The notes under the pieces: generated by a model | The model's input: the letters and a program-made list of their open reading frames with translations, nothing else | Databases searched by the model: none | What the model was told of the DNA's origin: nothing | Made by a program: the position numbers and the translations under genes | Part shown: positions 1 through 64,000 of the stretch, one piece after another | How positions within the stretch are numbered: the first letter of the stretch is position 1 | Layout: each line of letters begins with the position of its first letter | Assembly (NCBI GenBank): GCA_036504215.1 | Contig: DASXVO010000016.1 | Span: 1 to 64,000 of the forward strand | Source of the DNA: Vicinamibacterales bacterium | GTDB lineage: Bacteria > Acidobacteriota > Vicinamibacteria > Vicinamibacterales > Fen-181 | Reading direction: 5' to 3' | DNA length: 64,000 nt

Positions 1-1251
1 CCGGCCACGTGGCCGGAGATCGAAGGCCTGGCGTTCCGGAAGAACGGCCAGGTGTGCGCCACATCGCCCCGCCGTCTGATTCCCGACCTCGACCTCCTCC
101 CATTCCCGCTTCGAGACCCGAAGGCAGCCACGCACCGCGGCGTCGGCATCCGCTCGCTCGCGGCCAGCAGGGGCTGTTACTACGACTGCACGTTCTGCAG
201 CATCCACGAATTCTACCGGCGAGCTCCGGGAGCCATAAGGCGCACCCGCTCCCCCGAGAACGTCGTGCAGGAGATGGAGAGGCTCTTTTGCGAGTTCGGC
301 GTCAGGATCTTCATCTTCCAGGATGACGATTTCTTCGCGCGTGCCCCTCGCGATCGTCAATGGGCCGAGGGGTTCCTGGCGGCGCTCGAGGCCCGAAAGT
401 TGGCAGGCGAGATCGTCTGGCGCGTCTCGTGTCGCGTGGACGACCTGGACGCGCGGCTGCTGGGCGCGATGAAGGCAGCCGGACTGTCAGGAGTGTACGT
501 TGGTGTCGAGTCGGGGAGCGAGCGGGGGCTCGAGACGTTCAACAAGCACTACGCGCCCGACGACGTGGACGCCGCGCTGGCGCTCCTGCGAGACGTGGGA
601 CTGCCGTTCGAGTTCGGCTTCATGATGTTCGAGCCCTACAGCACCATGGAGTCGGTGCGGCAGAACATCGACTTCCTGAAGGGGGTCTGCCAGTACGGCG
701 ACCCCCTGGTCCACTTCTGCAAGATGTCACCTTATGCGGGCACCGCGATCGCGCGGCGACTGGCGGCCGAAGGAAGGCTCGAAGGCTCGATCGCCTGCCC
801 GGACTACCGGTTCCTCGACCCGCGCCTCGACCTCCTGCAGGCGTTCTACGCCCAGACCTTCAATTTCAGGAACTTCGACGAGCGGGGACTGGTCGAACGC
901 CTGAGATTCGCGAAGTTCGACTGTGGCGTCGTCGAAAGACTGTTCGCGGGTGCGTACGACGCGAAGGCCTATCGCGAAGCGGTGTCCCAACTGATCCGCG
1001 CGAGCAACCAATCGGCCGTGGAGACCATGGGGCTTGCGGCACGCATGATTGAGTCGCGTGATCTGGCGGACATCATCGATCACTGGGAGGTCCTCGAAGA
1101 CCTGTCCCGGGAAGAGCGGCTGGTCGAGAAGCGCGTGTCCGTGGCGCTGGATCGCCTGATGGTGGAGTACGGATTCGAAGCGTCACCCCGAGCGGATGCG
1201 CCACTGACGACGTGCTGGCCCCCGGCGGACTCGGCAGAGGAGTACGCGTGA
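1..1251 (+). CDS. B12-binding-domain radical SAM protein (5' end cut by window edge)
   Basis: CxxxCxxC radical SAM motif (CYYDCTFC) near the N-terminus of the 399-aa ORF. The same frame stays open back to nt 1 and reads EGLAFRKNGQV, as in the B12-binding/rSAM linker region. Confidence 0.6.
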   Translation, partial: PATWPEIEGLAFRKNGQVCATSPRRLIPDLDLLPFPLRDPKAATHRGVGIRSLAASRGCYYDCTFCSIHEFYRRAPGAIRRTRSPENVVQEMERLFCEFGVRIFIFQDDDFFARAPRDRQWAEGFLAALEARKLAGEIVWRVSCRVDDLDARLLGAMKAAGLSGVYVGVESGSERGLETFNKHYAPDDVDAALALLRDVGLPFEFGFMMFEPYSTMESVRQNIDFLKGVCQYGDPLVHFCKMSPYAGTAIARRLAAEGRLEGSIACPDYRFLDPRLDLLQAFYAQTFNFRNFDERGLVERLRFAKFDCGVVERLFAGAYDAKAYREAVSQLIRASNQSAVETMGLAARMIESRDLADIIDHWEVLEDLSREERLVEKRVSVALDRLMVEYGFEASPRADAPLTTCWPPADSAEEYA

Positions 1252-1291
1252 GGTGGGGGCGTTCGCGCGACCCGCGTGGTAGTGTTCAACG

Positions 1292-2761
1292 ATGCCGTTT
1301 GCCTTCGACACGGATCCTGCCTGCTGCGCCGCCGCCCTCGCACGGCTCGCCGCCATCGGGTTCGCGGAGCAGACCGTCCGTGACCGCCTCGGCCTGGAGG
1401 ACATCAACGACCTCCAGGCCAAGGCCCTTCCCATCTACCGTCAGGAGCAGATCCAGGAGCGGGATCTCCTGGCCTCCGCCATCGATCTGTTCCTCCTCCA
1501 GGGCCAGATCCCGTTTTCTGAGCTGGACAGACTGTTCGGCCCGCCGGAACAGGAAGCCCTGTTCAACGCCGGCATCCTGGCGCGAGACGGCGCACGGGTG
1601 CACGCCGAGGCCACCCTCTATCCCGTCGGCCAGAACCTGATCTTCTCGGACTATGCGTGGCCGCAGTTGCTGAAGGCCGGCTACTCCACCGTCGCCAGCG
1701 ATCAGGTCATGTATGTGGGCACCGACAGCCGATGGCTGGCCCGGGCCACGGTGCGCAAGCCTGTCGGCTCTGCCCTCGACCTCTGCTGTGGATCGGGAGT
1801 CCAGGCGCTCCTGGCGGCTTCCCATGCCGAACACGTCACGGCCGTGGACGTCAATCCACGAGCCGTCCGGTGCACGGCTTTCAATGCCAGGGCCTGGCGG
1901 CTGTCGAACCTCGAGGCCGTCCAGGGCGACCTCTATCAAGCGGTGCGCGACCGGCGGTTCGATCTCATCACGGCCAACCCGCCCTTCGTGCCGGCGCCCG
2001 CCCAGGAGGTGGGCTTCCGGGACGGGGGCCCCAGCGGCGAGGAGATTCAGCGACGCATCGTGGAAGGCCTTCCGCGGCATCTGGCCCAGGGAGGCATCGC
2101 CCAGATCGTCACGGAACTCGGAGAGCGCGATGAGGAACCGCTCGAGCGTCGCCTTCGCGAATGGCTGGACGGCGCTCCGATGGACATCCACATCCTGCGC
2201 CTGCGCCTCCACTCCGCCAAGGTCTACGCCATCGGGCACGCCGACGGGGACGATCACACGGCCATCCTGAACTCGGTGGGACGATGGGCCGCCAACCTCG
2301 AGGTTCAACGCTACCGCTCGGTCCGGTCCGTGCTCCTGGCCTTCCAGTGGAGCAAGACCCCCTGGTGCAGGGTCGACGACGCTCTGCCCCCTCAACGCGA
2401 TGCGGGAGCGGAAGTGGAAGAAGTCTGGTTGGCCGAACGCCTCTCCAGGAGTTCCGAGCTGCGGACCGGCCTGCGGACGGGGCGGGTCGAGCGCACGGGC
2501 CCCATCGCCCTCCTGGAAGCCCGGGCCCTGGGCGTCCAGACGCCCCCCACGGTTCAAGCGCGCCTGGCCGGGCAGGCGATGCCGGTGGAGCACGCGTTGG
2601 ACCTCGTGGAGCGGGATCTTCTCACGTGCCTCGACCAACCCGTGGCCACCGCCGATCTCGTCGCCGCCGCCGACCGGGCTGCCCTGTCCGAAGCAACCGT
2701 GCTGGACGCCCTCGTCTCCCTGGTGCGGAAAGGCCTCATCAGGCTGTCGTCCTCTGCGTGA
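1292..2761 (+). CDS. Class I SAM-dependent methyltransferase, HemK/PrmC-like, with extra N- and C-terminal domains
   Basis: 489-aa ORF. Motif I LDLCCGSGVQ and the catalytic ITANPPF (NPPF/NPPY) motif of N5-glutamine/N6-adenine-type methyltransferases sit centrally. About 130 aa of N-terminal and 170 aa of C-terminal sequence have unknown function. Confidence 0.6.
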   Translation: MPFAFDTDPACCAAALARLAAIGFAEQTVRDRLGLEDINDLQAKALPIYRQEQIQERDLLASAIDLFLLQGQIPFSELDRLFGPPEQEALFNAGILARDGARVHAEATLYPVGQNLIFSDYAWPQLLKAGYSTVASDQVMYVGTDSRWLARATVRKPVGSALDLCCGSGVQALLAASHAEHVTAVDVNPRAVRCTAFNARAWRLSNLEAVQGDLYQAVRDRRFDLITANPPFVPAPAQEVGFRDGGPSGEEIQRRIVEGLPRHLAQGGIAQIVTELGERDEEPLERRLREWLDGAPMDIHILRLRLHSAKVYAIGHADGDDHTAILNSVGRWAANLEVQRYRSVRSVLLAFQWSKTPWCRVDDALPPQRDAGAEVEEVWLAERLSRSSELRTGLRTGRVERTGPIALLEARALGVQTPPTVQARLAGQAMPVEHALDLVERDLLTCLDQPVATADLVAAADRAALSEATVLDALVSLVRKGLIRLSSSA

Positions 2762-2931
2762 CAGGTGAGTCTCGATCGCGATGGCGAGCGACGGCCTCGA
2801 AGCCGCACGCCGCGCCAGTTCGATGATACGCTGTCACCATCTGCCGGCGGCAGCGGTACGACGACCACCCGGAGCCTTCCGCGCGGCACGTTGGCTCGAA
2901 ACAACGCGTTATGCCCCCCAGGAGACGGTCG

Positions 2932-3756
2932 ATGGCGAACACTCGGTTCGTGGTGGCACTCGCGGGCGCCCTGTTGGTCGGCCTGACAGCCACCTCGTCG
3001 GCACAGCAGGCCGATGCGGCGAATTGCAAGGACCATCCAATGTTCTCGCGGATGAAGAACTTCGTCATCAACGAGTGCAAGACGGCCTTCGACGAACAGG
3101 AGGTCTACCTCGCCGAAGGCTCGAAGACGGTCGAGGGCCGGAAGACCGGGATCTCGTACTCCCTCGTCGAGGGCACCCAGATGCCGAGCCCACTGCAGAT
3201 CCGGCGCAACTACGGCAACGCGGCCAAGACCCTCGGCGGGACGGTGCTCTACGATCAGGATCGCCACCTGACGGCCAGGGTCGTGACGAAAGCCGGCAAG
3301 GAAGTCTGGCTGCGCGTCGAAGCGTTCAACGAGGGCCGGGACTACACGGTGGATGTGATCGAAGTGGAGGCGATGACGCAGGAGGTGGCGGCGAGCGACA
3401 TGCTCGACGCGCTCAACAAGAATGGCTTCATCGCGCTGTACATCAATTTCGACACCGGCAAGGCGGACATCAAGCCGGAGTCGCAGGCCACGATCGCGCA
3501 GATCGTCACGCTGCTGAAGGACAACCCGGCGCTGAGGGTCAGCGTCGAAGGCCACACGGACAACGTCGGCACGGCGGCCGGCAACAAGACGCTGAGCGAA
3601 CAGCGCGCGAAGTCCGTGGTGGCGGCCGTCGTCAAGGGCGGGATCGCGGCAGGCCGGCTCGGTGCCGTGGGCTGGGGGCAGGAGAAGCCTGTAGCGGACA
3701 ATCGCAGTGAAGAGGGCCGCGGGAAGAACCGCCGCGTCGAAATCGTGAAGAAATAG
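2932..3756 (+). CDS. OmpA-family outer membrane / peptidoglycan-associated protein
   Basis: Signal peptide MANTRFVVALAGALLVGLTATSSAQQ. C-terminal OmpA-like domain (NFDTGKADIKPES...LSEQRAKSV...RRVEIV). AGGAGA RBS before the ATG at 2932. Confidence 0.7.
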   Translation: MANTRFVVALAGALLVGLTATSSAQQADAANCKDHPMFSRMKNFVINECKTAFDEQEVYLAEGSKTVEGRKTGISYSLVEGTQMPSPLQIRRNYGNAAKTLGGTVLYDQDRHLTARVVTKAGKEVWLRVEAFNEGRDYTVDVIEVEAMTQEVAASDMLDALNKNGFIALYINFDTGKADIKPESQATIAQIVTLLKDNPALRVSVEGHTDNVGTAAGNKTLSEQRAKSVVAAVVKGGIAAGRLGAVGWGQEKPVADNRSEEGRGKNRRVEIVKK

Positions 3757-3769
3757 CCTTCGCCTGAGG

Positions 3770-4534
3770 ATGCAGCCGCCCACTCTCGTGCTCGTCGTGC
3801 CGTGCTACCAGGAAGCCGCCAGGCTGCGCGCGCCGGCGTTTCTCGATTTCAGCGCGAGCCATCCGAACGTCTCCCTGCTCTTCGTGGACGACGGGAGCAC
3901 CGACGAGACGTGGGCGGCGCTGCAGCGCATCGTGAGTGTCGCGCCAGACCGGATCGCCGCGATCCGGCTCGAGTCCAATCGCGGCAAGGCCGAGGCCGTC
4001 CGGGTCGGCACGATCGAGGCGATTGCCCGGCGGCCGACGCTGGTGGGCTTCTGGGACGCGGACCTCGCCACGCCGCTCGACGCGGTGGACGACTTTCTCG
4101 CGGTGACCGCAACCCGCCCGGACATCGAGATCGTCCTGGGGTCGCGCGTGATGCTCATGGGGCGGACCATCGCGCGAACGACGCTTCGTCACTACCTCGG
4201 ACGCGTGTTCGCGACGGCCGCCTCCCTCTCGCTCGACCTTCCCGTCTACGACACCCAGTGCGGCGCCAAGGTATTTCGCGCCACCGACGCGGTCGCCGGC
4301 CTGTTCGCCACACCGTTCAAGAGCACGTGGACGTTCGATGTCGAGCTCCTCGCGCGCTATCTGAACACCCCGGCGGAGGACGGACGCCCCATCCGCCAGG
4401 CGCGCATCTACGAACTGACGCTACGGACCTGGCACGACATCCCGCGATCGAAGCTTCGCCTGGCGGACGGCGTCCGGTCGATGATCGAACTGATGGCAAT
4501 CTGGCGCGCCCGCCGCGCTGGCCGGGCCGCCTGA
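3770..4534 (+). CDS. GT2 glycosyltransferase, polyprenyl-phosphate sugar synthase (DPM1/GtrB-like)
   Basis: VLVVPCYQEA...LLFVDDGSTDET...ESNRGKAEA...DADL...TQCGAKVF motifs typical of dolichyl/undecaprenyl-phosphate glycosyltransferases. 254 aa with a GAGG RBS. Confidence 0.7.
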   Translation: MQPPTLVLVVPCYQEAARLRAPAFLDFSASHPNVSLLFVDDGSTDETWAALQRIVSVAPDRIAAIRLESNRGKAEAVRVGTIEAIARRPTLVGFWDADLATPLDAVDDFLAVTATRPDIEIVLGSRVMLMGRTIARTTLRHYLGRVFATAASLSLDLPVYDTQCGAKVFRATDAVAGLFATPFKSTWTFDVELLARYLNTPAEDGRPIRQARIYELTLRTWHDIPRSKLRLADGVRSMIELMAIWRARRAGRAA

Positions 4535-4651
4535 TACTGCCAAATACCGCCTCCGCTTTCCCCCTGGTTCGCCGTAGAATCGTCCTGCCATCGGTGACCG
4601 CACACAGGTGTCGGACTTGCCGCAGGTGGAGGTGCCGTGAGAACAGGAACC

Positions 4652-5425
4652 ATGATGACCATTCTGGCTGCGACCGCGATTGGACTTCTCGCCGTAGCCG
4701 CGTCTGCCCAGACGAACCGACGGCTCGACGAGCTTCGCAAGTGGGCGGTCCACGACGAAACGCGCCCGATGCCCCCGGTGGTCGATCCGGGACCCGCCGG
4801 CGGCCCTGGCCCCGTGCCCGCGGACGCGATCGTCCTGTTCGACGGCCGCGACACCTCAGGGTGGACGACGGCGAACGGGACACCGGCCACCTGGCTCGTG
4901 CGCGACGGCTACATGGAGGTCGTCAAGAAGTCGGGGTCGATCCGCACGAAGCGTGGGTTCGGCGATTGCCAACTCCACGTGGAGTGGGCCGCTCCCGCGG
5001 CAGCAATCGGCACGGGGCAGGATCGGGGCAACAGCGGCGTATTCCTGATGGACACGTACGAGGTCCAGGTCCTCGACTCCTACGATAGTAAAACGTACGC
5101 GGACGGCATGGTGGCCGCCATCTACGGGCAATACCCACCGCTCGTCAATGCCAGCCGGAAGCCGGGCGAATGGCAGACCTACGACATCGTGTTTCACGCC
5201 CCGCGCTTCGACGGCAGCGGCGCGCTGCAATCGCCGGCTCGCATGACGGTCTTGCACAACGGCATCCTCGTCCAGGACAACGAAGAGCTGACCGGCCCGA
5301 CGGCGCACAAGGCGCGTCCTCCCTACAAGGCGCACGCGGACAGACTGCCGATCTCGCTTCAGGACCACAGCCACCCCGTCCGCTACCGGAACATCTGGAT
5401 ACGGGAACTGGACGGAGGGCGGTAA
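4652..5425 (+). CDS. DUF1080 (3-keto-disaccharide hydrolase / LamG-like) secreted protein
   Basis: Signal peptide [20 protein letters not shown]. Conserved C-terminal block [19 protein letters not shown] characteristic of PF06439. The track ORF begins at a GTG at 4637; the first ATG is 4652. Confidence 0.6.
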
Positions 5426-5508
5426 GGCAGGATCCGGGGGCCAGGACTGTAAGTACTGGGGGTCAGCGGATCCGGGATCGCGGGTCTGGGGTCGATGCGG
5501 AGCAACCC

Positions 5509-6327
5509 ATGAAGGCACATTCCGTCGTGCGGCGTTCGGCGATCGTCGTGTCCCTGCTCGCCGCCGGCTTGCTCATAATGGGAGCCGCCGCACCTGCGCA
5601 GAATCCCCTGCCAAAGAAGAAGGTGCTCATCGTATGGGGCGGATGGGAGGGCCACGAACCAAAGCAGTGCGTGGACCTCTTCGCTCCCTGGCTGGCCGAA
5701 CAGGGCTTCGACGTCGAGATCTCGCACTCGCTCGATTCGTACAGTGACGCGGCGAAGATGAAGGGCCTCGCACTCATCGTGCAGGCGGTCACGATGGGAC
5801 AGCTCGCGGCTGAACAGCAGAAGGGCCTGCTCGATGCCGTCCGTGGCGGCGTCGGCATCGCCGGCTGGCACGGGGGACTGGCGGATTCCTTCCGCGCCAA
5901 CCCCGACTACCAGTTCATGATCGGCGGCGCGTGGGCGGCTCATCCGGGCGGGATCGTCGACTTCGCCGTCAACGTGACGAAGCGCCAAGACCCCATCGTG
6001 AAAGGCCTGGCAGATTTCCGGATGCACTCCGAGCAGTACTACATGCTCGTCGATCCGAACGTGGAGGTTGTCGCGACGACCACGTTCGGCGGGAAAGCCG
6101 CGGAGGCCGCGCCGTGGATCACCGGCGCCGTGATGCCGGTCGTCTGGAAGAAGCTGTATGGCCAGGGCCGAGTCTTCAACACGACGCTCGGACATTCCGC
6201 AGCCGACTTCAACGTGCCCGAGGCACGCGAGATCGTCAAGCGCGGGCTGCTCTGGGCTGCGCGGATGCCGGGCGCCGGCGACGATCCGCAACCCACGAAC
6301 CCGTATCGTCTCGAGGTCAGAAAGTGA
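5509..6327 (+). CDS. ThuA-like (trehalose utilisation / type-1 glutamine-amidotransferase-like fold) protein, secreted
   Basis: Signal peptide [31 protein letters not shown] followed by a ThuA domain ([15 protein letters not shown]...GIAGWHGG...TTLGH). The track ORF (5170..) carries a 113-codon GC-rich spurious extension. Confidence 0.6.
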
Positions 6328-7879
6328 GCCCCTGCCGCTTCACGAGAAACCGATCCCACAGCGATCGCTCGATGTAGACCGTCAGCAGCACGCCGGGCCG
6401 CAGGCCGTAGAACTCCGATACGTACCGCTCCCCGAGGGCGGCGTCGATCACGGCGGCATGGGCCTGTGACGCCACGATGACCGGGGCGCCGGCGAGCGGT
6501 TCCGCGTCGGCCGCCCGCGTCCAGTAACCGACACGTGCCATGCCACGCAGGTACCAGGGCAGCGGCCACTGCTCGTAGGGACCAGCGATCACCTCAATCA
6601 ACATCCGCTGCCGCTCGGGATGAAGAGCGGCCAGGTCGGTGACCCGCTGCACCAGGCGGAGGAAGTCGGGGCTCGTCTGGGCGTAGGCGTACGGATTCCG
6701 CGGGTCCGCCGGATACCGGAAGTTGGCGTGCCAGTCCTGGAGCGCCAGATGGCAGGTGGCGGCCAGGAACACCACGATGATGAGGCTCCGCAGGCCCCGT
6801 GTTTGTACGGTCCCGAGGATGGCGGTTGCGCCGTATCCGGCCATCGCGACGAGACCGACATAGAAGGGCAAGACGTTCCACGGCGTCTTGTAGGGAATCG
6901 CGGAGAACGCGAGCGCGGTGATCCACGAGTACAGGCAGATGTACCGAGGCCAGAACCGTCCGTGCACGTCGTTTCTGAACGCGAAGATGGAGCCGGCGAT
7001 CGCGAGAAGCAGGACCAGCGCCTCGGTCCAGACCAGGCCCCCCGACGCTGCGAACCAAAGCAGACGCAGGTAATAGTCCGACGGCTCGGCGTGCGATCCC
7101 GCGCCAAGCCCGCGATCCGCGTAGATGGAGAACGCTCGAATGGATTCGAGGAGCCCGGCGGGATGTCGAAGCAGCGACGAGTACAACACGAGAGCGATCG
7201 CTAGCGCCGCCGCGCATCCCAGTGCGAAGTGCGCGAGGCGCTTCCCCGGTGTGACGCCGGCTGTTCCGATTGCCGCACCCGTTCCAGCAGTCGCGGCCCG
7301 CGCCACCGCGCACGATACGAGCGCGGTGGCGAAGACGATGACCGAGGTCTCCTTGGTCGCATACGCCAGGCCGGCGAAGACTCCCGCGGCCGCGGCCCAT
7401 CCGGCACGGCCTCGCTCCGCACAGCGCCCAACCGCGATCAGAAACGCGACCGCGAAGAACGCCAACAGCGATTCCTGGATGTAGTAGCGGCTGTAGTAGG
7501 TCAGGACGGGCGAGACCGCGACCAGTACGGCGCTCGTTGCCACACTTCCGCGCCCGAGCGGTGCGGCCAGGAGCGGCAGCAGCAGGATCACTCCGGCGCC
7601 AAAGAGGGCCGGCACGAGCCTGAGCGTGCGCTCGTCGAGCGAGGCCAGCGTCGTCTGGCCGCGTGCCCATGCGACTGGCAGCGTGAGGTAGTACAGCGAC
7701 GGGCCGTGATGATCGTTCCGGTCGTACCGATACTCGCCGGTCTCGAGCAGCGTGCCGAACTTGACGGCCTGGTTGGCCTCGTCATGGTGCATCGGCCGTG
7801 CGTCCGGCCAGGCCAGGCGGAACGCCAGCGCGAGGGCCACCGCGGCCGTCAGCACGACCCAGAATCGAAGCCTGCTCAT
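6317..7879 (-). CDS. GT-C fold membrane glycosyltransferase (ArnT/PMT GT39-like; TIGR03663-like family)
   Basis: 520 aa with at least 10 predicted TM helices. A DE motif (PMHHDEANQ) lies in the first extracytoplasmic loop, as in ArnT/PMT. The start ATG overlaps the stop of the upstream discoidin gene (ATGA). Confidence 0.55.
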
Positions 7880-8550
7880 GAGAGCGGCGTGCCGTACACC
7901 TCCACCTCGACGTAGTGGTTCAAGTCGTTCGTCGTGTTGCCGCTCGAGTAGAACCGGACGTACCGGCCCCTGGCCCCCTTCGGATCGAAGAGGCGGCCCT
8001 CGCTCGTCTCGATGTACTCCTTGTTGCGGCCGACGCCGAGACCGGACGTGTTGTCATGGTCGTTGTTGAAGACCGTGGTCACGCCCTTGAGGAAGTCCTT
8101 GTCGTCGGACACCTGGACGACGACATCCCGATAGACACGTGCCTGGCTGTGGTAGTGCCAGGCCAGGATGGCGTGGAGCGCGCAGGACGCGCCGAGGTCG
8201 ATCTGAATCCACTGCTTGCCCGGCCCCAGCTCGACGAAATAGCCGTCGCCGCCGTCCTTCTCGCCGTCGGTCACCATGCTGAGCTCGCCGATGACCGGCT
8301 GCATGTCGCTCGACTTCACGGGCCGGTTGAGCGAGAGGAGCTTCGTCCCTTTCGGCACGTAGAAGGGCTCCCGCGGCTTGCCGGTCACCACCTCGAGGTT
8401 CGCGCTCTTGATGTTCGTCGGCGTCCCGATGAACATCGGTTTGGGCAGCTGCAGCTTCAGCTCTTCCTTGTCGGGTGCCGCCTGCCGGGCAGCGAGCGGC
8501 ACGAGCAGGAGACCGAAGAGCGCCGCGAACGCCAGGATGTGCTTGTTCAC
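7876..8550 (-). CDS. Small secreted discoidin (F5/8 type C)-like domain protein
   Basis: GTG start preceded by GGTGAGGA. Signal peptide (VNKHILAFAALFGLLLVPLAA). C-terminal beta-sandwich-like block GYFVELGPGKQWIQIDLG...RYVRFY...YVEVEVYG. Confidence 0.45.
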   Translation of the reverse strand: MNKHILAFAALFGLLLVPLAARQAAPDKEELKLQLPKPMFIGTPTNIKSANLEVVTGKPREPFYVPKGTKLLSLNRPVKSSDMQPVIGELSMVTDGEKDGGDGYFVELGPGKQWIQIDLGASCALHAILAWHYHSQARVYRDVVVQVSDDKDFLKGVTTVFNNDHDNTSGLGVGRNKEYIETSEGRLFDPKGARGRYVRFYSSGNTTNDLNHYVEVEVYGTPLS

Positions 8551-8558
8551 CGTTGTCC

Positions 8559-9548
8559 TCACCGTTTCATGTCCTTGTCGAAGGCGACGTCGGACGGTGC
8601 GAAGTTGATCCCGCGCACGAAGTCCAGCGACTCGCGCGCGCCGAACTCGCGGTCCATGCCGTTGTCCTCCCACTCGACCGACAGCGGCCCGGCGTAGCCG
8701 GCGGCGTTGAGTTCGCGGATGATCTCTTCGAAGTTGACGTCGCCGTGGCCGAGTGACCGGAAGTTCCACCCGCGCCGCAGGTCGCCGAACGGCAGGTGCG
8801 AGCCGAGGATGCCGGCCCGGCCGTCGAGCGTCACGCCGACATCCTTCATGTGTACGTGATAGACCCTCGACGCGAACGCGCGGATGAAGAGCTGCGGCTC
8901 GAGCCCCTGCCACACGAGGTGGCTCGGATCGAAGTTGAATCCGAGCGTGGGCCTGTCGTCGAACTTCCGCACGAGGCGTTCGGCGGTGTAGAAGTCGAAT
9001 GCAATCTCCGTCGGGTGGACCTCGAGGGCGAACCGCACGGCACGCCGATCGAACTCGTCGAGCAGCGGCGTCCAGAGTCCGTGAATCTCCTCGAACGCCG
9101 CCTCCACCATCTCTTCGGTCGTCGGCGGGAACGCGTACCAGGCGTGCCAGATCGGCGATCCCATGAACCCCGTCACCACGTGGCACCCCATCGCCTCGGC
9201 CGCGCGCGCAGTGGCCACCATCTCCTCGGACGCCCACCGACGAAGCGCCTCGGGCTTCCCTCTCGTGTCGGCCGGTGCGAACGCCATCAACCGCTCGTCG
9301 TAGCGATCGCCGACGCACTGCCCCGCCAGGTGCGCGCCGAGCGCCCAGCACCCGAGCTTGTGCCTCTCGAGAAGCCTGCGCTTCTCCCTCGCATAGGCCG
9401 GATCGGTCGCGGCCTTGCGGACGTCCATGTGGTCTCCCCAGCAGGCGATCTCCAGGCCGTCGTAGCCCCACGCCGAGGCCTTGCGGCAGATCTCCTCGAA
9501 CGGCAGGTCGGCCCACTGGCCGGTGAACAAGGTGACGGGTCTGCTCAT
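8559..9548 (-). CDS. Sugar phosphate isomerase/epimerase (xylose-isomerase-like TIM barrel), cytoplasmic
   Basis: AP_endonuc_2/TIM-barrel pattern (GYDGLEI...HVHMKD...EWED). No signal peptide. Start set at the internal ATG (MSRPVTLF); the track ORF has a 27-codon extension. Confidence 0.65.
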   Translation of the reverse strand: MSRPVTLFTGQWADLPFEEICRKASAWGYDGLEIACWGDHMDVRKAATDPAYAREKRRLLERHKLGCWALGAHLAGQCVGDRYDERLMAFAPADTRGKPEALRRWASEEMVATARAAEAMGCHVVTGFMGSPIWHAWYAFPPTTEEMVEAAFEEIHGLWTPLLDEFDRRAVRFALEVHPTEIAFDFYTAERLVRKFDDRPTLGFNFDPSHLVWQGLEPQLFIRAFASRVYHVHMKDVGVTLDGRAGILGSHLPFGDLRRGWNFRSLGHGDVNFEEIIRELNAAGYAGPLSVEWEDNGMDREFGARESLDFVRGINFAPSDVAFDKDMKR

Positions 9549-9583
9549 GCTGTGCTCCCAGGGCCTCCACCGAGGCCGGCGGT

Positions 9584-10759
9584 TCAGAACCTGACCCAGG
9601 CGGCGCCCTTTCGCGAGCTGGCGACGCATGCTTCGATGAATCTCACGCCGCGGATGCCCTCGTCCACACCCGGGAAATCCAGGTCTTCAGGCGCCAGCGG
9701 CTGGCCGGCGTTCTTCTTGATCAGCGCGCTCACGAACGCGAGGTAGATGTTGGCGAATGCCTCGAAGTAACCTTCGGGATGGCCCGCCGGAACCCGCGAC
9801 ATCCGCTGCGCGGCGGGATGCAGGGTGTCGCGGCCGCGCGACAGCCGCACGGTGGGCTTCCCCAGGTACGCCACCTCGCAATAGTTCGGATTCTCCTGCG
9901 ACCACTCGAGCGACCCCTTGGTCCCGTAGATCCGCACGCGAAGACCATTGTCCCTGCCGATGGCCACCTGGGACGCCCAGTAGAGTCCCTTCGCGCCGCC
10001 CTTGTACTCCACCAGGATGGATGCGTTGTCGTCCAGTGCGCGGCCGGCGACGAAGCGGTCGAGGCGTGCGAGCAGCGTGCGGATTTCGAGTCCGGTGATG
10101 TGCGTGACCATGTTCTCGATGTGGCTGCCGATGTCACCCACGCAGTTGGAGATCCCACTCCGACGCGGGTTGGCTCTCCAAGCCGCCTGCTTCTGGCCAG
10201 TGCGCTCGAGCGGCGTCGCCAGCCACTCCTGCGGATACTCCGCGGCCACGAAGCGAATGTCGCCGAGTTCGCCTTGCGCGACCATCTCGCGCATGTGCCG
10301 AACGATGGGATATCCCGTGTAGGTGTAGGTGACCCCGAACAGCAGCTTCGCCCGCTTCGCCAAAACGCCGAGCGCCCGAGCGTCGGCACTCGAGGTGGCG
10401 AGCGGCTTGTCGCACACCACGTGGATGCCGTGCTCGAGGGCGAGCTTCGCAATCGGAGCGTGCAGATAGTTGGGCGTCACGATGACCAGGAAATCGATCC
10501 CGTCCACTCGCTTCGCCTCCGCGCGGATCATCGTGCGGTAGTTCTTGTACAGCCGATCCGGCGCCAGGCCCAACGACCCGCCCGTCTCGAGCGTATTCTC
10601 GTAGTCTGCGGAGAAGCAACCCGCGGCGAGGTCGGCCAGACCGTCGAACGCGATGGCCTGCCGGTGCACGCTGCCGATGAAGGCGCCCCGCCCGCCGCCC
10701 ACCATGCCGTACCGAATCCTGCCGCCAGTGGCTGCCGCTGCCCGTCCTTCAATGGTCAT
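9584..10759 (-). CDS. Gfo/Idh/MocA family oxidoreductase, cytoplasmic
   Basis: N-terminal Rossmann region IRYGMVGGGRGAFIG...HVVCDKP and C-terminal GFO_IDH_MocA_C-like domain. No signal peptide. Confidence 0.75.
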   Translation of the reverse strand: MTIEGRAAAATGGRIRYGMVGGGRGAFIGSVHRQAIAFDGLADLAAGCFSADYENTLETGGSLGLAPDRLYKNYRTMIRAEAKRVDGIDFLVIVTPNYLHAPIAKLALEHGIHVVCDKPLATSSADARALGVLAKRAKLLFGVTYTYTGYPIVRHMREMVAQGELGDIRFVAAEYPQEWLATPLERTGQKQAAWRANPRRSGISNCVGDIGSHIENMVTHITGLEIRTLLARLDRFVAGRALDDNASILVEYKGGAKGLYWASQVAIGRDNGLRVRIYGTKGSLEWSQENPNYCEVAYLGKPTVRLSRGRDTLHPAAQRMSRVPAGHPEGYFEAFANIYLAFVSALIKKNAGQPLAPEDLDFPGVDEGIRGVRFIEACVASSRKGAAWVRF

Positions 10760-10766
10760 GATCGCC

Positions 10767-12767
10767 TCACGACTCGTTCTTCTTCATGCGTGTCCTGATC
10801 TTCTCGATGGCGGCCTCAGCCTCGGCCTTCACCGACGGTTCGCGCAGGAAGCTCGCAGCAAGGTCCAGCGCCTCCCCGCAGGGAAACTGCGTCAGCGCCC
10901 CGAGCACGAGCTTCTGCTCCTCCGGCCGCCACGCAAAACCCGCAGCCGATCTCAGGTCAGCGACAGCCGCCTCAGGATCCCGGTAATTGTCCAGTCCGAC
11001 GGTACGGACCAGGCCATGGATAGCCAGCAGGCGGTGGGTCTCGTTCCGGGAGTCCCGCGCCAGGCGGAAGATGTCGTCGCGCGCGGCGCCCGTCGGCCAC
11101 GCCGTCAGCGCACGCACCGCGGCGTCATACACCTCCGGATCGGCGTCGCCGAGCGCCCCTCTCACCACCGGCAACGCGCTGGCCTGACCAATCAACGGGA
11201 GCACGGCAATGAGTCGCCCCTTGGCCTTGGGATCCTTCTCCGCCGCCAGGCGGGTCGTCACCGCCCTCGACTGGTCGTTGGCGTTCGCCATCTTCCGCGC
11301 GAGGACGCCAACCGTCGTTTCCGCTTCCGACAACTCGCGGCCATCGTCGGCTCGGAGCAGCATTTCGAGCACCGCAGGAACGTCAGACGGCGTACCGATC
11401 ACGCGCAAGGATCTGAGCGCCTGCACCCTCACCCCGGTCGACGGCGAGCCGAGCGCGGCGACCACGACGCGCTCGGCGACGAACATCTGCCGGTCGGCCG
11501 CCGCCAACAGCAGTGCCCTCTCGACATCTTCGGTCGGCTTCGTCCCGAGCAACGAGAGGATCTCTTCGTCGACGGCACGGCCGGTCAGCCTTCCGAGCGC
11601 GGAACGGGCCGCCCCCTGTTCGGGGCCGCGGGCCTTCGCGGACTTGTCCAACAGGAATCGCACGACTGTGGCGTCGCCCGCCGCAGCCAGCGCGTTGGTC
11701 GAGGCGATTCGGACCATTGTCGAATCGCTTCGCGCGGCGAGAAGGACCGTCGGGAGCACCCGTTCTCTCGGGTAGGCGGCCAGCACGCTCAGCAACCGAA
11801 GCTGCAACGGCTCCGGAAGGCGAGGCAGGAGCGAACAGATTGGCTGGATCGTGTCGGGCGCCACCACGTCCCTGATCTTCGTGATGGCCGCTTCCTGGAG
11901 GCCGGGATCGGATCCACTGAGCAGGTCCATGAGGACCGCTGCTCCACGCGGCCCGCTGGTCGAAATCCTGCCGATGGCGATGGCTCGACGCAGTGGACCA
12001 GGCAGCGACGCGTCAGCCCAGAGCGTGTCGTACAGCCGCAGGGCGGCCGCGTCGTTCTTCGCCGCCGCAAAGGACTCCGCGCACGTCATCACGGCCGATG
12101 CAAACACCGGCTTGAGATCCGGACGTGCGATCGCGAATGCAGCCGTGAGCGCCTGCGCGGCCGCGTCTCCGCCGATGGCGCCCAGCGCAAAGACAGTCGC
12201 CCGGGCGAACTCGGCCTGCGCGAGCAGCGGAGCAAGCGCGGGGACCGCGTCCGCGTCCCGCCGTACTCCGATTGTCGAGATGACGGCAAGCCTCGCCGGG
12301 CCTGTCGACGTCGTCAGCGCCTGCACGAGCGCACGGCCAGCCACGCTGCCTGGGATCTGCCGCAGCACGTAGAGCGCCATGTCCACGGATCGCTCGTCCT
12401 TCAGCAACGCCTGCAGCGCAGGCACGGCGCTGTCGCCGGCGATCAGTCGCAGGTGACGGCAGGCGGCCATCCTGGCGACCGGCGTCGCCGGCGTCTTGAG
12501 AAACGCGAGCAGTCTTACTTCGCATTCCGCGCGCCCTGCGGGATCGTTCATCCGGGCGTGGACGTAGTCGCGGAGCTTCCACAGCGCGGCCGACTCGATG
12601 CTTCCCTGGTAGGAGGACACCTCCCGAAGGATCGCGTCGAGAGACTCGGCGGCCACAGACGCCTGCGCCCACAAAGCGCGATCGGCTCCCAGCAGAAGGC
12701 CGATCGCGATGAGGAGCACGCCGCAGGCCTTGGATGCGCGTGCCGGGGGCAAGGGGTGATGTGTCAT
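10767..12767 (-). CDS. Secreted HEAT/PBS-lyase repeat protein
   Basis: Signal peptide (MTHHPLPPARASKACGVLLIAIGLLLGADRALWAQA) then about 600 aa of repeating alpha-helical units (AVPAL..LL.D....VR..A..AL). GAGGTG RBS. The track ORF has a 211-codon spurious extension. Confidence 0.55.
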   Translation of the reverse strand: MTHHPLPPARASKACGVLLIAIGLLLGADRALWAQASVAAESLDAILREVSSYQGSIESAALWKLRDYVHARMNDPAGRAECEVRLLAFLKTPATPVARMAACRHLRLIAGDSAVPALQALLKDERSVDMALYVLRQIPGSVAGRALVQALTTSTGPARLAVISTIGVRRDADAVPALAPLLAQAEFARATVFALGAIGGDAAAQALTAAFAIARPDLKPVFASAVMTCAESFAAAKNDAAALRLYDTLWADASLPGPLRRAIAIGRISTSGPRGAAVLMDLLSGSDPGLQEAAITKIRDVVAPDTIQPICSLLPRLPEPLQLRLLSVLAAYPRERVLPTVLLAARSDSTMVRIASTNALAAAGDATVVRFLLDKSAKARGPEQGAARSALGRLTGRAVDEEILSLLGTKPTEDVERALLLAAADRQMFVAERVVVAALGSPSTGVRVQALRSLRVIGTPSDVPAVLEMLLRADDGRELSEAETTVGVLARKMANANDQSRAVTTRLAAEKDPKAKGRLIAVLPLIGQASALPVVRGALGDADPEVYDAAVRALTAWPTGAARDDIFRLARDSRNETHRLLAIHGLVRTVGLDNYRDPEAAVADLRSAAGFAWRPEEQKLVLGALTQFPCGEALDLAASFLREPSVKAEAEAAIEKIRTRMKKNES

Positions 12768-12781
12768 CGTTGCACCTCGGA

Positions 12782-14104
12782 TCACGCGGGAACCTGGTAC
12801 GGCTTCCGGTAGGATCGCGACAGCAGCCGCTCCGCGCCGGCGTCGCCAATCAGCGTCTCGGTGGCAGGGTCCCATTTGATCTTCCTGCCCGTTTCGATCG
12901 CGATCACGCCCAGGTGTCCGACGCTCGCGGACCGGTGCGCGACCTCGGCGGGCGCGATGGTCAGCGCGCCGCTCCTGATGCAGTCGAGGAAGTTCTGCTG
13001 GTGATCGCGGCTGTGGTACAACCGAGTCTCGTTCGGTCCGATGACCTCGTTGACCAGGTGCGCAGGCTGGCTCTCGAATCCGCCCCGGTCCACCCACACC
13101 CAACCGCGCTCGCCAATCCACTTCGTCCCGCTCTGGATTTCCGGGTAGCCGCCAGCCAGGATGATCGGTGTCCCGTCCGCGTAGAGCGTATCGACCCAGT
13201 ACCGGGTCGGACTGTTGTAGATGCCGGTTGTCGGGAACTCGGCCCGGCCCGAGACCTCGACGGGCCCGGTGTGATCGAGACCCAGCGCCCAGTGCGCGAT
13301 GTCGAGGTGGTGGCCGACCCAGTCCATCAACTGGCCACCGCCGAAGTCCATGTTCCAGCGCCAGTTCATGTGCACGCGCGCCCTGCAATACGGCGACCAT
13401 GGAGCGGGACCCAACCAGGTGTCGTAGTCGAATCCGGACGGAGGGTTCTCGAGCTTCTCCTGCCCAAATGTGCCGGCGAAGTCGTGGTGGCCCGACGGAA
13501 GCCCCACCTCAACTCGCTGAACCCTGCCGATTCGCCCGTTGCGGACCAGTTCGCACGCGCGGTGGAAGTTCTCGACCGACCGCTGCCAACTGCCCGTCTG
13601 CCACACGCGGCCGTACCGTTCGACCGCGTCGCAAAGCGCGCGTCCTTCGCGCAGGCTGTGCGTGAACGGCTTCTCGCCGAACACGTGCAGGCCGGCCCTG
13701 AGCGCCTCGATCGACAGGATTGCGTGCCAGTGGTCGGGAACGGCGATCGACACCGCGTCGAGGTCGCCGCGCGCGTACAGCTTCCGGTAGTCCTTGTAGA
13801 CCGCGCAGTCAGCCGTGCCGTACGCGGTGTTGACGGTCTCCTGCGCCTTTCGCAGCGGGCCGTCGTCGAGGTCGCAGACCGCCACCCATTGGACCTCGTT
13901 CTTGCCGAGAAACGAGCGCATGTTGGACGGCCCCTGCATGCCGAACCCGATGCCGGCCATGACGATGCGGTCGCTGGGCGGAGTGACTCCGTGGCGGCCC
14001 AGCACTGACGCCTCGACGATCGTCGGAAATGCCGCGGCACCGGCGATTGCCACGGGTGCCTGCTTCAGGAATTCCCGGCGGGAACACGAAGAGTGCTTGT
14101 TCAT
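12782..14104 (-). CDS. Gfo/Idh/MocA family oxidoreductase with twin-arginine (TAT) signal
   Basis: MNKHSSCSRREFLKQAPVAIAGAAAF TAT signal followed by a Gfo N-terminal Rossmann domain (IVMAGIGFGMQG...HVFGEKP). Ends 14 nt upstream of the HEAT protein start. Confidence 0.75.
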   Translation of the reverse strand: MNKHSSCSRREFLKQAPVAIAGAAAFPTIVEASVLGRHGVTPPSDRIVMAGIGFGMQGPSNMRSFLGKNEVQWVAVCDLDDGPLRKAQETVNTAYGTADCAVYKDYRKLYARGDLDAVSIAVPDHWHAILSIEALRAGLHVFGEKPFTHSLREGRALCDAVERYGRVWQTGSWQRSVENFHRACELVRNGRIGRVQRVEVGLPSGHHDFAGTFGQEKLENPPSGFDYDTWLGPAPWSPYCRARVHMNWRWNMDFGGGQLMDWVGHHLDIAHWALGLDHTGPVEVSGRAEFPTTGIYNSPTRYWVDTLYADGTPIILAGGYPEIQSGTKWIGERGWVWVDRGGFESQPAHLVNEVIGPNETRLYHSRDHQQNFLDCIRSGALTIAPAEVAHRSASVGHLGVIAIETGRKIKWDPATETLIGDAGAERLLSRSYRKPYQVPA

Positions 14105-14269
14105 CGCATCCTTTCCAGGGACATCTGCCGCGGTCGAACATGCCGCCAGGGATGCAACTTCCTGTGTCGGGCGTGGAAGCTGTCCTATAATGCGCGCGAT
14201 TCTACAACAGGCGTTGGCCGGGCGAATAGGAATGTGCCTGGCGCACCGGCAACCCGAGGAGCGACGACC

Positions 14270-15136
14270 ATGAACCGAAGCCGCGATCTGACACGCCGAT
14301 CGTTTCTTGGAATGGCCGGCGCCGTGCCGCTGGCCTGGGGACTGGCGAACGCGTCGACGGCTGCGGAGGCCGGCAGGCTCCCGATTGCCCTTCAGCTCTA
14401 CTCGGTCCGCCGTGACTGCCAGCAGGACTTCGACGGCGCGCTCGAGCAGGTCGCGGCCATGGGCTTCGAGGGCGTGGAGTTCGCCGGCTACTTCGGCTAC
14501 GCGGACAGGGCGCGCGAGTTGAAGGCGAGGCTCCAGTCCCTCGGGCTGAAGGTGGCGGGCACGCACATCGGCCTCGACACGCTGCAGAACGACGCGCTGA
14601 AGCGGACGATCGACTTTCACCAAGCAATCGGTTGCCGTTTCCTGATCGTGCCAAGCAATCCGGCCTTCACGGACCCCGAGAAGAGCAAGGCCCTCGCCGA
14701 AACGTTCAATCTGTTGGCGGCCACGTTGAAGCCGCTCGGCATGGCCTGCGGTTTCCACAACCACAAGGCCGAGTTCCAGAAGGACGGCGCCAAGACCTAC
14801 TGGGACCTCTTCGCCGAGCGCACGAGCCAGGACGTCATCCTCCAGCAGGATTGCGGGTGGACGTGGGCGGCCGGCTTCGACCCAGTGGCCTACGTCCGGA
14901 AGTACCCCGGACGCACGAAGACGACCCACTTCAAACCGACCATCCGGCAGGACGACGCCGGAAAGAGAGCCATCCTCGGACAGGACTCGGTGGACTGGAA
15001 AGCCGTCTACGCGGCGTGCTCGTCGGTTGGCGGAACGGAGTGGGTTGTCGTGGAGCAGGAAACGTACCCGGACGGCAAGACGCCGATGCAGTGTACCCGG
15101 GAATCGCTCGCGGGCCTGAAGGCGCTGATCGGGTAG
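14270..15136 (+). CDS. Xylose-isomerase-like TIM-barrel protein (sugar phosphate isomerase/epimerase family) with TAT signal
   Basis: MNRSRDLTRRSFLGMAGAVPLAWGLANA TAT signal. TIM-barrel motifs (GFEGVEF...FHNH...VVEQE). GAGGAG RBS. Confidence 0.7.
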   Translation: MNRSRDLTRRSFLGMAGAVPLAWGLANASTAAEAGRLPIALQLYSVRRDCQQDFDGALEQVAAMGFEGVEFAGYFGYADRARELKARLQSLGLKVAGTHIGLDTLQNDALKRTIDFHQAIGCRFLIVPSNPAFTDPEKSKALAETFNLLAATLKPLGMACGFHNHKAEFQKDGAKTYWDLFAERTSQDVILQQDCGWTWAAGFDPVAYVRKYPGRTKTTHFKPTIRQDDAGKRAILGQDSVDWKAVYAACSSVGGTEWVVVEQETYPDGKTPMQCTRESLAGLKALIG

Positions 15137-16333
15137 ATGGAGGAGCCAATGGAAGCGACGGTAGCCCGTAGGACGTCCGTTCTCGCGTTGATGGCCGTGT
15201 TCGGTCTCGGCATCTCCTTCATCATCATTGGAGCGATCTCCGAGGAACTGAAGAGGGATCTCGGTGTGACGAACGCGGAGATCGGCAACCTGGTTCTCGC
15301 GCTGTTCCTCACGAGCGTGGTCGTGCAGCTCATCACCGGCCCGCTGGTGGACCGGTTCGGGCACAAGCCGCTGGCGATCGTCGGGTTCCTGGTCGCGAGC
15401 CTGAGCATGTTCCTGATCGGGCTGGCGCCGAACGTCGCCACGGCGTTCGTCGCGTGCATCCTGCTGGGCATCGGCGCCATGTGTCTGAACACCGTGGGCA
15501 ACACGCTCATCCCCGTGGTGCTCTTCGACGGCAAGGACCCGGCGCGCGCCAGCAACTTCGGCAACGCGTTCTTCGGCCTCGGCTACGTCATCACGCCGTT
15601 GCTGTTCTCGCTGATGGCCGGGGCGGGGCTCGGCTACAGGACCGGCGTCTACCTGCTCGGCGGGCTGTTCCTCGTCTTCCTGGTGGCCGCCGTCGGCTCG
15701 ACGTTCCCGCGCGTGTCCACCGGCTACGAGTTCTCGATGGCGTTCAAGTTGCTCGGCAAACGGGCGGTGCTCGTCGCCGCGCTCGCACTGTTCTGCTACA
15801 TCTCGCTCGAGATCAGCATGGCCACGTGGAGCAAGCCGTACATGACGGAGTTGTTCGGCGGGGCCGCGAATCCTGGGGCCGTGTCCAGGGCCGGGCTGAT
15901 CCTGAGCCTGTTTGGCGTGGCCATGATGGTCGGTCGCTTCCTGACATCGATGGTGAAGAACCTGACGACCATCGGCGTCAGACTGATCGCGGCGATGGCC
16001 CTGGTGGCGATGGGAGCCATCCTCACGATGATTCTCACAGAGATCCCGGCGCTGGCCGTCGTGGCCGTGGTTGTGACGGGCCTGGTCTTCGCGCCGATCT
16101 TCCCGACGATAGTCGGCGTGACGTTCGCCAAGTTCGAACCGAAACTCTACGGCAGCATTTTCGGGATCATCTTCGCCGTCGGGCTCCTCGGTGGCACGTT
16201 CGTGCCGCAGATCATCGGGAGCCTGAGCGTCGGCGCGACGATCCAACAGAGCCTCCTCATCGTGCTGGCGATGGCGGCGGCGCTGTTCGTGATCTCGCTG
16301 TTCCTCAGGTCGAGATCGGAGTCTGCCTCCTGA
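15137..16333 (+). CDS. MFS transporter (probable sugar transporter)
   Basis: 398 aa with 12 predicted TM helices. Starts 1 nt after the stop of the TIM-barrel gene. Confidence 0.7.
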   Translation: MEEPMEATVARRTSVLALMAVFGLGISFIIIGAISEELKRDLGVTNAEIGNLVLALFLTSVVVQLITGPLVDRFGHKPLAIVGFLVASLSMFLIGLAPNVATAFVACILLGIGAMCLNTVGNTLIPVVLFDGKDPARASNFGNAFFGLGYVITPLLFSLMAGAGLGYRTGVYLLGGLFLVFLVAAVGSTFPRVSTGYEFSMAFKLLGKRAVLVAALALFCYISLEISMATWSKPYMTELFGGAANPGAVSRAGLILSLFGVAMMVGRFLTSMVKNLTTIGVRLIAAMALVAMGAILTMILTEIPALAVVAVVVTGLVFAPIFPTIVGVTFAKFEPKLYGSIFGIIFAVGLLGGTFVPQIIGSLSVGATIQQSLLIVLAMAAALFVISLFLRSRSESAS

Positions 16334-16368
16334 AGTCCGGCTCCTGGCTCCCGATCTCGACAGGTCCC

Positions 16369-16394
16369 CCGGCCACCCCCGCGGGTGTGGCCGG
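16369..16394. terminator. GC-rich hairpin between convergent genes (putative bidirectional terminator)
   Basis: ccggccac-N10-gtggccgg inverted repeat (8-bp perfect stem plus inner ccc/ggg), 36 nt after the MFS stop and just before the convergent Gfo stop. Confidence 0.3.
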
Positions 16395-16400
16395 GATCGC

Positions 16401-17816
16401 CTAGAACGTCCAGCCGCTGCGGTAGTGGTGCTGGACCAAGTCGTTCGCTTCCGGGTGGTTCGTGACCGTCATCCTGGGACCGTCCCACACGAGCTTGACT
16501 CCGGGGAACGCGACACCGAGATTGCCGAGCAGCACGGCCTCGGTGAACGGACCGGCGTAGTTGAAATCCGAGACGGCCTTCGTCTTGCCCTTGATCGCGT
16601 CAATCCAGTTCTGCTCGTGGCTGCCGACTACTCGCGCGATCGACTTGCGCGGGCGCTTGTAGGCCTGCATGCGCCGCTCGGGAATCAACCGCGGGCTGCC
16701 CGAGTACGTCTCGCACATCAGCTTCCCCTTGTCGCCAACGAAGATCGTCCCGCTCTCGGGCAACGTACGATCCGGTTCCAGTTCCTCCGGACGTTCGGGA
16801 AGCAGGCCTCCGTCGTACCAGTGAAGCTTCACGGCAGGGTACTTCTTGCCGCGGTCCGGGAAGGTGTAGTGGACGATCGTCGCCGGAGGATAGCTGTCCT
16901 TGTACTGCAGCCTCACGTTCGACGTCCCGCCGCCCTCGCGCGGGACCTCGATGACCTGGTAGGCAAGAAACGCGGTCACGCTGGTCGGATATCCGAGTTT
17001 CAACGCGGTGTAGGCGGCATCCATGACGTGACACGCCATGTCGCCGAGGGCGCCGCACCCGAAGTCCAGCCACGAGCGCCAACTGAACGGGTGATAGGCC
17101 TTGTGGTATGCCCGAAGCGGCGCCGGTCCGAGCCAAAGGTCCCAATCGAGACCGTCGGGCACCGCCGGTGTGTCGGTCGGCCTTGGCATGCCCTGCGGCC
17201 AGATCGGTCGATTCGTCCAACAGTGCACCTCGCGGACCTTGCCAATCGCGCCATCGGCAATCCATTCCTCGATGAGCCGCACGCCCTCGCCCGAGTGCCC
17301 CTGGTTCCCCATCTGGGTGACGACCTTGTACCGACGCGCGGCCTCGGTCAGCGCCCGCGCTTCCGACACGGTCCGCGTCAGTGGTTTCTGGACGTAGACG
17401 TGCTTGCCCAACTGCATGGCGGCGATCGCGATGACGGCGTGGCTGTGGTCGGGAGTGGCGACGATGATCCCGTCGATGTCCTTCTGCTTCTCCAGCATCA
17501 CGCGGTAGTCGCGGTACCTGGTGGCGTTCGGAAACTCCTCGAACACCTTCGTACGAGCAGCCCGGACGCGTGCCGCGTCGCTGTCGTCCACGTCACAGAG
17601 CGCGACGACGTTCTCCGCGGCACACGCCTTGGTGTTGGCCGTCCCCATGCCGTGGACGTACCCGACCGTCGCGATGTTCACGCGGTCGCTCGGCGCCTGG
17701 TACCCGGGCCCGCCCAGCACGTGGCGCGGCACGATCATGAATCCGGCGGCGGCCGCCATGCCTCCCACGAACCTGCGACGCGAGATCCCGTTCGCGAGCG
17801 TGTTCTGATCGTCCAT
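16401..17816 (-). CDS. Gfo/Idh/MocA family oxidoreductase with TAT signal
   Basis: SRRRFVGGMAAAAGFMIV TAT signal. Gfo Rossmann domain (VNIATVGYVHGMG...HVYVQKP). 471 aa. Confidence 0.75.
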   Translation of the reverse strand: MDDQNTLANGISRRRFVGGMAAAAGFMIVPRHVLGGPGYQAPSDRVNIATVGYVHGMGTANTKACAAENVVALCDVDDSDAARVRAARTKVFEEFPNATRYRDYRVMLEKQKDIDGIIVATPDHSHAVIAIAAMQLGKHVYVQKPLTRTVSEARALTEAARRYKVVTQMGNQGHSGEGVRLIEEWIADGAIGKVREVHCWTNRPIWPQGMPRPTDTPAVPDGLDWDLWLGPAPLRAYHKAYHPFSWRSWLDFGCGALGDMACHVMDAAYTALKLGYPTSVTAFLAYQVIEVPREGGGTSNVRLQYKDSYPPATIVHYTFPDRGKKYPAVKLHWYDGGLLPERPEELEPDRTLPESGTIFVGDKGKLMCETYSGSPRLIPERRMQAYKRPRKSIARVVGSHEQNWIDAIKGKTKAVSDFNYAGPFTEAVLLGNLGVAFPGVKLVWDGPRMTVTNHPEANDLVQHHYRSGWTF

Positions 17817-17831
17817 GTCCGTTCCTCGGGT

Positions 17832-18692
17832 TCAGGTTGTTGTCCGACTCTCAGGGGTCGGGAAGTGTCTCACCTCGCCCTCGAGGATCCAGGCTTCGAG
17901 CCCTGAGTACTGACGACAGCAGCGTTCGATTTCATCGAAGGCGTTCACCATGAACGCGGTTGAGAGCGCATCCGCCACGGCTGCAGCCGACGCCTCGACG
18001 CCCGCCACGCGGCAGATGTCCCCAAGGACGCTGCGCGGCGCGGAGACCCAGGCGGCAGGCCTCGATCGCACCGGCGCCCGATCACGCGCATTCCAGATGT
18101 GCTCGCCCTTCTGGAGCCCCGACGCGCCGAGCGCCTGCTGTCTGGCCTCGAGTCGCGCGAGAATCACGGTCGGCGTCGCAGGACGGCTGAGGGTCAGCGG
18201 CCACCCCCCGAGTCCGGACGGCGGGTCCAGCGCCAGGACCGAACTGTAGCCGGCATCCACGAGGACCTGGGTGACCTCCCAGTCTTCCAGAATCTCCGCC
18301 ATCCGATCCACCGCGTAGCCCTTGCCGATGGCACCCAGATCGAGGCGCACACCATCGGCCCGCGCCCGCACGAGAAATTCGTCCGGCACCAACTCCAGGC
18401 TCTCGAAGCCTGTGCCGACCGACACGTCGAATGCTCCGCGCGTGTCAGCGTAGATGAGATCCGCCAGCCGCAGGCACTGCATCGTTTCGTAGCCGACGAC
18501 CGTCGATTCCCCGGACGACAGATGGTTGATCCGCGCGATGTCACTGTTCTCGACGAACCGGCTCAGCTGTTGCTCCAGGCGATCGACCGTCTCGAAGGCG
18601 GCCCTCGCAGCCTGCCGCGCGTAGCGCTCGTCCGGATGCGCCGACCGGATCTCGAACCGCGTCGCCATGGCCGCGTGCTGGAGCGCGATCAT
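17832..18692 (-). CDS. apbE: FAD:protein FMN transferase (ApbE family)
   Basis: ApbE hallmarks SRFVENSDIARIN and DLGAIGKGYAVDR. The ATG overlaps the TGA of the upstream cytochrome gene (ATGA). No signal peptide from this start. The track ORF has a 222-codon out-of-frame-overlapping extension. Confidence 0.65.
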   Translation of the reverse strand: MIALQHAAMATRFEIRSAHPDERYARQAARAAFETVDRLEQQLSRFVENSDIARINHLSSGESTVVGYETMQCLRLADLIYADTRGAFDVSVGTGFESLELVPDEFLVRARADGVRLDLGAIGKGYAVDRMAEILEDWEVTQVLVDAGYSSVLALDPPSGLGGWPLTLSRPATPTVILARLEARQQALGASGLQKGEHIWNARDRAPVRSRPAAWVSAPRSVLGDICRVAGVEASAAAVADALSTAFMVNAFDEIERCCRQYSGLEAWILEGEVRHFPTPESRTTT

Positions 18693-21043
18693 CCCCGGAT
18701 CTCGTGGTGTCCGCGCATCCACGCCACCAGGGCACAACACGTGAACAGGCCTGAGCATCCGATCAGCGGCCAGACCGCATACCGGTGGACGAAAAACAGG
18801 CCGCCCTGCCGGACCGACGCCAGCATCGGGAACATCGCCAGCGTGGCCGACACCGCCGCGGGAATGGCGGCGCTCACCGCCAGCCAGAAGCACAGCTTCC
18901 GGCACACCACGACGTAGGGGTTTGCCGCCCGCGATGTTGCCGCGCCGAGGGGCCAGCGCACGCGGTTGACATCCGCGCGGCCGAGGCGATTCCGCTCGGC
19001 CCAGAACAGCGTGATCAGCACGGCCCCGGCAATGAAGACCGGCGCCGACGCGACGTGAATCATCAGCCGGTATCCGGTGAGCGCACGCCCTGACAGCAGC
19101 GCGGGCCATCCACTGGCCACACTCGCCACGCACGCACTCAGGCCAACCAGATTGATTGCGACCCGCCCGAGTGGTCCTCGTTCGGTCGCTGCCGAGACGC
19201 GACCGATGGCCCGCATCACGTACGTCAGCAGGAGCAGCACCAGGACTGTCGCGCCAGCCGTGACGGAGCCCTCGAGCCACGGACGGTAGCGGAACGTGCG
19301 AGCGAAGTCGGCGACGTAGCCTGTGTCCAGGCCCTGCTGGAACCGGTTCATCGTCCACGATTCGCCGCGTTCGGACGCCAATGGGGAATCCACTGGCACC
19401 CGACTGTAGAAGACCGGCGCGTTCGCGTCATGACAGTCCGTACAGCCTCTTGCGCCGAGAGCCAGGCCAGCCGGTCGGACGTCGTGGGCCATCTGCCACA
19501 GATAGGGTTGCGCCGATGGGTGGGCATCCGACGCCATTCGCCCCGATCCGTCCAAACGGTGCAGCCTGCCGCCCGCCACATACACCGGTGTGCCCTCTGC
19601 CCTCGGCTCGTCGCGCAGGAGGCCGAGAATCGCCACGACGGTCTGGTTGTCGAGGTTTGGCCAACTCCCGTCGGGCGAGAGACTCAGCTTCACGCGAGCC
19701 CTCGACATCACGTTCTTGACGCGGTCGGGCAGAATCGGACGCACCGTGCCGTTCGCCATGCGCCCCCAGAAAGCGGGCCACAACAGCCGGTTCGGCGTCA
19801 TCACGCCATCGTCGGGCCGAGCGAACACCGGATAGTACAGGTGAGGCAGGACGTCGCCGGACTTGTTGACGTTCAGCCCGCCGAGGCGATGCGACTGGCT
19901 GGTCTTGAGCCGACGTGCCGTGGCGCCGGGCGCCGGCCCCGAGTGGCACGCGGTACACGAGAGCTTCGTCAGGTGAATGGGCGGAAGACCCGCGTGCCGT
20001 GGATATGGAGCTCCCAGCCGTCCGCGCGCGAACACCCGATCGCCTTCGCCCGCCAGGTGACAACCCCGGCACGACGCAACCGCGGCGCCTGGCCTGCTGG
20101 CTGAAGACTCCCCTTCGTACCCACGTGTCATCCCGTGGTCGAGGCCGTTTCGGTGACAATCGACACACGACATGCCGCGCGAGAGGTGAATGTCCTCGTC
20201 CGCGTTCCACCGTCCCTGCCCCGTCTGTTCCGTGTCGGCGTTCGAGTGACAGAAGTAGCATCGCCGGGCGGGCACCTCCCGGACGATGTCGAAGACGACC
20301 GTGGCGCCAGGGAGGAAGCGCTCCGGCGCGTAGACAACGGCGGGCCGCCTGAGTAGCAACGCGTCCTCGACGAATGGCAGCAGGTAGTCGAAGGTGTTTG
20401 GCATCTCCTTCGCGGCACCCGTCACCTGTGCCATGCCGCTCGCGGCCGTGGTCGCCCACCGGAAGTTCTCGAGCGAGAGTTGACGGCCGTACTCGGCGTG
20501 ATCGTACGCCGGCGACGCGTCGTGACAGGCGAGGCAGTTGGGCTCGAGGTCGCCCGATACCGCCCATCGCGCCATCAACGGCGGATTCGGCTCGCGCTCT
20601 CCGGTGATGCCGCCCGGCGTGCGCGCCCCGAACAGCCTGGCGAACGCCCACGGCGTGATGCCGATTTCGTCCGGACCGTATGTGCCCGGCCACCCGTGGT
20701 ACGACAACGGCAGCTGGGTTCCTGTCTCAGGATCCGCCAGGATCCACGGCTCGCCGCGCCGGCCTGGCATCGGTCCAGGAGTGGCCGTCTTGAAGTGCCA
20801 GCCGCGGCTGATGGTCGCCACATCGTGGCAGTCGGACGCGCAGGTTCGAACCGTGGAGAATGGCAGCAGCGGCCGGTCGGAGGGCCGAATCACCTCGCCG
20901 TCTGCGTCGCGCAGCTGGATGCGGTGCACGGGGCGTGCGCGGCTGCCGTCGCTCTGGTCGCCCCTCAGCGGGAGCGCGCGCTGCGGCGACGGTGTCGATG
21001 CGGGCCGCGTCTGGACCGGGCCCGCGAGGAGCAGGAGGGCCAT
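18689..21043 (-). CDS. Multiheme (7x CxxCH) c-type cytochrome fused to a C-terminal polytopic membrane domain
   Basis: Seven CxxCH motifs (CASDCH, CLACH, CYFCH, CVDCH, CRGCH, CTACH, CTDCH) in the N-terminal 560 aa. About 5 hydrophobic helices with conserved His residues in the last 200 aa. Start chosen at MALLLLAGPV; the track ORF has a 271-codon extension. Confidence 0.65.
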   Translation of the reverse strand: MALLLLAGPVQTRPASTPSPQRALPLRGDQSDGSRARPVHRIQLRDADGEVIRPSDRPLLPFSTVRTCASDCHDVATISRGWHFKTATPGPMPGRRGEPWILADPETGTQLPLSYHGWPGTYGPDEIGITPWAFARLFGARTPGGITGEREPNPPLMARWAVSGDLEPNCLACHDASPAYDHAEYGRQLSLENFRWATTAASGMAQVTGAAKEMPNTFDYLLPFVEDALLLRRPAVVYAPERFLPGATVVFDIVREVPARRCYFCHSNADTEQTGQGRWNADEDIHLSRGMSCVDCHRNGLDHGMTRGYEGESSASRPGAAVASCRGCHLAGEGDRVFARGRLGAPYPRHAGLPPIHLTKLSCTACHSGPAPGATARRLKTSQSHRLGGLNVNKSGDVLPHLYYPVFARPDDGVMTPNRLLWPAFWGRMANGTVRPILPDRVKNVMSRARVKLSLSPDGSWPNLDNQTVVAILGLLRDEPRAEGTPVYVAGGRLHRLDGSGRMASDAHPSAQPYLWQMAHDVRPAGLALGARGCTDCHDANAPVFYSRVPVDSPLASERGESWTMNRFQQGLDTGYVADFARTFRYRPWLEGSVTAGATVLVLLLLTYVMRAIGRVSAATERGPLGRVAINLVGLSACVASVASGWPALLSGRALTGYRLMIHVASAPVFIAGAVLITLFWAERNRLGRADVNRVRWPLGAATSRAANPYVVVCRKLCFWLAVSAAIPAAVSATLAMFPMLASVRQGGLFFVHRYAVWPLIGCSGLFTCCALVAWMRGHHEIRG

Positions 21044-21096
21044 CGTGAACCCGGCGTCGCGTGCCCACCGCCCGATGCCGGATGCCGCATTCCGGC

Positions 21097-22446
21097 TCAA
21101 GTTCGGACCTCGAAGTCCCCGGGGTCGAAGATCACCGGGCGCCGGAGTTCGACCGCCTCGTTGACCTTCAGCACCGTGACTGCCGTCTCGTATCCCGTGT
21201 CGGCCGGACAGGTCAGTTGAGCCCGGCCGCGGACGGCGTCGAAGAAGTTCTCCAGGTGCGGCTGATGATAGAGCTTCTGCGACTGGACGGGAATGGCGTA
21301 GCTCGGCGGAGGCGCCGTCTCCCTCACGTCGAGCACCGCCAGCGTCTGCGGCTGCGGCTTCGGCTCGTCTTTCGGCGCCGCCAGAAGGCCGCGCTTCACC
21401 AGTGAACCCCAGTCGGGCGCGTTCGCCACGTCGCGGTACACCTTGGCCCTGGCGCCAGATTCGGAGATCTCCAGCGAACCCTGGTCTCCCATGAACAGCT
21501 CGAAGTAGCCGCCGAAGCCGTTCGTGGTTCCGGTCTGGTAGAACGCGCGGACCGTGCCCGTCGAGGTCGGGTACTCGTACACCGCCATGACGGTGTCGTA
21601 CCACTCGTGCGTGTCCGCGCCGTAGTAGTCGGTGCCGCCACTCGCCATTACGCTCCGTGGACGGGCGCCGAGAAACCAGTTGAAGATGTCGATCTGGTGC
21701 GACCCGAGGTCCACGATCGGGCCGCCGCCCAGGCCTCGATACCAGCGCCAGTTCAGGAACTGCTCCATCGAGCGGAAGCCATACTTCTCGAGCGTGGCGG
21801 GCGGGATCGCGTATTTCGCCGGCATGGTCACGAGGTCCTGCCGGGACCGGTTCCACTGGCCGTTGACCGTGGTGATCCTGCCGAGGAGCGACGCCTCGCG
21901 GAGCAGTTTCTGATAGCTGAACCGGTATCGCGGATTGCTGCGGCGCTGGTGTCCGACCTGGACGAGCTTGCCCGATTCTCTCGCCGCGCGCACGATGCGC
22001 CGGGCATCCTCCAGCGTGTTCGACATCTCCTTCTCACAGTAGACGTGCAACCCGGCCTTCAGGCAGGCGATCGTGTGATCGGCGTGCCAGAAATCAGGGG
22101 TCGCGATGATTGCCGCGTCCAGCCTGCCCTTCTCCTTGTCCAGCATCTCCTGGATGTCGACGTAGGCGGTGTGGACGTGACCGTAGATCCGCAGGCGACC
22201 CGAGACGTATTTCTGCCGGTATTCCTTCCAGATATCGCACAGCGCGGTGATGCGGACGTTGGGAATCTTCTGACACGACTCGAGCAGCACCATGCCCTGG
22301 TTGCCCGCCCCGACGAGGGCGACCCGCAGGTCGTTGGTGCCGCCGGCGCCCGCGGCCGCCGCGCCCGTGCCCAGCGCCAGTCCTGCTGCCGTGACCTTCA
22401 GGAAGTCACGTCGGTCGATTGTCCTGCCGCTGCCGTTCGGGTCCAT
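21097..22446 (-). CDS. Gfo/Idh/MocA family oxidoreductase with TAT signal
   Basis: RTIDRRDFLKVTAAGLALGTGAAAA TAT signal. Gfo Rossmann domain (LRVALVGAGNQG...HVYCEKE). Stop is 53 nt upstream of the cytochrome start. Confidence 0.75.
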   Translation of the reverse strand: MDPNGSGRTIDRRDFLKVTAAGLALGTGAAAAGAGGTNDLRVALVGAGNQGMVLLESCQKIPNVRITALCDIWKEYRQKYVSGRLRIYGHVHTAYVDIQEMLDKEKGRLDAAIIATPDFWHADHTIACLKAGLHVYCEKEMSNTLEDARRIVRAARESGKLVQVGHQRRSNPRYRFSYQKLLREASLLGRITTVNGQWNRSRQDLVTMPAKYAIPPATLEKYGFRSMEQFLNWRWYRGLGGGPIVDLGSHQIDIFNWFLGARPRSVMASGGTDYYGADTHEWYDTVMAVYEYPTSTGTVRAFYQTGTTNGFGGYFELFMGDQGSLEISESGARAKVYRDVANAPDWGSLVKRGLLAAPKDEPKPQPQTLAVLDVRETAPPPSYAIPVQSQKLYHQPHLENFFDAVRGRAQLTCPADTGYETAVTVLKVNEAVELRRPVIFDPGDFEVRT

Positions 22447-22642
22447 GATCGTCCATCACTCACCGTGGGCCGCTGCCGACCGTCTCGCGCTTCACCTGCC
22501 AAGTGGGGACACTTTAGCGCGGAGCGTCGGCCTTCGCAACGCCGCTAACGGTCGACAACCTCCAGCGGCCCCTTTACATGCCCGCGGTCCGGGCGTAGCA
22601 TGCGCCCGGACCTGTCCCCCGGAAGACCGCGAGGAAATCATC

Positions 22643-25600
22643 ATGAACAGGAAGACGTGTTGCTTCGTGCTGGCAGCGTCGTTGTCGATCGCGGCCTTTG
22701 GGGACGCGGCGCCGGTTCGGCTGGCCAGGACCCCCGATTACCATGCGGGGAAGATCGCGTTCAGCTACCTGGGCGACATCTGGGTGGTGACCGAAGACGG
22801 CTCGAACCCAACGCGCATCACCGACAACGCGGGGCGCGACATCAACCCTCGCTTCTCTCCCGACGGACAGTGGATCGCGTTCTCGTCGAACAGGTTCGGC
22901 AACTACGACGTCTTCGTGGCGCCGGCCGCCGGGGGATCTGCACGGCGCCTCACGTTCCACACAGGCAACGACGAGGTGCTCGCGTGGACGCGCGACTCGA
23001 AGTTCGTGGTATTCCGGGCGTCGCACGGCGACGGCGCGTTCCCCAACACAGCCACGCTCTACAAGGTAGCAGTGGGCGGAGGCCCTGCAGCCCCGCTGCC
23101 GGTGGACTGGGGCTGGTGGGGCTCGTTCTCGCCCGACGGCAAGTCCCTCGTCTTCAACCGTCACCCGGCCACCTGGTCGCGCAAGCACTATCGCGGGTCG
23201 TACGCGGCCGACATCTGGGTGGCGGACCTGCAGGCCAGGACGTACCGCCAGGTCCTTGCCGGCGAGAGCTACAACCGCTACTGGCCGATGTGGGGGCCGA
23301 AAGACGAGATCTACTTCGTCGGCGACCCACTGCCCAATGAGAAGGCGATCAAACCCGGCACGCCCGAGGTGCGGCAGAGCCGCAACAACATCTACAAGAT
23401 CGCGGCATCTGGCGCCGGCCAGCCGGTGCAGGTGACCAAGCACACCAGCGGCAACGTGTTCTTCCCGTCCATGTCGAGCGACGGAAAGGTGATCGTCTAC
23501 GAGGGCGATTTCGGCCTTTGGAAACTCGACGTCGCGACCGGCAAGGCCACCGAGGTCAAGGTGGACATCACGACCGAGGAGAAGGAGAACCAGGTCGAGT
23601 ACGTGACGGTCACCAACGAGGCCGACAGCTTCGACCTGTCGCCTTCGGGCAAACGCGCCGTCATCTCGACCCGAAACCAGATCTTCACGATTGCCACCGA
23701 TCGCGGCGACATCACCGTGCTGGCCAACGACAAGGGCGCGTCGCGCAATGAGTCGCCCCAGTGGTCGCCCGATGGCAGGACGATCGCGTTCGTCTCCGAC
23801 CGATCGGGCCGCCAGGAGGTCTACGTCGTCGACGCCAACGGCCGGAATCTCAAGAAGATCACCGACCTCGACACCGACAAGGGACCGATCCTGTGGACGC
23901 CGGATTCGAAAGCCGTGCTCTACGGCTCCACCGACAAGAAGCTCTATCTCCACTCGCTGACCGATGCCAAGACAACCGTCGTGACGTCGAGCACGCTGGC
24001 CGCGCCACGCGCGCCCTCCATCTCACCCGACGGCAAGTGGGTGACGTTCGTCAAACAGGATCAGACGATGCGAGGCCATGTGTACCTGGCGCCGATCACG
24101 GGCGGTGAGGAGAGGCACGTCGCCACCGATGCGCAGGCGTTCAGCGAAACCGGCGCCGCGTGGACCGCAGACGGCAGGTACCTCGTCTTCACGACGTCGG
24201 CCGGCACGGGCGGCGGCGTGGCCTCCACCGGCGGGCGTGCGACGACCCAGATGCAGCTCTGGGTATTGGCCCTGCGCGCGCAGGACAAGGATCCGCTGAG
24301 CAAGGACATCGACAGCGAGGAGCAGGCCGTGGCGGCCGAGACCGCGGCTCGCGGCAGTCGCGGAGGTGCAGCAGGTGGCGTGCAGCCGGCGCCTGTCGAG
24401 GTGAAGATCGAGTGGGAGGGCCTCCTCACGCGCGCCCGGCGCGTGGAGGTTTCCGGCGAGATGATCGGCGGCCTCACGGCGGCGAGGTCTGGAAGCGTCA
24501 TCGCCTTCACGACGATGGCGGCCCCCAGCACCGGTGCCGCGCCCGCGACGCCCACCATCTATACGCTGAACGTGGCGGATGGCAGCGTTCCAGCACGCGT
24601 GCCGGCTGCACCGCCCTCCTCTGCCGTGGACGGCGCCGGACGCGGCACTGGTGGTGGGCGCGGTGCCACGGCAGGCGGCATGGTGTTCTCGCCCGACGGT
24701 CGTACGCTCTACTTCCGGTCGGGGCGCAGCATCTACGCTGCACCGGTGGCCGGCGCAAGCAGCGCTGGACCCGCGGCAGGAACCGCCCCGACGGCCGGCG
24801 GCCGCGGTGGCCGTGGCGCCACCCCGCCCCCGGCGGCGGGCGCCGCTGAGACATCGGCGAATGCCACGGCCCGCCAGGTGACGTTCACCATCAACACCGA
24901 GATCGATCGCAATGCGCTTCGCCACGAAACCTTCACCGAGGGCTGGCGCGTGATGAAGACCCGGTTCTACGACGCGCACATGCACGGCGCCGACTGGAAC
25001 GCGGCGAAGGCCATTTACGGCGCGCTCCTCGACAACCTCGTCGACCAGGAAGAGCTGCACGCGGTAATGATGCAGATGATCGGCGAGTTGAACGCCTCGC
25101 ACACCGGCGTGAGCGCCGGCGCGCCCCGTGACGGCGAGCGGCTCCAGCCGCAGACCCGCTATCCCGGCTTCGAACTCGAGGCCGACGCGTCCGGCTTCTA
25201 CAGGGTGGGGCACATCTGGAAGGACGGTCCCGCCGACAAGGACTTCGTCAGGATCCACGAGGGCGACTTCATCATCGCGATCGACGACCACGAGCTCAAG
25301 ACCACCGAGGACTACTGGCAGTTCCTCACGCTCGCCGCGGGCCGGAAGTTCCACTTCCTGCTGAACGGCAAGGCGGCGAAGGATGGCGCCTGGGACGTCA
25401 CGATCGAGCCGATGTCGGGCCAGGCGTACGCCAATGCCCAGTATTCGAAGTGGGTGGCCGATCGAGGCGCCCTCGTCGAGAAGCTGGGCAACGGCGAAAT
25501 CGGCTATCTCCATATCCGGGCGATGGACGCCCCGTCACTGCGGCAGTTCACGCTCGATCTCGCGGTGAACCGCACGAAGAAGGCGCTCATCATCGACCAG

Positions 25601-26065
25601 CGCTTCAACGGCGGCGGTGGCATCGACCAGGAGCTGCTGTCGATCCTGGTGGGCCAGAAGTATCAGTACACGCGCGGCCGTGACGCCGGAGCGGACGTGC
25701 CGCGGCCGCTCGAGACGTTCTACGGCCCGATGGTGGTCATGCAGAACGAACGCTCGGCGTCGGATGCCGAGATGTTCCCGCAGGGCTTCAAGGACCTGAA
25801 GCTCGGCAAGACGATTGGCGTGCCGACGATGGGCGCGGTGATTGGGACCGGATCCTTCACGCTGGCCGACGGCTCGGCGATTCGCACGCCTGGCTCCGGC
25901 GTATGGACGGCGAGCGGTGCCAACATGGAGAACTTCGGCGTGAAGCCCGACATCTACGTGGACAATACGCCGGAAGACCTCGTGAAGGGCCGCGACGCCC
26001 AGATCGAGAAAGCCGTCGACGTGCTCAGGGCGGAGATCGCTGCGGGCAGGAAGAAAGGACTGTAG
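22643..26065 (+). CDS. Tricorn-protease-like S41 peptidase (beta-propeller + PDZ + S41 domains)
   Basis: Signal peptide MNRKTCCFVLAASLSIAAFG. TolB-like propeller repeats (SPDG..IAF). C-terminal S41 block (GYLHIRAM...IDQRFNGGG...GKTIGVPTMG). 1140 aa. Confidence 0.7.
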   Translation: MNRKTCCFVLAASLSIAAFGDAAPVRLARTPDYHAGKIAFSYLGDIWVVTEDGSNPTRITDNAGRDINPRFSPDGQWIAFSSNRFGNYDVFVAPAAGGSARRLTFHTGNDEVLAWTRDSKFVVFRASHGDGAFPNTATLYKVAVGGGPAAPLPVDWGWWGSFSPDGKSLVFNRHPATWSRKHYRGSYAADIWVADLQARTYRQVLAGESYNRYWPMWGPKDEIYFVGDPLPNEKAIKPGTPEVRQSRNNIYKIAASGAGQPVQVTKHTSGNVFFPSMSSDGKVIVYEGDFGLWKLDVATGKATEVKVDITTEEKENQVEYVTVTNEADSFDLSPSGKRAVISTRNQIFTIATDRGDITVLANDKGASRNESPQWSPDGRTIAFVSDRSGRQEVYVVDANGRNLKKITDLDTDKGPILWTPDSKAVLYGSTDKKLYLHSLTDAKTTVVTSSTLAAPRAPSISPDGKWVTFVKQDQTMRGHVYLAPITGGEERHVATDAQAFSETGAAWTADGRYLVFTTSAGTGGGVASTGGRATTQMQLWVLALRAQDKDPLSKDIDSEEQAVAAETAARGSRGGAAGGVQPAPVEVKIEWEGLLTRARRVEVSGEMIGGLTAARSGSVIAFTTMAAPSTGAAPATPTIYTLNVADGSVPARVPAAPPSSAVDGAGRGTGGGRGATAGGMVFSPDGRTLYFRSGRSIYAAPVAGASSAGPAAGTAPTAGGRGGRGATPPPAAGAAETSANATARQVTFTINTEIDRNALRHETFTEGWRVMKTRFYDAHMHGADWNAAKAIYGALLDNLVDQEELHAVMMQMIGELNASHTGVSAGAPRDGERLQPQTRYPGFELEADASGFYRVGHIWKDGPADKDFVRIHEGDFIIAIDDHELKTTEDYWQFLTLAAGRKFHFLLNGKAAKDGAWDVTIEPMSGQAYANAQYSKWVADRGALVEKLGNGEIGYLHIRAMDAPSLRQFTLDLAVNRTKKALIIDQRFNGGGGIDQELLSILVGQKYQYTRGRDAGADVPRPLETFYGPMVVMQNERSASDAEMFPQGFKDLKLGKTIGVPTMGAVIGTGSFTLADGSAIRTPGSGVWTASGANMENFGVKPDIYVDNTPEDLVKGRDAQIEKAVDVLRAEIAAGRKKGL

Positions 26066-26071
26066 TCCGGC

Positions 26072-26098
26072 GGGCGCAGGGGCCGCGCCTCTGCGCCC
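26072..26098. terminator. Hairpin between convergent tricorn and flotillin genes
   Basis: gggcgcag-N11-ctgcgccc inverted repeat 7 nt after the tricorn stop. No T-tract, as is usual in high-GC genomes. Confidence 0.3.
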
Positions 26099-26113
26099 AC
26101 CCTCCGAACGACC

Positions 26114-28075
26114 TCACGCCGTGGGCGGCGCGGCCTCAGGCGTCCGCGCCACGAGACCCGCCTTGTCGGCGAACAGCTTCGTCAGCGTGGCCGCAAGCCC
26201 GTCTACCGAACCGCCGCCGGTGACGAGGACCTGCGGCACGATCTGCATCTGCTTGTCGGACAGCACCGTCGCCACGTTGACGGCCAGCGTGCCGGCTTCG
26301 CCGATCGCGTCCTTCTGCGCGCGGAAGCCCTCGGCCTTCGCGAGCCCCTGCGCGCGGATGACGTCGGCCTGCGCCTCACCAGTCTGCTTGGTGAACGCCG
26401 CCTGGCCCCGACCCTCCGCGGTCTTCGCGGTCGCGTTGTTGTCGGCGATCGTGATGCCGACCTCCGAGCGCGCCAGGTCCTTCTGCATGTCGGCCTTGCC
26501 GGTGGCCGCTTCGGTGTCGATGCGCTGATCCTGGGCTTCCTTCTGCTTCTTGAACGTCTCGATTTCCTGGTTCGCGATCTCGCGCTCGGTCAGCACCTTC
26601 ACCAGTTCGCTGGGCAGCACGACGTCCTGGATGTAGACGCCCTTGGTCTCGACCTCGTACTTGTCGAGCTGCCGCGAGATGTGCTCGAACGCCTCCTGCT
26701 GCACGGCCTGGCGCGTCTCGATGAACTGCGTGGCCTTCATGCCGCCCAGTTTGTCCCGGAACATGTTGCCCACGGCGGCCTGCAACACCTCGTTCACCAG
26801 GTTCAGCATCGAGCCGACCATCGAGATGACGCGCGGCGCCTTCGTGTCCGGCACGTGAATGAGCACCTGCAGGTCGATGTTGAACACGAAGCCCTCACGG
26901 CTCTTCGCCGTGATCGGATCGAGCCCCTTGTCCAGGTTGTGCGCCTGTGAGGTCGCGCGCGACCAGTTCAGGTTCAGAATCGACGTCGGCACGATCTCGG
27001 CCTGATAGATGCGGGGGTTGATCGGGTACTTGCCCGTGCGCAGCGGTTCCTCCCAGATGCCGCGGTGTCCGGGTTTGACGAGACTGCCGAACTTGAACTC
27101 GGATCCCGACGTATCCTCCGTCGGCAGGCCAACGTACGACTTGATCACCGCCACCTGCCCCTGCTCGACGACCAGCATCGGCACCTTCTCGACGCGCAGC
27201 AGGAACGGATTCAGGTTGTAGGCACCGTAGAGCAGCGGATCGTGCTGCAAGCCGATGCGGCCACCGCGCTCGAGGAACGTCTGGAAGTCCTGGTACGACG
27301 CGTGCTCGTTGTTCTTCGACCCCAGAATCGTCTCGATGAGCGCGCCGTTGCTCACGGGCGTCCCCGTCGCTCGCGCCTCGTCCTCGAGGACCTTGATGTC
27401 CTGGAAGCCGCCCAGGCGACTGGCGATGTCCCCAGCCGGCAACGCGTCGCCCTCGAGTGCCGTCACGATGCCGACCATGTCGAGCACCCGACCGCTCTCG
27501 GTGGCCTTCGGCTCGATGCGCGTGACCTCCAGTTGTTCGGGGCTCAGGCCGAACAGGGAGAAGCTCAACACCCCTTTCCTGTCGCGCAACTCCTCCAGCA
27601 CCGGTACGCCATAGACACGCGGCTTGGTGATCACGAGGAAGCCGACGGGGTGCACCGGCGCCAGCGTGCCCGGCGACAACACCGGTCGCTGGACACCTTT
27701 CTGACCGGCCGCCTTGACGAAGCCCGCCAGGTCGGTGAAGTTCCCGAACTCGGTCTTGTAGACGGCCGACTTCGCACCAATCGGCAGCGGGCGGCCCACC
27801 TGTGCGATGACGACCCCAACCTCACCGGCTGGAACCTGCACCCACGGGTGCTTGGTCACGGTGAAGATCGGCAGGAACTTGAACCGCAGGCCCGGCATCA
27901 GCAACTCGGCCTGATAGCCGGCTTCACCTACGAACGCGACCGGGTTGTCGCCCGGCAGCTTCCGGCCGAACCGCTTGCGCACCAACCCGACCTCCGTGGG
28001 CCCGATCGAGTAGAACGACTGCAGCACCACGGCCACGAACACCAGAAGTACGACACCAGTCAGCGGCCCGAGCAT
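26114..28075 (-). CDS. SPFH/band-7 (flotillin-like) membrane protein
   Basis: N-terminal TM helix, SPFH domain, and a long C-terminal coiled-coil Ala/Glu/Gln-rich flotillin region. 653 aa. Confidence 0.7.
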   Translation of the reverse strand: MLGPLTGVVLLVFVAVVLQSFYSIGPTEVGLVRKRFGRKLPGDNPVAFVGEAGYQAELLMPGLRFKFLPIFTVTKHPWVQVPAGEVGVVIAQVGRPLPIGAKSAVYKTEFGNFTDLAGFVKAAGQKGVQRPVLSPGTLAPVHPVGFLVITKPRVYGVPVLEELRDRKGVLSFSLFGLSPEQLEVTRIEPKATESGRVLDMVGIVTALEGDALPAGDIASRLGGFQDIKVLEDEARATGTPVSNGALIETILGSKNNEHASYQDFQTFLERGGRIGLQHDPLLYGAYNLNPFLLRVEKVPMLVVEQGQVAVIKSYVGLPTEDTSGSEFKFGSLVKPGHRGIWEEPLRTGKYPINPRIYQAEIVPTSILNLNWSRATSQAHNLDKGLDPITAKSREGFVFNIDLQVLIHVPDTKAPRVISMVGSMLNLVNEVLQAAVGNMFRDKLGGMKATQFIETRQAVQQEAFEHISRQLDKYEVETKGVYIQDVVLPSELVKVLTEREIANQEIETFKKQKEAQDQRIDTEAATGKADMQKDLARSEVGITIADNNATAKTAEGRGQAAFTKQTGEAQADVIRAQGLAKAEGFRAQKDAIGEAGTLAVNVATVLSDKQMQIVPQVLVTGGGSVDGLAATLTKLFADKAGLVARTPEAAPPTA

Positions 28076-28322
28076 CGATGACTCCTTTCAGGGAACCGCC
28101 CCACCGCACATCCACGCCCTCTGAGGGTAATCTGACGAGTGCACACGGCCCACGGTTGCAGGCACCGGCAACCACATGTGTGCGCAGGAGGTTGGCGACG
28201 GCGATCTCGGGTGCCGCGTTGGCACGAGATCTGGCAGCCGTCGGTTCGTTGACGCTCGTACGGTTCCGCGCCATCGGTCTACGCGCCCACCGTTGGCAGG
28301 CACGGTGGTTCGCCCGCGCGCG

Positions 28323-29435
28323 TCAGCCGACGCGTTTCTCGTACACTCGGTACGTCTTGTACCGCGTCGCACCGCCGCGCGAGAGCGCGCGGTTGACCGC
28401 CTCGTTGTCCTCGAGTGTCCAGGAGCACTCGGCCCATCGCCACCCGATCTTCTTCGCAGCCTGCACCAGGCTGAGCATCAGCAGCGGGAGCACGCCGGTG
28501 CCGCGGTAGTCATCGACGACCCCGACGAGGACGATCCGGAATCGGGTCACGATGAACCGGCGCAGCAACAGCCGGATCAGCCCCGACGGCAACAGTCTCC
28601 CATCGGTCGGCTTGAGCACCTGGTTGATGTCCGGCAGCGCGACGGCGCAGCCTACCGGACGTCCGTCCACTTCTGCGGCGAGGGCGGCGTCGGGCATCAC
28701 GATTTGCTTCAAGTCCTTGACGATGTGCGCGAACTCTTCCTTGGTTGGCGGGACGAAGCCCCAGTTGTCCTTCCAGGCCTCGCAATAGACCGCGTGGAGC
28801 TTCTCGGTCTCCGACCAGACGTCGTGCGTGTTCAGCGGCCGAATGACGATCTTGTGGCGCCGTCTCAGGCGCTCGGCGAGGGACACGAGGCGCGCTTCGG
28901 GGGCCTGCTGCACGTCGAGGAGCCAGCAGTACAAATCCTTGGCCTTGCCGTACCCGGCCCGTTCGACGGCCTCCGGATACTCGGGCGGATTCCACGGCAT
29001 CATCAGGTACGGATCGGTGTCGAACGCGTCGATCTGGAACCCCGCGCTGTAGTTCAGCGATGGATTGAGCGGGCCGCGCACCGACGTACGACCACGCGCC
29101 ACGGCCCATTGCTCGACCCGGCCGAGCAGGGCGGACGCGGCTTCGGGGCTTTCGGCTTCGAAGAACCCGAAGGCCCCAATGTTGTCCTTGTGCCGCTCGT
29201 TGTGGCGCCGGTCATCGATGGCCGCGACTCTGCCGACCACGCGCTCGCCTTCCCACGCGATGAACAGGTCCATCTCCGCGACCGCGCAGAACGGGTTCTT
29301 CTTCTGGCTGAACTGATCCCACTCCGAGAGGCGGAGCGGCGGAACCCAGTGAGTGTGACCTCGGTACAGGCTGTACGGCAGATCGATGAACCTGCGCAGA
29401 GAAGAACGATCGGTCACCGGACGCACATCGATCAT
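28323..29435 (-). CDS. GNAT-fold acyltransferase family protein
   Basis: 370 aa. The N-terminus MIDVRPVTDRSSLRRFIDLPYSLY is typical of a widespread GNAT-like family. Start set at the internal ATG (M22 of the track ORF). Confidence 0.45.
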   Translation of the reverse strand: MIDVRPVTDRSSLRRFIDLPYSLYRGHTHWVPPLRLSEWDQFSQKKNPFCAVAEMDLFIAWEGERVVGRVAAIDDRRHNERHKDNIGAFGFFEAESPEAASALLGRVEQWAVARGRTSVRGPLNPSLNYSAGFQIDAFDTDPYLMMPWNPPEYPEAVERAGYGKAKDLYCWLLDVQQAPEARLVSLAERLRRRHKIVIRPLNTHDVWSETEKLHAVYCEAWKDNWGFVPPTKEEFAHIVKDLKQIVMPDAALAAEVDGRPVGCAVALPDINQVLKPTDGRLLPSGLIRLLLRRFIVTRFRIVLVGVVDDYRGTGVLPLLMLSLVQAAKKIGWRWAECSWTLEDNEAVNRALSRGGATRYKTYRVYEKRVG

Positions 29436-29688
29436 GCCGGGCCCTCCAGAGGTTCGGTGATGATATCTCACTGGCGTGTGTCTGGCCGCCCCTGCCAAGC
29501 CGGCCGACCGACCGGATGCCCACTCACGCGCGAAGCGCCGGAATGCCCCACGCTGAACCGAGGTGCCGCTGGCGCCAGTTGATCGATCATCCTGAAGCCT
29601 GGCCCGAGACGTCCGGCACGGGAATGTTCGCCCTCGCGATGATTGATGGAGCCGGCGGCAGATGCACGCGGTGTCGGCAGGATCCCAT

Positions 29689-32262
29689 TCAGTTGACGCC
29701 GGCTGTGACGACGCGCATGACGCGATCGATGGCAGCGAAGAGCGCGGCAGGATCGATCGGTTTGGTGACGTACTCGTCCATGCCGGCTTCGAGGCACTTC
29801 GCGCGATCGCCAGGCATGGCGTGGGCCGTCATCGCGATGATTGGCAGGTGGCAGCCGGTCGCCCGCTCTCGGGCGCGAATTGTCCTGGTCGCCTCCAGGC
29901 CATCGACCTCGGGCATCTGAACGTCCATCACAACGAGGTCCACCCGCTGGCTGGCGAGCAGGTGGAGAGCTTCCCGGCCGTTACCGGCCACACTCACCGC
30001 GTGGCCGCGCTTGGCCAGCAGCGCCCGCGCCAGGCGTTGATTCACGGGCGAATCCTCGACGAGCAGAATGCTGAGCACGGGCCGCGCCGACACCGGGCTT
30101 GCCGGGGGCGGCGCGTCGGGTTCGCTCGCGGCGACCTCCGGCTCGGCGGTGTCGAACGGCAGGACGAAGCAGAAGGTGCTGCCGCCGCCTGATGTCGCGT
30201 CGAGCCAGAGCCGGCCGCCCATCGCCTCGACCAGGCGCGAGCAGATGGCCAGGCCAAGCCCGGTTCCGCCGTACCGGCGAGAGTTCGATCCGTCCGCCTG
30301 GGTGAACGGGTCGAAGATCGTCGCTCGCTTGTCGTCCGGAATGCCGATGCCCGTGTCGGTAACGGTGAACTGAAGGTCGGTCTCCCCCGTGGCGCTGGGC
30401 GCCCGGGACACCGCCACGCTCACCGAGCCGCGCTCCGTGAATTTCACCGCGTTGCCCACGAGGTTGATGAGGATCTGCCGCAGGCGGTCTGCGTCGCCGA
30501 TCAGGACGGCGGCGATGTCAGGGTCGATCCGGAGCGCGAGCGTCAGACCCTTCTGGCTGGCCTGGACTGCGAGCAGGCGCAGCGCGTTGCCAAGAACTTC
30601 GCGAAGGTCGAATCGCGTCTGCCTGAGCCTGAGCCGTCCGGCCTCGATCGCGGAGAAGTCGAGAATCTCGTTGATGAGGGTGACGAGCGACCCGGCCGAT
30701 TGCCTGGCGAGTTCAATGTACTCGCGTTGGTCGGGCGTGAGTTCCGTATCGAGCAGCAGTTCGGTCATGCCGACGACGCCGTTCATCGGCGTCCGGATCT
30801 CGTGGCTCATGTTGGCGAGGAACTCGCCTTTTGCGCGATTCGCCGCCTCAGCCGCGTTGCGAGCCACCTCGATGTGCCGCGTCTGCCGCGTGACCTGCCT
30901 GCGGAGCAGCATCACCCATGTCAGGCACAACAGCGTGGCCGACCCCGTGGCCACTACCACCCAGGCCGCGTGCCGCAGCGTCCACCAGGACGGCGGCCGG
31001 AGGATGACCATGTCCGCAGCCGATCGAAGACGGACCTTGAAGCCGGTCGGCTTGGCGTTGTCGTCGAGGTTTTCGACGCACACCCCGACCAACCGGACGC
31101 GACTCATCGGCTCGACCTGAATCGGCGGATCGAGATTCTCGAGGTGGCCGTAGAAGACGACGCCGTTGGCCTCGATACTGTAGACGTGCTCGTCGCTGTA
31201 ACGCGCAATCGCGGTCACGATGCCGTCGAGTTGCACGAGTTCGTCGCCGAACCCACCCTTCATGATGCCAGCAGCGGTCGTCGCTTTCGGCTCCGGCAGT
31301 TGCCCGCGTCCAACTACCCGCGCGATCGCGTGTTCGAGTTGCGGTCCCTGGTCGGACCCGAGAAAGCCCACGACGTCGACGAGGTCGCCGGTCCGCAGGC
31401 CACTTCTCGCCACGCCCATGACGTACATGGAACTGGTGGCGTCGTGGATGAAATAGGTGCGGCCGGAGCGGGCCAGCAAGACGACGCCGCGCACGTGCAC
31501 CCGTCGTCCGAACAGGGCCTGCGCCGAATAGTCCGAAAGCGTGGCGATCGGGCGAAGTGGCAGCGAGAATGGATCGGCCGCGCCGGCCTCCTCGACCGCG
31601 ACGCTGCCGAGACTCGGCGCCAGGATGCGGAATCCGGTCACCTGGTGCCGCTGATTGAGCATGAGGTCGCAGACGCCGCGGATGGTGAGGCGTCCGTCGA
31701 TATGGCGCTCGATTTCGCGGGCCGACGCGCCGGCCACGACGACCCGGATGACGCCGAAGTCCGTTGCCACGCGCAGTTCGGCCCCACCAGCCAGGTCGGT
31801 TGCCGTTCGGCCGACCCCCCGCACGACCACCCACTGGTGCTGTTCGCTGCCGGACAGCACATTCTGATAGCTGAGCGGCACGGCCTCGGGGAGCGGCCCG
31901 ACACCGATCGTCCGCACGCTGGCTGAGCGAATGTCTGGGCCGAATGCTCCCATGGCGACGACGGCATCCACCCGGATGCGGGAGCCTGGAGCCACAATCG
32001 GAGCGCCATCAGTCCCTCCGAAGGCGATGCCGCCCGTACCGTCGTGCAGGAACACCGTTCGCGTTCCCGAATCGACGAACGTGACGATGCCCTCGAGGGT
32101 GACAGGCTGTCCTCGACCGGGGCTGGCGGCCGCGAGCGTGCCGAGCGCCCGGATCTCGGTCAGGCCAGTCGCCGCCGCGGGACGGCGCGCGGCCACCCCG
32201 GCTTCAAGCGAACCCGGCCACAATCCGAATCCGACGCACAAACACATCGACGCTAGGCGCAT
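29689..32262 (-). CDS. Hybrid sensor histidine kinase/response regulator with large periplasmic sensor domain
   Basis: Signal/TM, about 480-aa periplasmic domain, second TM, HisKA ([10 protein letters not shown]), HATPase_c and a C-terminal REC domain ([11 protein letters not shown]...DVQMPEVDG...KP). Start uncertain (M75 of the track ORF). Confidence 0.7.
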
Positions 32263-32523
32263 TTGCACACACAACGGAGACGCAGCCAACGTTTCGGTAA
32301 TCGGCAGGCCTGTTCGAGCGCTTGAACGCCCGTAATCGAGGGTGGGTCGGGCCGCACGCCCGACGCTTCCCATCCGAGGACCAGCAGAGGCGCGGCCGGG
32401 TGGACTCCACCCGCCTCGTCCGATAGGATCGGCGGCACGAGACATCACACGGGCCACCGGGGACCGGTCGTTCAACCCAGCCACGTCCGATGCTCAACCG
32501 TGAGCGCGGCGGAGGAGGTTACC

Positions 32524-35316
32524 ATGCGCACCTCTGCTCTCCTGGTTCCCACGATCGCGAGGCTGGCTGTCGCACTGACGTGGATGGGCCTCTCCAGCGC
32601 CACCTCGCTTTCTGCGGTCGCGCCGTTGACGCCACCCGCTGCGACGGATCTGCGGTGCGAGTACATGGTCGACCCGATCGGGATCGACGCCACGCATCCG
32701 CGCCTCAGCTGGCGACTTCAATCCACCGAGCGCGGCGCGGTACAGTCGGCTTACCAGATCCAGGTCACGCAGGATGGCAAGCTACGCTGGGACACCGGCC
32801 GGGTGGCGTCAGACCGATCGGTACATCTGCCCTACGGCGGGTCGGCGCTCGAATCCTCGCGACGCTATACCTGGCACGTGCGCGTCTGGGATGGCGGTGG
32901 AACGGTGTCCGCCTGGAGCGCACCCGCGTCATGGGAGATGGGGCTGCTCAACGCCGAGGATTGGAAGGCCCGCTGGATCGAGCCGGCGGCGAGTGAGGCC
33001 TCGACGGCGCCTCAGCCGTCCCCGATGCTGCGAGGCGCGTTCGCGGTGAAGGGCAAGGTGAAATCGGCGCGCGCCTACGTCACCAGCCTGGGTCTCTACG
33101 AACTGGAGATCAACGGCACGCGCGTCGGCGACCAGCTGTTCACGCCCGGCTGGACGAGCTATCGGCATCGCGTGCAGTACCAGACGTACGACGTGACGGC
33201 GCACGTGCGCGCTGGCGAGAACGCGATCGGTGCCACCCTGGGCGACGGTTGGTACCGCAACAGTCTCGCGTGGGGCAACCGGCGCCACGTCTACGGTGAA
33301 CGCCTTGCGCTGCTCTGCCAGCTTCGGATCGAGTTCGCGGACGGCAGGATCGAAACGGTCGGATCGGACGGAACGTGGAAGTCGACGACCGGCCCGATTC
33401 GGATGTCGGACATCTACATGGGTGAGACCTACGATGCCAGGCTCGAGCGTCCTGGATGGAGCGCACCCGGCTACCCGGACCGCGACTGGCTACCCGTGCG
33501 CGTCGTTGATCCGGCGCCACGAACCCTTGTGGCGCCGGCTGGGCCACCCGTCCGGCGGATCGACATCGTGCGGCCCGTCAGGATCCTCGAGACGCCGGCG
33601 GGTGACACGGTGTTCGACATGGGGCAGAACATGGTCGGGCACGTGCGCGTGTCGATGCGGGGCCAGGCCGGGACGACGGTCACGCTGCGCCACGCGGAGG
33701 TGCTCGACAAGGCCGGCAACGTCTACACCGACAACCTGCGGGCCGCAAGACAGCAGGTCACCTACATCCTGAAGGGCGCTGGCGATGAGGTCTACGAACC
33801 GCATTTCACCTTCCAGGGTTTCCGCTATGTGGTCGTCAGCGGCTGGCCAGGCGAGCCCACGCTCGATAGTCTGGTCGGAGTGGTGGTCCACTCGGACATG
33901 CGGGTCACCGGGAGCTTCGAGACCTCGAGCCCGTTGCTCAACCAGCTGCAGCACAACATCCGCTGGGGTCAGAAGGGCAACTTCCTCGATGTGCCCACCG
34001 ACTGCCCGCAGCGCGACGAGCGTCTGGGATGGACCGGAGATGCGCAGGTGTTCGCGCGAACGGCGGCCTTCAACATGGACGTGGCGGGCTTCTTCACGAA
34101 GTGGCTCGCCGACGTGGGAGCCGATCAGCAGTCGGACGGTGCCGTTCCGCACGTGGTGCCAGACGTCTTGAGCGAGAAGGGTCGCGGGGCCTCGGCTTCC
34201 GCCGCCTGGGCCGACGCAGCGGTCATCATTCCCTGGACAATGTATCTGAATTACGGTGACACGCGCGTGTTGGAGACGCAGTACGCGAGCATGAAGGCGT
34301 GGGTTGAGTACATGCGGCGCCAGGCCGGGGACGCGAACCTCTGGAACACCGGCTCGCACTTCGGCGACTGGCTCGCCTTCGCGACGACTGACGCCGACTA
34401 CCCTGGTGCCACGACCGGCAAGGATCTGATCGCGACCGCGTTCTACGCGCATTCCACCGACCTGCTGAAGCGAACGGCGGCCGTCCTCGGGAAGACAGAC
34501 GATGAGGCCGTCTACGCGGCGCTCGTGCCGAAGATCAGGGCTGCGTTCGTCCGCGAGTTCGTGACCGCCGCGGGTCGTGTCGGCGAGAACACGCAGACGG
34601 CCTACGTGCTCGCCCTGGAGTTCGAGTTGCTCCCCGACGACCTCCGAGCCGAGGCCGCGCGGCGTCTCGCCGCGGACGTGCGCGCGAGAGCCCACCTGAC
34701 GACGGGCTTCGTCGGCACACCCTATCTCTGCCATGTACTGGCGCGCCACGGCCACCTGGACGTCGCGTACCTGCTTCTGAACCGCCAGCAGTATCCGTCG
34801 TGGCTCTATCCGGGAACACAGGGCGCCACGACAATCTGGGAGCGGTGGGACGGAATCAAGCCCGACGGCTCGTTCCAGGATCCCGGCATGAACTCGTTCA
34901 ATCACTATGCTTACGGCGCCATCGGCGAGTGGATGTATCGCGTCGTGGCGGGGCTCGAAATCGACCCGGAAGAACCCGGCTACAAACACGTCCTCGTACA
35001 GCCGCATCCCGGAGGGGGCCTGACGTCCGCTGTGGCACGTCTGCAGACGCTGTACGGCGAAGCGGCGTCCGGCTGGACGCTGGCCGACGGCACCCTGACG
35101 GTGTCCGCGACAATACCGCCCAACACGCGCGGCACAGTGTGCCTGCCGGCGGCCACGCTGGCCGGCCTGACCGAGAGCGGCGTTGCCGTGGCGTCGGCCC
35201 CGGGCGTGAAGCACGCCGTCCAGCGAGGCGCAGACGTGCTGGTGGAGGTCGGTTCGGGCAGCTACGTGTTCGTGTACCCTGCGGCTCAACTGGAGTCGAA
35301 GCCAGTCCGCGAGTGA
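32524..35316 (+). CDS. Alpha-L-rhamnosidase (GH78)
   Basis: Signal peptide. N-terminal rhamnosidase domain (RCEYMVDPIGID). GH78 catalytic region with DCPQRDERLGWTGD and the six-hairpin C-terminal domain. 930 aa. Confidence 0.75.
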   Translation: MRTSALLVPTIARLAVALTWMGLSSATSLSAVAPLTPPAATDLRCEYMVDPIGIDATHPRLSWRLQSTERGAVQSAYQIQVTQDGKLRWDTGRVASDRSVHLPYGGSALESSRRYTWHVRVWDGGGTVSAWSAPASWEMGLLNAEDWKARWIEPAASEASTAPQPSPMLRGAFAVKGKVKSARAYVTSLGLYELEINGTRVGDQLFTPGWTSYRHRVQYQTYDVTAHVRAGENAIGATLGDGWYRNSLAWGNRRHVYGERLALLCQLRIEFADGRIETVGSDGTWKSTTGPIRMSDIYMGETYDARLERPGWSAPGYPDRDWLPVRVVDPAPRTLVAPAGPPVRRIDIVRPVRILETPAGDTVFDMGQNMVGHVRVSMRGQAGTTVTLRHAEVLDKAGNVYTDNLRAARQQVTYILKGAGDEVYEPHFTFQGFRYVVVSGWPGEPTLDSLVGVVVHSDMRVTGSFETSSPLLNQLQHNIRWGQKGNFLDVPTDCPQRDERLGWTGDAQVFARTAAFNMDVAGFFTKWLADVGADQQSDGAVPHVVPDVLSEKGRGASASAAWADAAVIIPWTMYLNYGDTRVLETQYASMKAWVEYMRRQAGDANLWNTGSHFGDWLAFATTDADYPGATTGKDLIATAFYAHSTDLLKRTAAVLGKTDDEAVYAALVPKIRAAFVREFVTAAGRVGENTQTAYVLALEFELLPDDLRAEAARRLAADVRARAHLTTGFVGTPYLCHVLARHGHLDVAYLLLNRQQYPSWLYPGTQGATTIWERWDGIKPDGSFQDPGMNSFNHYAYGAIGEWMYRVVAGLEIDPEEPGYKHVLVQPHPGGGLTSAVARLQTLYGEAASGWTLADGTLTVSATIPPNTRGTVCLPAATLAGLTESGVAVASAPGVKHAVQRGADVLVEVGSGSYVFVYPAAQLESKPVRE

Positions 35317-35378
35317 TCGTCGGGATTGAGTCATACTGGGGAGGCTCGATGCCGAACCGCGTCCCCTTGGAGGCCACG

Positions 35379-36215
35379 ATGACTTCAGTGTTGCGCCGGT
35401 CGCTGATCGCAGGGTGCCTGATCCTGTTCGCCGCCACGGTTCTCGCGCAGACGCAGACGTCGAGCCAGCAGGAGACGTTCAAGCCGCAGGTCGGCCAGGC
35501 GGGCAAGGACGTCATCTGGGTGCCCACTCCCCAGTCGCTCGTGGACAAGATGCTCGACATGGCGCACGTGACACCTCAGGACTACCTGATCGACCTGGGA
35601 TCGGGCGACGGCCGCACGGTCATCACGGCGGCGAAGCGCGGCGCGCGCGCGCTTGGAATCGAGTACGAACCGCCGATGGTCGAGCTGTCGAAACGGAATG
35701 CGGCTGAAGCCGGCGTCAGCGACAGGGCGACATTCGCCAAGGCCGACATCTTCGAAAGCGATTTCTCGCAGGCGACAGTCATCTCGATGTTCCTGCTTCC
35801 CAGCATCAACCTGAAGCTGCGACCGAAGATTCTCGAGCTCGCGCCCGGAACCCGAATCGTGTCCAACAGCTTCAACATGGCCGAATGGGAGGCCGACGAA
35901 ACGGCCACCGTTGGCGACGACTGCACCACCTGGTGCACCGCGCTCCTGTGGATTGTGCCGGCCAAGGTCGAGGGCACCTGGCGGCTGCCGGATGGCGAAC
36001 TGGAGTTGAAGCAGGAATTCCAGATGGTGACGGGGACACTGAAGACAGGCGGCCAGGTGCTGCCGGTGACCGCGGGTCGCCTGCGCGGCGCGACGCTGAG
36101 CTTCAAGGCTGGCGACCTCGAGTACACCGGCCGCGTCACCCCCACCGCGATCGAGGGCACGGCCGCCGCTCTCGGCAAGACCAGGTCGTGGAGCGCGACC
36201 AGACCGGGCCGCTGA
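35379..36215 (+). CDS. Secreted class I SAM-dependent methyltransferase
   Basis: Signal peptide MTSVLRRSLIAGCLILFAATVLAQ. Motif I YLIDLGSGDGRTVITAA. 278 aa. The track ORF (34800..) has a 193-codon extension overlapping GH78. Confidence 0.55.
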   Translation: MTSVLRRSLIAGCLILFAATVLAQTQTSSQQETFKPQVGQAGKDVIWVPTPQSLVDKMLDMAHVTPQDYLIDLGSGDGRTVITAAKRGARALGIEYEPPMVELSKRNAAEAGVSDRATFAKADIFESDFSQATVISMFLLPSINLKLRPKILELAPGTRIVSNSFNMAEWEADETATVGDDCTTWCTALLWIVPAKVEGTWRLPDGELELKQEFQMVTGTLKTGGQVLPVTAGRLRGATLSFKAGDLEYTGRVTPTAIEGTAAALGKTRSWSATRPGR

Positions 36216-36240
36216 ATGGAAGGCAGGGACTACTGGGCAA

Positions 36241-36287
36241 AGGATGAAGGAGGAAGGATGAAGGATGAAGGAGGAAGGAGGAAGGCT
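36241..36287. repeat. Tandem heptamer repeat (A[T/G]GAAGG)x6-7, purine-rich
   Basis: aggatgaagg aggaagg atgaagg atgaagg aggaagg aggaagg read directly from the sequence. It lies about 130 nt upstream of the ptb-buk fusion gene. Antisense ORFs read HPSSF(L/I)LHPSSF through it. Confidence 0.6.
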
Positions 36288-36420
36288 GAACGCCGGAACC
36301 TGCGGGATGGCGATTGCAGCCAACGATTCCGGAATTGACGGACCTAGCCCGAGGGCGTTTCTGACGCATACAATGTAGCGATCGGCGGCCATCCTCATCC
36401 AGTTCCCGAGGCCCGGCATC

Positions 36421-38655
36421 ATGTTCAGAATCGAAGAATCGTTGGACAGGCGGATCCTCTCTGCGCAGAAGTACCGCCCGGTCGTCGTGATAACCGAGCC
36501 GCTCGATGCCCGCGTCCTCGAGGCCGTGTGCTACCTGACGCGCTACGTCAAGCCGGTGCTCCTTGCCAGTGAGGACGACGTCCGCGCCACGGCTGCGAAG
36601 TCGCTCTCCCACGTGGACCGTTCGCGCGTGGAATTCAGCCTCAGCGAGTGCGCGTTCGTGGACATCGCCCAGCAGGCGGACCTGGTCGAGGAATTTGCCA
36701 CCGATTGCCTCGAGCACCCGCTCTGCCGGAAGGAGGCGCGCGATCTCGACCAGGCGCGCCGCCTGTTGTCGCAGCCGGGCCAGTTTGGCATCTACGCGGT
36801 GCACCGCGGCCACGCCGACATGGTCGTCGGCGGCGCTGCTTACAGTCCGAAGAACTTCTTCCGTCCGATGCTCGCCCTTCTCGCCAACCGGCCGGTCGTG
36901 TGCGAGGTCGGCATCTTCGTTCTGCCGGACGACTTCCCCGAGGGCTACTACCCGCACAACATCGTCGTGTTCGGCGACGTCGGCGTCAACGCGGTGATGA
37001 CACCCGAAACGCTTGCCGAGGTCTCCGTCGGCACGTGCGCGGTGGCGCGAGACGTCATCCCGGAGGACGTACTGCCGGAGATTCACGGCGCGATCGTGTC
37101 GTATTCGCACAAGGGTTCCGATGAGGGCCCATCGCCCGACATGGTACGAGAGGCGCTGAGGCTGGTGCCGGCGCTGCTCGAGAAGCGCGTCAAGATGGGC
37201 TCGCGCTACGCGAGCATTCGCATCACCGGCGAGGTCAAGTTCAGCGCGGCCATCTCACAGCGGTCCGCCGAGCTGTACGGCGTCGAAGGCCTCAGCGGCG
37301 GCACGAACGTCATCATCAGCCCGAACATCGACACCGGGAACCTGCTCTACTTCCTCTATGCGGCCCGTTTTCCCACCGCCAAGAAGTTCCCGGTAATCTT
37401 CGGCACCGCCTTCCGCTCCGTCGACCTCGCGATGGACTGCACGCCGGAGGACGTGCGCCTCGCGGTGAAGGCCTGCGTACTGCGGCTCCAGCGCGACGGC
37501 CGGTGGGGCCGGACCCCCAAGGACACCTTCTTCCGGCGGTACCGCGTCCTGGCGATCAACCCCGGGTCCACGTCGACGAAGATCGCGGTGTTCGAGGGCG
37601 ACCAGGAAGCCCAGAGCCTGGAGATCGCACATACCCCCGAGGAACTCGCTCCGTTTGCGGGCCGTCGCATCACCGATCAATACGAGTTCCGCAAGGAGGC
37701 GGTGTTGGGCGTCCTGAGTGGTTTTGGCCTGAACCTGGCGGACCTCGACGCCATTTGCGGACGCGGCGGTCTCCTCCACCCGATGCCTCACGGGACGTAC
37801 CGCGTGGGCGAGGCGATGCTCGCCGACCTTCGTGCCGGCGTCGGCGGCGACCACGCGTCGAACCTCGGCGGGCTGATCGCGCACGAACTTGCCGCCCCGG
37901 CCGGAAAGCCCGCCTTCATCGTCGATCCGGTCGTCGTGGACGAGGCACCGTCCCGGGTGAAGATCACGGGCGTCAAGGCGATCCGGCGCCGGACGATCAG
38001 CCACGCGCTCAACCAGGTGGCGTCGGCGCGGCGCTTCGCCCAGGAGGCCGAGACCTTCTACGAGAAGGTCAACGTGATCGTGTGCCACCTCGGCGGCGGC
38101 ATCTCGGTTGGCGCGCACCGCATGGGCCGCTACATCGACGTCAACAACGCGCTCGACGGCGAAGGTCCGTTCAGCCCCGAACGATCGGGCAGCCTCCCCC
38201 AGGCCCAGCTGGCAGAGATGTGCTTCTCGGGCCGCTACACGCACGCCGACATCAAGAAGCTGATCAAGGGAGCCGGCGGTCTCATCAGCCTGCTCGGCAC
38301 ATCGGACCTGCGAGAGGTCGAGCGCCGCGTGCTGGCCGGTGAGCCCGAAGCGGAAGAGGTGTTCGACGCGATGGCCTACCAGGTCGCCAAGGCGGCCGCT
38401 GCCCTTCTCCCCGCCTTCGAGGGCCAGACGCTCGACCGGGTGGTGCTCACGGGCGGCATGGCCCGATGCGTGCCGCTCGTTGAGCGGCTCGAGTACTACC
38501 TGTCCGGTCTGCCGTGCGGCGTGACGGTCTACGCGGGCGAGAACGAGATGGTGGCCCTGGCCAAGGGCGCGCTGCGCGTCCTGTACGGCAAGGAAGAGGC
38601 GCGCGAATACCACGCCGAGGCATCGGTGCCCGCCCCGGCCACCGCGAGCGCCTGA
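36421..38655 (+). CDS. Phosphate acyltransferase-butyrate kinase fusion (Ptb/Pta-like N-domain + Buk-like C-domain)
   Basis: N-terminal about 350 aa phosphate acetyl/butyryltransferase-like. C-terminal about 360 aa has butyrate/acetate-kinase ASKHA motifs (LAINPGSTSTKIAVFEG ... IVCHLGGGISVGAH). One continuous 744-aa ORF. Confidence 0.65.
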   Translation: MFRIEESLDRRILSAQKYRPVVVITEPLDARVLEAVCYLTRYVKPVLLASEDDVRATAAKSLSHVDRSRVEFSLSECAFVDIAQQADLVEEFATDCLEHPLCRKEARDLDQARRLLSQPGQFGIYAVHRGHADMVVGGAAYSPKNFFRPMLALLANRPVVCEVGIFVLPDDFPEGYYPHNIVVFGDVGVNAVMTPETLAEVSVGTCAVARDVIPEDVLPEIHGAIVSYSHKGSDEGPSPDMVREALRLVPALLEKRVKMGSRYASIRITGEVKFSAAISQRSAELYGVEGLSGGTNVIISPNIDTGNLLYFLYAARFPTAKKFPVIFGTAFRSVDLAMDCTPEDVRLAVKACVLRLQRDGRWGRTPKDTFFRRYRVLAINPGSTSTKIAVFEGDQEAQSLEIAHTPEELAPFAGRRITDQYEFRKEAVLGVLSGFGLNLADLDAICGRGGLLHPMPHGTYRVGEAMLADLRAGVGGDHASNLGGLIAHELAAPAGKPAFIVDPVVVDEAPSRVKITGVKAIRRRTISHALNQVASARRFAQEAETFYEKVNVIVCHLGGGISVGAHRMGRYIDVNNALDGEGPFSPERSGSLPQAQLAEMCFSGRYTHADIKKLIKGAGGLISLLGTSDLREVERRVLAGEPEAEEVFDAMAYQVAKAAAALLPAFEGQTLDRVVLTGGMARCVPLVERLEYYLSGLPCGVTVYAGENEMVALAKGALRVLYGKEEAREYHAEASVPAPATASA

Positions 38656-38657
38656 GC

Positions 38658-39074
38658 ATGATGAGAATCACCGACGCCATCGTCCTCGATGACCGCGACA
38701 TCGATGAACGGTTCGTCCGCGCGTCGGGTCCCGGCGGCCAGAACGTCAACAAGGTCGCGACCGCGGTCGAACTTCGATTCGACATCCGCGCCTCCTCGCT
38801 TCCCGACGAAGTGAAGGCGCGCCTGACGGTGCTCGGCGGCAGGCGTGTGTCTGCCGACGGCGTCCTGCTGATCGACAGCCGCGAGCATCGGACCCAGGCG
38901 CAGAACCGCGAGGCTGCGCGGCTCCGCCTGATCGGACTCGTCGGGCGCGCCGCGAAGCGTCCGCGCACGCGGACACCGACCCGGCCGACCCGGGCCGCGA
39001 AGGAGAGACGGCTGGCTTCCAAGAAGCGACGCGGCGCGGTCAAGGGCCTGCGCAGGCGGGACGATGAAGGGTGA
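38658..39074 (+). CDS. arfB: Alternative ribosome-rescue factor ArfB (peptidyl-tRNA hydrolase, GGQ family)
   Basis: PGGQNVNK motif and a basic C-terminal tail (KRPRTRTPTRPTRAAKERRLASKKRR). 138 aa. Starts 3 nt after the ptb-buk stop. Confidence 0.7.
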   Translation: MMRITDAIVLDDRDIDERFVRASGPGGQNVNKVATAVELRFDIRASSLPDEVKARLTVLGGRRVSADGVLLIDSREHRTQAQNREAARLRLIGLVGRAAKRPRTRTPTRPTRAAKERRLASKKRRGAVKGLRRRDDEG

Positions 39075-39109
39075 CGGGCGGAACGAATCTTCCTGACAGG
39101 AGCGTTGCC

Positions 39110-42100
39110 ATGAAGCATCTTCGACGCGTGGTCCTGGTTCTGATCGGCGTTTGGCTGTGCACGCTCGGCGTCCACACCCAGCAACCGCAGGCGCCACCGG
39201 CCGAGGCCGCGAAGCCCACGCTGTATCTCGTCTCCAACTCGCACCTCGACACGCAGTGGAACTGGACGGTCCAGGACACCATTCGCGAGCTGGTGCCCGC
39301 CAGCTTCTACGACAACTTCAAGCTGTTCGAGCGGTTCCCGCACTACGTGTTCAACTTCGAGGGCGCCATCCACTACATGTGGTTCAAGGAGTATCACCCG
39401 GACGCCTGGCCCACGCTGCAGAAGTACGTCGCCGACGGGCGCTGGAAGCTGTCGGGATCGTGGATCAACGCGGTGGACACCAACGTCCCGTCGCCCGAGG
39501 CGCTCATGCGGCAGGCGCTCTACGGCAAGCGGTTCTACCGCCAGGAGTTCAACAAGGTCAGCCAGGATATCTACCTGCCCGACTGCTTTGGCTTCGGCTT
39601 CGCGCTGCCCTCGATCGGCGCCCACTCCGGCTTGAAGGCGTTCTCGACCCAGAAGCTGACATGGGGCGCCGCCAAGCCCACGCCGTTTGCCATCGGCTGG
39701 TGGAAGGGCGTGGACGGCAACGGCCTGGTCGCCTCGATCAGGCCCGGCGACTACGTCAAAGCCGTCACGACGGACATCTCGACGGACCCGAAGTGGAACA
39801 GCGATCTGACGACGCTCGGCGACGGCGCGAAGGTGTCGTTCAAGTACTTCGGCGTCGGTGATCAGGGTGGTGCGCCGGATGCGGCATCGGTGGAATGGGT
39901 CGAGCGCGCGATCGCCAACACGCGGGGCGCCGTTCAGGTGCGCAACGTGTCGGCCGATCAGCTCTCGCGCGATCTGACCGACGTCCAGCGCGCCTCACTG
40001 CCGACCTACGAGGGGGAACTGCTGCTGAAGACCCACGGCGTCGGCTGCTACACATCGCAGGCGGCGATGAAGACGTGGAATCGCCGCAACGAACTGCTCG
40101 CTGACGCGGCCGAGCGTGCCAGCCTCGCCGCCGAGTGGCTGGGCGGACCGGCGTATCCGCGCGATCGCCTGCGGACGGCCTGGACGCGGTTCCTGTGGCA
40201 CCAGTTCCACGACGATCTCACGGGCACCAGCATTCCGCAGGCCTATCAGTTCTCCTGGAACGACGAGCTGATCTCGCTCAACCAGTTCGCGTCGATCCTC
40301 ACCGGTGCCGCCGCGTCGGTTGCCAGCGGCCTCGACACCCGGTCGGCAGCGGTCGACGCCCCGGCGACGTCCTCGAGCGGTATCCCGCTCGTCGTCTACA
40401 ACCCGCTCGCCTTCGCGAGGAAGGACGTGGTCGAGGCGACGGTGCAAATCGCGGGCGCCCCGCTCGCGGCTGTTCGCGTGATCGACCTCGCCTCGGGCCA
40501 GGACGTGCCCGCGCAGGTGCTGTCGAGCGCCGCGGGATCAGCGCGCGTCCTGTTCCTCGCCGAGATGTCGCCCGTCAGCTTCAAGGTATTCGAGGCGCGT
40601 CGGGCCGCAAAGACCGCGGAGTCGCCCACTCTCAAGGTCGGCGCCACGACACTCGAGAACTCGCGCTATGCGGTGAAGCTCGACGCCAACGGCGACGTTT
40701 CATCGATCACCGACAAGGAGTCCGGCACGGAACTGCTGAAGGGGCCGTCACGCCTCGAGTTGTTCGACAACCCTTCGTTCCGGTGGCCGGCCTGGGAGAT
40801 TCTGTGGGACACGGTCAGCAAGCCGCCGCGCGAGTTCGCCAAGTCGCCAACGGTGCGCATCGTCGAGCGAGGCCCGGCCCGGGTCGCGATCGAGGTCACG
40901 CGCAAGGCGGCCGGTTCGACGTTCATCCAGCAGATTCGCCTCGCCGAGGGCGGCGACCGCGTGGACTTCGACACGCGCGTGGACTGGCGGTCGGCCGGCA
41001 CGCTGCTCAAAGCCTCGTTCCCGCTGGCCGCCACGAACCCGAACGCGACCTACGACCTCGGCCTCGGCACGTTCGAACGAGGGAACGCAACCGCCGGCCT
41101 CTACGAGGTGCCGGCGCAGCAGTGGGCTGACCTGACCGACGCGAGCGGGCGGTTCGGCGTGGCGATCCTGAACGACGCCAAATACGGCTGGGACAAGCCG
41201 ACCGACAATGAGCTGCGCCTCACGCTCATCCACACCCCGATGCCGGGCAAGAACTACGTCTACCAGAGCAGCAACGACATCGGGCACCACCACTTCACCT
41301 ATTCGGTGGCCGGGCACTCGGCCGGCTGGCGCGAAGGACGCGTGCCACTGCGCGCGGCTCGGCTGAACCAGCCGCTCGTCGCGTTCCAGACCGCGCCCCA
41401 CGCGGGGCCGCTCGGACGGACCGCCGGGCTCCTCGACATGCCCGACGTGAAGGGCCAGGTCGCCGTCCGCGCGTTCAAGAAAGCGGAGGACACGGACGAG
41501 ATCGTCCTGCGGGTCCAGGAACTGTACGGCCGCCCCGTGTCAGGTCTCGAGATTGGACTGCCCGCCGGCATCCAGCAGGCACGCGAGATCAACGGAGCCG
41601 AGGAGAAGGTCGGCCCTGCCACGGTCAGCGGCGGCAAGCTCGTCGTCAACTTGAAGCCGTATCAGCCCCGGACGTTTGCGCTGACGCCGAAGCCGTCGTC
41701 GGCCCGGGTGCCGGCCATCGCCAGCGCCGCGCTCGAACTCCCGTTCAACGTCGATGGCATTTCCACGGAGGCCAAGCGGGCGGACGGGGACTTCGACGGT
41801 CACGGCCGCACGTACCCGGCCGAGCAGATGCCTGAGCTGCTCCAGCTCAATGGCGTGACGTTCAAGCTCGGTCCTACGGCCCCAGGCGCGCCGAACACCG
41901 TCGCCACCAAGGGCCAGAAGATTTCGCTCCCCGCCGGCAGCTACAACCGGCTTTATCTCGTCGCGTCTGCGGTGGACGGCGATGCGAAGGGTACGGTTAC
42001 GATCGAACGCAAGGGCGGTTCGCCGGTCCGGGTGCCTCTCAGCGTCCAGGACTGGGCCGGAGCCATCGGACAGTGGGACAGCCGGCTTCGCGACGACCGC

Positions 42101-42628
42101 ATGCTGCGCGAGGTTTTCGTGCCCAGCATCTCGGACGACCAGTCGTGGCCGCTGGCGACCATCGAGTCGCAAATGCTGGCGAAGTTCCTGCCGCCGGCCA
42201 GGCCGGCGGACAAACCGGGTGCACCAGCCGGTGGCGCGCCGGGCGCGCCGACCGCAGCGCCAGGCAAGGTGGTGGGACTCGAGCGGATCCGGCCCGGCTA
42301 CGTCAAGCGCGACGATGTGGCGTGGGTGGCCACTCATCGACACACGCCCGACGGCAACGAGCCGTACATCTTCGGCTACCTGTTCGCGTACGCGATCGAT
42401 CTGCCGGCCGGTGCCACGGCCGTGGTGCTGCCCGAGAACACCCGGATCCGCATCTTCGCGGCGAGCGTGGCCAGCGACCCGGCGCCCGGCACGCGGCCAG
42501 CGGGACCTCTCTACGCGCAGGACCTGGCGTCGCCGGTCCCGGCGGCTGCGCCCGCCGCGAAGCCGGCCACCGCGAACGAGAAGCCGGCCCCGACGGCCGC
42601 GAAGCCCGATGCCGTCAAGCAGGATTGA
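39110..42628 (+). CDS. GH38 alpha-mannosidase with C-terminal extension and Pro/Ala-rich tail
   Basis: Signal peptide MKHLRRVVLVLIGVWLCTLGV. GH38 N-domain (LVSNSHLDTQWNW), central and C-terminal mannosidase domains. Extra about 250 aa ends in PAAAPAAKPATANEKPAPTAAKP. AGGAG RBS. The track GTG start at 39071 overlaps the arfB stop. Confidence 0.75.
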   Translation: MKHLRRVVLVLIGVWLCTLGVHTQQPQAPPAEAAKPTLYLVSNSHLDTQWNWTVQDTIRELVPASFYDNFKLFERFPHYVFNFEGAIHYMWFKEYHPDAWPTLQKYVADGRWKLSGSWINAVDTNVPSPEALMRQALYGKRFYRQEFNKVSQDIYLPDCFGFGFALPSIGAHSGLKAFSTQKLTWGAAKPTPFAIGWWKGVDGNGLVASIRPGDYVKAVTTDISTDPKWNSDLTTLGDGAKVSFKYFGVGDQGGAPDAASVEWVERAIANTRGAVQVRNVSADQLSRDLTDVQRASLPTYEGELLLKTHGVGCYTSQAAMKTWNRRNELLADAAERASLAAEWLGGPAYPRDRLRTAWTRFLWHQFHDDLTGTSIPQAYQFSWNDELISLNQFASILTGAAASVASGLDTRSAAVDAPATSSSGIPLVVYNPLAFARKDVVEATVQIAGAPLAAVRVIDLASGQDVPAQVLSSAAGSARVLFLAEMSPVSFKVFEARRAAKTAESPTLKVGATTLENSRYAVKLDANGDVSSITDKESGTELLKGPSRLELFDNPSFRWPAWEILWDTVSKPPREFAKSPTVRIVERGPARVAIEVTRKAAGSTFIQQIRLAEGGDRVDFDTRVDWRSAGTLLKASFPLAATNPNATYDLGLGTFERGNATAGLYEVPAQQWADLTDASGRFGVAILNDAKYGWDKPTDNELRLTLIHTPMPGKNYVYQSSNDIGHHHFTYSVAGHSAGWREGRVPLRAARLNQPLVAFQTAPHAGPLGRTAGLLDMPDVKGQVAVRAFKKAEDTDEIVLRVQELYGRPVSGLEIGLPAGIQQAREINGAEEKVGPATVSGGKLVVNLKPYQPRTFALTPKPSSARVPAIASAALELPFNVDGISTEAKRADGDFDGHGRTYPAEQMPELLQLNGVTFKLGPTAPGAPNTVATKGQKISLPAGSYNRLYLVASAVDGDAKGTVTIERKGGSPVRVPLSVQDWAGAIGQWDSRLRDDRMLREVFVPSISDDQSWPLATIESQMLAKFLPPARPADKPGAPAGGAPGAPTAAPGKVVGLERIRPGYVKRDDVAWVATHRHTPDGNEPYIFGYLFAYAIDLPAGATAVVLPENTRIRIFAASVASDPAPGTRPAGPLYAQDLASPVPAAAPAAKPATANEKPAPTAAKPDAVKQD

Positions 42629-42656
42629 GAACAGGAGGGACGCGTCGCGCTGAGGT

Positions 42657-44582
<1,926 letters not shown>

Positions 44583-44656
44583 CTGTGGAACGTACCACGA
44601 CAACGTCATCGAGGTCGAGGCGCCCGCCGCGGACGGGGTGACCGTCCCTGACCGCG

Positions 44657-45793
44657 CTACTTGCGCGCGAGGACGTGCATTTCGCTTCCGGCGAGCAGGA
44701 GGGCACCGACGCCGTAGACCTCAGTCGTCTCCGCGGAGGTCGCCCCCGGCTTGTCGCCGATCCGCTGCACCCAGCCCAGCCTGCCGTCCGGCTGCACGGC
44801 GCGCACGAGGGCAGCCCATCCCTTTCGGATGTGCGGGTCATAGGTCGCGCGATCGAGGAGGCCCCGGTTCACGCCCCAGGCCAGCGCGTAGACGAAGAAC
44901 CCAGACCCGCTGGTCTCGGGGTTCGGCAGGCTGCCCGGATCGAGCAGGCTCGCGCGCCAGTACCCATCCTCGCCTTGCAGCGCGGCAACCCTCGCCGCCA
45001 TCTCCTTGAAGAGCGTGATCGCGCGACCACGATCCGCACGGTCCGTGGGCATGTCGTCGATCAGGCGAGCCAGCCCCGCGATCACCCACCCGTTGCCGCG
45101 GCTCCAGAACACCTTCTTCCCATTCGGCTCGCGCTGTTCGAAGAATCGGCTGTCGCGGAAATAGAGGCGCTCGTCCTTGTCGTAGAGGTACTCGGTCGTC
45201 TTCCACCACAGGCGGGTGGCAAGGTCCAGGTACTTGCGGTCGCCGGTCGCTGCCGTGACGGCTGAGAGCGCGGGAGGTCCCATGAACAGCGCGTCGCACC
45301 ACGCCAGTTCGCGCGTCTCGATCGCATTGCCCCAGGCGAGCGGCTCGTCGTAGGGGCGTGTCACGAGATAGTTGAAGAGGGCCAGCGACGGTCTGAGGAG
45401 CTTCGGGTCCTTGTCGATCTGCGCCAGCCCCGCATACGTCGCAATCACGGCGTAGTCGTCGGCATGCCCGGGCCGCAGCCCGGGTCGCCAGGCATTCTTC
45501 TCCCCCATGGTCCGCATCGCCGCCAGGTACTTGGGATCGTCGCTGACCCTGGCGAGAGCCATCACGCCGGTATAGAAGGCCGCCTGCGTCCAGTCCCACG
45601 CGTCGTGCGCGGACGGGTGCGACAGTTGCCAGTCCGCGGCTCCGGTCATGACACCCAGGATTGCCGCCGGTTCGACGGCTGCGCTGAACCGCGCAGGCGC
45701 TGCCGCCGCCACCGGCGCTTGCGGCGCCGCGTGGACCGCGCCGGAACAGGTGATCAGGATCAAGCCGACCAAGCCGATCGCCGAACGTGCCAT
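44657..45793 (-). CDS. GH88/GH105 unsaturated glucuronyl / rhamnogalacturonyl hydrolase, secreted
   Basis: Signal peptide MARSAIGLVGLILITCSGAVHA. (alpha/alpha)6 Glyco_hydro_88-like sequence (WDW...YTG...RGNGW...WV). Confidence 0.6.
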   Translation of the reverse strand: MARSAIGLVGLILITCSGAVHAAPQAPVAAAAPARFSAAVEPAAILGVMTGAADWQLSHPSAHDAWDWTQAAFYTGVMALARVSDDPKYLAAMRTMGEKNAWRPGLRPGHADDYAVIATYAGLAQIDKDPKLLRPSLALFNYLVTRPYDEPLAWGNAIETRELAWCDALFMGPPALSAVTAATGDRKYLDLATRLWWKTTEYLYDKDERLYFRDSRFFEQREPNGKKVFWSRGNGWVIAGLARLIDDMPTDRADRGRAITLFKEMAARVAALQGEDGYWRASLLDPGSLPNPETSGSGFFVYALAWGVNRGLLDRATYDPHIRKGWAALVRAVQPDGRLGWVQRIGDKPGATSAETTEVYGVGALLLAGSEMHVLARK

Positions 45794-45878
45794 CGACGCG
45801 CCTCCATTGGTTCGAGCCACCCTCGCATGCCCGGCCCCTCTGCGCCACGCCTGTTCCCGGGCCGCTCCGCCTCTACTT

Positions 45879-47381
45879 CTACGTCGTCAACGCGCCCGCC
45901 ACGAACGGATCGAGGTGACGCCGGAAGTGAACTTCGAGGTACCTCGAGTACACCTCCGGGTTCCGATCGATGGCCGCCATGAATCGATCGTAGAAGCGCC
46001 GTGCACCGTCAGCCGTGATCGCCGTGAGCACCGAGCCGAACGTCACGTGGAAGATCTGGCGGGCGTCGAACTGGTCCACGAGCGCGGGCAGATCGGCCGC
46101 GGGCACGGCATCGCCGATCGGCGCGCGATCGAGCCTGGCCGAGACGTGATAGGTTGCCCGGTCCGCGTCGTAGTGATCGCGGGCGAACGCGTACACCTCG
46201 CGGAACAGCTCGGGGTCGAGCGCAGCAATCGTGCGGAGCGCCTCCAGGTAGCTGGTGCCGGCCGTCTTCAGGTGGACGTATCCACCGCAGCGGCGCGCGA
46301 CGATTGGGTAGATCTTGAACTTGTCGGACCCGGAATGGAGGCTCAGCTTGTACGGGCCCAGGGTCCGGGCAATCGCCGCATGAACGGCGATATCGTGATC
46401 GAAGGCGGCGAGATCACCGATGTAGTCCACACCCTTCTCGAATCGTCCGACATAGCGCGGCGCCAGCCCGACCCACGACACGCCCAGCCGCTTCAGTTCC
46501 GACGCGACGTAGTAGTGCTCGGCGTGCGTGGTCGGCGTGTCCGTTTCATCCACCGACACCTCGAGCTCGAACGCTCCCACCCCCGCCTTCTGGACGAGAT
46601 GGCGAAACATCGCCACGACGTGCGCGACGGCCGCTCCGTATTTCACGGCCGCCCGCCCGAGCGATACCTCGTCGAAGCGAATCGTCTCATCCTCGACCTC
46701 GAAGACCCGTCCGACGTAGCGCCGCAGAAGCGCGGTGCCGCAGTCCTCCAGCCGGTCCCACGGCAGCCGGTCGAACGCCTCGCGCAGCGCTGGCCCCGAA
46801 GCGGTGTCGGCTCCGGACTGCACGTGGTCGCCCGGATCGATCGTATAGCAGGTGAATCCAGCGGCCAGGCAGGTGTCGATGTCGAGGGTGCTCTTCAGGT
46901 GATCGGCGTCAGCGCCGTACCCGTCGCGCCAGCCCTCCTGGAACACACCCCACATGGCCTCGTCCACGACCGTCTGTGCACTGCGACCGGTCCGCACCAT
47001 CTCGCGCATCGATTGCTGGGCCACCACAGGCGCAATCCGGCATCCAGTGGCGCGCACGGCGCGCAGGTGTCCGGGCGTCGCCCGCCCGATCCGATCGCCA
47101 AAGCCCGCCGACGTTCGCAGGCCGAGCGGCCTTGGACGCAGCCACGAGCAGCGCGACCGCAACGCCGCCGCGTTGCGGGCCGACAGCGGACAGACGAGCG
47201 AGGTTCGCCCCTGCCAGGTCGATGCATCGCCCTCGAACTCACTCAACCAGGGCGCCGGCCCCGACGCGAAGACCACCAGCCGGGCACCCTGTGCCTGGCG
47301 CACGAGGCCGAACTCCCCGTCCGTCCCCTTGAACACCGACGAGTGAACGACGTCGCCGCCGAGCGAGGTCAGTGCGATCAT
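45879..47381 (-). CDS. UxaE-like tagaturonate/fructuronate epimerase family protein
   Basis: About 500-aa protein with LHSGSDKF and HLKTAGTSYLEAL blocks resembling the UxaE family. Start uncertain: the track GTG at 47420 lies inside the promoter-like TTGACA, so the first ATG at 47381 is used. Confidence 0.4.
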   Translation of the reverse strand: MIALTSLGGDVVHSSVFKGTDGEFGLVRQAQGARLVVFASGPAPWLSEFEGDASTWQGRTSLVCPLSARNAAALRSRCSWLRPRPLGLRTSAGFGDRIGRATPGHLRAVRATGCRIAPVVAQQSMREMVRTGRSAQTVVDEAMWGVFQEGWRDGYGADADHLKSTLDIDTCLAAGFTCYTIDPGDHVQSGADTASGPALREAFDRLPWDRLEDCGTALLRRYVGRVFEVEDETIRFDEVSLGRAAVKYGAAVAHVVAMFRHLVQKAGVGAFELEVSVDETDTPTTHAEHYYVASELKRLGVSWVGLAPRYVGRFEKGVDYIGDLAAFDHDIAVHAAIARTLGPYKLSLHSGSDKFKIYPIVARRCGGYVHLKTAGTSYLEALRTIAALDPELFREVYAFARDHYDADRATYHVSARLDRAPIGDAVPAADLPALVDQFDARQIFHVTFGSVLTAITADGARRFYDRFMAAIDRNPEVYSRYLEVHFRRHLDPFVAGALTT

Positions 47382-47419
47382 GCGATTCGGACTCCAGGAA
47401 CCCAAACCCAATCTTGACA

Positions 47420-47432
47420 CGACGGCCCGTCG
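47420..47432. promoter_or_regulatory. Perfect 6-1-6 palindrome (cgacgg-c-ccgtcg) in the uxaE-like/gntR divergent region; candidate operator
   Basis: Seen in the sequence immediately downstream of a TTGACA hexamer (47414-47419) and upstream of the GntR-family regulator start. Confidence 0.2.
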
Positions 47433-47448
47433 CTGTTAGTGATGTCTC

Positions 47449-48276
47449 GTGCCAACGAATCGTTCTCTCCATGCCCGGCCCGGCCGGCCCGCTCCGCGGG
47501 ACCCCCTGGCCGATTTCCACGAACCGCCGAAGGACAGCGCCAGTCGCATCGTCGACTACGTCCGCGACCTCGTGGTCCGCGGCGGCCTTCGACCGGGCGA
47601 TCGTCTGCCGGCCGAACGCGAGCTGGCCATCCAACTCGGGGTCAGCCGCCCGACGATCCGTGCCGGCCTCAAGGGGCTCGCGGCCATGGGCACCGTCACC
47701 ACCCGTCACGGTGCCGGCACGTTCATCAACCAGTCTCCCGTGCTTCGCAGCGAACCGCTCAACCTGCTCGCGGCGCTGCATGGTTTCACGCGCGAGGAGA
47801 TGTACGAGACGCGGCGGATGCTCGAGGTCGCGGGTGCCGGTCTCGCCGCCGAACGCGGGACGCCCGCGCACATCTCGATCATCGCCGACGAGGTCACCAG
47901 CCTCTTCGCGTCGATGGAGGACCGGCGAACGTTCCTCGTCTACGACATCCGTTTCCACCGCGCGGTCGCAAACGCGTCGGGCAACCCGATTGTCGCCGCC
48001 CTCGTGGAGATGGTCTCCGCGCTGTACTACGACCAGCGCCGGACGACGGCGGAACGCGCGACCGGCCCCAATCTGAGAGACGCGGCCGAAGCCCATCGCC
48101 GCATCTATCTCGCCATCCGCGCCCGCGACGCCGAAGGGGCACGCGAGGCGATGAACGACCACCTCCAGACATCGGCCGCGTACCAGGCCGCCGAAGAGCA
48201 TACTGCCCGGCAGCCCCCGCCGGATACGCCGGCACCCGCGTCCACCACCGGAGGCACGCGGCGGAGGAAGAGCTGA
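47449..48276 (+). CDS. GntR-family transcriptional regulator (FadR/FCD subfamily)
   Basis: wHTH region (RLPAERELAIQLGVSRPTIRAGLKGL) and a C-terminal FCD ligand-binding domain. GTG start. Confidence 0.65.
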   Translation: MPTNRSLHARPGRPAPRDPLADFHEPPKDSASRIVDYVRDLVVRGGLRPGDRLPAERELAIQLGVSRPTIRAGLKGLAAMGTVTTRHGAGTFINQSPVLRSEPLNLLAALHGFTREEMYETRRMLEVAGAGLAAERGTPAHISIIADEVTSLFASMEDRRTFLVYDIRFHRAVANASGNPIVAALVEMVSALYYDQRRTTAERATGPNLRDAAEAHRRIYLAIRARDAEGAREAMNDHLQTSAAYQAAEEHTARQPPPDTPAPASTTGGTRRRKS

Positions 48277-48303
48277 GCAGCCGCCCGCCGATCGGGCGGC
48301 CCG

Positions 48304-49386
48304 TTACCGCTGAATTCGTGCGGACCCGCCGCGCGCGAGCGCCCTCACCTGCTCGACGGTCGCCATCGTCGTGTCGCCAGGGAACGTCGTCAGCAGCGCG
48401 CCGTGCGCCCAGCCCAGTTTCACGGCGTCCTCCGGCGACTGGTTCGTCAACAGGCCGTAGAAGAACCCCGAGGCGAACCCGTCACCGCCGCCCACACGAT
48501 CGAGCACGTTGAGTTCGCACGTCGGCGAGCAGTACGTCTGCCCGTTGACCCACGCCACGGCGCCCCAGCTGTGCCGATTCGTCGAGTGCACCTCACGCAG
48601 GGTGGTCGCCACGACCTTGACCTGCGGATGCTTCTTCACGACGTCCTTGATCATCGCAAAGAACGTGCTGGGATCGAGCTTCGACTTCGCCGACACTTCC
48701 GGACCGGGGATGCCGAGTCCCTTCTGCAGATCCTCCTCGTTGCCGACCAGCACATCCACGTGCTCGACGATGCGCGCCACGACGTCCACGGCGCGCTGCT
48801 GTCCCCCCCAGATATTCCAGAGCTTCTCGCGGAAGTTGAGGTCGAACGAGATCACCGCGCCGGCGGCCTTGGCAGCCTTCATCCCTTCGATGATGACCTC
48901 TCCTGTGGTTTCCGACAGGGCGGCGAAGATCCCGCCGCTGTGGAACCAGCGAACGCCACCGGCGAAGATGGACGCCCAGTCGAAATCACCGGGCTTCAGC
49001 TGCGCCGCGGCTTCGTTCGACCGGTTGTAGAACACGACGGGCGGCCGCACGCCGAAACCGCGGTCGCTGTAGACGGCGGCCATGTTGGGGCCGTTGACGC
49101 CGTTGTGCGCGAATCGCTTGTAGAACGGCCGCACGCCCATCGCCTTGACGCGCTCGGCAATCAGCGCGCCGATGGGATAGTCCACCATGGCCGTGGCGAT
49201 GCCGGTCCGCAGGCCGAAGCAGTCCGAGAGGTTCGCCGCCGCGTTGAACTCGCCGCCGCTCACATGGATGTCGCAGTGCGTGGCCTTGCGGAACGGGACC
49301 AGGCCCGGGTCCAGCCGGTGAACCAGCGCCCCGAGCGACACGAAATCGAGCGCACCGTCCTTTGCGATCTCGAGACCACAAGTCAT
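48304..49386 (-). CDS. kdgK: PfkB-family sugar kinase (2-dehydro-3-deoxygluconokinase-like)
   Basis: Ribokinase/PfkB fold, with the GG motif region and the C-terminal DxxGAGDxF-like VGGGDGFASGF. Start set at M41 (MTCGLEIAKDG). Confidence 0.55.
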   Translation of the reverse strand: MTCGLEIAKDGALDFVSLGALVHRLDPGLVPFRKATHCDIHVSGGEFNAAANLSDCFGLRTGIATAMVDYPIGALIAERVKAMGVRPFYKRFAHNGVNGPNMAAVYSDRGFGVRPPVVFYNRSNEAAAQLKPGDFDWASIFAGGVRWFHSGGIFAALSETTGEVIIEGMKAAKAAGAVISFDLNFREKLWNIWGGQQRAVDVVARIVEHVDVLVGNEEDLQKGLGIPGPEVSAKSKLDPSTFFAMIKDVVKKHPQVKVVATTLREVHSTNRHSWGAVAWVNGQTYCSPTCELNVLDRVGGGDGFASGFFYGLLTNQSPEDAVKLGWAHGALLTTFPGDTTMATVEQVRALARGGSARIQR

Positions 49387-49450
49387 CGTCGTCGTCCTCG
49401 CTACTCTCCCGATCGCGGGCCTGAACACCCGTGCCACATTCACCCGGCGC

Positions 49451-50854
49451 TCACCACTCCGTGTGGAACACCCCCGATTTGTCGACACGGCGGTACGTGT
49501 GCGCACCGAAATAGTCCCGCTGCCCCTGCGTCAGGTTCGCCGGCAGGCGCTCGCTGCGGTACGCATCGAAGTACGCCAGCGACGCACTCGTCGCGAGCAC
49601 CGGAATTCCCATGCCGACGGCCGTCTGGACAACGAGCCTCCACGCGGCTTGCCGTCGCATGACGGCGTCGGCGAACGCGGGGTCGATCAACAGGTTGACC
49701 AGCGTCGGATCGCGCCGGAACGCCGCCATGATGTCGCCCAGCAGACTCGCGCGGATGATGCAGCCAGCGCGCCAGATCTTCGCGATGTCCGCCGGCTTGA
49801 GGTCGTACTTGTACTCGGCCGACGCGATCCGCAGCAGCGCGAGGCCCTGCGCATACGAGGTGATCTTGCTCGCGTAGAGCGCGTCCCGCGCGGCATCGAT
49901 CAACTGCTGGCGGTTCCCGGTGTACTTGGGCGACGGTCCATGGAGCACCCGGCTCGCGGCGACACGCTGCGGCTTGAGCGCCGAGATGAGCCGGCTCTCC
50001 ACCGCCGCGTTGATCGTCGGAATCGCGGCACCGATGTCGAGCGCATTCTGGCTCGTCCACTTCCCCGTGCCCTTCTGCTGCGCCTCGTCGAGGATCACCT
50101 CGACGAGCGGACGGCCGGTGTCCGGGTCGGTCTTGGCGAGCACGGCCGCCGTGATCTCGACCAGGTACGACTTCAACTCGCCCTGGTTCCACTCCGCGAA
50201 GACGTCGTGCAGTTCGGCCGCCGACAGCCCGAGGCCACGCGACAGGACGTCGTAGGTCTCGGCTATCAACTGCATGTCGCCGTACTCGATCCCGTTGTGG
50301 ACCATCTTCACGAAGTGGCCGGCTCCGCCCGGGCCCATGTAGTCCACGCACGGCTCGCCGTCATCGGCCTTCGCGGCGATGGCGCGGAGAATGGGCGCGA
50401 GCGCGTCCCAGGCCTCGGGCTGCCCGCCTGGCATGATGCTCGGCCCCCAGAGCGCACCCTGCTCGCCGCCAGACACGCCCGTGCCCACGTAGTTGAGGCC
50501 GTCAGCCGCCAGGGCCTTGTTCCGGCGCTCCGTGTCCAGGAAGAAGGAGTTCCCGCCGTCGATCAGGATGTCCGCCGCCTCGAGGTGGCCCTTGAGGTGA
50601 GCGATCGCGCTGTCCACGGCCGCCCCAGCCGGCACCATCAGCAGCACGCGCCGCGGCTTGTTCAGCATCGCCATCAGCCGATCCGGCGACTCCGCGATCT
50701 CGACGTTCTTGCCCGCGGCCGGCCCGGTCACGAACGCCTGCCCCTTCGCGGCGTCGAGGTCGTAGCCTGCCACGCGGAACCCGTGACGCTCCATGTTCAG
50801 CGCCAGGTTGCTCCCCATCACGCCGAGTCCGACCACCCCGATATCACACTGCAT
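49451..50854 (-). CDS. gnd: 6-phosphogluconate dehydrogenase (decarboxylating)
   Basis: N-terminal MQCDIGVVGLGVMGSNLALNM NAD(P)-binding motif and a full-length 467-aa Gnd-type sequence. Confidence 0.8.
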   Translation of the reverse strand: MQCDIGVVGLGVMGSNLALNMERHGFRVAGYDLDAAKGQAFVTGPAAGKNVEIAESPDRLMAMLNKPRRVLLMVPAGAAVDSAIAHLKGHLEAADILIDGGNSFFLDTERRNKALAADGLNYVGTGVSGGEQGALWGPSIMPGGQPEAWDALAPILRAIAAKADDGEPCVDYMGPGGAGHFVKMVHNGIEYGDMQLIAETYDVLSRGLGLSAAELHDVFAEWNQGELKSYLVEITAAVLAKTDPDTGRPLVEVILDEAQQKGTGKWTSQNALDIGAAIPTINAAVESRLISALKPQRVAASRVLHGPSPKYTGNRQQLIDAARDALYASKITSYAQGLALLRIASAEYKYDLKPADIAKIWRAGCIIRASLLGDIMAAFRRDPTLVNLLIDPAFADAVMRRQAAWRLVVQTAVGMGIPVLATSASLAYFDAYRSERLPANLTQGQRDYFGAHTYRRVDKSGVFHTEW

Positions 50855-52133
50855 GGACCTGCTCCATGGTAGCGGGCTGCTTCACCCGGTACAACATCTC
50901 CCCGGCACGCGGTACCACCAGCACGCCTTCGTCTTCGCGCCCCGTCCAGTCCTCCAGACGGATCCCGGCCGGATCGCAATAGCCAAGGTTGATCCGCCGG
51001 CACCGTTCCTCCGGAATCCCGGTCGCGAGCGTCACCTGCACGCGCGGCGTCTCGATCCCCGTCGCCACATCGTAGCGCCCCAACCCCTTGACGTGCGTCG
51101 AGTGCGCGAGGACGCCACCAGGATACCCGGAGAACCGGTTCCACTGCCCAAGGAAGTAGTCACGGCAGTGATACCCGATCTCGTCGATGATCCGGCCGTG
51201 CGTGTAGCTCACCTCGGTGATGTGCGGCGCGTAGATGACGACTTCCCCGCCGTCGGCGACCGCGGGCTCGAGCTTGTACATGCCCTTGGCCGCCGTCCAC
51301 AGATCTTCGTACATCTCCGGCATCACCGACAACACCCGGCGGTACGGGCGGTCGACGTGCACGATGTGCGTTTGCGCCGACAGTGCGGCCGCCGCACGCC
51401 ACGCCGCCGGAGCGGTCCCGAAATACAGCCCGACCAGGCTCTCATGGGTCACCACGAGCGCGAAGCACGCCACGGGACGGTCGACGAGCTCGGCCGCCCG
51501 GTCGATGACGGCCCGCACGGGCGTATATCCGGCGCCGATGACGTGGTAACTGCTGATGAGCGCACCGAGCCAGTGCGTGAAGTTGATGATCTCCGGGCCG
51601 GCAATCCCTGGGAACAGGTACTTGTTGCCGCCCGAGAAGCCCACGACCTCATGAGGAAATACCGGTCCGCAGATGATGACCTGGTCGTAGTCGAAGATGA
51701 GCTTGTTGAGCGAGACGACCACGTCCCGCGCGAGGCGGCCTTCGGTCAACTCACCGATCTCCGCGGCAGGAATCGTCCCGAGCGTCGCAAACGTGAACGG
51801 GTCATCCCACCGGTGATTGAAGACCCGGCTCCGCCCGAAGCCCCCAGCCGTGACAGTCCGGCCGAACAGCCGCGTCAACTGTTCGTCGTTCATCGGCTGA
51901 TGCGTGCCGAGGGCGACGAGATAGTCGAGGCGAGACACGCGCAGCCCGGCCGCCGCCTCGATCGCCTCGGTCATCAGCGGCAGCGGCATCGTGCGGGTCC
52001 CGTCCGGCACGAGAACGAGCAGACGGCGTCCGTCGAGCGGGAGCGAGTCGAGGGCTTCGCGGACGACGCGGTGCACGTCCACATCGGTCAGGTGACTGCC
52101 CGCCGTCCCAAGCCCGAAGCAGTCGGAAGTCAT
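50844..52133 (-). CDS. LarA-family (nickel-pincer-cofactor-dependent 2-hydroxyacid racemase/epimerase) homologue
   Basis: DUF2088/LarA-like N-domain and a C-terminal domain of about 430 aa. ATG overlaps the SDR stop (ATGA). Its own stop overlaps the gnd start by 11 nt. Confidence 0.55.
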   Translation of the reverse strand: MTSDCFGLGTAGSHLTDVDVHRVVREALDSLPLDGRRLLVLVPDGTRTMPLPLMTEAIEAAAGLRVSRLDYLVALGTHQPMNDEQLTRLFGRTVTAGGFGRSRVFNHRWDDPFTFATLGTIPAAEIGELTEGRLARDVVVSLNKLIFDYDQVIICGPVFPHEVVGFSGGNKYLFPGIAGPEIINFTHWLGALISSYHVIGAGYTPVRAVIDRAAELVDRPVACFALVVTHESLVGLYFGTAPAAWRAAAALSAQTHIVHVDRPYRRVLSVMPEMYEDLWTAAKGMYKLEPAVADGGEVVIYAPHITEVSYTHGRIIDEIGYHCRDYFLGQWNRFSGYPGGVLAHSTHVKGLGRYDVATGIETPRVQVTLATGIPEERCRRINLGYCDPAGIRLEDWTGREDEGVLVVPRAGEMLYRVKQPATMEQVHAV

Positions 52134-52966
52134 ACGCCACTGAAGGCGGAGAAGCCGCCGTCGATCGGCAGCACGATGCCGGTGACGAACGACGAAGCCG
52201 GCGAGAGCAGCCAGAGCACGGCGCCCAACAGGTCCTCCGGCTTGCCGAATCGGTTCATCGGCGTGTGAGCGAGGATCGTCTGGCCGCGCGCGGTCAGATT
52301 CCCCGTCTCCCTGTCGGTCAGCAGGAACTCGTTCTGCCTGGTCCTCAAGAAGCCCGGGGCGATGGCATTGACGCGGATCTTCGGCGAGTACTCCTGCGCC
52401 ATGTGCACGGCGAGCCACTGCGTGAAGTTGGAGACGGCGGCCTTCGCAGCCGAGTATCCGGGGATGCGTGTGAGCGGGCGGAAGGCGTTCATCGACGAGA
52501 CGTTGAGAATCACCCCCTCACCGCGTTCGACCATCTGCCGGCCGAACACCTGCGACGGAAGCACGGTCCCGAGCAGGTTCAAGTCGACGATCCACCGCAG
52601 CGCGTCGGGGGGAATGTCGAAGAACGACAACTGCGGACCGGTCGTCGCCTCGGCCTTGTTCCCGCCGGCGTTGTTGATGAGCGCATCGGGCGCCCCGAAG
52701 CGGTCGGCGACCATATCGGCGACGCGGCGGAGGCTGTCGACATCGAGCACATCGCCGCCGACGGCGACCGCGCGGCACGCCGCCTCCGGCCCCATCAGAT
52801 CCAGCAGCCCTTTTGCCGGATCGAGGTTGCGGTCGAGCATCACGACGTTGGCGCCGCACCCGACGAGCGCACACGCAAGCTCACCACCGATGACGCCCAT
52901 CGCCCCGGTGACGATGACGGTGCGTCCCGTGAAGTCGTACTGGCGAGTCAACTCAGCCAAGTTCAT
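52130..52966 (-). CDS. SDR-family oxidoreductase (UxuB-type mannonate/fructuronate reductase-like)
   Basis: TGAMGVIG Rossmann motif, NNAG, S...YxxxK catalytic tetrad (YSAAK). 278 aa. Confidence 0.65.
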   Translation of the reverse strand: MNLAELTRQYDFTGRTVIVTGAMGVIGGELACALVGCGANVVMLDRNLDPAKGLLDLMGPEAACRAVAVGGDVLDVDSLRRVADMVADRFGAPDALINNAGGNKAEATTGPQLSFFDIPPDALRWIVDLNLLGTVLPSQVFGRQMVERGEGVILNVSSMNAFRPLTRIPGYSAAKAAVSNFTQWLAVHMAQEYSPKIRVNAIAPGFLRTRQNEFLLTDRETGNLTARGQTILAHTPMNRFGKPEDLLGAVLWLLSPASSFVTGIVLPIDGGFSAFSGV

Positions 52967-53292
52967 AGCAGCGGACCATCCACATCAAGGCCGACACTCT
53001 GGTAATACCAGATCGGCGACGACAACCGGACATGCAACGCGCCGACTGAGAGTCTAGCTGTCGTGGCAACGCCTGTCAACGGGTCTCTTACGCGTTACAT
53101 TTCAACAGTTGGCACGGATGGCCGTCGTCTGGCTCGAGCGCGAAAGCTGACCAATTGGTGTAGGCTGTACGCAGAAATGTAGGCAAATGGACGGACCATT
53201 GGAGAACGCTCCGTCGACCGCCCAGACAAGTGCCGCGCACGCTGCCTCAACTCCGGGTATGATTTCCGTCGCCCTCGCCGCGGAGACTTCCG

Positions 53293-55806
53293 ATGCCCAA
53301 TCCAGCCGGTCTGACCCGCCGGGACCTGCTCAAGTCCGCTGCCGTGGCGACTGCAGCCGCGCTCGGCTGCCCTCCGGCAGGCCTCGGAGCCGTGCAGACC
53401 GCTCCGGCCGGCGTGACGGCGATCGACCTTGCCGGCGGGCGGATCCTCGCGGGCTGGGAGCACTACCGCGGGACCCTCGGCGGCTCGTGGGAAATCTGGC
53501 GCGGCGACAAGGCCAGCGACAACGTGCCGTGGCGGACCGTGGATCTGCCGCACTGCTTCAACGCGCGCGACGCGGTGGATCCTGACACTATCTACTATCA
53601 GGGTCCCGGTTGGTATCGAACCACCATCCCGCTCGATACCGCGGCGGCACCCGGCGGTCGAACGCTGCTCGTCTTCGAAGGGGCGGGCCAGACGACCACG
53701 GTGTGGGTCCACACGCAGAAGGTCGGCAGTCATGTCGGCGGCTACGACGAGTGGCGCGTGGACCTGACTGACTGGCTCGCACGGATCCCCGCCGACTACA
53801 AGGGCGCGGTACCGGTGGCCGTGTGCTGCGACAACTCCCGCGACCTCGAGCGCATCCCGTCCGCCCTCTCGGACTTCAACCTGTACGGGGGGTTGTACCG
53901 GCACGTGCGCCTCGTCCAGGTGCCGGCGATCTCGATCGAACGCATTCACGTGGCCACCGAGGTCACGCCCGGTCAGCCGGCACGGGTGGAAGTGCGGGCG
54001 CGCCTCTACAATCCGACGGCGACACAGAGCGACCTGCGGGTGACGGTGCGCCTCACCGACCCGGGCGGCCGGCCGGTCTCGACGACGACCCGCGCGATGA
54101 CGGCCTGGTCCGGCGAGCAGACGGTCGTGAAGGCAACGCTGGCCTCGCCCGCCCTCTGGTCACCGGAAAGGCCGGCGCTCTACCGCTGCGACGTCACCAT
54201 CGAGAGCGAGCACGGCACGACGACCGCACAGGAAGCGTTCGGCCTGCGATTCGCCGACTGGGTCGAGCGCGGCCCGTTCCGCCTGAATGGCGAGCGCCTG
54301 CTGCTGCGCGGTACACAGCGTCACGAGGACCACGCAGGCCTTGGCGCCGCGCTCACCGACGATCTCGTCCGCCGCGAGCTCCGGATGATCAAGCACATGG
54401 GCGCCAACTTCATCCGGCTCGGCCACTACCAGCAGTCGCGGCTCGCGCTGCAGCTCTGCGACGAACTGGGCTTGCTCGTCTGGGAGGAGGTACCGTGGTG
54501 CCGGGGCGGCGTCGGCGGCGAGCGATATCGGACGCAGGCCCGTGACATGCTCCGCGCGATGATCGATCTGCACTTCAACCATCCGTCGGTCATCTTGTGG
54601 GGGCTCGGCAACGAGAACGACTGGCCCGGCGACTTCGAGACGTTCGATCAGGCCGCCATTCAGTCTTTCATGCGCGAGCTGAACGACCTGGCGCACCAGC
54701 TCGACCCGTCGCGCAAGACCGCCATTCGTCGCTGCGACTTCTGCAAGGACATTCCCGACGTCTACTCGCCGTCGATCTGGGCCGGCTGGTATCGCGGCCG
54801 CTACACGGAATACAAACCGTCGAGCGAAGAGGAGATGAAGCGGGTCAGGCACTTCTTCCACGCCGAATGGGGCGGCGACAGCCACGCCGGCCGGCACTCG
54901 GAGGATCCGGACCGCGTGCTGGCGCGCATCGGCACGGGCCTGGGCACCGACGAACGCGGCCTCGACTATCTCCTCACCGGCGGCCAGACGCGCGCCTCAC
55001 GCGATGGCGACTGGTCCGAGACCTACATCTGCAATCTCTTCGACTGGCACCTCAAGGAACAGGAGACGATGCCGTGGCTGACGGGCGCGGCGCAGTGGAT
55101 CTTCAAGGACTTCTCCACGCCGCTGCGGGGCGAGAACCCGGTTCCACGCATGAACCAGAAGGGACTCGTCGAGCGCGACCTGACGCCCAAGGAGGGCTAC
55201 TACGTCTTCCAGTCCTACTGGGCGGCCGCGCCGATGGTCCACATCTACGGGCATTCGTGGCCCGTGCGATGGGGCGAGCCCGACGAGCAGAAGTTCGTCA
55301 AGGTCTATTCGAACTGCGAACAGGTGGAGCTGTTCGTCAACGGCGTGTCGGCCGGCATCCGGACGCGCAACAGCCAGGACTTCCCCGCTGCCGGCTTGCG
55401 GTGGCTCGTGCGGCTGCGTGAAGGCGACAACGTGCTTCGGGCCGTCGCGGCCGGTCGCGGCGCTCCACCCGTCAGCGACGAGATCCGTACGACGTACCAG
55501 ACCGCGCGGTGGGGCGCCCCGGCGCGCCTCACGCTCGCCGAGGGCGCGCGTGACGGCGAGACGGTGCGCGTCGAGACCTCTCTGCAGGACGCCCACGGCG
55601 TGGTCTGCCTCGACAGCCGTGCCGTCGTGCGGTTCGGTCTCGCCGGCAGCGGGCGCCTGCTCGACAACCTCGGTACCGTGGGCGGGTCGCGGGTGGTCGA
55701 GTTGACGAACGGCCGCGGCCGCATCTCGCTCGTGCGCGCGGGCGGACCGTCCACCATCAGCGTGTCGGCGAAGGGTGTGCCGACGACGTTCCTGCTCGTG
55801 CCATGA
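53293..55806 (+). CDS. GH2 family glycoside hydrolase with TAT signal
   Basis: MPNPAGLTRRDLLKSAAVATAAALG TAT signal. GH2 sugar-binding, Ig-like and TIM-barrel catalytic domains (NFIRLGHY...WGLGNEN...WLTGAAQWIFKDF). Confidence 0.7.
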   Translation: MPNPAGLTRRDLLKSAAVATAAALGCPPAGLGAVQTAPAGVTAIDLAGGRILAGWEHYRGTLGGSWEIWRGDKASDNVPWRTVDLPHCFNARDAVDPDTIYYQGPGWYRTTIPLDTAAAPGGRTLLVFEGAGQTTTVWVHTQKVGSHVGGYDEWRVDLTDWLARIPADYKGAVPVAVCCDNSRDLERIPSALSDFNLYGGLYRHVRLVQVPAISIERIHVATEVTPGQPARVEVRARLYNPTATQSDLRVTVRLTDPGGRPVSTTTRAMTAWSGEQTVVKATLASPALWSPERPALYRCDVTIESEHGTTTAQEAFGLRFADWVERGPFRLNGERLLLRGTQRHEDHAGLGAALTDDLVRRELRMIKHMGANFIRLGHYQQSRLALQLCDELGLLVWEEVPWCRGGVGGERYRTQARDMLRAMIDLHFNHPSVILWGLGNENDWPGDFETFDQAAIQSFMRELNDLAHQLDPSRKTAIRRCDFCKDIPDVYSPSIWAGWYRGRYTEYKPSSEEEMKRVRHFFHAEWGGDSHAGRHSEDPDRVLARIGTGLGTDERGLDYLLTGGQTRASRDGDWSETYICNLFDWHLKEQETMPWLTGAAQWIFKDFSTPLRGENPVPRMNQKGLVERDLTPKEGYYVFQSYWAAAPMVHIYGHSWPVRWGEPDEQKFVKVYSNCEQVELFVNGVSAGIRTRNSQDFPAAGLRWLVRLREGDNVLRAVAAGRGAPPVSDEIRTTYQTARWGAPARLTLAEGARDGETVRVETSLQDAHGVVCLDSRAVVRFGLAGSGRLLDNLGTVGGSRVVELTNGRGRISLVRAGGPSTISVSAKGVPTTFLLVP

Positions 55807-55819
55807 GGAGCCGCACACG

Positions 55820-57001
55820 ATGAGACCGTTGAAGACGCGCCTGGGGTTCGCCTGCGTGGCCGCGCTCGTGTTCGCCGTCCCGGGGCGTGCCCAGTCGGCC
55901 CCGCCCCTCGACATTCGCGCGGCCGAACGCCTCCGCGTCATCCCGCTCGCTGACGCGTTCCTGAAGGAAGCTCCCGAGACGGTGACCGCGAGCCACTCAC
56001 CGCGCAGCGCGGGCGGCACGCACGACTTCTTCTCCGAGGCCGACTACTGGTGGCCGGACCCGAAGGACCCCGACGGTCCGTACATCCAGCGCGACGGGAT
56101 GTCGAATCCCGCGAACTTCGTCGGCCATCGCCTGGCCATGATCCGGTTCAGCACTCATGTGGCCGCGCTGACCTCGGCGTACGTCCTCACGCGCGACGAA
56201 CGGTATGCGGCGCATGCGCTGGCGCACCTGCGTGCCTGGTTCGTGGATTCCGCCACCCGCATGAACCCGAATCTCCAGTTCGCGCAGGCAATCAAAGGAC
56301 GGGCGACCGGACGCGGCACGGGGATCATCGACACCATTCATCTCGTGGAGGTCGCCAGGGCGGCAGGGATCCTCGCGTCCGCTCATTCCGCACGGCCGGA
56401 TGAGATGCGCGCCGTCCGGCAGTGGTTTGGCGAGTACCTGACGTGGCTCACCACCCACGAGTACGGGCTGCAGGAACGGGACGCCAGGAACAACCACGGC
56501 ACGTGCTGGGTCATGCAGGTGGCCGCCTTCGCGCAACTGACCGGCGATGAGGCGCTGCTCGGCGCCTGCCGACGTCGCTACAAGGAGGTGATCGTGCCAG
56601 GGCAGATGGCCGCCGACGGGAGTTTCCCGCTCGAGCTGCGGCGAACGAAGCCGTACGGCTACTCGCTGTTCAACCTCGATGCGCTCGCGACGATCTGTCA
56701 GCTGCTCTCGACGCCGGACGACAATCTCTGGACGTGGTCGCTGCCCGACGGGCGCGGCATTCGAAAGGCGATGGCCTTCCTGTTTCCGTTCATGGAGGAC
56801 AAGGCCACCTGGAGCCACCCGAAAGATGTCATGTACTTCGACGAGTGGCCGGTCCGCCAGCCGAGCCTGCTGTTTGCGGGCCGCGCCCTGCACGAGCCGG
56901 CGTACCTCGACCTGTGGAGGCGTTTGAACGGAACCCCGACGGCCGGGGAAGTGATCCGCAATCTGCCGGTGCGCCACCCACTCGTCTGGTTCGAGCAATA
57001 G
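55820..57001 (+). CDS. Alginate-lyase-family ((alpha/alpha)-toroid, PF05426-like) secreted protein
   Basis: Signal peptide MRPLKTRLGFACVAALVFAVPGRAQS. Conserved WPDPKDPDGPY and NNHGTCWV blocks. Confidence 0.5.
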   Translation: MRPLKTRLGFACVAALVFAVPGRAQSAPPLDIRAAERLRVIPLADAFLKEAPETVTASHSPRSAGGTHDFFSEADYWWPDPKDPDGPYIQRDGMSNPANFVGHRLAMIRFSTHVAALTSAYVLTRDERYAAHALAHLRAWFVDSATRMNPNLQFAQAIKGRATGRGTGIIDTIHLVEVARAAGILASAHSARPDEMRAVRQWFGEYLTWLTTHEYGLQERDARNNHGTCWVMQVAAFAQLTGDEALLGACRRRYKEVIVPGQMAADGSFPLELRRTKPYGYSLFNLDALATICQLLSTPDDNLWTWSLPDGRGIRKAMAFLFPFMEDKATWSHPKDVMYFDEWPVRQPSLLFAGRALHEPAYLDLWRRLNGTPTAGEVIRNLPVRHPLVWFEQ

Positions 57002-57928
57002 ATGGAGTTGCCCCAGCCCCGATTCTTGGGAGGTCATGTGAACATCGACAGTGCTGTCGTGCCGGTAGCCGGTCTCGGCACACGACTGCTGCCCGCCACC
57101 AAATCGCAACCGAAGGAGATGCTGCCGGTCGGACGCAAACCGGTCGTGCAGTACGTGGTCGAGGAGTTGGCCCGCGTCGGGATGCAGCGCGTGCTGTTCA
57201 TCACGGGCCCGGGAAAAGCATCCATCGAGAACCATTTCGATCTGAACGGCGAGCTGATCCAGACGCTCCGTGAGACGGGCAAGGAGGAGTTGCTCGCCGA
57301 ACTGGAGTTCGAGCGTGCCGCGCTCCAGTATTTCTACACGCGGCAGCGGCAGCTCCTCGGGCTCGGCCACGCGGTGCTCTGCGCGCGGTCGTTCGTCGGC
57401 CACCAGCCTTTCGTTGTCGCGCTCGGCGACTCGATCATCGGCTTGCACGCCGAGAGCGATGTGGTTGGCCGGATGACGCAGTGCTTCGCCGAGCGGCAGG
57501 CCGACGCGGTCATCGCATTCGAGGAGGTCCCGCGGGCCGACGTCCATCGATACGGCATCGCCAAACCGCGCACGTCGGGCGACATCTTCGAGATCGACGA
57601 TCTGATCGAGAAGCCCTCGATCCACGAGGCACCGAGCACGTTGGCCATCGCCGCGCGCTACGTGTTGTCGCCGTCGATCTTCGACGCGCTCGACCACACG
57701 CCACCGGGCAAGGGCGGGGAGATCCAGCTGACCGACGCGATCCGCTCGGTCGTTCGCTCCGGAGGGCGGGCGTATGGCGTGCGCCTCCACGCCCATGAAC
57801 GCCGCTACGACATCGGCAACTTCCAGGCGTACTTCCGCGCGTTCGTCGAGTTCGCGCTGGCCGACCCCCGGTTTGGCGCGCCGCTCCGCCGCTATCTCGA
57901 GGACCTGCTCCATGCTGATCGTACGTAA
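57002..57928 (+). CDS. galU: UTP-glucose-1-phosphate uridylyltransferase-like sugar nucleotidyltransferase
   Basis: AVVPVAGLGTRLLPATKSQPKEMLPVGRKPVVQYVVEE matches the GalU N-terminal signature. 308 aa. Starts 1 nt after the lyase stop. Confidence 0.6.
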   Translation: MELPQPRFLGGHVNIDSAVVPVAGLGTRLLPATKSQPKEMLPVGRKPVVQYVVEELARVGMQRVLFITGPGKASIENHFDLNGELIQTLRETGKEELLAELEFERAALQYFYTRQRQLLGLGHAVLCARSFVGHQPFVVALGDSIIGLHAESDVVGRMTQCFAERQADAVIAFEEVPRADVHRYGIAKPRTSGDIFEIDDLIEKPSIHEAPSTLAIAARYVLSPSIFDALDHTPPGKGGEIQLTDAIRSVVRSGGRAYGVRLHAHERRYDIGNFQAYFRAFVEFALADPRFGAPLRRYLEDLLHADRT

Positions 57929-58976
57929 ACGCGCCTTTGCTCGCGCCGGGCTTCTCGGCAACCCGTCGGACGGCTATCACGGCAAGACGATATCCGTCAT
58001 CGTCCGCAACTTCTGGGCCGAGGTCGTCTTGTACGAGTGGGATTCGGTGGACATCGTCCTGGCCGAGGACGACCGCGCCCGGTTCAGCTCTGTCTATGAT
58101 CTCGCGCGAGACGTGCGGCTCCACGGCTACTACGGAGGAATCCGCCTGATCAAGGCCACGATCAAACACTTCGTCGAATACTGCCAGGCCCGTGGCGTGA
58201 CGCTGCACGATCGGAACTTCTCGGTCCGCTACCAGACCACCATTCCGCGGCAGGTGGGCCTGGCCGGATCGAGCGCCATCATCGTCGCCACGCTGCGAAC
58301 GCTGATGGAGTACTACCAGGTCGAGATCCCGAAGGCTGCCCAGCCAACCTTCGTCCTCCAGGTTGAACAGGAAGAGCTGGGGATCTCCGCGGGACTGCAG
58401 GACCGCGTGATCCAGGTGTACGAAGGGGTCGTCTACATGGACTTCGACCGCGCGTGCCGGCAGGAGGTGAACGGCATCCCCTGCTATGCGTACGAGGAAC
58501 TCGACCCCGGCCTGCTGCCGCCCCTCTACCTGGCCTACCACGACGCGCTCAGCGAACCGACCGAAGTGTTCCACAACAACATCAGGGACCGGTTCAACCG
58601 GGGCGACGAGAGCGTCGTGCAGGCGATGCGCCATTTTGCGGCCCTGGCGTGCGCCGGCCGGACAGCGCTCCTCACGGGCGACGCCGATCGGCTGGCCACC
58701 CTCATCGACGAGAATTTCGACACCCGACGCCGCATCTACCAGTTGCCGCCATGGCAGATTGAGATGGTCGAAACGGCCCGCCGGGTCGGCGCGAGCGCCA
58801 AGTTCGCGGGGTCGGGAGGCGCCATCATCGGCACCTGTCGCACCGCCGCGATGCTGGCCGACCTGAAGGCGGCGCTGGCCGCCGCCGGGTCGCGAACCAT
58901 CGAGCCGCAGGTCGAGCCTGAGATGACACCTTTCGCCTCCGAAAGTCGCCACACGTCTGACCACTCACCGGAATGA
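57912..58976 (+). CDS. GHMP-family sugar-1-kinase (glucuronokinase-like)
   Basis: N-terminal ARAGLLGNPSDGYHGKTISVIVRNFW and GHMP motif VGLAGSSAIIVATL. Start overlaps the galU-like gene by 17 nt. Confidence 0.5.
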   Translation: MLIVRKRAFARAGLLGNPSDGYHGKTISVIVRNFWAEVVLYEWDSVDIVLAEDDRARFSSVYDLARDVRLHGYYGGIRLIKATIKHFVEYCQARGVTLHDRNFSVRYQTTIPRQVGLAGSSAIIVATLRTLMEYYQVEIPKAAQPTFVLQVEQEELGISAGLQDRVIQVYEGVVYMDFDRACRQEVNGIPCYAYEELDPGLLPPLYLAYHDALSEPTEVFHNNIRDRFNRGDESVVQAMRHFAALACAGRTALLTGDADRLATLIDENFDTRRRIYQLPPWQIEMVETARRVGASAKFAGSGGAIIGTCRTAAMLADLKAALAAAGSRTIEPQVEPEMTPFASESRHTSDHSPE

Positions 58977-59042
58977 CCAGAAGCGCCAATGGACGCGCTT
59001 TGGAGACTATTGCTAAATGTTCGCGCCAAACCATCTATGCCG

Positions 59043-59070
59043 TTGACAGGCGCCGAGACTTCGTGATACT
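59043..59070 (+). promoter_or_regulatory. Sigma70-like promoter candidate for the TonB-dependent receptor gene
   Basis: TTGACA - 16 nt - GATACT (TG two nt upstream), about 160 nt before the ATG at 59228. Confidence 0.25.
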
Positions 59071-59227
59071 CCATACGTCACCAGATTGGTCAGTCCATTA
59101 ATCAGAGGGTCGTTCAGCCCCCAAGAGTCTCGTGGTGAAAGCAGCTGGACAAGTCCATCGCCGGATCCGAAGCAATTTCCGGCGGCCCTGCAAGTCGTGA
59201 TACGTGGAAGCCGAGGAGGACGCGCGT

Positions 59228-62200
59228 ATGGCCAGGTCTCACGGGAAGCTCCTACTCATGGTGGCAGCGATCCTGCTGCTCGCCGTGCCCATCGTCAGTG
59301 CCCAGGCCACAACAGGCCGCATTTCGGGCATCGTCAAGGACGCCTCCGGAGGCGTCCTTCCCGGCGTGGCGGTCACCGTGACCGAGACACGCACCGGATT
59401 CATCCGCACCGATGTCACCGACTCGCAGGGTGGGTACGTCTTCGTGAACCTGCCGCTCGGTGACTACACGGTGGGCGCCGACCTCCAGGGGTTCAAGAAA
59501 GCCCTGAAGAGCGGCTATGTGCTCGTGGCCGACGGCCGGCTGTCCGCCGACTTCGCCCTCGAAGTCGGCGCGTTCTCAGAGGTCGTGCAGGTCACGGTGC
59601 AGGCCGAGACCGTGAATACGGTGTCCGGCGAGCTGGCGCGCACGGTCGATCGCGCGCAGGTGCAGGACCTGGCGTTGAACGGCCGCAACTACATGCAGAT
59701 GGTGACGCTCGTCCCGGGCGCGCCGCTCGTCGACACGACCGCGCCGCTCGACATCATGACCGGCCTCGGCATCAACACGACGGTCAACGGCAGCCGGACC
59801 AATGCGAGCCTGCTGACGGTGGACGGCGGCTTCAACATGGATGGCGGCAGCAACAACAGCCAGATCAGCAACGTCGGCATCGACTTCATCGACCAGGTGA
59901 GCGTCAAGACGTCGAACTTCTCCGCCGAGTACGGCCGCAATTCAGGGGCAGCCATCAACGTCGTGACGCGCAGCGGCTCCAACATGTTCAAGGGAAGCGT
60001 GTTCGAGTACATGCGGCGTAACGCCTGGGATCAGAACGACTACTTCAACAACCTGAAGGGGATCGCCAAGGGGAAGTTGACCTACGACAACCCGGGATTC
60101 AGCCTGGGCGGCCCGATCGCGAAGGACAAGATCTTCTTCTTCGGCGGTATGGAGTGGAAGCGGATCCGGCGTCTGACGTCCCCGTCCACTCGAACGCTGC
60201 CCACCAGCCTCATGCGCAGCGGCAACTTCAGCCAGTTGACCGCGACGATCAAGGATCCGCTGACCGGCAAGGCGTTTTCGGGCAACGTCATCCCCCCCAA
60301 CCGGATCACGGCCGACGGTCGCGCCATCGCGAACGTGTACGACGCGATGTCGAAGGTCGCGGCGCAGTACAACGACAACCTCCTGACCAACAACACGGTC
60401 TTCCAGGATGACAACCCGTTCGATTTCCGACAGGAGATGTTCCGCGTCGACTACCAGCCGACCGGCTCGCACCGGTTGACCACACGGCTCGTCTTCGACC
60501 ACTACAACCTCGTCGAGCCCGGGGGCACCTTCATCAACTCGCAGATGCCGACCGTCCCGACCAACCGCCTGCGGCCTGGTCGCAACGTTCAGATCAACCA
60601 CTACTGGACGCTGAAGAACAACCTCATCAACGAGGCGAAGTTCAACTACTCGGGGAACGGCCAGATCATCCCGCCGGTCGGCGACAGGTGGAAGCGCGGC
60701 ACGTACGGCTTTGCGTTCCCGCAGATCTACAGCGGCGGCGGCAACTATCCCGACAGCATCCCGGACGTCACCGTTCAGAGCTACGCGAGCTTCAACGGTG
60801 CGGCACAGTCGCTGATCTCGCCCACGTGGGACTACTCGTTCTCGGACAACGTGACGTGGCTGAAGGGAAATCACACGCTCAAGGCCGGGATGCTGTACGT
60901 CTACAACCAGAAGGACCAGAACGGCCGCTCAGCCTACGACGGAACCGTGAGCTTCTCGACCACGGGCAACACGAACTCGACCGGCAACGCCTTCGCCGAC
61001 GCGCTCCTCGGCTACTACCGGACCTACCAGGAAGCGCAGCTCGACCCGATGGGCTATTTCCGGTACCACCAGTACGAGGCGTTCGTGTCCGACGCGTGGC
61101 GCGTGAGCGATCGATTGAGCGTGGAAGTGGGTCTGCGCTACGCGTGGCAGATGCCGACGATCACGCTGGGCAACAATACGACCAGCTTCGACCCGGCGAA
61201 GTACAATTCGGCGCAGGCCGTGACCATCCTCCCGAATGGCACCATCGTTCCCGGCACGGGCAACCGTTACAACGGCCTGACGCGCCCCGGCGAAGTGCCG
61301 TCCGGCCAGGTCGCCAACGTCCCGAACGCCACCAACCCGGCGGTGCAGAGCATTCCGATCGCGGCGTCGGACGGCTACTACCAGCGCCAGAACCTGTTGG
61401 CGCCGCGCTTCAGCTTCGCGTGGAAGCCGTTCGGGAACGACTCCACGGCCATTCGCGGCGGTGCGGGATTGTTCTACGACCGGCCCGAAGGGAACCTGTA
61501 TTTTGCATTGGTCAACAACCCGCCGTTCTCGCTGAGTTCCTCCTACGAGAATGGCAACCTGGCGAACCCCGGCGGCGGAACGGCATCCGCGCTGGCGCCC
61601 TGGGCCAGCATGAACGCGCTCGATCCGAACCTCAAGATCCCGAGGGTGTGGAACTGGAGCCTTGGCGTGCAGCGCGAGTTGGGGTTCTGGGGCCTGTTCG
61701 CTGAAGTCACGTATGTCGGAAACAAGGGCCAGAACCTGATTCGCCAGCCCGACATCAACCGGCCCACCTTCGCGGATCTGCAGGCCAACGCAGTGGGCGC
61801 GAAGGCCAACACGAACTACCTCAGGCCGTACAAGGGCTACTCGAACATCCTCATCCGGCTGTCGGACGCCGAGTCGAAGTACAACGCGTTGCAGTTGTTC
61901 CTCAGCCGCAGGCGCGGCAGCATCAACTTCACGGTCAACTACACCTATTCGCGTTCCTGGGACAACGGCAGCGGCAACGGGGACAACCTGGACACGGGCG
62001 CCGATTGGCGCGACCTCAGCTACAACTGGGGGCCGAGCGATAACGATCGCCGGCATGTCTTTGTCAGCACCTGGACCTACCGCCTGCCCTTCTGGTTGAA
62101 CCGGAAGGACGTCCTGGGCAGCCTGGTCAGCGGATGGGAGATCTCGGGCATCACGCGCCTGCAGTCGGGCGCCCCGTTCTCGGTGTCCGGCAACACCGCG

Positions 62201-62569
62201 ATTGGCGGCCGGCGCGCCGACTTCAGCGGCGGCAGCGAGCAGGCGTCGGACGTCGGCACGCTCCGCGCCGACAACAGCATTTCCTGGCTCGATCCCACCA
62301 AGTTCAGCTCGGCTCCGGAGAGCCGGCTGGGCAACAGCGGCCGCAACGTGTTCTACGGGCCCAGCCTCCAGCAGTGGGACATCTCCCTTCGGAAGCAGTT
62401 CCGGCTGAAGGGCAACATGAAGGCGCAGTTCCAGGCGGACTTCTTCAACACCTTCAACAACCTGATCCTCCGCAACCCGGCGACGACGGTGACCAACGCC
62501 GGATTCGGAACGATCACGTCGGCGGCGCCGATGCGCAACGTGCAGATCGGCTTCCGGTTCATGTTCTAG
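59228..62569 (+). CDS. TonB-dependent outer-membrane receptor with N-terminal carboxypeptidase-regulatory-like domain
   Basis: Signal peptide, CarboxypepD_reg domain (ISGIVKDASGGVLPGVAVTV...TDSQGGYVF), plug and 22-strand barrel. Ends with an aromatic residue (…RFMF). 1113 aa. GAGGAGGA RBS. Confidence 0.7.
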   Translation: MARSHGKLLLMVAAILLLAVPIVSAQATTGRISGIVKDASGGVLPGVAVTVTETRTGFIRTDVTDSQGGYVFVNLPLGDYTVGADLQGFKKALKSGYVLVADGRLSADFALEVGAFSEVVQVTVQAETVNTVSGELARTVDRAQVQDLALNGRNYMQMVTLVPGAPLVDTTAPLDIMTGLGINTTVNGSRTNASLLTVDGGFNMDGGSNNSQISNVGIDFIDQVSVKTSNFSAEYGRNSGAAINVVTRSGSNMFKGSVFEYMRRNAWDQNDYFNNLKGIAKGKLTYDNPGFSLGGPIAKDKIFFFGGMEWKRIRRLTSPSTRTLPTSLMRSGNFSQLTATIKDPLTGKAFSGNVIPPNRITADGRAIANVYDAMSKVAAQYNDNLLTNNTVFQDDNPFDFRQEMFRVDYQPTGSHRLTTRLVFDHYNLVEPGGTFINSQMPTVPTNRLRPGRNVQINHYWTLKNNLINEAKFNYSGNGQIIPPVGDRWKRGTYGFAFPQIYSGGGNYPDSIPDVTVQSYASFNGAAQSLISPTWDYSFSDNVTWLKGNHTLKAGMLYVYNQKDQNGRSAYDGTVSFSTTGNTNSTGNAFADALLGYYRTYQEAQLDPMGYFRYHQYEAFVSDAWRVSDRLSVEVGLRYAWQMPTITLGNNTTSFDPAKYNSAQAVTILPNGTIVPGTGNRYNGLTRPGEVPSGQVANVPNATNPAVQSIPIAASDGYYQRQNLLAPRFSFAWKPFGNDSTAIRGGAGLFYDRPEGNLYFALVNNPPFSLSSSYENGNLANPGGGTASALAPWASMNALDPNLKIPRVWNWSLGVQRELGFWGLFAEVTYVGNKGQNLIRQPDINRPTFADLQANAVGAKANTNYLRPYKGYSNILIRLSDAESKYNALQLFLSRRRGSINFTVNYTYSRSWDNGSGNGDNLDTGADWRDLSYNWGPSDNDRRHVFVSTWTYRLPFWLNRKDVLGSLVSGWEISGITRLQSGAPFSVSGNTAIGGRRADFSGGSEQASDVGTLRADNSISWLDPTKFSSAPESRLGNSGRNVFYGPSLQQWDISLRKQFRLKGNMKAQFQADFFNTFNNLILRNPATTVTNAGFGTITSAAPMRNVQIGFRFMF

Positions 62570-62581
62570 TCCGACAGTGGC

Positions 62582-62644
62582 GGCGGGCACCGGAGCCCGC
62601 CGGAGCCCAAGGGCCGGGGAGTTCCCGTGAATTCTCCGGCCCTT
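62582..62644 (+). terminator. Two consecutive GC-rich hairpins downstream of the TonB-receptor gene
   Basis: ggcgggc-N-gcccgcc hairpin, then an aagggccgg...ccggccctt hairpin with a 9-13-bp stem followed by a U-containing tract (cgtctatagttt). Begins 13 nt after the TAG stop. Confidence 0.35.
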
Positions 62645-62703
62645 CGTCTATAGTTTCCGTGACCGCGCGCAGGTTCAGCGCAGCGGATACCTGGAGGAGG
62701 CTC

Positions 62704-64000
62704 ATGAAATCGCGACGCGAGTTCCTAAAGACAGCGGCCGTCGGCACGGCGGGCTGGGCGGTCGGGATGAACGCTTCGAGCTACGCCCGCATCCTCGGCG
62801 CCAACGATCGCGTGAACTTCGCCATCGCCGGGCTCCACGGCCGTGGCCTCGCCCACCTGGAGTGCCTGAAGCTCGTTCCGAACGCGATGGTCACGCATAT
62901 CTGCGACGTGGACCGCCGCGAGTTCCCGAAGTTCGCCGCCGCGGCCCAGGCGGCCTTCAAGCAGGCACCGATCCAGGTGCAGGACTTCCGGAAGGCGCTC
63001 GAATCGAAGGACGTGGACGTCATCACCGTCGCGACTCCCGAGCACTGGCATGCCCCGATGGCCATCCTCGGACTGCAGGCGGGCAAGCACGTCTACGTCG
63101 AGAAGCCGTCCAGCCACAACCCGCGAGAGGGCGAACTGCTGCTGGAGGCCCAGAAGAAATACGGGAAGCTGGTCCAGTGCGGCAACCAGCAGCGCTCCTC
63201 CGCCCACACGATCGAGATCATGGCGAAGATCAAGGAAGGGCTGATTGGCCGGCCGTACTTCGGCAAAGCCTGGTACAGCAACACACGCGGGCCGATCGGT
63301 GTCGGCAAGCCGGTGCCCGTCCCGCCTGAACTCGACTGGGATCTCTGGCAGGGCCCGGCGCCGCGCCGGCCGTACAAGGACAACATCCATCCCTACAACT
63401 GGCATTGGCTCTGGCACTGGGGGACCGGCGAGACGCTCAACAACGGCACGCACGAAGTGGACCTGTGCCGCTGGGCGCTTGGCGTGGACTACCCGAACCG
63501 CGTCTCGGCCGCCGGCGGCCGCTACCACTTCAAGGACGACTGGGAGTTCTACGACACTCTGGTGACCAGCTTCGAGTACGCCGACCAGATGATCACGTGG
63601 GAAGGCATGTGCTGCCAGGGCAAGCAGTACTATGGCCGCGGCCGCGGCGCGACCATACACGGCACCAAGGGCACGGTGCTCATCGACCGCGGCGGATACC
63701 AGGTCTACGACCTTCACGACAAGCTCCTGACCGAGGTCAAGGCCGAGCGCGGCGGTGAGACGCAGGACCTGCGCAGCATCGACTCGATGACGACCGCGCA
63801 CTTCAAGAACCTGGTGGACGGGATCCGCTCCGGCGCACCGCTGCGCGCGCCGGTGCGAGATGGTCAGATCGGGGTGACGATGCTGCTGCTGTCGAACATC
63901 GCGTGGAAGACGGGCCGCGTGCTGAACCTCGAGGCGACGACCGGCCGGATCCAGAACGACCCGGACGCCATGAAGTTGTGGGGACGCGAGTACGAGACGG
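62704..64000 (+). CDS. Gfo/Idh/MocA family oxidoreductase with TAT signal (3' end beyond window)
   Basis: MKSRREFLKTAAVGTAGWAVG TAT signal. NFAIAGLHGRG...HVYVEKP Rossmann domain. Strong GGAGGAGG RBS. The frame is open to the window end, so it is not in the ORF track. Confidence 0.7.
   Translation, partial: MKSRREFLKTAAVGTAGWAVGMNASSYARILGANDRVNFAIAGLHGRGLAHLECLKLVPNAMVTHICDVDRREFPKFAAAAQAAFKQAPIQVQDFRKALESKDVDVITVATPEHWHAPMAILGLQAGKHVYVEKPSSHNPREGELLLEAQKKYGKLVQCGNQQRSSAHTIEIMAKIKEGLIGRPYFGKAWYSNTRGPIGVGKPVPVPPELDWDLWQGPAPRRPYKDNIHPYNWHWLWHWGTGETLNNGTHEVDLCRWALGVDYPNRVSAAGGRYHFKDDWEFYDTLVTSFEYADQMITWEGMCCQGKQYYGRGRGATIHGTKGTVLIDRGGYQVYDLHDKLLTEVKAERGGETQDLRSIDSMTTAHFKNLVDGIRSGAPLRAPVRDGQIGVTMLLLSNIAWKTGRVLNLEATTGRIQNDPDAMKLWGREYET

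Follow-up and report, generated by a model that had tools for sequence, protein, structure and literature searches.

In a 64,000-nucleotide stretch from a soil Acidobacteriota (Vicinamibacterales), here called the window, the region from 3.8 to 22.4 kb appears to be a conserved Acidobacteriota neighbourhood for oxidative, non-hydrolytic glycoside cleavage, one that would work partly in the periplasm and partly in the cytoplasm and be connected to an electron-transfer module in the membrane; we give this explanation as a whole a probability of about 0.6. Judged from sequence, each enzyme type of the oxidation, beta-elimination and hydration route has relatives encoded in the window, most of them predicted to be exported, and comparative genomics shows that their genes are functionally linked. 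Because the window has a GC content of 67%, genes were called by third-position GC content, and the features are as follows.

3770..4534, +, GT2 glycosyltransferase (PF00535, E 1.7e-13)
4652..5425, +, exported DUF1080 protein of the 4QHZ subfamily (PF06439, E 1.2e-45; Sec signal)
5509..6327, +, exported stand-alone ThuA-domain protein (PF06283, E 1e-44, full profile; signal peptide)
6317..7879, -, PMT_2/Agl23-like polytopic membrane protein (PF13231, E 3.5e-9)
7876..8562, -, secreted F5/8-type-C (galactose-binding-like) domain protein (PF22633/PF00754, weak; signal peptide)
8559..9548, -, cytoplasmic xylose-isomerase-like TIM barrel, TIM8559 (PF01261, E 1.7e-39; no signal peptide)
9584..10759, -, cytoplasmic Gfo/Idh/MocA oxidoreductase, Gfo9584 (PF01408/PF02894/PF22725; no signal peptide)
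10767..12767, -, exported HEAT-repeat protein, 666 aa (PF13646, E 1e-25; signal peptide)
12782..14104, -, TAT-exported Gfo/Idh/MocA oxidoreductase, Gfo12782 (PF01408 and PF19051; SRREFLK)
14270..15136, +, TAT-exported TIM barrel, TIM14270 (PF01261, E 3.9e-16; TRRSFLG)
15137..16333, +, MFS transporter (PF07690, E 2.8e-32; about 12 TM segments)
16401..17816, -, TAT-exported Gfo, AL3/BT2158-type candidate, Gfo16401 (NF058561, 519 bits)
17832..18692, -, ApbE-family protein (FAD:protein FMN transferase family; PF02424, E 9e-32; no signal peptide)
18689..21100, -, seven-haem c-type cytochrome with a C-terminal five-TM domain (PF14522; haem motifs)
21097..22446, -, TAT-exported Gfo of an uncharacterised clade, Gfo21097 (PF01408/PF22725/PF02894; DRRDFLK)
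62659..64000, +, fifth TAT-Gfo, cut by the window end (PF01408 and others; SRREFLK; NF058561, 154 bits)

Pfam recovered every domain that the first-pass annotation had placed between 4652 and 15136 (PF06439, PF06283, PF01261 twice, PF01408 with PF19051), and twin-arginine motifs bear out the TAT signals that it gave to Gfo12782 and TIM14270. Its statement that the whole set carries export signals is right for these two and for the DUF1080 and ThuA proteins but not for TIM8559, which, as the same annotation had said in calling it cytoplasmic, lacks a signal peptide. The signals follow the compartments: the periplasmic proteins carry twin-arginine or Sec signals, and TIM8559 and Gfo9584, the cytoplasmic pair, carry neither. 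The claim of a full 3-keto-glycoside toolkit stands as regards enzyme types, predominant export and linkage, but the wrong Gfo had been named as its dehydrogenase. On NCBIfam NF058561, Gfo12782, the protein chosen, reached 168 bits across no more than the N-terminal half, and it retains two of the six AL3 contact residues; it is not an AL3/BT2158-type enzyme. The window's candidate glycoside 3-dehydrogenase of this type is instead Gfo16401, outside the annotated interval, with a score of 519 bits (E 9e-156) that covers positions 1-437 of the 487 in the profile and stays below the curated cut-off of 750, a match to PDB 8TDF/8TDH at E 1e-103 and all six contacts (Gln161, Arg192, Trp195, Asp248, His252 and Tyr349). 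It is the last gene of the cytochrome operon, and its orthologues come after ApbE in seven other loci and before a DUF1080-ThuA pair in an Aminicenantes operon.

The sequence of TIM14270 makes it a candidate 3-keto-glycoside 1,2-lyase of the AL1/BT1/AtOGE type: it matched 8TCD/8TCS/8TCT (AL1/BT1) at E about 1e-18 and 8BVK (AtOGE) at E 2.5e-15, and the alignments conserve H, H-x-H, D-x-x-W, H and E-x-E, so that all catalytic and metal residues are shared with these lyases. Its stop codon abuts the start of the MFS gene (0-bp gap), a pairing kept in three other loci, and the transporter is a candidate for uptake of the sugar product once it is released. The cytoplasmic TIM8559 matched 2ZDS (E 6e-107) and 8RO4, a "2-hydroxy-3-keto-glucal hydratase" (E 3.9e-44, nearly full-length alignment), and is a candidate AtHYD-like 2-hydroxy-3-keto-glycal hydratase. 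Clustering with inosose dehydratases, which the first-pass annotation had set as a ground for refutation, is not borne out for the two barrels: IolE models, whose cut-off is 290 bits, gave them 44-59; a glycoside-acting role agrees with their best PDB matches, which are lyase and hydratase structures, and with their conserved catalytic residues. In other loci, the orthologue of TIM8559 invariably comes after that of Gfo9584 (3V5N, E 7e-120), a candidate 3-keto-sugar reductase that is 51% identical to an Azospirillum Gfo whose own partners are an AtHYD-like TIM and an ABC importer for sugars. The same pairing occurs in an Agrobacterium operon in which a Gfo reduces 3-keto-glucose. This cytoplasmic half of the route, together with the MFS gene abutting the TAT-TIM, had been overlooked in the first-pass annotation, from which Gfo 9584-10759 (a sixth Gfo), HEAT 10767-12767, MFS 15137-16333, ApbE 17832-18692 and the cytochrome at 18689-21100 were absent.

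Gfo12782 is the first and the PMT_2/Agl23-like gene the last of a six-gene operon (6317-14104). Orthologues of Gfo12782 with 65-84% identity were found in 80 Acidobacteriota genomes; in all 43 loci with enough sequence to judge, the HEAT gene adjoins the orthologue, and the Gfo9584-TIM8559 pair comes next in 27-28 of them. In the HEAT-repeat protein, which is probably a periplasmic scaffold, about 15 Arg residues are nearly invariant, and His and Cys form no cluster. The F5/8-type-C protein ranks among the most conserved of the neighbourhood (79-86% identity even in relatives of 49-53% GC, which also retain the gene arrangement of the window) and comes after ApbE in eight other loci. The Agl23-like protein, with at least nine TM segments and a TIGR03663 score of 178 bits that clears the cut-off of 126, is predicted to be GT-C or flippase-associated; in distant loci it reappears next to the cytochrome, ApbE and the F5/8C protein.

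The DUF1080 protein, a candidate 3-keto-glycoside lyase/hydratase, does contain PF06439, as expected of the 3-keto-disaccharide-hydrolase-domain protein first described; however, its close match is 4QHZ (E 1e-62), whereas the BT2/AL2 entries 8TDA/8TDE gave E 0.08 over about 50 residues, which places it outside the characterised BT2157/AL2 subfamily and counts against the model. Its orthologues (73-84% identity) lie immediately upstream of ThuA in three loci, including the Aminicenantes operon, where the order is AL3-type Gfo, DUF1080 (73% identity), ThuA (75% identity). The ThuA protein was first presented as the partner of a Gfo-type ThuB; membership of the ThuA family was confirmed (52% identity to a cytoplasmic Rhizobium ThuA that comes after a Gfo gene; invariant His49, His121, Glu175 and His229, with no Cys conserved across the family), but the window holds no ThuB orthologue, a further point against the model, and the analogy with Agrobacterium ThuA-ThuB is valid at family level only. 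An RR pair lies inside the Sec-type signal peptide of ThuA, and a TAT signal in its place is conceivable. Upstream of these two genes, GT2 3770-4534 gave only weak NCBIfam matches, with weak similarity to polyprenyl-phosphate-sugar synthases; it turns up repeatedly beside the module, and its homologues adjoin Gfo-cytochrome genes in seven loci.

Clustering of the route genes exceeds chance: it is conserved across Acidobacteriota classes (41-69% GC), and domain fusions of two independent kinds back it up, namely ThuA-HEAT, found in three loci and in almost all of the top 120 clusters by score, and a HEAT protein joined to two DUF1080 domains. In Aminicenantes (41-50% GC), one tight operon encodes TAT-Gfo, HEAT, Gfo, TIM, TAT-Gfo, cytochrome, TM protein and ApbE. 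Within the window, the genes form four transcription units rather than one operon, and a search for an operator shared among the four found none, both of which count against the pathway model, as do the GT2, Agl23-like and F5/8C genes, which are conserved yet unexplained by purely catabolic functions. Another point against the model is that no window protein reached the curated NCBIfam cut-off of any pathway family: the best score on BT_2158_fam was 519, with 750 required, and BT_2159_fam gave nothing.

The Gfo21097-cytochrome-ApbE module is a new observation, likewise overlooked before. Six CxxCH motifs and one CxxxCH motif were counted in the cytochrome, whose TM segments lie at 611-793; Aminicenantes orthologues retain all seven haem sites, and in loci L126 and L080 the five-TM domain has its homologue in a PF01292 (cytochrome b561) subunit encoded as a protein of its own. 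Gfo21097, which found only generic PDB matches, shares 4 bp with the beginning of the cytochrome gene, and a gene of its type lies immediately upstream of the cytochrome homologue in 23 of 24 metagenome loci and in L123; ApbE lies downstream in L123, L126 and 17 of 29 metagenome loci. In the literature, the re-oxidation route of the bound NADH of AL3/BT3 is explicitly open, with "cytochromes" named as one possibility, and Liu et al. termed ThuAB and LacABC cytochrome-c-dependent. The membrane-anchored cytochrome/b561-like fusion is a candidate for draining electrons from the Gfo enzymes into the quinone pool; it may answer how exported dehydrogenases dispose of electrons, and the clustering of a distant family member with a GMC oxidoreductase favours such a role. 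Against it, the Gfo21097 type, invariably coupled to the cytochrome, lacks the sugar-binding Arg, Trp and Tyr of AL3, and the Aminicenantes version of the operon lacks an AL3-type Gfo. Hydride transfer from bound NADH to haem would need a mediator; ApbE, both here and in its Aminicenantes orthologues, lacks a signal peptide, and the [ST]GA[ST] target motif is absent from all 20 neighbouring proteins. Some members of the family (348 50%-identity clusters at E ≤ 1e-30) pair with FGE-sulfatase-domain proteins and not with Gfo, and the cytochrome is therefore generic as a module.

Collectively, we propose that TAT-exported Gfo enzymes with bound NAD(P) would oxidise the glycoside at C3, Gfo16401 as the AL3/BT2158-type enzyme and Gfo12782 and Gfo21097 as paralogues. 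TIM14270 would then act on the 3-keto-glycoside and eliminate its aglycone or the sugar that comes next, with exported DUF1080 probably adding a complementary lyase or hydratase activity and the HEAT scaffold holding Gfo12782, ThuA and DUF1080. The keto-sugar or glycal product would be brought in by the MFS transporter, hydrated in the cytoplasm by TIM8559 and reduced by Gfo9584 to an ordinary sugar. Reducing equivalents on the periplasmic Gfo would pass through the cytochrome fusion to the quinone pool, and an ApbE-installed flavin may turn hydride into single electrons; this electron transfer is the least certain step. Transfer from NADH (about -320 mV) to quinone is downhill, and the reverse is not.

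The three additional TAT-Gfo genes that the first pass had counted elsewhere in the window are Gfo16401, Gfo21097 and the gene running from 62659 past position 64000, just upstream of which lies an outer-membrane beta-barrel gene (59204-62569; PF25183, E 3e-193). The classical hydrolases that it reported are also present, namely GH78 (32500-35316), GH38 (39110-42628) and GH2 (53293/53392-55806); a GH88 and a polysaccharide lyase are likewise encoded, and most of this set carry signal peptides.

The window corresponds to part of a 91-kb JGI metagenome contig (Ga0376481_000335), and two of its proteins match NCBI entries of a Vicinamibacterales (Acidobacteriota) MAG with 100% identity. Since the window has a GC content of 67%, raw ORF lists consisted mostly of shadow frames, and genes were therefore called from codon-position GC content; all 41 called genes (41/41) were scanned against Pfam. 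The first-pass annotation had proposed that 4652-15136 encodes an oxidative, 3-keto-glycoside-based route of glycan breakdown, and every domain that it had named was recovered by Pfam in its place. Pfam assignments in the window included the following.

4652-5425, plus strand: DUF1080 protein (PF06439, E 1.2e-45)
5509-6327, plus strand: ThuA-family protein (PF06283, E 1e-44, profile positions 1-209 of 209)
8559-9548, minus strand: TIM barrel TIM8559 (AP_endonuc_2, E 1.7e-39)
12782-14104, minus strand: Gfo/Idh/MocA oxidoreductase Gfo12782 (Pfam)
14270-15136, plus strand: TIM barrel TIM14270 (AP_endonuc_2, E 3.9e-16)
17832-18692, minus strand: ApbE (PF02424, E 9e-32)
59204-62569: CarboxypepD_reg and outer-membrane beta-barrel protein (PF25183, E 3e-193)

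Four transcription units were defined from gene spacing.

Unit 1, plus strand: GT2, DUF1080, ThuA
Unit 2, minus strand, gaps -4 to 35 bp: Gfo12782, HEAT-repeat protein, Gfo9584, TIM8559, F5/8C protein, PMT_2 protein
Unit 3, plus strand, gap 0 bp, divergent from unit 2: TIM14270, MFS transporter
Unit 4, 16401-22446, minus strand, gaps -4, -4 and 15 bp: Gfo21097, cytochrome, ApbE, Gfo16401

Twin-arginine motifs were present at the N-termini of Gfo12782 (SRREFLK), TIM14270 (TRRSFLG), Gfo16401 (SRRRF), Gfo21097 and Gfo62659, the Gfo protein at the end of the window, and Sec-type signals were carried by the DUF1080, ThuA, HEAT and F5/8C proteins, while inspection of the N-termini of TIM8559 and Gfo9584 revealed no export signal; the localization originally assigned to Gfo12782 and TIM14270 (both TAT) and to TIM8559 (no signal) was thus borne out. 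The GH78, GH38 and GH2 hydrolases reported at the same time were also present, together with GH88 and a polysaccharide lyase, and most of them are exported. For the GH2 gene (53293-55806), 53293 is a more probable start than 53392 and gives a twin-arginine signal (LTRRDLLK), so that even a classical glycosidase here would be TAT-exported. The first-pass account was incomplete in that it missed the cytoplasmic half and the cytochrome module of the system, having passed over five genes: the cytoplasmic Gfo9584 (9584-10759), the HEAT protein (10767-12767), the MFS transporter (15137-16333), ApbE (17832-18692) and a multihaem cytochrome (18689-21100). The six Gfo genes within these 64 kb are mutually only 26-36% identical. 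A common operator or palindrome was sought in the promoter regions of the four units and the GH genes, and only sigma-70-like -10/-35 elements were shared, which gives no evidence of a regulon.

The glycoside 3-dehydrogenase of the Alistipes and Bacteroides thetaiotaomicron pathway (AL/BT3) is a TAT-exported Gfo protein with tightly bound NAD that catalyzes C3 oxidation (Nasseri et al., bioRxiv 10.1101/2024.03.25.586180). Gfo16401 aligned with PDB entries 8TDF/8TDH across residues 38-457 (E 1e-103). In the 8TDF sequence, rebuilt from the alignment, the six published AL3 contact residues all mapped at a constant offset of 29, which identified this entry as AL3; the other entries of the 8TDF/8TCD series were assigned by their PDB molecule names. 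Gfo16401 retains 6/6 of these NAD/sugar contacts (Gln161, Arg192, Trp195, Asp248, His252 and Tyr349) in addition to its TAT signal, and scored 519 bits on NF058561 ('BT_2158 family glycoside 3-dehydrogenase'), which is below the curated cut-off of 750 and makes it a homologue, not an 'equivalog', by NCBI's criterion. On the same model Gfo12782, Gfo62659 and Gfo21097 reached 168, 154 and 71 bits, respectively. Gfo12782 aligned with AL3 over its N-terminal half only (E 4e-32, 168 bits) and retains 2/6 contacts, just the family-wide Asp/His pair; the first-pass annotation, which had picked Gfo12782 as the oxidizing enzyme, therefore recognized the right kind of system and the wrong Gfo protein, the AL3-type member being Gfo16401. 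Gfo21097 lacks the AL3 sugar-subsite residues, and its best NCBIfam match was IolG (80 bits). No window Gfo protein exceeded 21 bits on NF058563 (BT2159 family). Gfo9584 matched PDB 3V5N (E 7e-120) and is 51% identical to an Azospirillum Gfo protein encoded beside an AtHYD-like TIM barrel, a sugar ABC importer and a ROK regulator. Several other assignments were considered and rejected. For inositol catabolism, the best IolG score was 80 bits against a cut-off of 355 (TIGR04380) and the best IolE score 59 bits against 290 (TIGR04379); for levoglucosan dehydrogenase (LgdA), the best NF052479 score was 102 bits (Gfo9584) against 650; and matches to UDP-GlcNAc 3-dehydrogenase and GH109 were far under the curated cut-offs or had weak E-values. 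With the inositol and levoglucosan models so far below their cut-offs, the inosose-dehydratase-type placement that had been raised as the contrary outcome was not found.

In the same gut pathway, the TIM-barrel enzyme AL/BT1 acts as a 3-keto-beta-glucoside lyase, the DUF1080 enzyme AL/BT2 acts both as a 3-keto-alpha-glucoside lyase and as a glycal hydratase, and AL/BT4 is a cytosolic Gfo protein (Nasseri et al., bioRxiv 10.1101/2024.03.25.586180). TIM14270 matched the AL1/BT1 entries 8TCD, 8TCS and 8TCT (approximately E 1e-18, with an identity of only ~25-30%) and AtOGE of Agrobacterium (8BVK, E 2.5e-15), and the alignments kept the substrate His (idfHqa), H-x-H (HnH), D-x-x-W, the third His and E-x-E. 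Its His/Asp/His metal site, the His and Trp that would contact the substrate, the catalytic Glu and the TAT signal make it a candidate exported 3-keto-beta-glycoside 1,2-lyase. TIM8559 matched most strongly the uncharacterized Streptomyces protein 2ZDS (E 6e-107) and also 8RO4, deposited as '2-hydroxy-3-keto-glucal hydratase' (E 3.9e-44); the Gfo9584 gene lies 35 bp upstream of it on the same strand. AtHYD-like cytoplasmic TIM barrels were also encountered beside sugar importers in Azospirillum lipoferum p2 and Pantoea, and on a plasmid of Gemmatirosa (Gemmatimonadota), with a Gfo9584-like partner in Azospirillum and Gemmatirosa but none observed in Pantoea; none of these three loci had the remainder of the cluster. 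The cytoplasmic Gfo-TIM pair looks like a portable salvage module and, since the Gemmatirosa plasmid has this pair only, is general and not diagnostic of the whole system. The DUF1080 protein, which carries the family-wide GNSG, E-x-Q and Q-x-H motifs by inspection, matched the structural-genomics entry 4QHZ (E 1e-62), whereas its match to the BT2/AL2 entries 8TDA/8TDE was only marginal (E 0.08, over ~50 N-terminal residues, 54-106), which probably places it in a different, uncharacterized subfamily of PF06439. The ThuA protein is 52% identical to ThuA of Rhizobium sp. SL42, and its invariant residues (His49, His121, Glu175 and His229) include no Cys, indicating that it is not an amidotransferase. 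A ThuB orthologue was sought by comparing the window Gfo proteins with a Rhizobium thu-like locus (using its ThuB-like Gfo protein, not S. meliloti ThuB itself), and no specific relative was found, the matches being confined to the Rossmann region (at most 31% identity, E 2e-6 or weaker); DUF1080 rather than a Gfo gene adjoins ThuA. For these two proteins the family memberships first proposed (PF06439 and PF06283) stand, while the functions read into them, a 3-keto-disaccharide hydrolase and the partner of a ThuB, went too far.

To place these genes in context, three sets of loci were compared. Set A comprised 80 genome loci centred on Gfo12782 orthologues (65-84% identity, from Vicinamibacterales to Aminicenantes), 43 of which had at least 9.5 kb of downstream sequence and were used for counts. 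The HEAT gene directly followed the Gfo12782 orthologue in 43/43 of these loci, with Gfo9584 in 27, TIM8559 in 28, the Gfo21097 orthologue in 12, the cytochrome in 7 and ApbE in 3. In Aminicenantes genomes of 41-50% GC, a single tight operon encodes a TAT-Gfo, HEAT, Gfo, TIM, TAT-Gfo, cytochrome, a small TM protein and ApbE; no AL3-type Gfo was found in these operons. In 35-37 Aminicenantes loci (L012-L073), an extra TAT-TIM and TAT-Gfo were present directly upstream of the Gfo12782 orthologue (for example, L059:7610-9790), the TIM resembling hydroxypyruvate isomerase (108 bits, cut-off 353) and the Gfo being 416 aa long, so that the theme of an exported TIM with a Gfo recurs with different paralogues. 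Set B comprised 29 metagenome loci collected around homologues of the cytochrome (35-71% identity, 46-69% GC). Of the 24 with upstream sequence, 23 had a Gfo21097-type gene immediately before the cytochrome; ApbE was present in 17 of the 29, F5/8C in 13, PMT_2 in 12 and DUF1080 in 10, in five of these ten directly upstream of a TAT-Gfo on the same strand. AL3-like Gfo genes occurred in ~15 set B loci, some keeping 6/6 AL3 residues and others variants. Set C, around ThuA orthologues, included an Aminicenantes MAG (L112) with a single same-strand, Pfam-confirmed operon of Gfo, a HEAT+2x DUF1080 fusion, an AL3-type Gfo (49% identity to Gfo16401, 6/6 AL3 residues), DUF1080 and ThuA, the last two being 73% and 75% identical to their window counterparts. 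Relatives of 49-53% GC showed the exact window layout, with DUF1080 and ThuA converging on PMT_2, F5/8C, TIM8559, Gfo9584 and HEAT.

The HEAT protein emerged as a fusion hub in Aminicenantes. Signal-peptide ThuA-HEAT fusions of 959-1017 aa follow the Gfo12782 orthologue at L059:11299-14178, L075:1545-4442 and L030:6846-9899 and belong to a large family of ~950-aa proteins: among the best 120 clusters found with this fusion, nearly all hold both domains, down to 49% identity. The second kind, at L112:1053-4454, is a 1133-aa protein combining HEAT repeats with two DUF1080 domains. An order kept across such a wide GC range and the existence of two kinds of Rosetta-stone fusion make chance clustering untenable and functionally link the DUF1080, ThuA, HEAT and TAT-Gfo enzymes; the view that DUF1080 and ThuA are merely recent neighbours, which set A alone had suggested, was overturned by the ThuA- and cytochrome-centred loci and the fusions. 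A redox role for the HEAT protein was considered and rejected: it contains no CxxCH and no conserved His/Cys cluster, and no haem domain was found in its best 120 homologues or in the best 120 ThuA-HEAT fusions. We therefore treated it as a scaffold; its ~15 near-invariant Arg residues, without a His/Cys cluster, would suit a scaffold or a ligand-binding protein better than an electron carrier. GT2, PMT_2/Agl23-like and F5/8C genes, at 3770-4534, 6317-7879 and 7876-8562 in the window, recur beside ApbE, cytochrome and Gfo genes even in distant loci. The PMT_2 protein passes the cut-off of the NCBIfam Agl23 'flippase-associated' model (TIGR03663), and the secreted F5/8C protein shares 79-86% identity among relatives whose GC content spans 49-68%. 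GT2 and GT39 genes were also present on the Alistipes fosmid from which AL1-5 came (Nasseri et al., bioRxiv 10.1101/2024.03.25.586180).

The window cytochrome contains one CxxxCH and six CxxCH motifs, the same number as the seven CxxCH motifs of Aminicenantes orthologues, and its C-terminal 200 residues comprise five TM helices. This C-terminal domain is a separate small membrane protein in Aminicenantes, and in one distant family member (L126) the cytochrome is followed by a prokaryotic cytochrome b561 (PF01292, E 2.8e-18) and then ApbE. A profile of 46 C-terminal domains, including that of the window, matched the L126 cytochrome b561 with 92 bits and the Aminicenantes proteins with 85-107 bits, and direct comparison of the window domain with that of L126 gave 29-30 bits. 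On this homology the window protein is a predicted fusion of a seven-haem cytochrome c with a b561-type membrane domain. Judged from sequence, it has the build of a module for electron exchange with the quinone pool. Transfer from NADH to quinone is favourable by standard potentials and the reverse is not, and electrons would accordingly run in that direction. The cytochrome forms a discrete family, with 348 clusters (50% identity) reaching E <= 1e-30 out of 1.84 billion representatives. Of its distant members, L123 keeps the order Gfo - cytochrome - ApbE - F5/8C, while at L124/L125 and L127 the cytochrome lies beside an FGE-sulfatase-domain protein and no Gfo; the wider L124 cluster has PMT_2/STT3-like and GT2 genes and, a few genes downstream, a GMC oxidoreductase gene, and the L127 cluster has sulfatase and GH129 genes. 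With Gfo partners in some loci and FGE-sulfatase-domain partners in others, the cytochrome appears to serve periplasmic redox enzymes in general, as acceptor or donor.

Two of the junctions within the 16401-22446 operon show 4-bp overlaps between stop and start codons. The ApbE protein scored only 35 bits on the NCBIfam ApbE equivalog and, like three Aminicenantes orthologues, lacks a signal peptide, and neither [S/T]GA[S/T] nor D..[STA]G[AS][TS] flavinylation motifs were found in the 20 proteins encoded within 1-28 kb. It is thus a member of the ApbE family that is predicted to be neither exported nor lipidated and has no [S/T]GA[S/T] substrate among these neighbours; a survey of extracytosolic flavinylation left out signal-less ApbE proteins and did not mention Gfo partners (Meheust et al. 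2021). No paper linking Gfo-family enzymes with ApbE or multihaem cytochromes was found in the literature searched, and DUF1080 and ThuA were combined, in the papers searched, only in Liu et al. 2021 (PMC8121099) and its preprint. For AL/BT3, re-oxidation was suggested to possibly involve cytochromes, but recycling by 3-keto-glucose was favoured (Nasseri et al., bioRxiv 10.1101/2024.03.25.586180), and B. thetaiotaomicron was argued to be unable to use cytochrome-c-dependent dehydrogenases (Liu et al. 2021, PMC8121099), a constraint from which an aerobic soil acidobacterium would be free.

Comparison with characterized systems located the likeness more precisely. The window shares with the AL/BT pathway (genes BT2156-BT2160 and AL1-AL5; Liu et al. 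2021, PMC8121099; Nasseri et al. 2024, bioRxiv 10.1101/2024.03.25.586180) a TAT-exported Gfo protein of 3-dehydrogenase type (Gfo16401), an exported TIM barrel of lyase type bearing the matching His, His-x-His, Asp..Trp, His and Glu constellation, an exported member of PF06439, an additional Gfo protein in the cytoplasm and the periplasmic location, and hence faces the same problem of re-oxidizing bound NADH. It differs in that its genes form four transcription units instead of one operon, its DUF1080 protein is probably of another subfamily, its cytoplasmic Gfo protein is not of the BT2159 family, and its host is a soil acidobacterium with a presumably fuller respiratory chain; no gene for a SusR/DUF6377-type regulator was found in the window. 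The HEAT, ThuA, AtHYD-like hydratase, MFS, seven-haem cytochrome/b561 fusion, ApbE, F5/8C and Agl23-like proteins are additions not described in the accessible gut-system papers. The Agrobacterium tumefaciens operon of GlycDH, AtOGE, AtHYD and a Gfo reductase (Bitter et al. 2023, PMC10628242; PDB 8BVK, 8RO4) has the same four-step logic of oxidation, beta-elimination, hydration and reduction; both His residues mutated in AtOGE align with His in TIM14270, TIM8559 resembles the hydratase, and the candidate Gfo reductase gene is next to that of the candidate hydratase, although sequence identities are only ~25-33%. There, however, oxidation relies on an FAD-dependent GMC GlycDH with a TAT hitch-hiker subunit, whereas the window has an NAD-type TAT-Gfo and no GMC_oxred domain in any of the 41 genes scanned, and the window lyase candidate is exported while AtOGE has no reported signal.

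ThuAB, the trehalose/sucrose-isomer 3-dehydrogenase of Sinorhizobium and Agrobacterium (Ampomah et al. 2013, as cited in PMC8121099), was described as cytochrome-c-dependent (Liu et al., PMC8121099). As in that system, the window ThuA-family protein is genomically coupled to Gfo dehydrogenases and sugar transport, but it has a signal peptide that the Rhizobium homologue lacks, and in its lineage it is linked or fused to HEAT and paired with DUF1080, an arrangement not found in the papers searched for ThuAB. LacABC, or glucoside 3-dehydrogenase, of Caulobacter, Agrobacterium and Halomonas is an FAD dehydrogenase that is membrane-associated and has a cytochrome c subunit (PMC9007349, PMC8121099); it resembles the system proposed for the window in oxidizing glycosides to 3-keto-glycosides in the periplasm, in passing electrons to a c-type cytochrome and in having DUF1080 genes nearby. 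Its enzyme is of the GMC family, in contrast to the NAD(P)-type Gfo/Idh/MocA proteins of the window, and the window cytochrome is unrelated, has seven haems and is fused to or followed by a cytochrome-b561-type subunit and then ApbE. A precedent for cofactor-loaded export is GFOR of Zymomonas mobilis, a TAT-exported Gfo enzyme with tightly bound, non-exchanging NADP (PMC8121099), the structure of which (PDB 1H6A) was among the structure matches of the window Gfo proteins. GFOR recycles its cofactor by a ping-pong between two sugars and uses no protein electron acceptor, whereas in the window the cytochrome gene directly follows a TAT-Gfo gene with a 4-bp overlap.

The most likely function of this region, as predicted from its sequence, is a periplasm-to-cytoplasm oxidative glycoside-cleavage system (probability approximately 0.6). 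A paralogue-rich genome could also bring together, by coincidence, enzymes that act on unrelated substrates such as inositols or free monosaccharides and share no pathway. Acidobacteriota hold many TAT-Gfo, TIM-barrel, DUF1080 and ThuA genes, six Gfo genes of 26-36% identity lie within these 64 kb, the cluster is split into four transcription units, no shared regulatory motif was found, and the NCBIfam matches to the pathway families all fall below the curated cut-offs and include weak IolG/IolE-type matches. Against this, gene order is kept in genomes of 41% to 69% GC, HEAT adjoins Gfo12782 in 43/43 loci and a TAT-Gfo precedes the cytochrome in 23/24, the ThuA-HEAT and HEAT-DUF1080x2 fusions tie the families together, and the active-site residues of Gfo16401 and TIM14270 match those of glycoside-pathway enzymes; the coincidental reading was thus already disfavoured and is quite improbable. 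It is rather unlikely that the cluster is a periplasmic sugar or polyol dehydrogenase feeding respiration with no glycoside cleavage, in which the TAT-Gfo proteins would supply the cytochrome with electrons from the oxidation of free sugars or inositols, much as membrane-bound FAD/PQQ sugar dehydrogenases do, and the TIM barrels would be YcjR-/IolI-like keto-sugar isomerases or epimerases. The AP_endonuc_2 superfamily does include 3-keto-glycoside epimerases (E. coli YcjR), the invariant cytochrome partner Gfo21097 is without AL3 sugar-subsite residues and is closest to IolG (80 bits), and the Aminicenantes operons combine the absence of an AL3-type Gfo with a hydroxypyruvate-isomerase-like exported TIM. 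However, TIM14270 has the complete lyase constellation with lyases as its best structural-database matches, the nearest characterized protein to TIM8559 is a glycal hydratase, Gfo16401 keeps all AL3 glycoside contacts, DUF1080 lies beside the Gfo-cytochrome genes in 10/29 loci, and exported GH78, GH38, GH2 and GH88 enzymes are encoded nearby.

Two further readings were weighed. The recurrence of GT2, PMT_2/Agl23-like and conserved F5/8C genes with ApbE, cytochrome and Gfo genes in distant loci, and the GT2 and GT39 genes on the Alistipes AL1-5 fosmid, would suit the building or remodelling of a periplasmic glycoconjugate, with GT2 making a polyprenyl-phosphate sugar, Agl23/PMT_2 flipping or transferring it, and Gfo and TIM enzymes epimerizing or modifying it via 3-keto intermediates on a protein or glycan acceptor such as the F5/8C protein or the cytochrome. 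This we regard as improbable: the module has no linked genes for an aminotransferase or nucleotide-sugar enzymes, the net oxidation implied by a quinone-coupled cytochrome suits catabolism, the Proteobacterial hydratase-reductase pair beside importers indicates salvage of imported sugars, and glycosylation of exported proteins could be an accessory activity compatible with oxidative glycoside cleavage. Dedicated degradation of levoglucosan, other anhydrosugars or C-glycosides by LgdA/B1/B2/C or DgpA/B/C logic follows the same sequence of oxidation, elimination, hydration and reduction, and weak matches to the LevoglcsnDh model (Gfo9584) and DgpA point towards it. It is nevertheless highly improbable, given the 102 of 650 bits reached on the former, DgpA matches restricted to the Rossmann domain (E 1e-12 to 1e-16), no two-subunit DgpB/C-type C-glycoside lyase in the Pfam or PDB results, and the cytoplasmic location of those pathways compared with the largely exported window system.

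The chances that at least one TAT-Gfo is linked to the cytochrome-b561 module appear evenly balanced, and that this module re-oxidizes the glycoside 3-dehydrogenase itself is doubtful. A joint reading, which we put forward tentatively, is that NAD-loaded, exported Gfo sugar dehydrogenases plug directly into the respiratory chain via the cytochrome, with an ApbE flavin and a HEAT metabolon. A dedicated TAT-Gfo would dock on the seven-haem cytochrome c, a flavin installed by ApbE on a putative carrier would split the NADH hydride into single electrons, and the cytochrome-b561-type domain would reduce quinone, while the HEAT scaffold would assemble the dehydrogenase, ThuA and DUF1080 into a periplasmic metabolon. 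If so, periplasmic oxidative deglycosylation would be energy-conserving and independent of a sacrificial keto-sugar re-oxidant, and the module would represent a previously undescribed class of dehydrogenase:cytochrome complex and the missing re-oxidation mechanism of the 'alternative' glycan-breakdown pathway.

The oxidation-elimination-hydration route is a recently recognized, broad-specificity alternative to glycosidases that has been characterized mainly in gut Bacteroidota and Agrobacterium, and the present analysis would extend it to the abundant, mostly uncultured Acidobacteriota of soils and sediments, which are major environmental carbon cyclers. Fusion and synteny tie to it three 'orphan' families, the exported ThuA, the 4QHZ-type DUF1080 and the HEAT-repeat protein, and suggest testable roles for them. 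Re-oxidation of bound NADH was left open in the gut-enzyme papers, and the combination of TAT-Gfo, seven-haem cytochrome c/b561 and ApbE, conserved across hundreds of sequence clusters, is a specific and testable candidate; the interest of the system lies in making this explicitly open mechanistic question accessible to experiment. Should the link hold, deglycosylation would feed the quinone pool, changing the energetics assumed for the pathway.

Three other regions of the window drew attention. The segment 44657-52966 looks like a hexuronate/unsaturated-uronate catabolism cluster, encoding GH88, the tagaturonate epimerase UxaE, a GntR regulator, a PfkB kinase, a 6-phosphogluconate dehydrogenase, a LarA_N-domain protein and an SDR. 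At 36421-38655, a 744-aa protein joins, in an unusual fusion, a phosphotransacetylase-type PTA_PTB domain and part of an acetate-kinase-family domain. The beta-barrel gene at 59204-62569 is directly upstream of the fifth TAT-Gfo gene (Gfo62659, 62659-64000), and the two may form a pair for outer-membrane uptake and periplasmic oxidation.

Follow-up and report, generated by a model that had tools for sequence, protein, structure and literature searches.

A conserved gene pair encoding an exported sugar dehydrogenase-type protein and a membrane-anchored heptaheme cytochrome in a soil acidobacterium

Gene organization of the cluster

In a 64,000-nucleotide stretch of DNA from a Vicinamibacterales bacterium (GCA_036504215.1, contig DASXVO010000016.1, positions 1 to 64,000; hereafter the window), four consecutive genes on the minus strand encode GfoA, a 784-residue cytochrome, an ApbE-family protein, and GfoB. 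Their coordinates are listed in Table 1 together with those of the surrounding genes. GfoA and the cytochrome genes are separated by 53 bp, the ATG of apbE overlaps the TGA of the cytochrome gene as ATGA (−4 bp), and apbE and gfoB are separated by 15 bp. No internal promoter- or terminator-like sites were found, although this is weak evidence. Pfam searches confirmed the GFO_IDH_MocA assignment of both Gfo proteins (PF01408, PF22725, and PF02894 in GfoA), the ApbE assignment (PF02424, 111 bits), and a Cytochrome_C7 match in the cytochrome (residues 282-368; 31 bits, cut-off 24.8). The N-termini of GfoA, ...TIDRRDFLKVTAAGLALG..., and GfoB, ...ISRRRFVGGMAAAAGF..., carry Tat signals, that of GfoA fitting a twin-arginine signal.

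The observation made in an earlier note, of two Tat-exported Gfo/Idh/MocA dehydrogenases flanking a multiheme membrane cytochrome and an ApbE, therefore holds. One correction is needed: the note counted seven CxxCH motifs in the cytochrome, whereas we find six (residues 170, 262, 293, 325, 363, and 534) and one CxxxCH (C68-ASD-C72-H73). CxxxCH is the usual form of this first site in the family, being present in 87 of 120 homologues, while 23 have CxxCH. The note's bundle of about five transmembrane helices corresponds to hydrophobic segments at residues 592-610, 625-650, 662-680, 711-735, and 756-774, with which the AlphaFold model agrees, although the heme-rich core of that model has low confidence. 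The annotated N-terminus of the cytochrome (MALLLLAGPVQTRPAS) is a weak signal peptide. Since homologues have normal Sec signals, the true start may lie upstream at a non-standard codon.

Table 1. Coordinates of the genes and domains of the cluster in the window
Position	Strand	Feature	Observations
21097..22446	-	GfoA, Tat-exported Gfo/Idh/MocA NAD-type dehydrogenase (449 aa)	
18689..21043	-	Cytochrome (784 aa)	
19289..21043	-	Periplasmic heptaheme c domain of the cytochrome (residues 1-585)	
18689..19288	-	C-terminal membrane domain of the cytochrome, one anchor helix plus a four-helix FdnI/HyaC-type cytochrome b bundle	
17832..18692	-	ApbE-family FAD:protein FMN transferase (286 aa), no signal peptide	
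16401..17816	-	GfoB, Tat-exported AL3/BT2158-type glycoside 3-dehydrogenase (471 aa)	
15137..16333	+	MFS transporter, convergent with GfoB; probable sugar or keto-sugar importer (inferred)	Pfam MFS_1, E=3e-32; related loci carry an MFS or NCS1 permease at the equivalent place
14267..15136	+	Tat-signal xylose-isomerase-like TIM-barrel protein (AL1/BT2156-like)	Pfam AP_endonuc_2, E=4e-16; N-terminus MNRSRDLTRRSFLG
12782..14104	-	Third Tat-signal Gfo/Idh/MocA protein (440 aa)	Pfam PF01408 and PF19051; NCBIfam BT_2158_fam, 168 bits; N-terminus ...SRREFLK
10767..12767	-	HEAT-repeat protein, a frequent neighbour of the cluster	Pfam HEAT_2, E=1e-25; a homologue lies upstream of GfoA or GfoB in several Planctomycete loci
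9584..10759	-	Cytoplasmic Gfo/Idh/MocA protein (391 aa, no signal), in the AL4/BT2159-like role (inferred)	Identified by Pfam; best NCBIfam hit levoglucosan dehydrogenase, 102 bits, below cut-off
8559..9629	-	Cytoplasmic xylose-isomerase-like TIM-barrel protein, start codon uncertain	Pfam AP_endonuc_2, E=2e-39
7876..8541	-	Secreted F5/8-type-C (discoidin-like) protein, stop overlapping the start of the next gene	Pfam F5_F8_type_C_2, E=9e-7; orthologues lie next to the Agl23-like gene in most loci
6317..7879	-	Agl23-like GT-C membrane protein (TIGR03663 / PMT_2)	NCBIfam TIGR03663, 178 bits, cut-off 126; Pfam PMT_2; in other phyla immediately upstream of ApbE, often with overlapping start and stop codons
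5509..6327	+	Secreted ThuA-domain protein	Pfam PF06283, E=1e-44; close orthologues in two of the compared loci (L001 and L012)
4637..5425	+	DUF1080 / 3-keto-disaccharide hydrolase (AL2/BT2157-like)	Pfam PF06439, E=1e-45; DUF1080 genes flank GfoA in most loci
3770..4534	+	GT2 glycosyltransferase, resembling polyprenyl-phosphate sugar synthases	Pfam Glycos_transf_2; weak NCBIfam hits to polyprenyl-phosphate and dolichyl-phosphate hexose transferases; a homologue lies next to ApbE in at least 17 loci

Conservation of GfoA and the cytochrome

The cytochrome belongs to a large, unnamed family. In 63 aligned homologues, all heme-motif cysteines and histidines, as well as nine further histidines, are invariant. 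In 40 aligned GfoA orthologues, the same holds for the Tat RR-x-F motif, GxGxxG, the EK (EKP-type) motif, and D-x-x-x-H. These features are thus not chance occurrences. No solved relative of the heptaheme domain was found by sequence or by fold. The membrane domain is a quinone-pool-type cytochrome b homologous to FdnI, the quinone-reducing subunit of a periplasmic dehydrogenase, and is not NrfD-like. It keeps only the periplasmic-side (bP) heme ligands, with His663 and His753 as the conserved pair.

A GfoA orthologue lies directly upstream of the cytochrome in 62 of the 66 genome loci with enough flank, and when the look-up was started from GfoA, the cytochrome gene was found directly downstream in 4 of 4 cases, with gaps of 0-77 bp. 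The neighbourhood is strongly conserved across at least six phylum-level groups: Acidobacteriota, Planctomycetota, Omnitrophota, Calditrichota, KSB1, and 'Cytophagia'. One complete genome locus (L082) has a shorter cytochrome and no ApbE within 10 kb. GfoA orthologues from other phyla are 57-88% identical, and between Acidobacteriota and Planctomycetota the identity is 57-65%, compared with 39-49% for the cytochrome, which is what a docking partner would show. The fold of GfoA matches glucose-fructose oxidoreductase (GFOR) and sugar 3-dehydrogenases, the closest being Zymomonas mobilis GFOR (Foldseek E=1e-20).

In contrast, GfoB is not a constant partner of the cytochrome. It is only 27% identical to GfoA, which forms a separate, more conserved subfamily, and it varies in copy number (0-5) and position, with 1-5 tandem copies in Planctomycete loci. 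GfoB matches NCBIfam NF058561 (BT_2158_fam) with 519 bits, below the equivalog cut-off of 750, and the structures 8tdf_A (E=1e-103) and 8tdh_A (E=1e-100).

The ApbE and the surrounding pathway genes

The ApbE was found within 9 kb downstream of the cytochrome in 39 of 51 loci. The profile of its clade hits ApbE structures at E=1e-15 to 1e-22, and the GKG, His198, and ADALST motifs are kept. However, this clade has no signal peptide or lipobox, and none of 18 members has a hydrophobic N-terminus, so the protein is probably cytoplasmic rather than a periplasmic partner of the cytochrome. A search for flavinylation motifs, which had been proposed as a test, gave a negative result: no D-x-x-[ST]-G-A-[ST] or [ST]GA[ST] site is conserved in the cytochrome, the Gfo proteins, or any real ORF of the window. 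The ApbE travels with the GT2, the Agl23-like GT-C protein, and the F5/8-type-C protein.

The four genes form the core of a cluster of about 19 kb, which also holds the DUF1080 and ThuA proteins, two TIM-barrel proteins, two more Gfo proteins, a transporter, and the GT2/GT-C/F5-8-C module. Every component of the 3-keto-glycoside pathway is present in this cluster.

A proposed periplasmic sugar:quinone oxidoreductase

These observations offer an explanation, which we hold with moderate confidence only, in which GfoA and the 784-residue protein form a conserved periplasmic dehydrogenase:quinone oxidoreductase. GfoA would carry its nicotinamide cofactor with it upon Tat export and oxidize a sugar hydroxyl in the periplasm, the most likely substrate being glucose or a glycoside, oxidized to its 3-keto form. 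The electrons would then pass along seven bis-His c-type hemes to one b-type heme in the FdnI-like bundle, and from there to the quinone pool, menaquinone being expected in these phyla. In this view, the module is embedded in an AL/BT2156-9-type 3-keto-glycoside pathway consisting of GfoB-type glycoside 3-dehydrogenases, a TIM-barrel eliminase, a DUF1080 hydratase/hydrolase, a transporter, and cytoplasmic Gfo reductases. It would give that pathway a respiratory electron sink, either directly or by regenerating the 3-keto-sugar that re-oxidizes the NADH trapped in the GfoB enzymes, and may explain how such enzymes are recycled. The need for this is acknowledged in the literature, where the acceptor of BT2158 is unknown (PMC8121099).

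What our analysis shows is the gene anatomy, the conservation of the heme and Tat motifs, the homology of the membrane domain to FdnI, and the obligate synteny of GfoA and the cytochrome; electron transfer between the two proteins, its direction, the substrate, and the quinone are inferred from sequence and structure comparisons alone, without experimental data. To our knowledge, there is no precedent for direct electron transfer from enzyme-bound NAD(P)H to c-type hemes, and how a two-electron hydride carrier would hand single electrons to hemes remains unresolved. The syntenic ApbE suggests a covalent FMN as converter, but no target site was found and the ApbE, lacking an export signal, appears to be cytoplasmic. 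Moreover, as only one b-heme ligand pair is conserved and the position of FdnI His18 is Tyr, the quinone site cannot be placed.

The interpretation given in the earlier note, a self-contained conduit from periplasmic sugar oxidation to the respiratory chain serving two such dehydrogenases, is partly supported. The multiheme protein, its probably quinone-facing membrane domain, and the conserved neighbourhood are borne out, and, as the note supposed, no description of this architecture was found in the searchable literature. However, the two Gfo proteins are not equivalent, the four genes are not self-contained, and the suggested involvement of the ApbE is not supported by a flavinylation site. 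Nor do periplasmic Gfo enzymes strictly need an external acceptor, as the note had stated: GFOR uses fructose, and AL3/BT3, whose NAD is tightly bound, is proposed to recycle it by reducing 3-ketoglucose.

Since AL3/BT3-type enzymes can run redox-neutrally, a sink is not strictly required, and all periplasmic Gfo enzymes, including GfoA, might recycle their bound NAD with the 3-keto-sugar made later in the same pathway, as in GFOR or GH109. The cytochrome would then be co-regulated but serve another periplasmic redox task, for example extracellular or periplasmic electron transfer as a CbcL-like quinol oxidase, fused multiheme c/cytochrome b proteins being known as quinol oxidases for extracellular electron transfer. 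The close relationship of GfoB to AL3/BT3 and the lack of a flavin site would fit this, but we consider it unlikely, as co-regulation alone poorly explains a pairing with near-zero gaps across six phylum-level groups, GfoA is distinct from GfoB, and no porin or outer-membrane cytochrome genes were seen among the genes identified in the cluster loci. Reverse flow, with the cytochrome delivering electrons from quinol to GfoA for reduction of a periplasmic keto-sugar or other carbonyl compound, appears very unlikely. Cytochromes b of the FdnI/HyaC family and multiheme c membrane proteins of the CbcL and NapC/CymA types work in either direction in different systems, and Gfo enzymes are reversible and do reduce 3-ketoglucose. 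However, reducing bound NAD+ (about −320 mV) from menaquinol (about −75 mV) is strongly uphill, there is no sign of an energy-coupling subunit, and the pathway already has reductants in the GfoB-NADH of the periplasm and the NAD(P)H-linked Gfo enzymes of the cytoplasm.

It is also possible, though doubtful, that the ApbE, GT2, Agl23-like, and F5/8-type-C genes form a separate envelope-modification module, for example for O-glycosylation of secreted proteins, in which the ApbE has no role in electron transfer between GfoA and the cytochrome and flavinylates a target encoded elsewhere, such as Nqr, Rnf, or a cytoplasmic reductase. The link of the ApbE to the cytochrome itself is looser than that to the Agl23-like gene, with only 15 of 69 loci having it within 2 kb, no motif occurs in any cluster protein, and GT2 and GT39 genes also flank the AL operon in the Alistipes fosmid. 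Cytoplasmic ApbEs serving cytoplasmic reductases are known, such as that of Klebsiella pneumoniae, which likewise lacks a signal peptide and flavinylates a soluble fumarate reductase; its target, however, carries a canonical FMN_bind domain and motif, and no such target is encoded in this cluster. On the other hand, the module stays in the same cluster as GfoA and the cytochrome across distant phyla, and in the window and its closest relatives the ApbE has moved to sit immediately after the cytochrome, which argues for a functional tie.

Comparison with known systems

The membrane domain resembles the formate dehydrogenase-N gamma subunit FdnI and hydrogenase-1 HyaC (Pfam PF01292), but it has an extra anchor helix and is fused, or in other phyla adjacent, to a heptaheme c domain rather than partnered with an Fe-S subunit. 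In addition to the His18 position being Tyr, the His169 position is His only in Planctomycete split forms, and the protein in the window therefore probably binds one b heme, not two. Geobacter sulfurreducens CbcL, an inner-membrane cytochrome, also joins a periplasmic multiheme c domain to a membrane b-type cytochrome domain that interacts with the quinone pool in one polypeptide. It has nine c hemes, six helices, and two b hemes, acts as a menaquinol oxidase for extracellular electron acceptors, and is not paired with a dehydrogenase.

Like GfoA, Z. mobilis GFOR is a Tat-exported Gfo/Idh/MocA enzyme, with non-dissociable NADP, but it is about 19% identical, uses a second sugar as acceptor, and has no redox protein partner. 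The AL1-AL4 / BT2156-BT2159 pathway of gut Bacteroidota (Liu 2021; Nasseri 2024) shares the GfoB-type enzyme, the DUF1080 and TIM-barrel proteins, a cytoplasmic Gfo, and, in the Alistipes fosmid, nearby GT2 and GT39-like genes with the present cluster, whereas those operons have no cytochrome, no GfoA-type enzyme, and no ApbE. The FAD-dependent glucoside 3-dehydrogenase/LacABC system, also encoded next to DUF1080 hydrolases, couples periplasmic formation of 3-keto-glycosides to cytochrome c and the respiratory chain. Its catalytic subunit is a GMC-type flavoprotein not homologous to GfoA, in which the step from two electrons to one is built in, and its cytochrome is small and has no cytochrome b domain.

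Gene organization

The four open reading frames described in the earlier note lie on the minus strand exactly as that note states, and its observation therefore stands. They encode GfoA (449 aa, with a DRRDFLK Tat motif), a 784-aa cytochrome, ApbE (286 aa), whose ATG overlaps the preceding TGA as ATGA, and GfoB (471 aa, with an SRRRFV motif and the N-terminus ISRRRFVGGMAAAAGF, a twin-arginine signal). The gaps between them are 53, −4, and 15 bp, and since the flanking genes are divergent (a Tricorn-like protease of about 1140 aa) and convergent (an MFS transporter), a four-gene operon is the simplest reading. A scan for consensus promoters and terminators was uninformative. Pfam and NCBIfam searches confirmed the domain assignments. 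Proteins identical to GfoA and ApbE occur in an NCBI Vicinamibacterales (Acidobacteriota) MAG. The Tricorn-like protease, and a Tat-signal GH2 glycosidase elsewhere in the window, do not appear to be linked to the cluster.

Two details differ from the earlier note. Instead of seven CxxCH motifs, the cytochrome contains six CxxCH motifs and one CxxxCH (C68ASDCH). In addition, its annotated N-terminus is short, lacks a charged n-region and makes a poor signal peptide, whereas homologues have clear Sec-type signals, so that the start codon is uncertain and may be mis-set. The in-frame upstream sequence (GIGRWARDAGFT) resembles the n-region of homologues but contains no ATG, GTG, or TTG; an ATC is the only candidate start.

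Positions of features in the window and in related genome loci (L numbers denote loci encoding relatives of the cytochrome)
Sequence	Position	Strand	Feature
Window	3770-4534	+	GT2 gene
Window	5509-6327	+	Secreted ThuA-domain protein
Window	6317-7879	-	Agl23-like GT-C protein (TIGR03663)
Window	7876-8541	-	Secreted F5/8-type-C protein
Window	16401-22446	-	GfoA, cytochrome, ApbE, and GfoB
Window	20839-20856		First heme motif of the cytochrome (residues 63-73)
Window	21043-21097		Annotated start of the cytochrome and upstream sequence
Window	21076		ATC, candidate start of the cytochrome
Window	22292-26065	+	Tricorn-like protease, divergent from GfoA
Window	29588		Spurious hit to the flavinylation motif
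Window	53293-55806	+	Tat-signal GH2 glycosidase
L003, Acidobacteriota MAG	11453-11510		Low-complexity insertion in the cytochrome orthologue
L053, Planctomycete locus	6111-8303		TIM-barrel/DUF1080 fusion
L053	11892-12500		Split cytochrome b gene
L053	15581-19800		GT2, Agl23-like, and F5/8-type-C genes travelling with ApbE
L083	9173-13297		GT2, Agl23-like, and F5/8-type-C genes travelling with ApbE
L082, Planctomycetota chromosome CP070715	11426-13511		GfoA orthologue followed by a shorter multiheme protein and a 208-aa protein

The cytochrome family

A search of a collection of 5.8 billion proteins returned more than 2000 relatives of the 784-aa protein, all of them unnamed or annotated as hypothetical. 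An exhaustive profile search found 513 representatives (clusters at 50% identity) at E<=1e-30 and 1232 at E<=1e-10. The Pfam model Cytochrome_C7 matches the window protein with 31 bits against a cut-off of 24.8. In an alignment of 63 homologues, every Cys and His of the seven heme sites is invariant, as are nine further histidines (residues 40, 83, 286, 303, 350, 357, 385, 401, and 520) and one methionine (Met565), which is enough for bis-His ligation of all the predicted hemes. The spacing of the first heme motif varies within this one orthologous family: it is CxxxCH in 87, CxxCH in 23, and CxxxxCH in 2 of 120 homologues.

No solved relative was found by sequence, and the periplasmic part of the AlphaFold model (mean pLDDT 70, with the heme-rich core below 50) gave no fold match. 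Membership of the NapC/NirT/CymA quinol dehydrogenases (PF03264) was not supported, since the match scored 17.6 bits against a cut-off of 24.1 over 46 residues only, and the architecture differs from the tetraheme domain with a single N-terminal helix expected there. The family comes in two forms: proteins of about 800 aa, as here, with a heme domain followed by five helices, and proteins of about 600-650 aa, in which the heme domain is followed by one anchor helix and a separate membrane protein of about 200 aa is encoded next.

The membrane domain

The separate membrane protein of the split orthologue in L053 scores 33.1 bits against PF01292, prokaryotic cytochrome b561/Ni_hydr_CYTB (cut-off 30.1), and the one in L083 has a precomputed PF01292 hit; the window protein alone gives no such Pfam hit at E<0.01. 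A profile of 19 split proteins plus the C-terminal 200 residues of the window protein, however, hits E. coli FdnI (PDB 1kqf_C) at E=4e-7, and the domain is predicted to adopt a four-helix bundle fold. The NrfD-like domain suggested as a possibility in the earlier note was rejected in favor of an FdnI-like one.

The two invariant histidines, His663 and His753 in the window protein, lie on FdnI His57 and His155, the ligands of the periplasmic-side heme b. The four histidines that would ligate two b hemes are not all present: the position of FdnI His18 is Tyr throughout, and that of His169 is His only in Planctomycete split forms. The window protein therefore most likely binds one b heme. The Planctomycete split forms carry a second His 14 residues after the conserved one on the last helix, as in FdnI His155 and His169, and also a His on an extra N-terminal helix. 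They may therefore bind two b hemes and work electrogenically, whereas the fused acidobacterial form keeps only one pair.

Conservation of the neighborhood

Of at least 514 genome loci found to encode relatives, we retrieved 80, which according to their record titles belong to Acidobacteriota (13), Planctomycetota (48), Omnitrophota (3), Calditrichota (3), KSB1 (1), and 'Cytophagia' (4), with 8 unclassified. Searches of these loci by tblastn with the proteins of the window showed that a GfoA orthologue, 49-84% identical, ends within 1 kb upstream of the cytochrome on the same strand in 62 of 66 loci with enough flank. When the search was started from GfoA homologues instead, the multiheme gene was found directly downstream in all four look-ups, with gaps of 0-77 bp. 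GfoA is better conserved than the cytochrome, with 57-65% against 39-49% identity between Acidobacteriota and Planctomycetota. GfoB-type genes, in contrast, vary in number (0-5, in tandem in Planctomycetes) and in position.

The recurrent extended order comprises one or more GfoB genes, a TIM-barrel/DUF1080 fusion, GfoA, the c-type cytochrome, cytochrome b, a cytoplasmic Gfo and an NCS1 or MFS permease (present in many loci), the F5/8-type-C protein, the Agl23-like GT-C protein, ApbE, and a convergent GT2 gene. The window holds all of these between about 3.8 and 22.4 kb, together with a secreted ThuA-domain protein and a HEAT-repeat protein. An NqrA-F operon between the cytochrome and ApbE in Planctomycetes was considered and rejected, as the genes there are cytochrome b, a Gfo, an NCS1 permease, the F5/8-type-C gene, and the Agl23-like gene.

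The Gfo enzymes

GfoB matches the NCBIfam model NF058561 (BT_2158_fam, 'glycoside 3-dehydrogenase') over its full length with 519 bits (E=9e-156). Since this is below the equivalog cut-off of 750, it is a relative of the BT_2158/AL3 family rather than a certified equivalog. It also matches PDB entries 8tdf (chain A, E=1e-103) and 8tdh at E of about 1e-100. We infer that these two entries belong to the deposition series of the AL/BT study, because 8tdi in the same series is named 'P2B11 glucuronide-3-dehydrogenase', a protein of that paper. With DUF1080 (3-keto-disaccharide hydrolase), the TIM-barrel proteins, and the cytoplasmic Gfo proteins, the cluster reproduces the AL1-4/BT2156-9 pathway.

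GfoA belongs to a distinct Gfo/Idh/MocA subfamily. It scores only 71 bits against BT_2158_fam, over the N-terminal half, is 27% identical to GfoB over the N-terminal 272 residues, and its best PDB sequence hits reach only about E=1e-17. It contains the Rossmann NAD(P) and C-terminal domains (PF01408, PF22725, and PF02894), and the GxGxxG, C-E-K-E, and D-L-G-S-H motifs of cofactor binding and catalysis are invariant. Its fold is closest to those of GFOR, scyllo-inositol dehydrogenase, glucuronide-3-dehydrogenase, and levoglucosan dehydrogenase.

ApbE and the search for a flavinylation site

The ApbE protein is a genuine member of its family: it matches PF02424 with 111 bits, the profile of its clade hits the structures of characterized ApbEs at E=1e-15 to 1e-22, and the GKG, catalytic His (His198), and ADALST motifs are kept. 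None of 18 aligned clade members, however, has a signal peptide or lipobox; there is no hydrophobic N-terminal segment, and the domain starts at residue 5-30. The large survey of flavinylation systems removed genes without such signals and kept only clusters in which a target gene had one, so it would probably have missed this clade. Cytoplasmic ApbEs are known. No fusion of ApbE to a partner was found among the 120 best homologues. The acidobacterial ApbEs of the clade, including that of the window, lack a segment of about 23-27 residues after the GAFD motif (columns 178-204 of the ApbE clade alignment), which is present in Planctomycete, Omnitrophota, and canonical ApbEs.

ApbE lies within 9 kb downstream of the cytochrome in 39 of 51 loci. 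Its tightest neighbors are the Agl23-like GT-C gene, often with overlapping codons, the F5/8-type-C gene, and a GT2 gene; in the window and its nearest relatives, it has moved to sit directly behind the cytochrome.

The earlier note had proposed a search for the motif D-x-x-[ST]-G-A-[ST], and this search was negative. A six-frame scan of the window for [DNGE]xx[ST]G[AS][ST] gave a single hit, which lies outside the called gene and is spurious, and no such motif occurs in any real ORF of the window. A scan of 15 cluster proteins for [ST]G[ASG][ST] gave only SGGT in GfoA and TGGS in the 391-aa Gfo protein, and the SGGT site was rejected because its last residue is I or V in about a third of the orthologues that still have ApbE. 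Across the 80 loci, no conserved [ST]GA[ST] was found in the cluster proteins. Nor does any conserved Ser/Thr column of the cytochrome, GfoA, cytochrome b, or the F5/8-type-C protein have a motif-like context, the nearest being the cytochrome loop RWAxAAAS(202)G, which lacks the Asp and the first Ser/Thr and has Cys in some members. In the cytochrome orthologue of L003, an in-frame low-complexity insertion (GATSGATSGATSGATSGAASGATS) in the variable loop before the invariant VY[IV]AGG contains five copies of SGAT, the core of the flavinylation motif, but it occurs in only one of the 80 loci and may be due to chance.

Proposed function and alternatives

The best-supported reading is that GfoA and the cytochrome form a periplasmic sugar:quinone oxidoreductase that gives the 3-keto-glycoside pathway an electron sink, a model that we consider about as likely as not. 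GfoA could pass its own electrons to the hemes; alternatively, it could also regenerate the 3-keto-sugar that re-oxidizes the NADH trapped in the GfoB enzymes. This fits the conserved synteny and the FdnI homology, FdnI and HyaC serving periplasmic dehydrogenases that reduce quinone, as well as the stated gap in the field, since the acceptor of BT2158 is 'as yet unidentified'. While the gene organization, the conservation of the motifs, the homology of the membrane domain to FdnI, and the synteny follow from the sequences themselves, electron transfer is inferred from synteny and homology alone; covalent heme binding is likewise inferred, and a tightly bound, non-exchanging cofactor in GfoA is inferred only from Tat export and from the analogy with GFOR and AL3. 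The interpretation in the earlier note, of a dedicated conduit from two periplasmic Gfo dehydrogenases to the respiratory chain with a flavinylating enzyme, is supported only in part.

The weak point of the model is the hand-over from a hydride carrier to one-electron hemes, which normally needs a flavin. The conserved ApbE hints at one, but no site was found among the proteins scanned, and the enzyme would be on the wrong side of the membrane unless it modifies a Tat substrate before export. Three other explanations compete with the model, namely redox-neutral chemistry with an unrelated cytochrome, reverse electron flow, and an ApbE/glycosylation module that is independent of the other genes. 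As to the direction of flow, thermodynamics, on established redox potentials, favor that from sugar to quinone. A more far-reaching possibility, which we regard as unlikely but which the evidence does not rule out, is that the enzyme-bound nicotinamide cofactor is wired to the heme chain through a covalent FMN installed by a route not yet described: either the signal-less ApbE would flavinylate GfoA, as a Tat substrate, at a non-canonical site in the cytoplasm before export, or an FMN moiety would be carried across the membrane by the co-conserved GT2 and Agl23-like GT-C machinery and attached in the periplasm. Either route would make this the first NAD-nicotinoprotein:multiheme:quinone respiratory dehydrogenase and would reveal a new mode of flavinylation.

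Modules coupling a periplasmic dehydrogenase to a cytochrome and quinone are already known. The membrane domain is an FdnI/HyaC relative with one heme pair missing, the fused c/b architecture resembles CbcL, the pathway context is that of AL/BT2156-9, and the functional analogue is the FAD-type glucoside 3-dehydrogenase/LacABC with cytochrome c. None of these combines an NAD-type Gfo enzyme with a multiheme c/b module, and literature searches for a Gfo-plus-multiheme system found no description of one in the library searched. What appears to be new here is this combination, with a new cytochrome family; the apparently cytoplasmic ApbE is unexplained.

Tat-exported Gfo/Idh/MocA enzymes are very abundant in Planctomycetota, Acidobacteriota, Verrucomicrobiota, and Bacteroidota, and the 3-keto-glycoside route they drive was recently shown to be a broad, non-Koshland way of cleaving glycans. 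How their trapped NAD(H) is recycled in the periplasm is an acknowledged open question (PMC8121099; bioRxiv 10.1101/2024.03.25.586180), for which this widespread cluster, with one invariant Gfo partner, a predicted heptaheme chain, and a putative FdnI-like quinone module, offers a concrete candidate that is testable genetically and biochemically. If confirmed, it would link polysaccharide and glycoside breakdown directly to respiration in major soil and sediment phyla and define a new cytochrome family. It would also raise a sharp mechanistic problem, the step from hydride to single electrons, with the ApbE as a lead.

Associated genes and variants of the cluster

The GT2, Agl23-like GT-C, and secreted F5/8-type-C proteins travel together with ApbE across phyla, and GT2 and GT39 genes are also reported next to the AL operon in the Alistipes fosmid of Nasseri et al. 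This module may serve the glycosylation of a secreted component or the delivery of flavin; possible targets of glycosylation are the Pro/Ser/Thr-rich N-terminal linker of the cytochrome and the F5/8-type-C protein. The secreted ThuA-domain protein (PF06283, E=1e-44) is encoded next to the DUF1080 gene, and close orthologues are present only in the nearest acidobacterial loci (L001 and L012); ThuA partners the Gfo-family ThuB in the rhizobial dehydrogenase that forms 3-keto-disaccharides. In Planctomycetes, the gene upstream of GfoA encodes a single fusion of 720-740 aa, in which a xylose-isomerase-like TIM barrel is joined to two DUF1080 domains, as in L053 and at the equivalent places in L027 and L046. 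These are the AL1- and AL2-type activities, as assigned by homology, in one secreted protein. In L082, the multiheme protein that follows the GfoA orthologue is only 453 aa long and no ApbE lies within 10 kb, which looks like a reduced variant of the module.

Follow-up and report, generated by a model that had tools for sequence, protein, structure and literature searches.

An SDR, a LarA homologue, a 6-phosphogluconate dehydrogenase (Gnd), and a PfkB-family kinase are encoded side by side in a stretch of Vicinamibacterales DNA of 64,000 nucleotides (GCA_036504215.1, DASXVO010000016.1:1-64000; hereafter the window). The question raised by this locus is what such a combination does among genes for uronate metabolism. 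The initial annotation, made from the sequence alone, proposed a shunt from hexuronates to 6-phosphogluconate through a LarA-family 2-epimerase. Our analysis supports this reading at each step, and genes for UxaC and an MFS transporter, which complete the route, follow just beyond the 3′ end of the window, 11–16 kb away from the operon within one contig. With a probability of about 0.7, the locus is the Vicinamibacterales (acidobacterial) form of the Thermotoga-type "epimerase" hexuronate pathway, in which the epimerase acts before a gluconate kinase. The shunt hypothesis is already known from Thermotoga (2012), and the unusual part here is only the KdgK-like PfkB kinase.

Organization of the operon and its surroundings

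The four genes are on the minus strand between 52966 and 48304, as initially annotated, and the same four products were obtained when genes were called independently on the source contig (JGI 3300035523, Ga0376481_000335). The first gene (52130..52966) encodes a predicted SDR-family fructuronate reductase/D-mannonate oxidoreductase of 278 aa with the Pfam domains adh_short and adh_short_C2. It is followed by the genes for a LarA-superfamily predicted hexonate 2-epimerase of 429 aa (50844..52133; Pfam Lar_N; Desguin group 19, GntE1-like), a decarboxylating NADP-dependent Gnd of 467 aa (49451..50854; NF006765, TIGR00873), and a PfkB-family sugar-acid kinase of 360 aa that we call B-type (48304..49386; Pfam PfkB). 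The ATG of the LarA homologue (52133–52131) overlaps the TGA of the SDR gene (52132–52130) as ATGA, and the gnd ATG at 50854 overlaps the LarA stop, whose last base is 50844, by 11 nt; both overlaps had been described correctly. Translational coupling had been claimed for all four genes, but it is limited to three because a 64-nt gap separates the kinase gene from gnd.

A sigma-70-like promoter candidate (TTGACA-17-TAGACT; 53051..53079, minus strand) precedes the SDR start by ~85 nt. It was the sole promoter-like site in 47300–53400, where 0.4 were expected by chance, and the four genes probably form a single transcript starting near it. Between this candidate and the SDR start is the palindrome TGGTATTACCA (53000..53010), which has one exact occurrence in the whole window and is a candidate operator for the GntR/FCD-family regulator encoded at 47449..48276 on the plus strand (Pfam GntR and FCD). 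Among the related loci described below, L003 is the only one with an orthologous regulator (81% identical, in the equivalent position) immediately adjoining the operon; there the motif occurs again ~35–45 nt upstream of the SDR gene, and it is absent from the other related loci fetched. The adjacent regulator, a candidate operon repressor, probably acts through this palindrome.

Pfam and the independent gene call agreed with the neighbors named initially, a GH88-family hydrolase, UxaE, and the GntR/FCD regulator. The tagaturonate/fructuronate 3-epimerase UxaE (500 aa; Pfam PF16257, 485 bits, above the curated cut-off) is encoded at 45879..47381 and the GH88/GH105-family unsaturated uronyl hydrolase (378 aa; Pfam Glyco_hydro_88, 258 bits) at 44657..45793, both on the minus strand. 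On the other side, divergent from the operon, the plus strand encodes a GH2 glycosidase (837 aa; 53293..55806; Pfam GH2 domains), whose top NCBIfam match, the β-glucuronidase model BetGlucuronLacZ4, is sub-threshold (274 bits against a cut-off of 950), and a polysaccharide lyase of the alginate-lyase family PF05426 (393 aa; 55820..57001; Pfam 307 bits and gene call). The segment 45879–52966 thus brings together six parts of a Thermotoga-type pathway: a GntR-family regulator and the enzymes UxaE, fructuronate reductase, GntE, Gnd, and a kinase.

A scan of ORFs in the window and the next 8.6 kb of contig (~73 kb) revealed none for UxuA, KDPG aldolase (Eda), KduI, or KduD, which agrees with the initial view that the canonical uronate route (UxuA, KdgA) is not present here; no mannonate or altronate dehydratase was found in the same ~73 kb either. 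The product of the GH88/105 neighbor is a keto-deoxy uronate, whose use requires the KduI-KduD-KdgK-Eda route; that route was not seen in the 73 kb, which counts against the main reading. The search for larB, larC, and larE found none in the window or the 8.6 kb beyond it, and their absence from these 73 kb is evidence against the main reading. LarC adjoins the LarA homologue in seven related loci, from Burkholderiales.

Assignment of the SDR, Gnd, and the LarA homologue

The SDR scored 343 bits over its full length on NCBIfam NF006132, the model of the D-mannonate oxidoreductase subfamily (cut-off 281), which supports the predicted role as fructuronate reductase. Gnd exceeded two equivalog cut-offs (NF006765, 679 bits against 413; TIGR00873, 647 bits against 427) and has both domains (Pfam NAD_binding_2 and 6PGD); it is a genuine 6-phosphogluconate dehydrogenase.

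The LarA homologue belongs to the LarA superfamily (Pfam PF09861, Lar_N, 77 bits against a cut-off of 23). Among solved structures, it matches 4NAR (T. maritima GntE2) best, with E 1.5e-69 over residues 66–427 of 429, and the LarA structures 5HUQ and 6C1W also align. In LarA, K184 tethers NPN, H200 binds Ni, and R75 is the third cofactor ligand; the equivalents here are K171, H187, and R47 (K164, H180, and R41 in GntE2), invariant across 13 homologues. The catalytic residues D72, H108, H174, and K298 of LarA are kept as D44, H78, H161, and K283, so the protein has all the cofactor-binding and catalytic residues of a nickel-pincer enzyme. The GntE signature, with E-V/S following the second catalytic His, W following the Ni-binding His, and a small residue preceding the catalytic Lys, is present as E162-V163, W188, and A282, the group-19 pattern.

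Sequence identity was 59% to Rcas_3031, 44% to GntE1 of C. glutamicum, and 35% to GntE2; by group, it was 44–59% to six group-19 sequences, 32–35% to group 20, and 29–30% to group 18. A neighbor-joining tree placed the LarA homologue inside group 19 of the Desguin LarA family, together with the characterized epimerase GntE1, on the Roseiflexus/Nostoc/Truepera side of the group and not on the actinobacterial side. Membership in group 18 was ruled out by the score on its equivalog NF052594, "nickel-dependent putative hexonate epimerase" (181 bits against a cut-off of 500, covering only model positions 4–329 of 411).

GntE1 (LarAH19, C. glutamicum) and GntE2 (LarAH20, T. maritima, PDB 4NAR) are NPN-dependent D-gluconate 2-epimerases (Desguin et al., 2020; PMC7583248). 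D-mannonate was epimerized in vitro by GntE1, GntE2, and LarAH15, the only ones for which C2 epimerization was measured. The Km of GntE1 for mannonate was 120 mM, and the authors questioned whether mannonate is the native substrate; millimolar Km values are usual in the LarA superfamily, and that of LarA for L-lactate is 46 mM (PMC7583248). Since GntE1 is the closest tested epimerase, its Km is evidence against the main reading. The position in a branch with tested C2 epimerases and the full set of cofactor and catalytic residues support the earlier prediction of a mannonate/gluconate 2-epimerase.

Recurrence of the gene set and the substrate of the kinase

We surveyed 80 related loci, which are not a random sample because they were chosen as those with the closest relatives of this LarA homologue. 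Genomes of Acidobacteriota and Chloroflexota repeat the order SDR-LarAH-Gnd-PfkB; in Gemmatimonadota, Bacteroidota, and Ignavibacteriota, the four genes occur as well but are arranged differently. Because the set recurs across phyla, the arrangement is no chance event; the gene identities, conserved residues, and conserved synteny are observations. In 36 of the 80 loci, an SDR orthologue immediately precedes the LarA homologue; Gnd was within 6 kb of the LarA homologue in 36, and UxaE within 6 kb in 17–20. B-type PfkB orthologues (69–88% identity) occurred in 30 loci at a distance of up to 6 kb from the epimerase gene; 25 of these kinases adjoin Gnd and six adjoin the LarA homologue, and none is beside Eda. 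The gene clusters common to the 80 loci included neither a UxuA cluster nor a second recurrent sugar-acid kinase family. In L088, the partner of B-type PfkB and Gnd is a LarA homologue of group 18, so that the pair of kinase and Gnd stays the same and the epimerase group changes. The B-type PfkB is solitary in two Bacteroidota contigs, which is evidence against the main reading.

The nearest characterized relatives of the kinase are, by sequence, KDG kinases. Its best structure is 2AFB (T. maritima KdgK, TM0067; 32% identity), and the JGI label of its family is 2-dehydro-3-deoxygluconokinase. The recognition residues of the Sulfolobus KDG kinase are G34, Y90, Y106, R108, R166, D258, and D294 (PMC5334617). 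Mapped by alignment only, G44, Y120, R122, R186, and the aspartates of DRVGGGD are present in our kinase, and the Tyr90 equivalent is shifted (V105, with the Tyr at Y106). As most of these residues are kept, KDG is compatible as a substrate with the sequence alone. An ordinary KDG kinase would serve a keto-deoxy route fed by the adjoining GH88/105 hydrolase and lyase, with KduI, KduD, UxuA, and Eda encoded at other sites in the genome, and Gnd and the epimerase would be a separate or incidental pair using a gluconate kinase encoded elsewhere; Eda and a B-type kinase do share a locus in L078. However, the kinase missed all the KDG-kinase equivalog cut-offs (NF041332, ~120–125 bits against 440; NF040938, 75 against 400; NF052444, 31 against 400), and A-type paralogues reached 192–210 bits on NF041332. 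Twelve positions conserved in the A-type/KdgK group, nine of them invariant, are replaced in the B type, two arginines among them. Loci L083–L085 hold, with KduI, KduD, and Eda, a second, A-type PfkB paralogue that is nearer to TM0067 and scores 339/313 bits on KDG-kinase models against 249 for the B type; two KDG kinases per locus would be redundant. The A-type paralogue is also found inside MFS-PfkB-KduI-SDR-Eda modules (L036, L060), and where two paralogues share a locus, the A type looks like the true KDG kinase. With the link to Gnd and not to Eda across the 30 loci, and with a four-gene operon that would then contain two incomplete pathways, we consider an ordinary KDG kinase improbable. 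Gene context, the sole basis used here, points to a hexonate 6-kinase, probably for gluconate and possibly for mannonate. The initial assignment as a gluconate kinase therefore holds insofar as the orthologues accompany Gnd and the epimerase and not KDPG aldolase, but by sequence the protein is closest to KDG kinases. Thousands of B-type PfkB proteins from metagenomes now carry the label "sugar kinase" or "KDG kinase", and the family is routinely mislabeled.

The order of the two middle steps could also be the opposite: PfkB would act first, as a D-mannonate 6-kinase, followed by the group-19 LarA homologue as a 6-phospho-D-mannonate 2-epimerase that delivers 6-phosphogluconate directly to Gnd. 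Extracts of L. suebicus convert mannonate only with ATP, via 6-phosphomannonate, which is interconverted with 6-phosphogluconate; a TM0442 homologue, abundant in galacturonate-grown cells, was suggested there as the epimerase (PMC6978723). The same extracts without ATP gave no gluconate from mannonate (PMC6978723), which is evidence against the main reading. The high Km of the group-19 enzyme GntE1 for free mannonate, with its authors' suspicion of another native substrate, also favors the reversed order, as do a PdxB-like dehydrogenase inside LarAH/PfkB-B/Gnd clusters (L083/L084, L012), since PdxB oxidizes C2 of a phosphorylated aldonate, and a HAD-type phosphatase-like gene between the SDR and LarAH genes in eight loci. 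If it were true, the nickel-pincer cofactor would act on a phosphorylated sugar acid, which would account for the very high Km of GntE1. Against it, free mannonate is used by three GntE enzymes of groups 18, 19, and 20, millimolar Km values are normal for the superfamily, and no phosphate-binding site was identified by sequence. The candidates for the kinase in L. suebicus are homologues of gluconate kinases and were not described as PfkB proteins (PMC6978723). We regard the reversed order as unlikely, at perhaps one chance in a handful, and give the same odds to the reading that B-type PfkB and the group 18/19 LarA homologues are the two enzymes of the L. suebicus extract pathway. The PF05426 lyase, 3 kb away, suggests an alginate route, with the SDR as DEH (4-deoxy-L-erythro-5-hexoseulose uronate) reductase and PfkB as KDG kinase, and alginate clusters do use DEH reductases and KDG kinases from these families. 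This is very improbable: a homologue of the lyase is near the conserved block in none of the 80 loci, the SDR exceeds the D-mannonate oxidoreductase cut-off, and the LarA homologue, Gnd, UxaE, and UxaC would be left unexplained.

Proposed pathway and comparison with known systems

In the preferred pathway, with the epimerase before the kinase, free glucuronate or galacturonate would be imported by the MFS transporter and isomerized by UxaC, and UxaE would convert tagaturonate to fructuronate. The SDR would reduce fructuronate to D-mannonate, the LarA homologue, a predicted nickel-pincer-nucleotide enzyme of the GntE branch, would invert C2 to the gluconate configuration, and the KdgK-derived PfkB kinase would phosphorylate C6. 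Gnd would oxidatively decarboxylate 6-phosphogluconate to ribulose 5-phosphate and regenerate the NAD(P)H used by the reductase. This order is preferred because the three tested GntE enzymes accept free D-mannonate; we infer all enzymatic specificities, that of the kinase above all. The gene set most likely allows a soil acidobacterium to channel sugar acids of plant and microbial polysaccharides to pentose phosphates via a nickel-dependent epimerase.

The closest known system is the gnd-uxaR-uxaE-uxaD-gntE-gntK cluster of T. maritima, for which a shunt from mannonate through gluconate to 6-phosphogluconate was proposed by Rodionova et al. (2012), according to later accounts (PMC3750489; PMC7583248; PMC6978723). 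Its epimerase activity was demonstrated by Desguin et al. (2020; PMC7583248), and the UxaR regulon is induced on pectin (PMC3750489). Both systems have a GntR-family regulator, UxaE, fructuronate reductase, a LarA-family GntE, a kinase, and Gnd, and the same proposed flow into the pentose phosphate pathway. They differ in gene order and in the host, here a mesophilic soil acidobacterium; our epimerase is of group 19 and only 35% identical to the group-20 GntE2, and our kinase is a KdgK-like PfkB and not an orthologue of gntK (TM0443), which we take to be an FGGY-family gluconate kinase.

The LarA homologue shares with GntE1 and GntE2 the superfamily branch, the NPN-binding R, K, and H, the catalytic D, H, H, and K, and the signature residues, although it is only 44% and 35% identical to them, respectively. 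In the data set of Desguin et al. (2020; PMC7583248), group 19 is linked to larB/larE/larC, LacI, and UxaC and not to Gnd or a ribokinase-family kinase, a link that is tabulated there for group 18.

The galacturonate pathway of L. suebicus (Valk et al., 2020; PMC6978723) also leads redox-neutrally through UxaC, UxaE, and fructuronate reductase to mannonate and then to 6-phosphogluconate and Gnd, but its mannonate kinase acts before a 6-phosphomannonate 2-epimerase, and both activities were measured in extracts without assigned genes. The Ashwell isomerase pathway (UxaC, UxuB/UxaB, UxuA/UxaA, KdgK, KdgA/Eda) shares UxaC, fructuronate reductase, and a KdgK-related PfkB kinase with the locus, where a C2 epimerase and Gnd replace mannonate/altronate dehydratase and KDPG aldolase. 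Compared with KdgK enzymes such as TM0067 (PDB 2AFB), our kinase keeps the PfkB fold and the Y-x-R, N-[FY]-R, and DRVGGGD motifs, and it is set apart by its low identity, its sub-cut-off equivalog scores, the 12 family-specific substitutions, and an association with Gnd instead of Eda.

The four-gene operon and its surroundings

The window (67% G+C) corresponds to bases 30-64029 of the 91-kb JGI metagenome contig 3300035523 (Ga0376481_000335), from which we also read the flank beyond it. The initial annotation had described four coupled minus-strand genes, and an independent gene call on the JGI contig returned the same four products: an SDR (52966..52130, 278 aa), a LarA homologue (52133..50844, 429 aa), Gnd (50854..49451, 467 aa), and a PfkB kinase (49386..48304, 360 aa). 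The ATGA overlap of the SDR and LarA genes and the 11-nt overlap of the LarA and gnd genes are both real, and the kinase gene starts 64 nt after gnd. Upstream of the SDR gene there is a single sigma-70-like site (TTGACA-17-TAGACT, 53079-53051). A palindrome, TGGTATTACCA (53000-53010), lies between this site and the SDR start; it occurs only once in the window and is found again, in the matching relative place, in L003, the one related locus with an orthologous GntR/FCD gene adjoining the operon. No RNA gene was found when the window was searched against Rfam and for tRNAs.

On the model of the D-mannonate oxidoreductase subfamily the SDR scored 343 bits, above the curated cut-off of 281; Gnd exceeded the cut-off on both equivalog models of decarboxylating 6-phosphogluconate dehydrogenase, and UxaE scored 485 bits on its own Pfam model.

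The operon is located in a polysaccharide-utilisation neighbourhood with a GH78 rhamnosidase (32500-35316), a GH38 enzyme (39071-42628), a GH88/105 hydrolase, a GH2 glycosidase, a PF05426 lyase, and a TonB-dependent receptor. Because the lyase is not kept alongside the conserved block in any of the 80 related loci analyzed, an alginate/DEH reading of the SDR and the kinase was ruled out. Directly past the 3' end of the window, a minus-strand group codes for UxaC, a xylose-isomerase-like TIM-barrel protein, an MFS transporter, and a second GntR/FCD regulator (contig 64069-68733; 14783-19447 in L089, the sequence continuing past the window). With UxaC and the transporter added to the operon, the whole path between free hexuronate and ribulose 5-phosphate would be encoded inside about 20 kb. 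The canonical uronate route (UxuA, KDPG aldolase) had been considered missing here; the ORFs scanned in the window and the next 8.6 kb included no UxuA, KDPG aldolase, KduI, KduD, second PfkB, LarB, LarC, or LarE.

Other genes of the window were also recorded. A nucleotidyltransferase gene and a GHMP-kinase gene that overlap (57002-58976, plus strand) separate the lyase from the TonB-dependent receptor and may be a salvage pair of sugar-1-kinase and pyrophosphorylase. A 744-aa ORF (36421-38655, plus strand) with a phosphotransacetylase domain (15-345) and a partial acetate-kinase domain (537-681) may encode a fusion protein. Genes for 3-keto-disaccharide-hydrolase-like and xylose-isomerase-like TIM-barrel proteins, GFO/IDH/MocA oxidoreductases, and an MFS transporter (4637-5425, 8559-10759, 14093-17816, and 21097-22446) may form a glycoside 3-oxidation system with no relation to the uronate operon.

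Assignment of the LarA homologue

Lar_N was the sole Pfam domain of the LarA homologue. The protein aligned nearly end to end with PDB 4NAR (E 1.5e-69), an unambiguous sequence match; 4NAR is the Thermotoga maritima GntE2, shown to be an NPN (nickel-pincer nucleotide)-dependent D-gluconate 2-epimerase (Desguin et al., 2020; PMC7583248). Against the reference sequences in the supplementary table of that study, identity was highest with group 19 of the LarA family (59% with Roseiflexus Rcas_3031, 56% with Nostoc Npun_F5335, and 44% with Corynebacterium glutamicum GntE1), followed by T. maritima GntE2 of group 20 (35%) and the group-18 sequences (29-30%). Placement on this family tree had been proposed with the initial annotation, and in a neighbour-joining tree the protein fell inside group 19. 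All the cofactor-binding (R47, K171, H187) and catalytic (D44, H78, H161, K283) residues assigned by Desguin et al. are present, as is the signature of the GntE branch (E162-V163, W188, A282).

Two other assignments were rejected. As a lactate or malate racemase the protein scored 63-90 bits on those equivalogs vs. cut-offs of 460-500, and its loop has the GntE signature where LarA and Mar2 have bulky or basic residues. Membership in group 18, suggested by the best NCBIfam match, was dismissed on 181 vs. 500 bits and 29% identity. The name "lactate racemase", common for this epimerase family, is probably wrong.

Related loci and the substrate of the kinase

When one genome was scanned for each species, relatives of the LarA homologue numbered at least 589, and we analyzed the closest 80 of those listed, which belonged to Acidobacteriota, Chloroflexota, Gemmatimonadota, Methylomirabilota, and Burkholderiales. 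Since similarity to our query decided which loci were taken, the fractions are descriptive and not population estimates: an orthologous SDR was directly upstream of the LarA homologue in 36 of the 80 and Gnd was within 6 kb in 36, while an orthologue of the window's kinase (69-88% identity) was nearby in 30, UxaE in 17-20, a LacI regulator in 19, LarC in seven, and UxaC in five. Among the gene clusters common to the 80 loci there was none of mannonate dehydratase, and no second family of sugar-acid kinases recurred. A phosphoribulokinase/uridine-kinase-family gene, considered as an alternative kinase, was present in five Chloroflexota loci, 8 kb off and on the opposite strand.

The neighbourhood varied with lineage. 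Chloroflexota have a long conserved operon, LacI-UxaE-SDR-LarA homologue-Gnd-PfkB-ZnADH-GFO, whose Zn-dependent dehydrogenases could indicate an extra L-idonate or L-gulonate branch. In L016, L028, L030, L032, L034, L040, L057, L065, and other loci of this phylum, the LacI...GFO(-creatininase-ZnADH) genes follow, on the opposite strand, genes for a PRK-family kinase, iPGM, and two HAD proteins. Nine Burkholderiales/Casimicrobiaceae loci (L024, L042, L044, L049, L054, L058, L061, L066, L071) have a LarA homologue 64-70% identical to ours in a quite different context, near LarC, a second canonical LarA paralogue, and small ORFs, with no SDR, Gnd, or kinase; this epimerase clade may serve another pathway there. 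Seven Terriglobia loci (L008, L013, L014, L019, L023, L027, L063) encode the SDR-LarA homologue pair, often preceded by GT2 and TPR genes; the gene for a 629-aa protein that matches UxaE only weakly and in part (72 bits) comes next, in convergent orientation. Neither Gnd nor the kinase is nearby.

By sequence the kinase is nearest to kinases of 2-keto-3-deoxygluconate (KDG). Its best structure match was T. maritima TM0067 (2AFB, 32% identity), and it retains most of the KDG-recognising residues listed for the Sulfolobus enzyme, as expected if it were an ordinary KDG kinase; however, it fell below the cut-off on every KDG-kinase equivalog. Gene context argues against KDG as its substrate. The 30 orthologues near a LarA homologue in the 80 closest loci listed were beside Gnd in 25 cases, beside the LarA homologue in six, and beside KDPG aldolase in none. 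A paralogue 32-45% identical to the window's kinase (A-type, as opposed to B-type for the window's kinase and its orthologues) is the one that occurs in the MFS-PfkB-KduI-SDR-Eda modules of L036 and L060. The acidobacterial KDG module of L036 also has an IS605 OrfB/TnpB-type gene inserted between the KduD-like SDR and Eda (16599-17834). Searching with the kinase and not the epimerase, we found two contigs, one from a Bacteroidota MAG and the other from an Ignavibacteriae MAG, in which both paralogues, 41-45% identical to each other, share one uronate locus (L083 5468-6553 and 8001-9083; L085 8001-9083 and 9115-10200) with KduI, KduD, Eda, UxaE, a group-19 LarA homologue, and Gnd. Such loci look like two parallel branches with one kinase apiece. 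On the aldolase-fused KDG-kinase model their A-type proteins scored 313-339 bits vs. 249 for the B-type, and the A-type is also closer to TM0067. The B-type does stand as a solitary gene in two Bacteroidota contigs, which weakens the argument from context. Twelve positions separate the two types in a sequence comparison, and these do not by themselves decide between KDG and gluconate.

In another contig, L088, Gnd forms a bare trio with a B-type kinase (83% identity with the window's) and a group-18 LarA homologue that shares only 27% identity with ours. Thus, the kinase-Gnd pair is constant and the epimerase group variable, in agreement with the association of group 18 with an SDR, Gnd, and a ribokinase-family kinase (Table S1 of Desguin et al., 2020; PMC7583248). 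From this context, the B-type kinase would supply Gnd with 6-phosphogluconate, directly or through 6-phosphomannonate. The family is widespread and highly conserved, and probably misannotated: its common name, "2-dehydro-3-deoxygluconokinase", is probably wrong. Across L083, L085, and L088, the kinase shares 83-85% identity with the window's, vs. about 55% for Gnd, 37-38% for the SDR, and 27-48% for the LarA homologue; this reflects either unusually strong constraint or recent transfer.

Order of the reactions and comparison with known pathways

The kinase might also act before the epimerase, which would then use 6-phosphomannonate. A PdxB-like dehydrogenase and a HAD-like protein inside the cluster of a few relatives hint weakly at such phosphorylated intermediates. 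The PdxB-like D-2-hydroxyacid dehydrogenase is encoded inside LarA homologue/B-type PfkB/Gnd clusters of two unrelated phyla (L083 2874-4031; L012 ~12400-13560); the L083 protein scored 405 bits vs. a cut-off of 434 on the 4-phosphoerythronate dehydrogenase model, and both copies have the Pfam domains 2-Hacid_dh and DUF3410. PdxB takes a phosphorylated aldonate and oxidises its C2; the family of this enzyme also includes 2-keto-6-phosphogluconate reductases. The HAD-like protein (about 300 aa, motifs DSDG...GDAPGD, no Pfam match at 1e-5) is encoded between the SDR and LarA homologue genes in eight loci (L020, L021, L026, L031 at 9103-9999, L033, L037, L072, L081), all without a B-type kinase. 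Extracts of Lactobacillus suebicus carry mannonate to 6-phosphogluconate in the kinase-first order, with a 6-phosphomannonate 2-epimerase second (Valk et al., 2020; PMC6978723), and GntE1, the nearest tested relative of our epimerase, has a poor Km for mannonate (120 mM, vs. 17 mM for GntE2; PMC7583248). Nevertheless, three GntE enzymes work on free mannonate; a Phytophthora enzyme with a Km of 9.4 mM was described in a 2024 study. Since high Km values are common in the LarA superfamily (PMC7583248), we consider epimerase before kinase the more likely order.

The reaction chain of the initial annotation, from uronate through mannonate, gluconate, and 6-phosphogluconate to pentose phosphates, is supported by homology and strongly conserved synteny, from which the enzymatic specificities are predicted. 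It is a rediscovery of a known pathway, because the scheme was already published (Rodionova et al., 2012; Desguin et al., 2020; Valk et al., 2020). As related in PMC7583248 and PMC6978723, Rodionova et al. proposed that GntE converts mannonate to gluconate, which gluconate kinase and Gnd pass to the pentose phosphate pathway, and gntE homologues were recorded in Acidobacterium and Terriglobus. A literature search on 6-phosphomannonate or mannonate kinase matched only Valk et al. (2020), and one on a PfkB gluconate kinase, or such a cluster in Acidobacteria, gave no relevant match.

Our comparison shows that the predicted route is not confined to Thermotoga: it is widespread among Acidobacteriota, Chloroflexota, Gemmatimonadota, Bacteroidota, and Ignavibacteriota, which are abundant phyla of soils and sediments. 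It would be overlooked when their metabolism is reconstructed, because the names of the epimerase and the kinase are probably wrong. To catabolise uronates, these organisms would require nickel and the LarBCE cofactor pathway. Hexuronates reach ribulose 5-phosphate by this route at no net redox cost, a neutrality that has been seen as an asset for engineering growth on wastes rich in pectin (Valk et al., 2020; PMC6978723).

The novel element is modest: a KdgK-derived PfkB kinase would replace GntK, and a group-19 epimerase would be paired with Gnd in this lineage. The T. maritima operon aldH-pelB-gnd-uxaR-uxaE-uxaD-gntE-gntK, controlled by a GntR-family regulator and induced by pectin (PMC3750489), has gntK at the step where the window's operon has the PfkB kinase. 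The L. suebicus route runs from the kinase to a 6-phosphomannonate 2-epimerase, whereas we read the route of the window as epimerase first.
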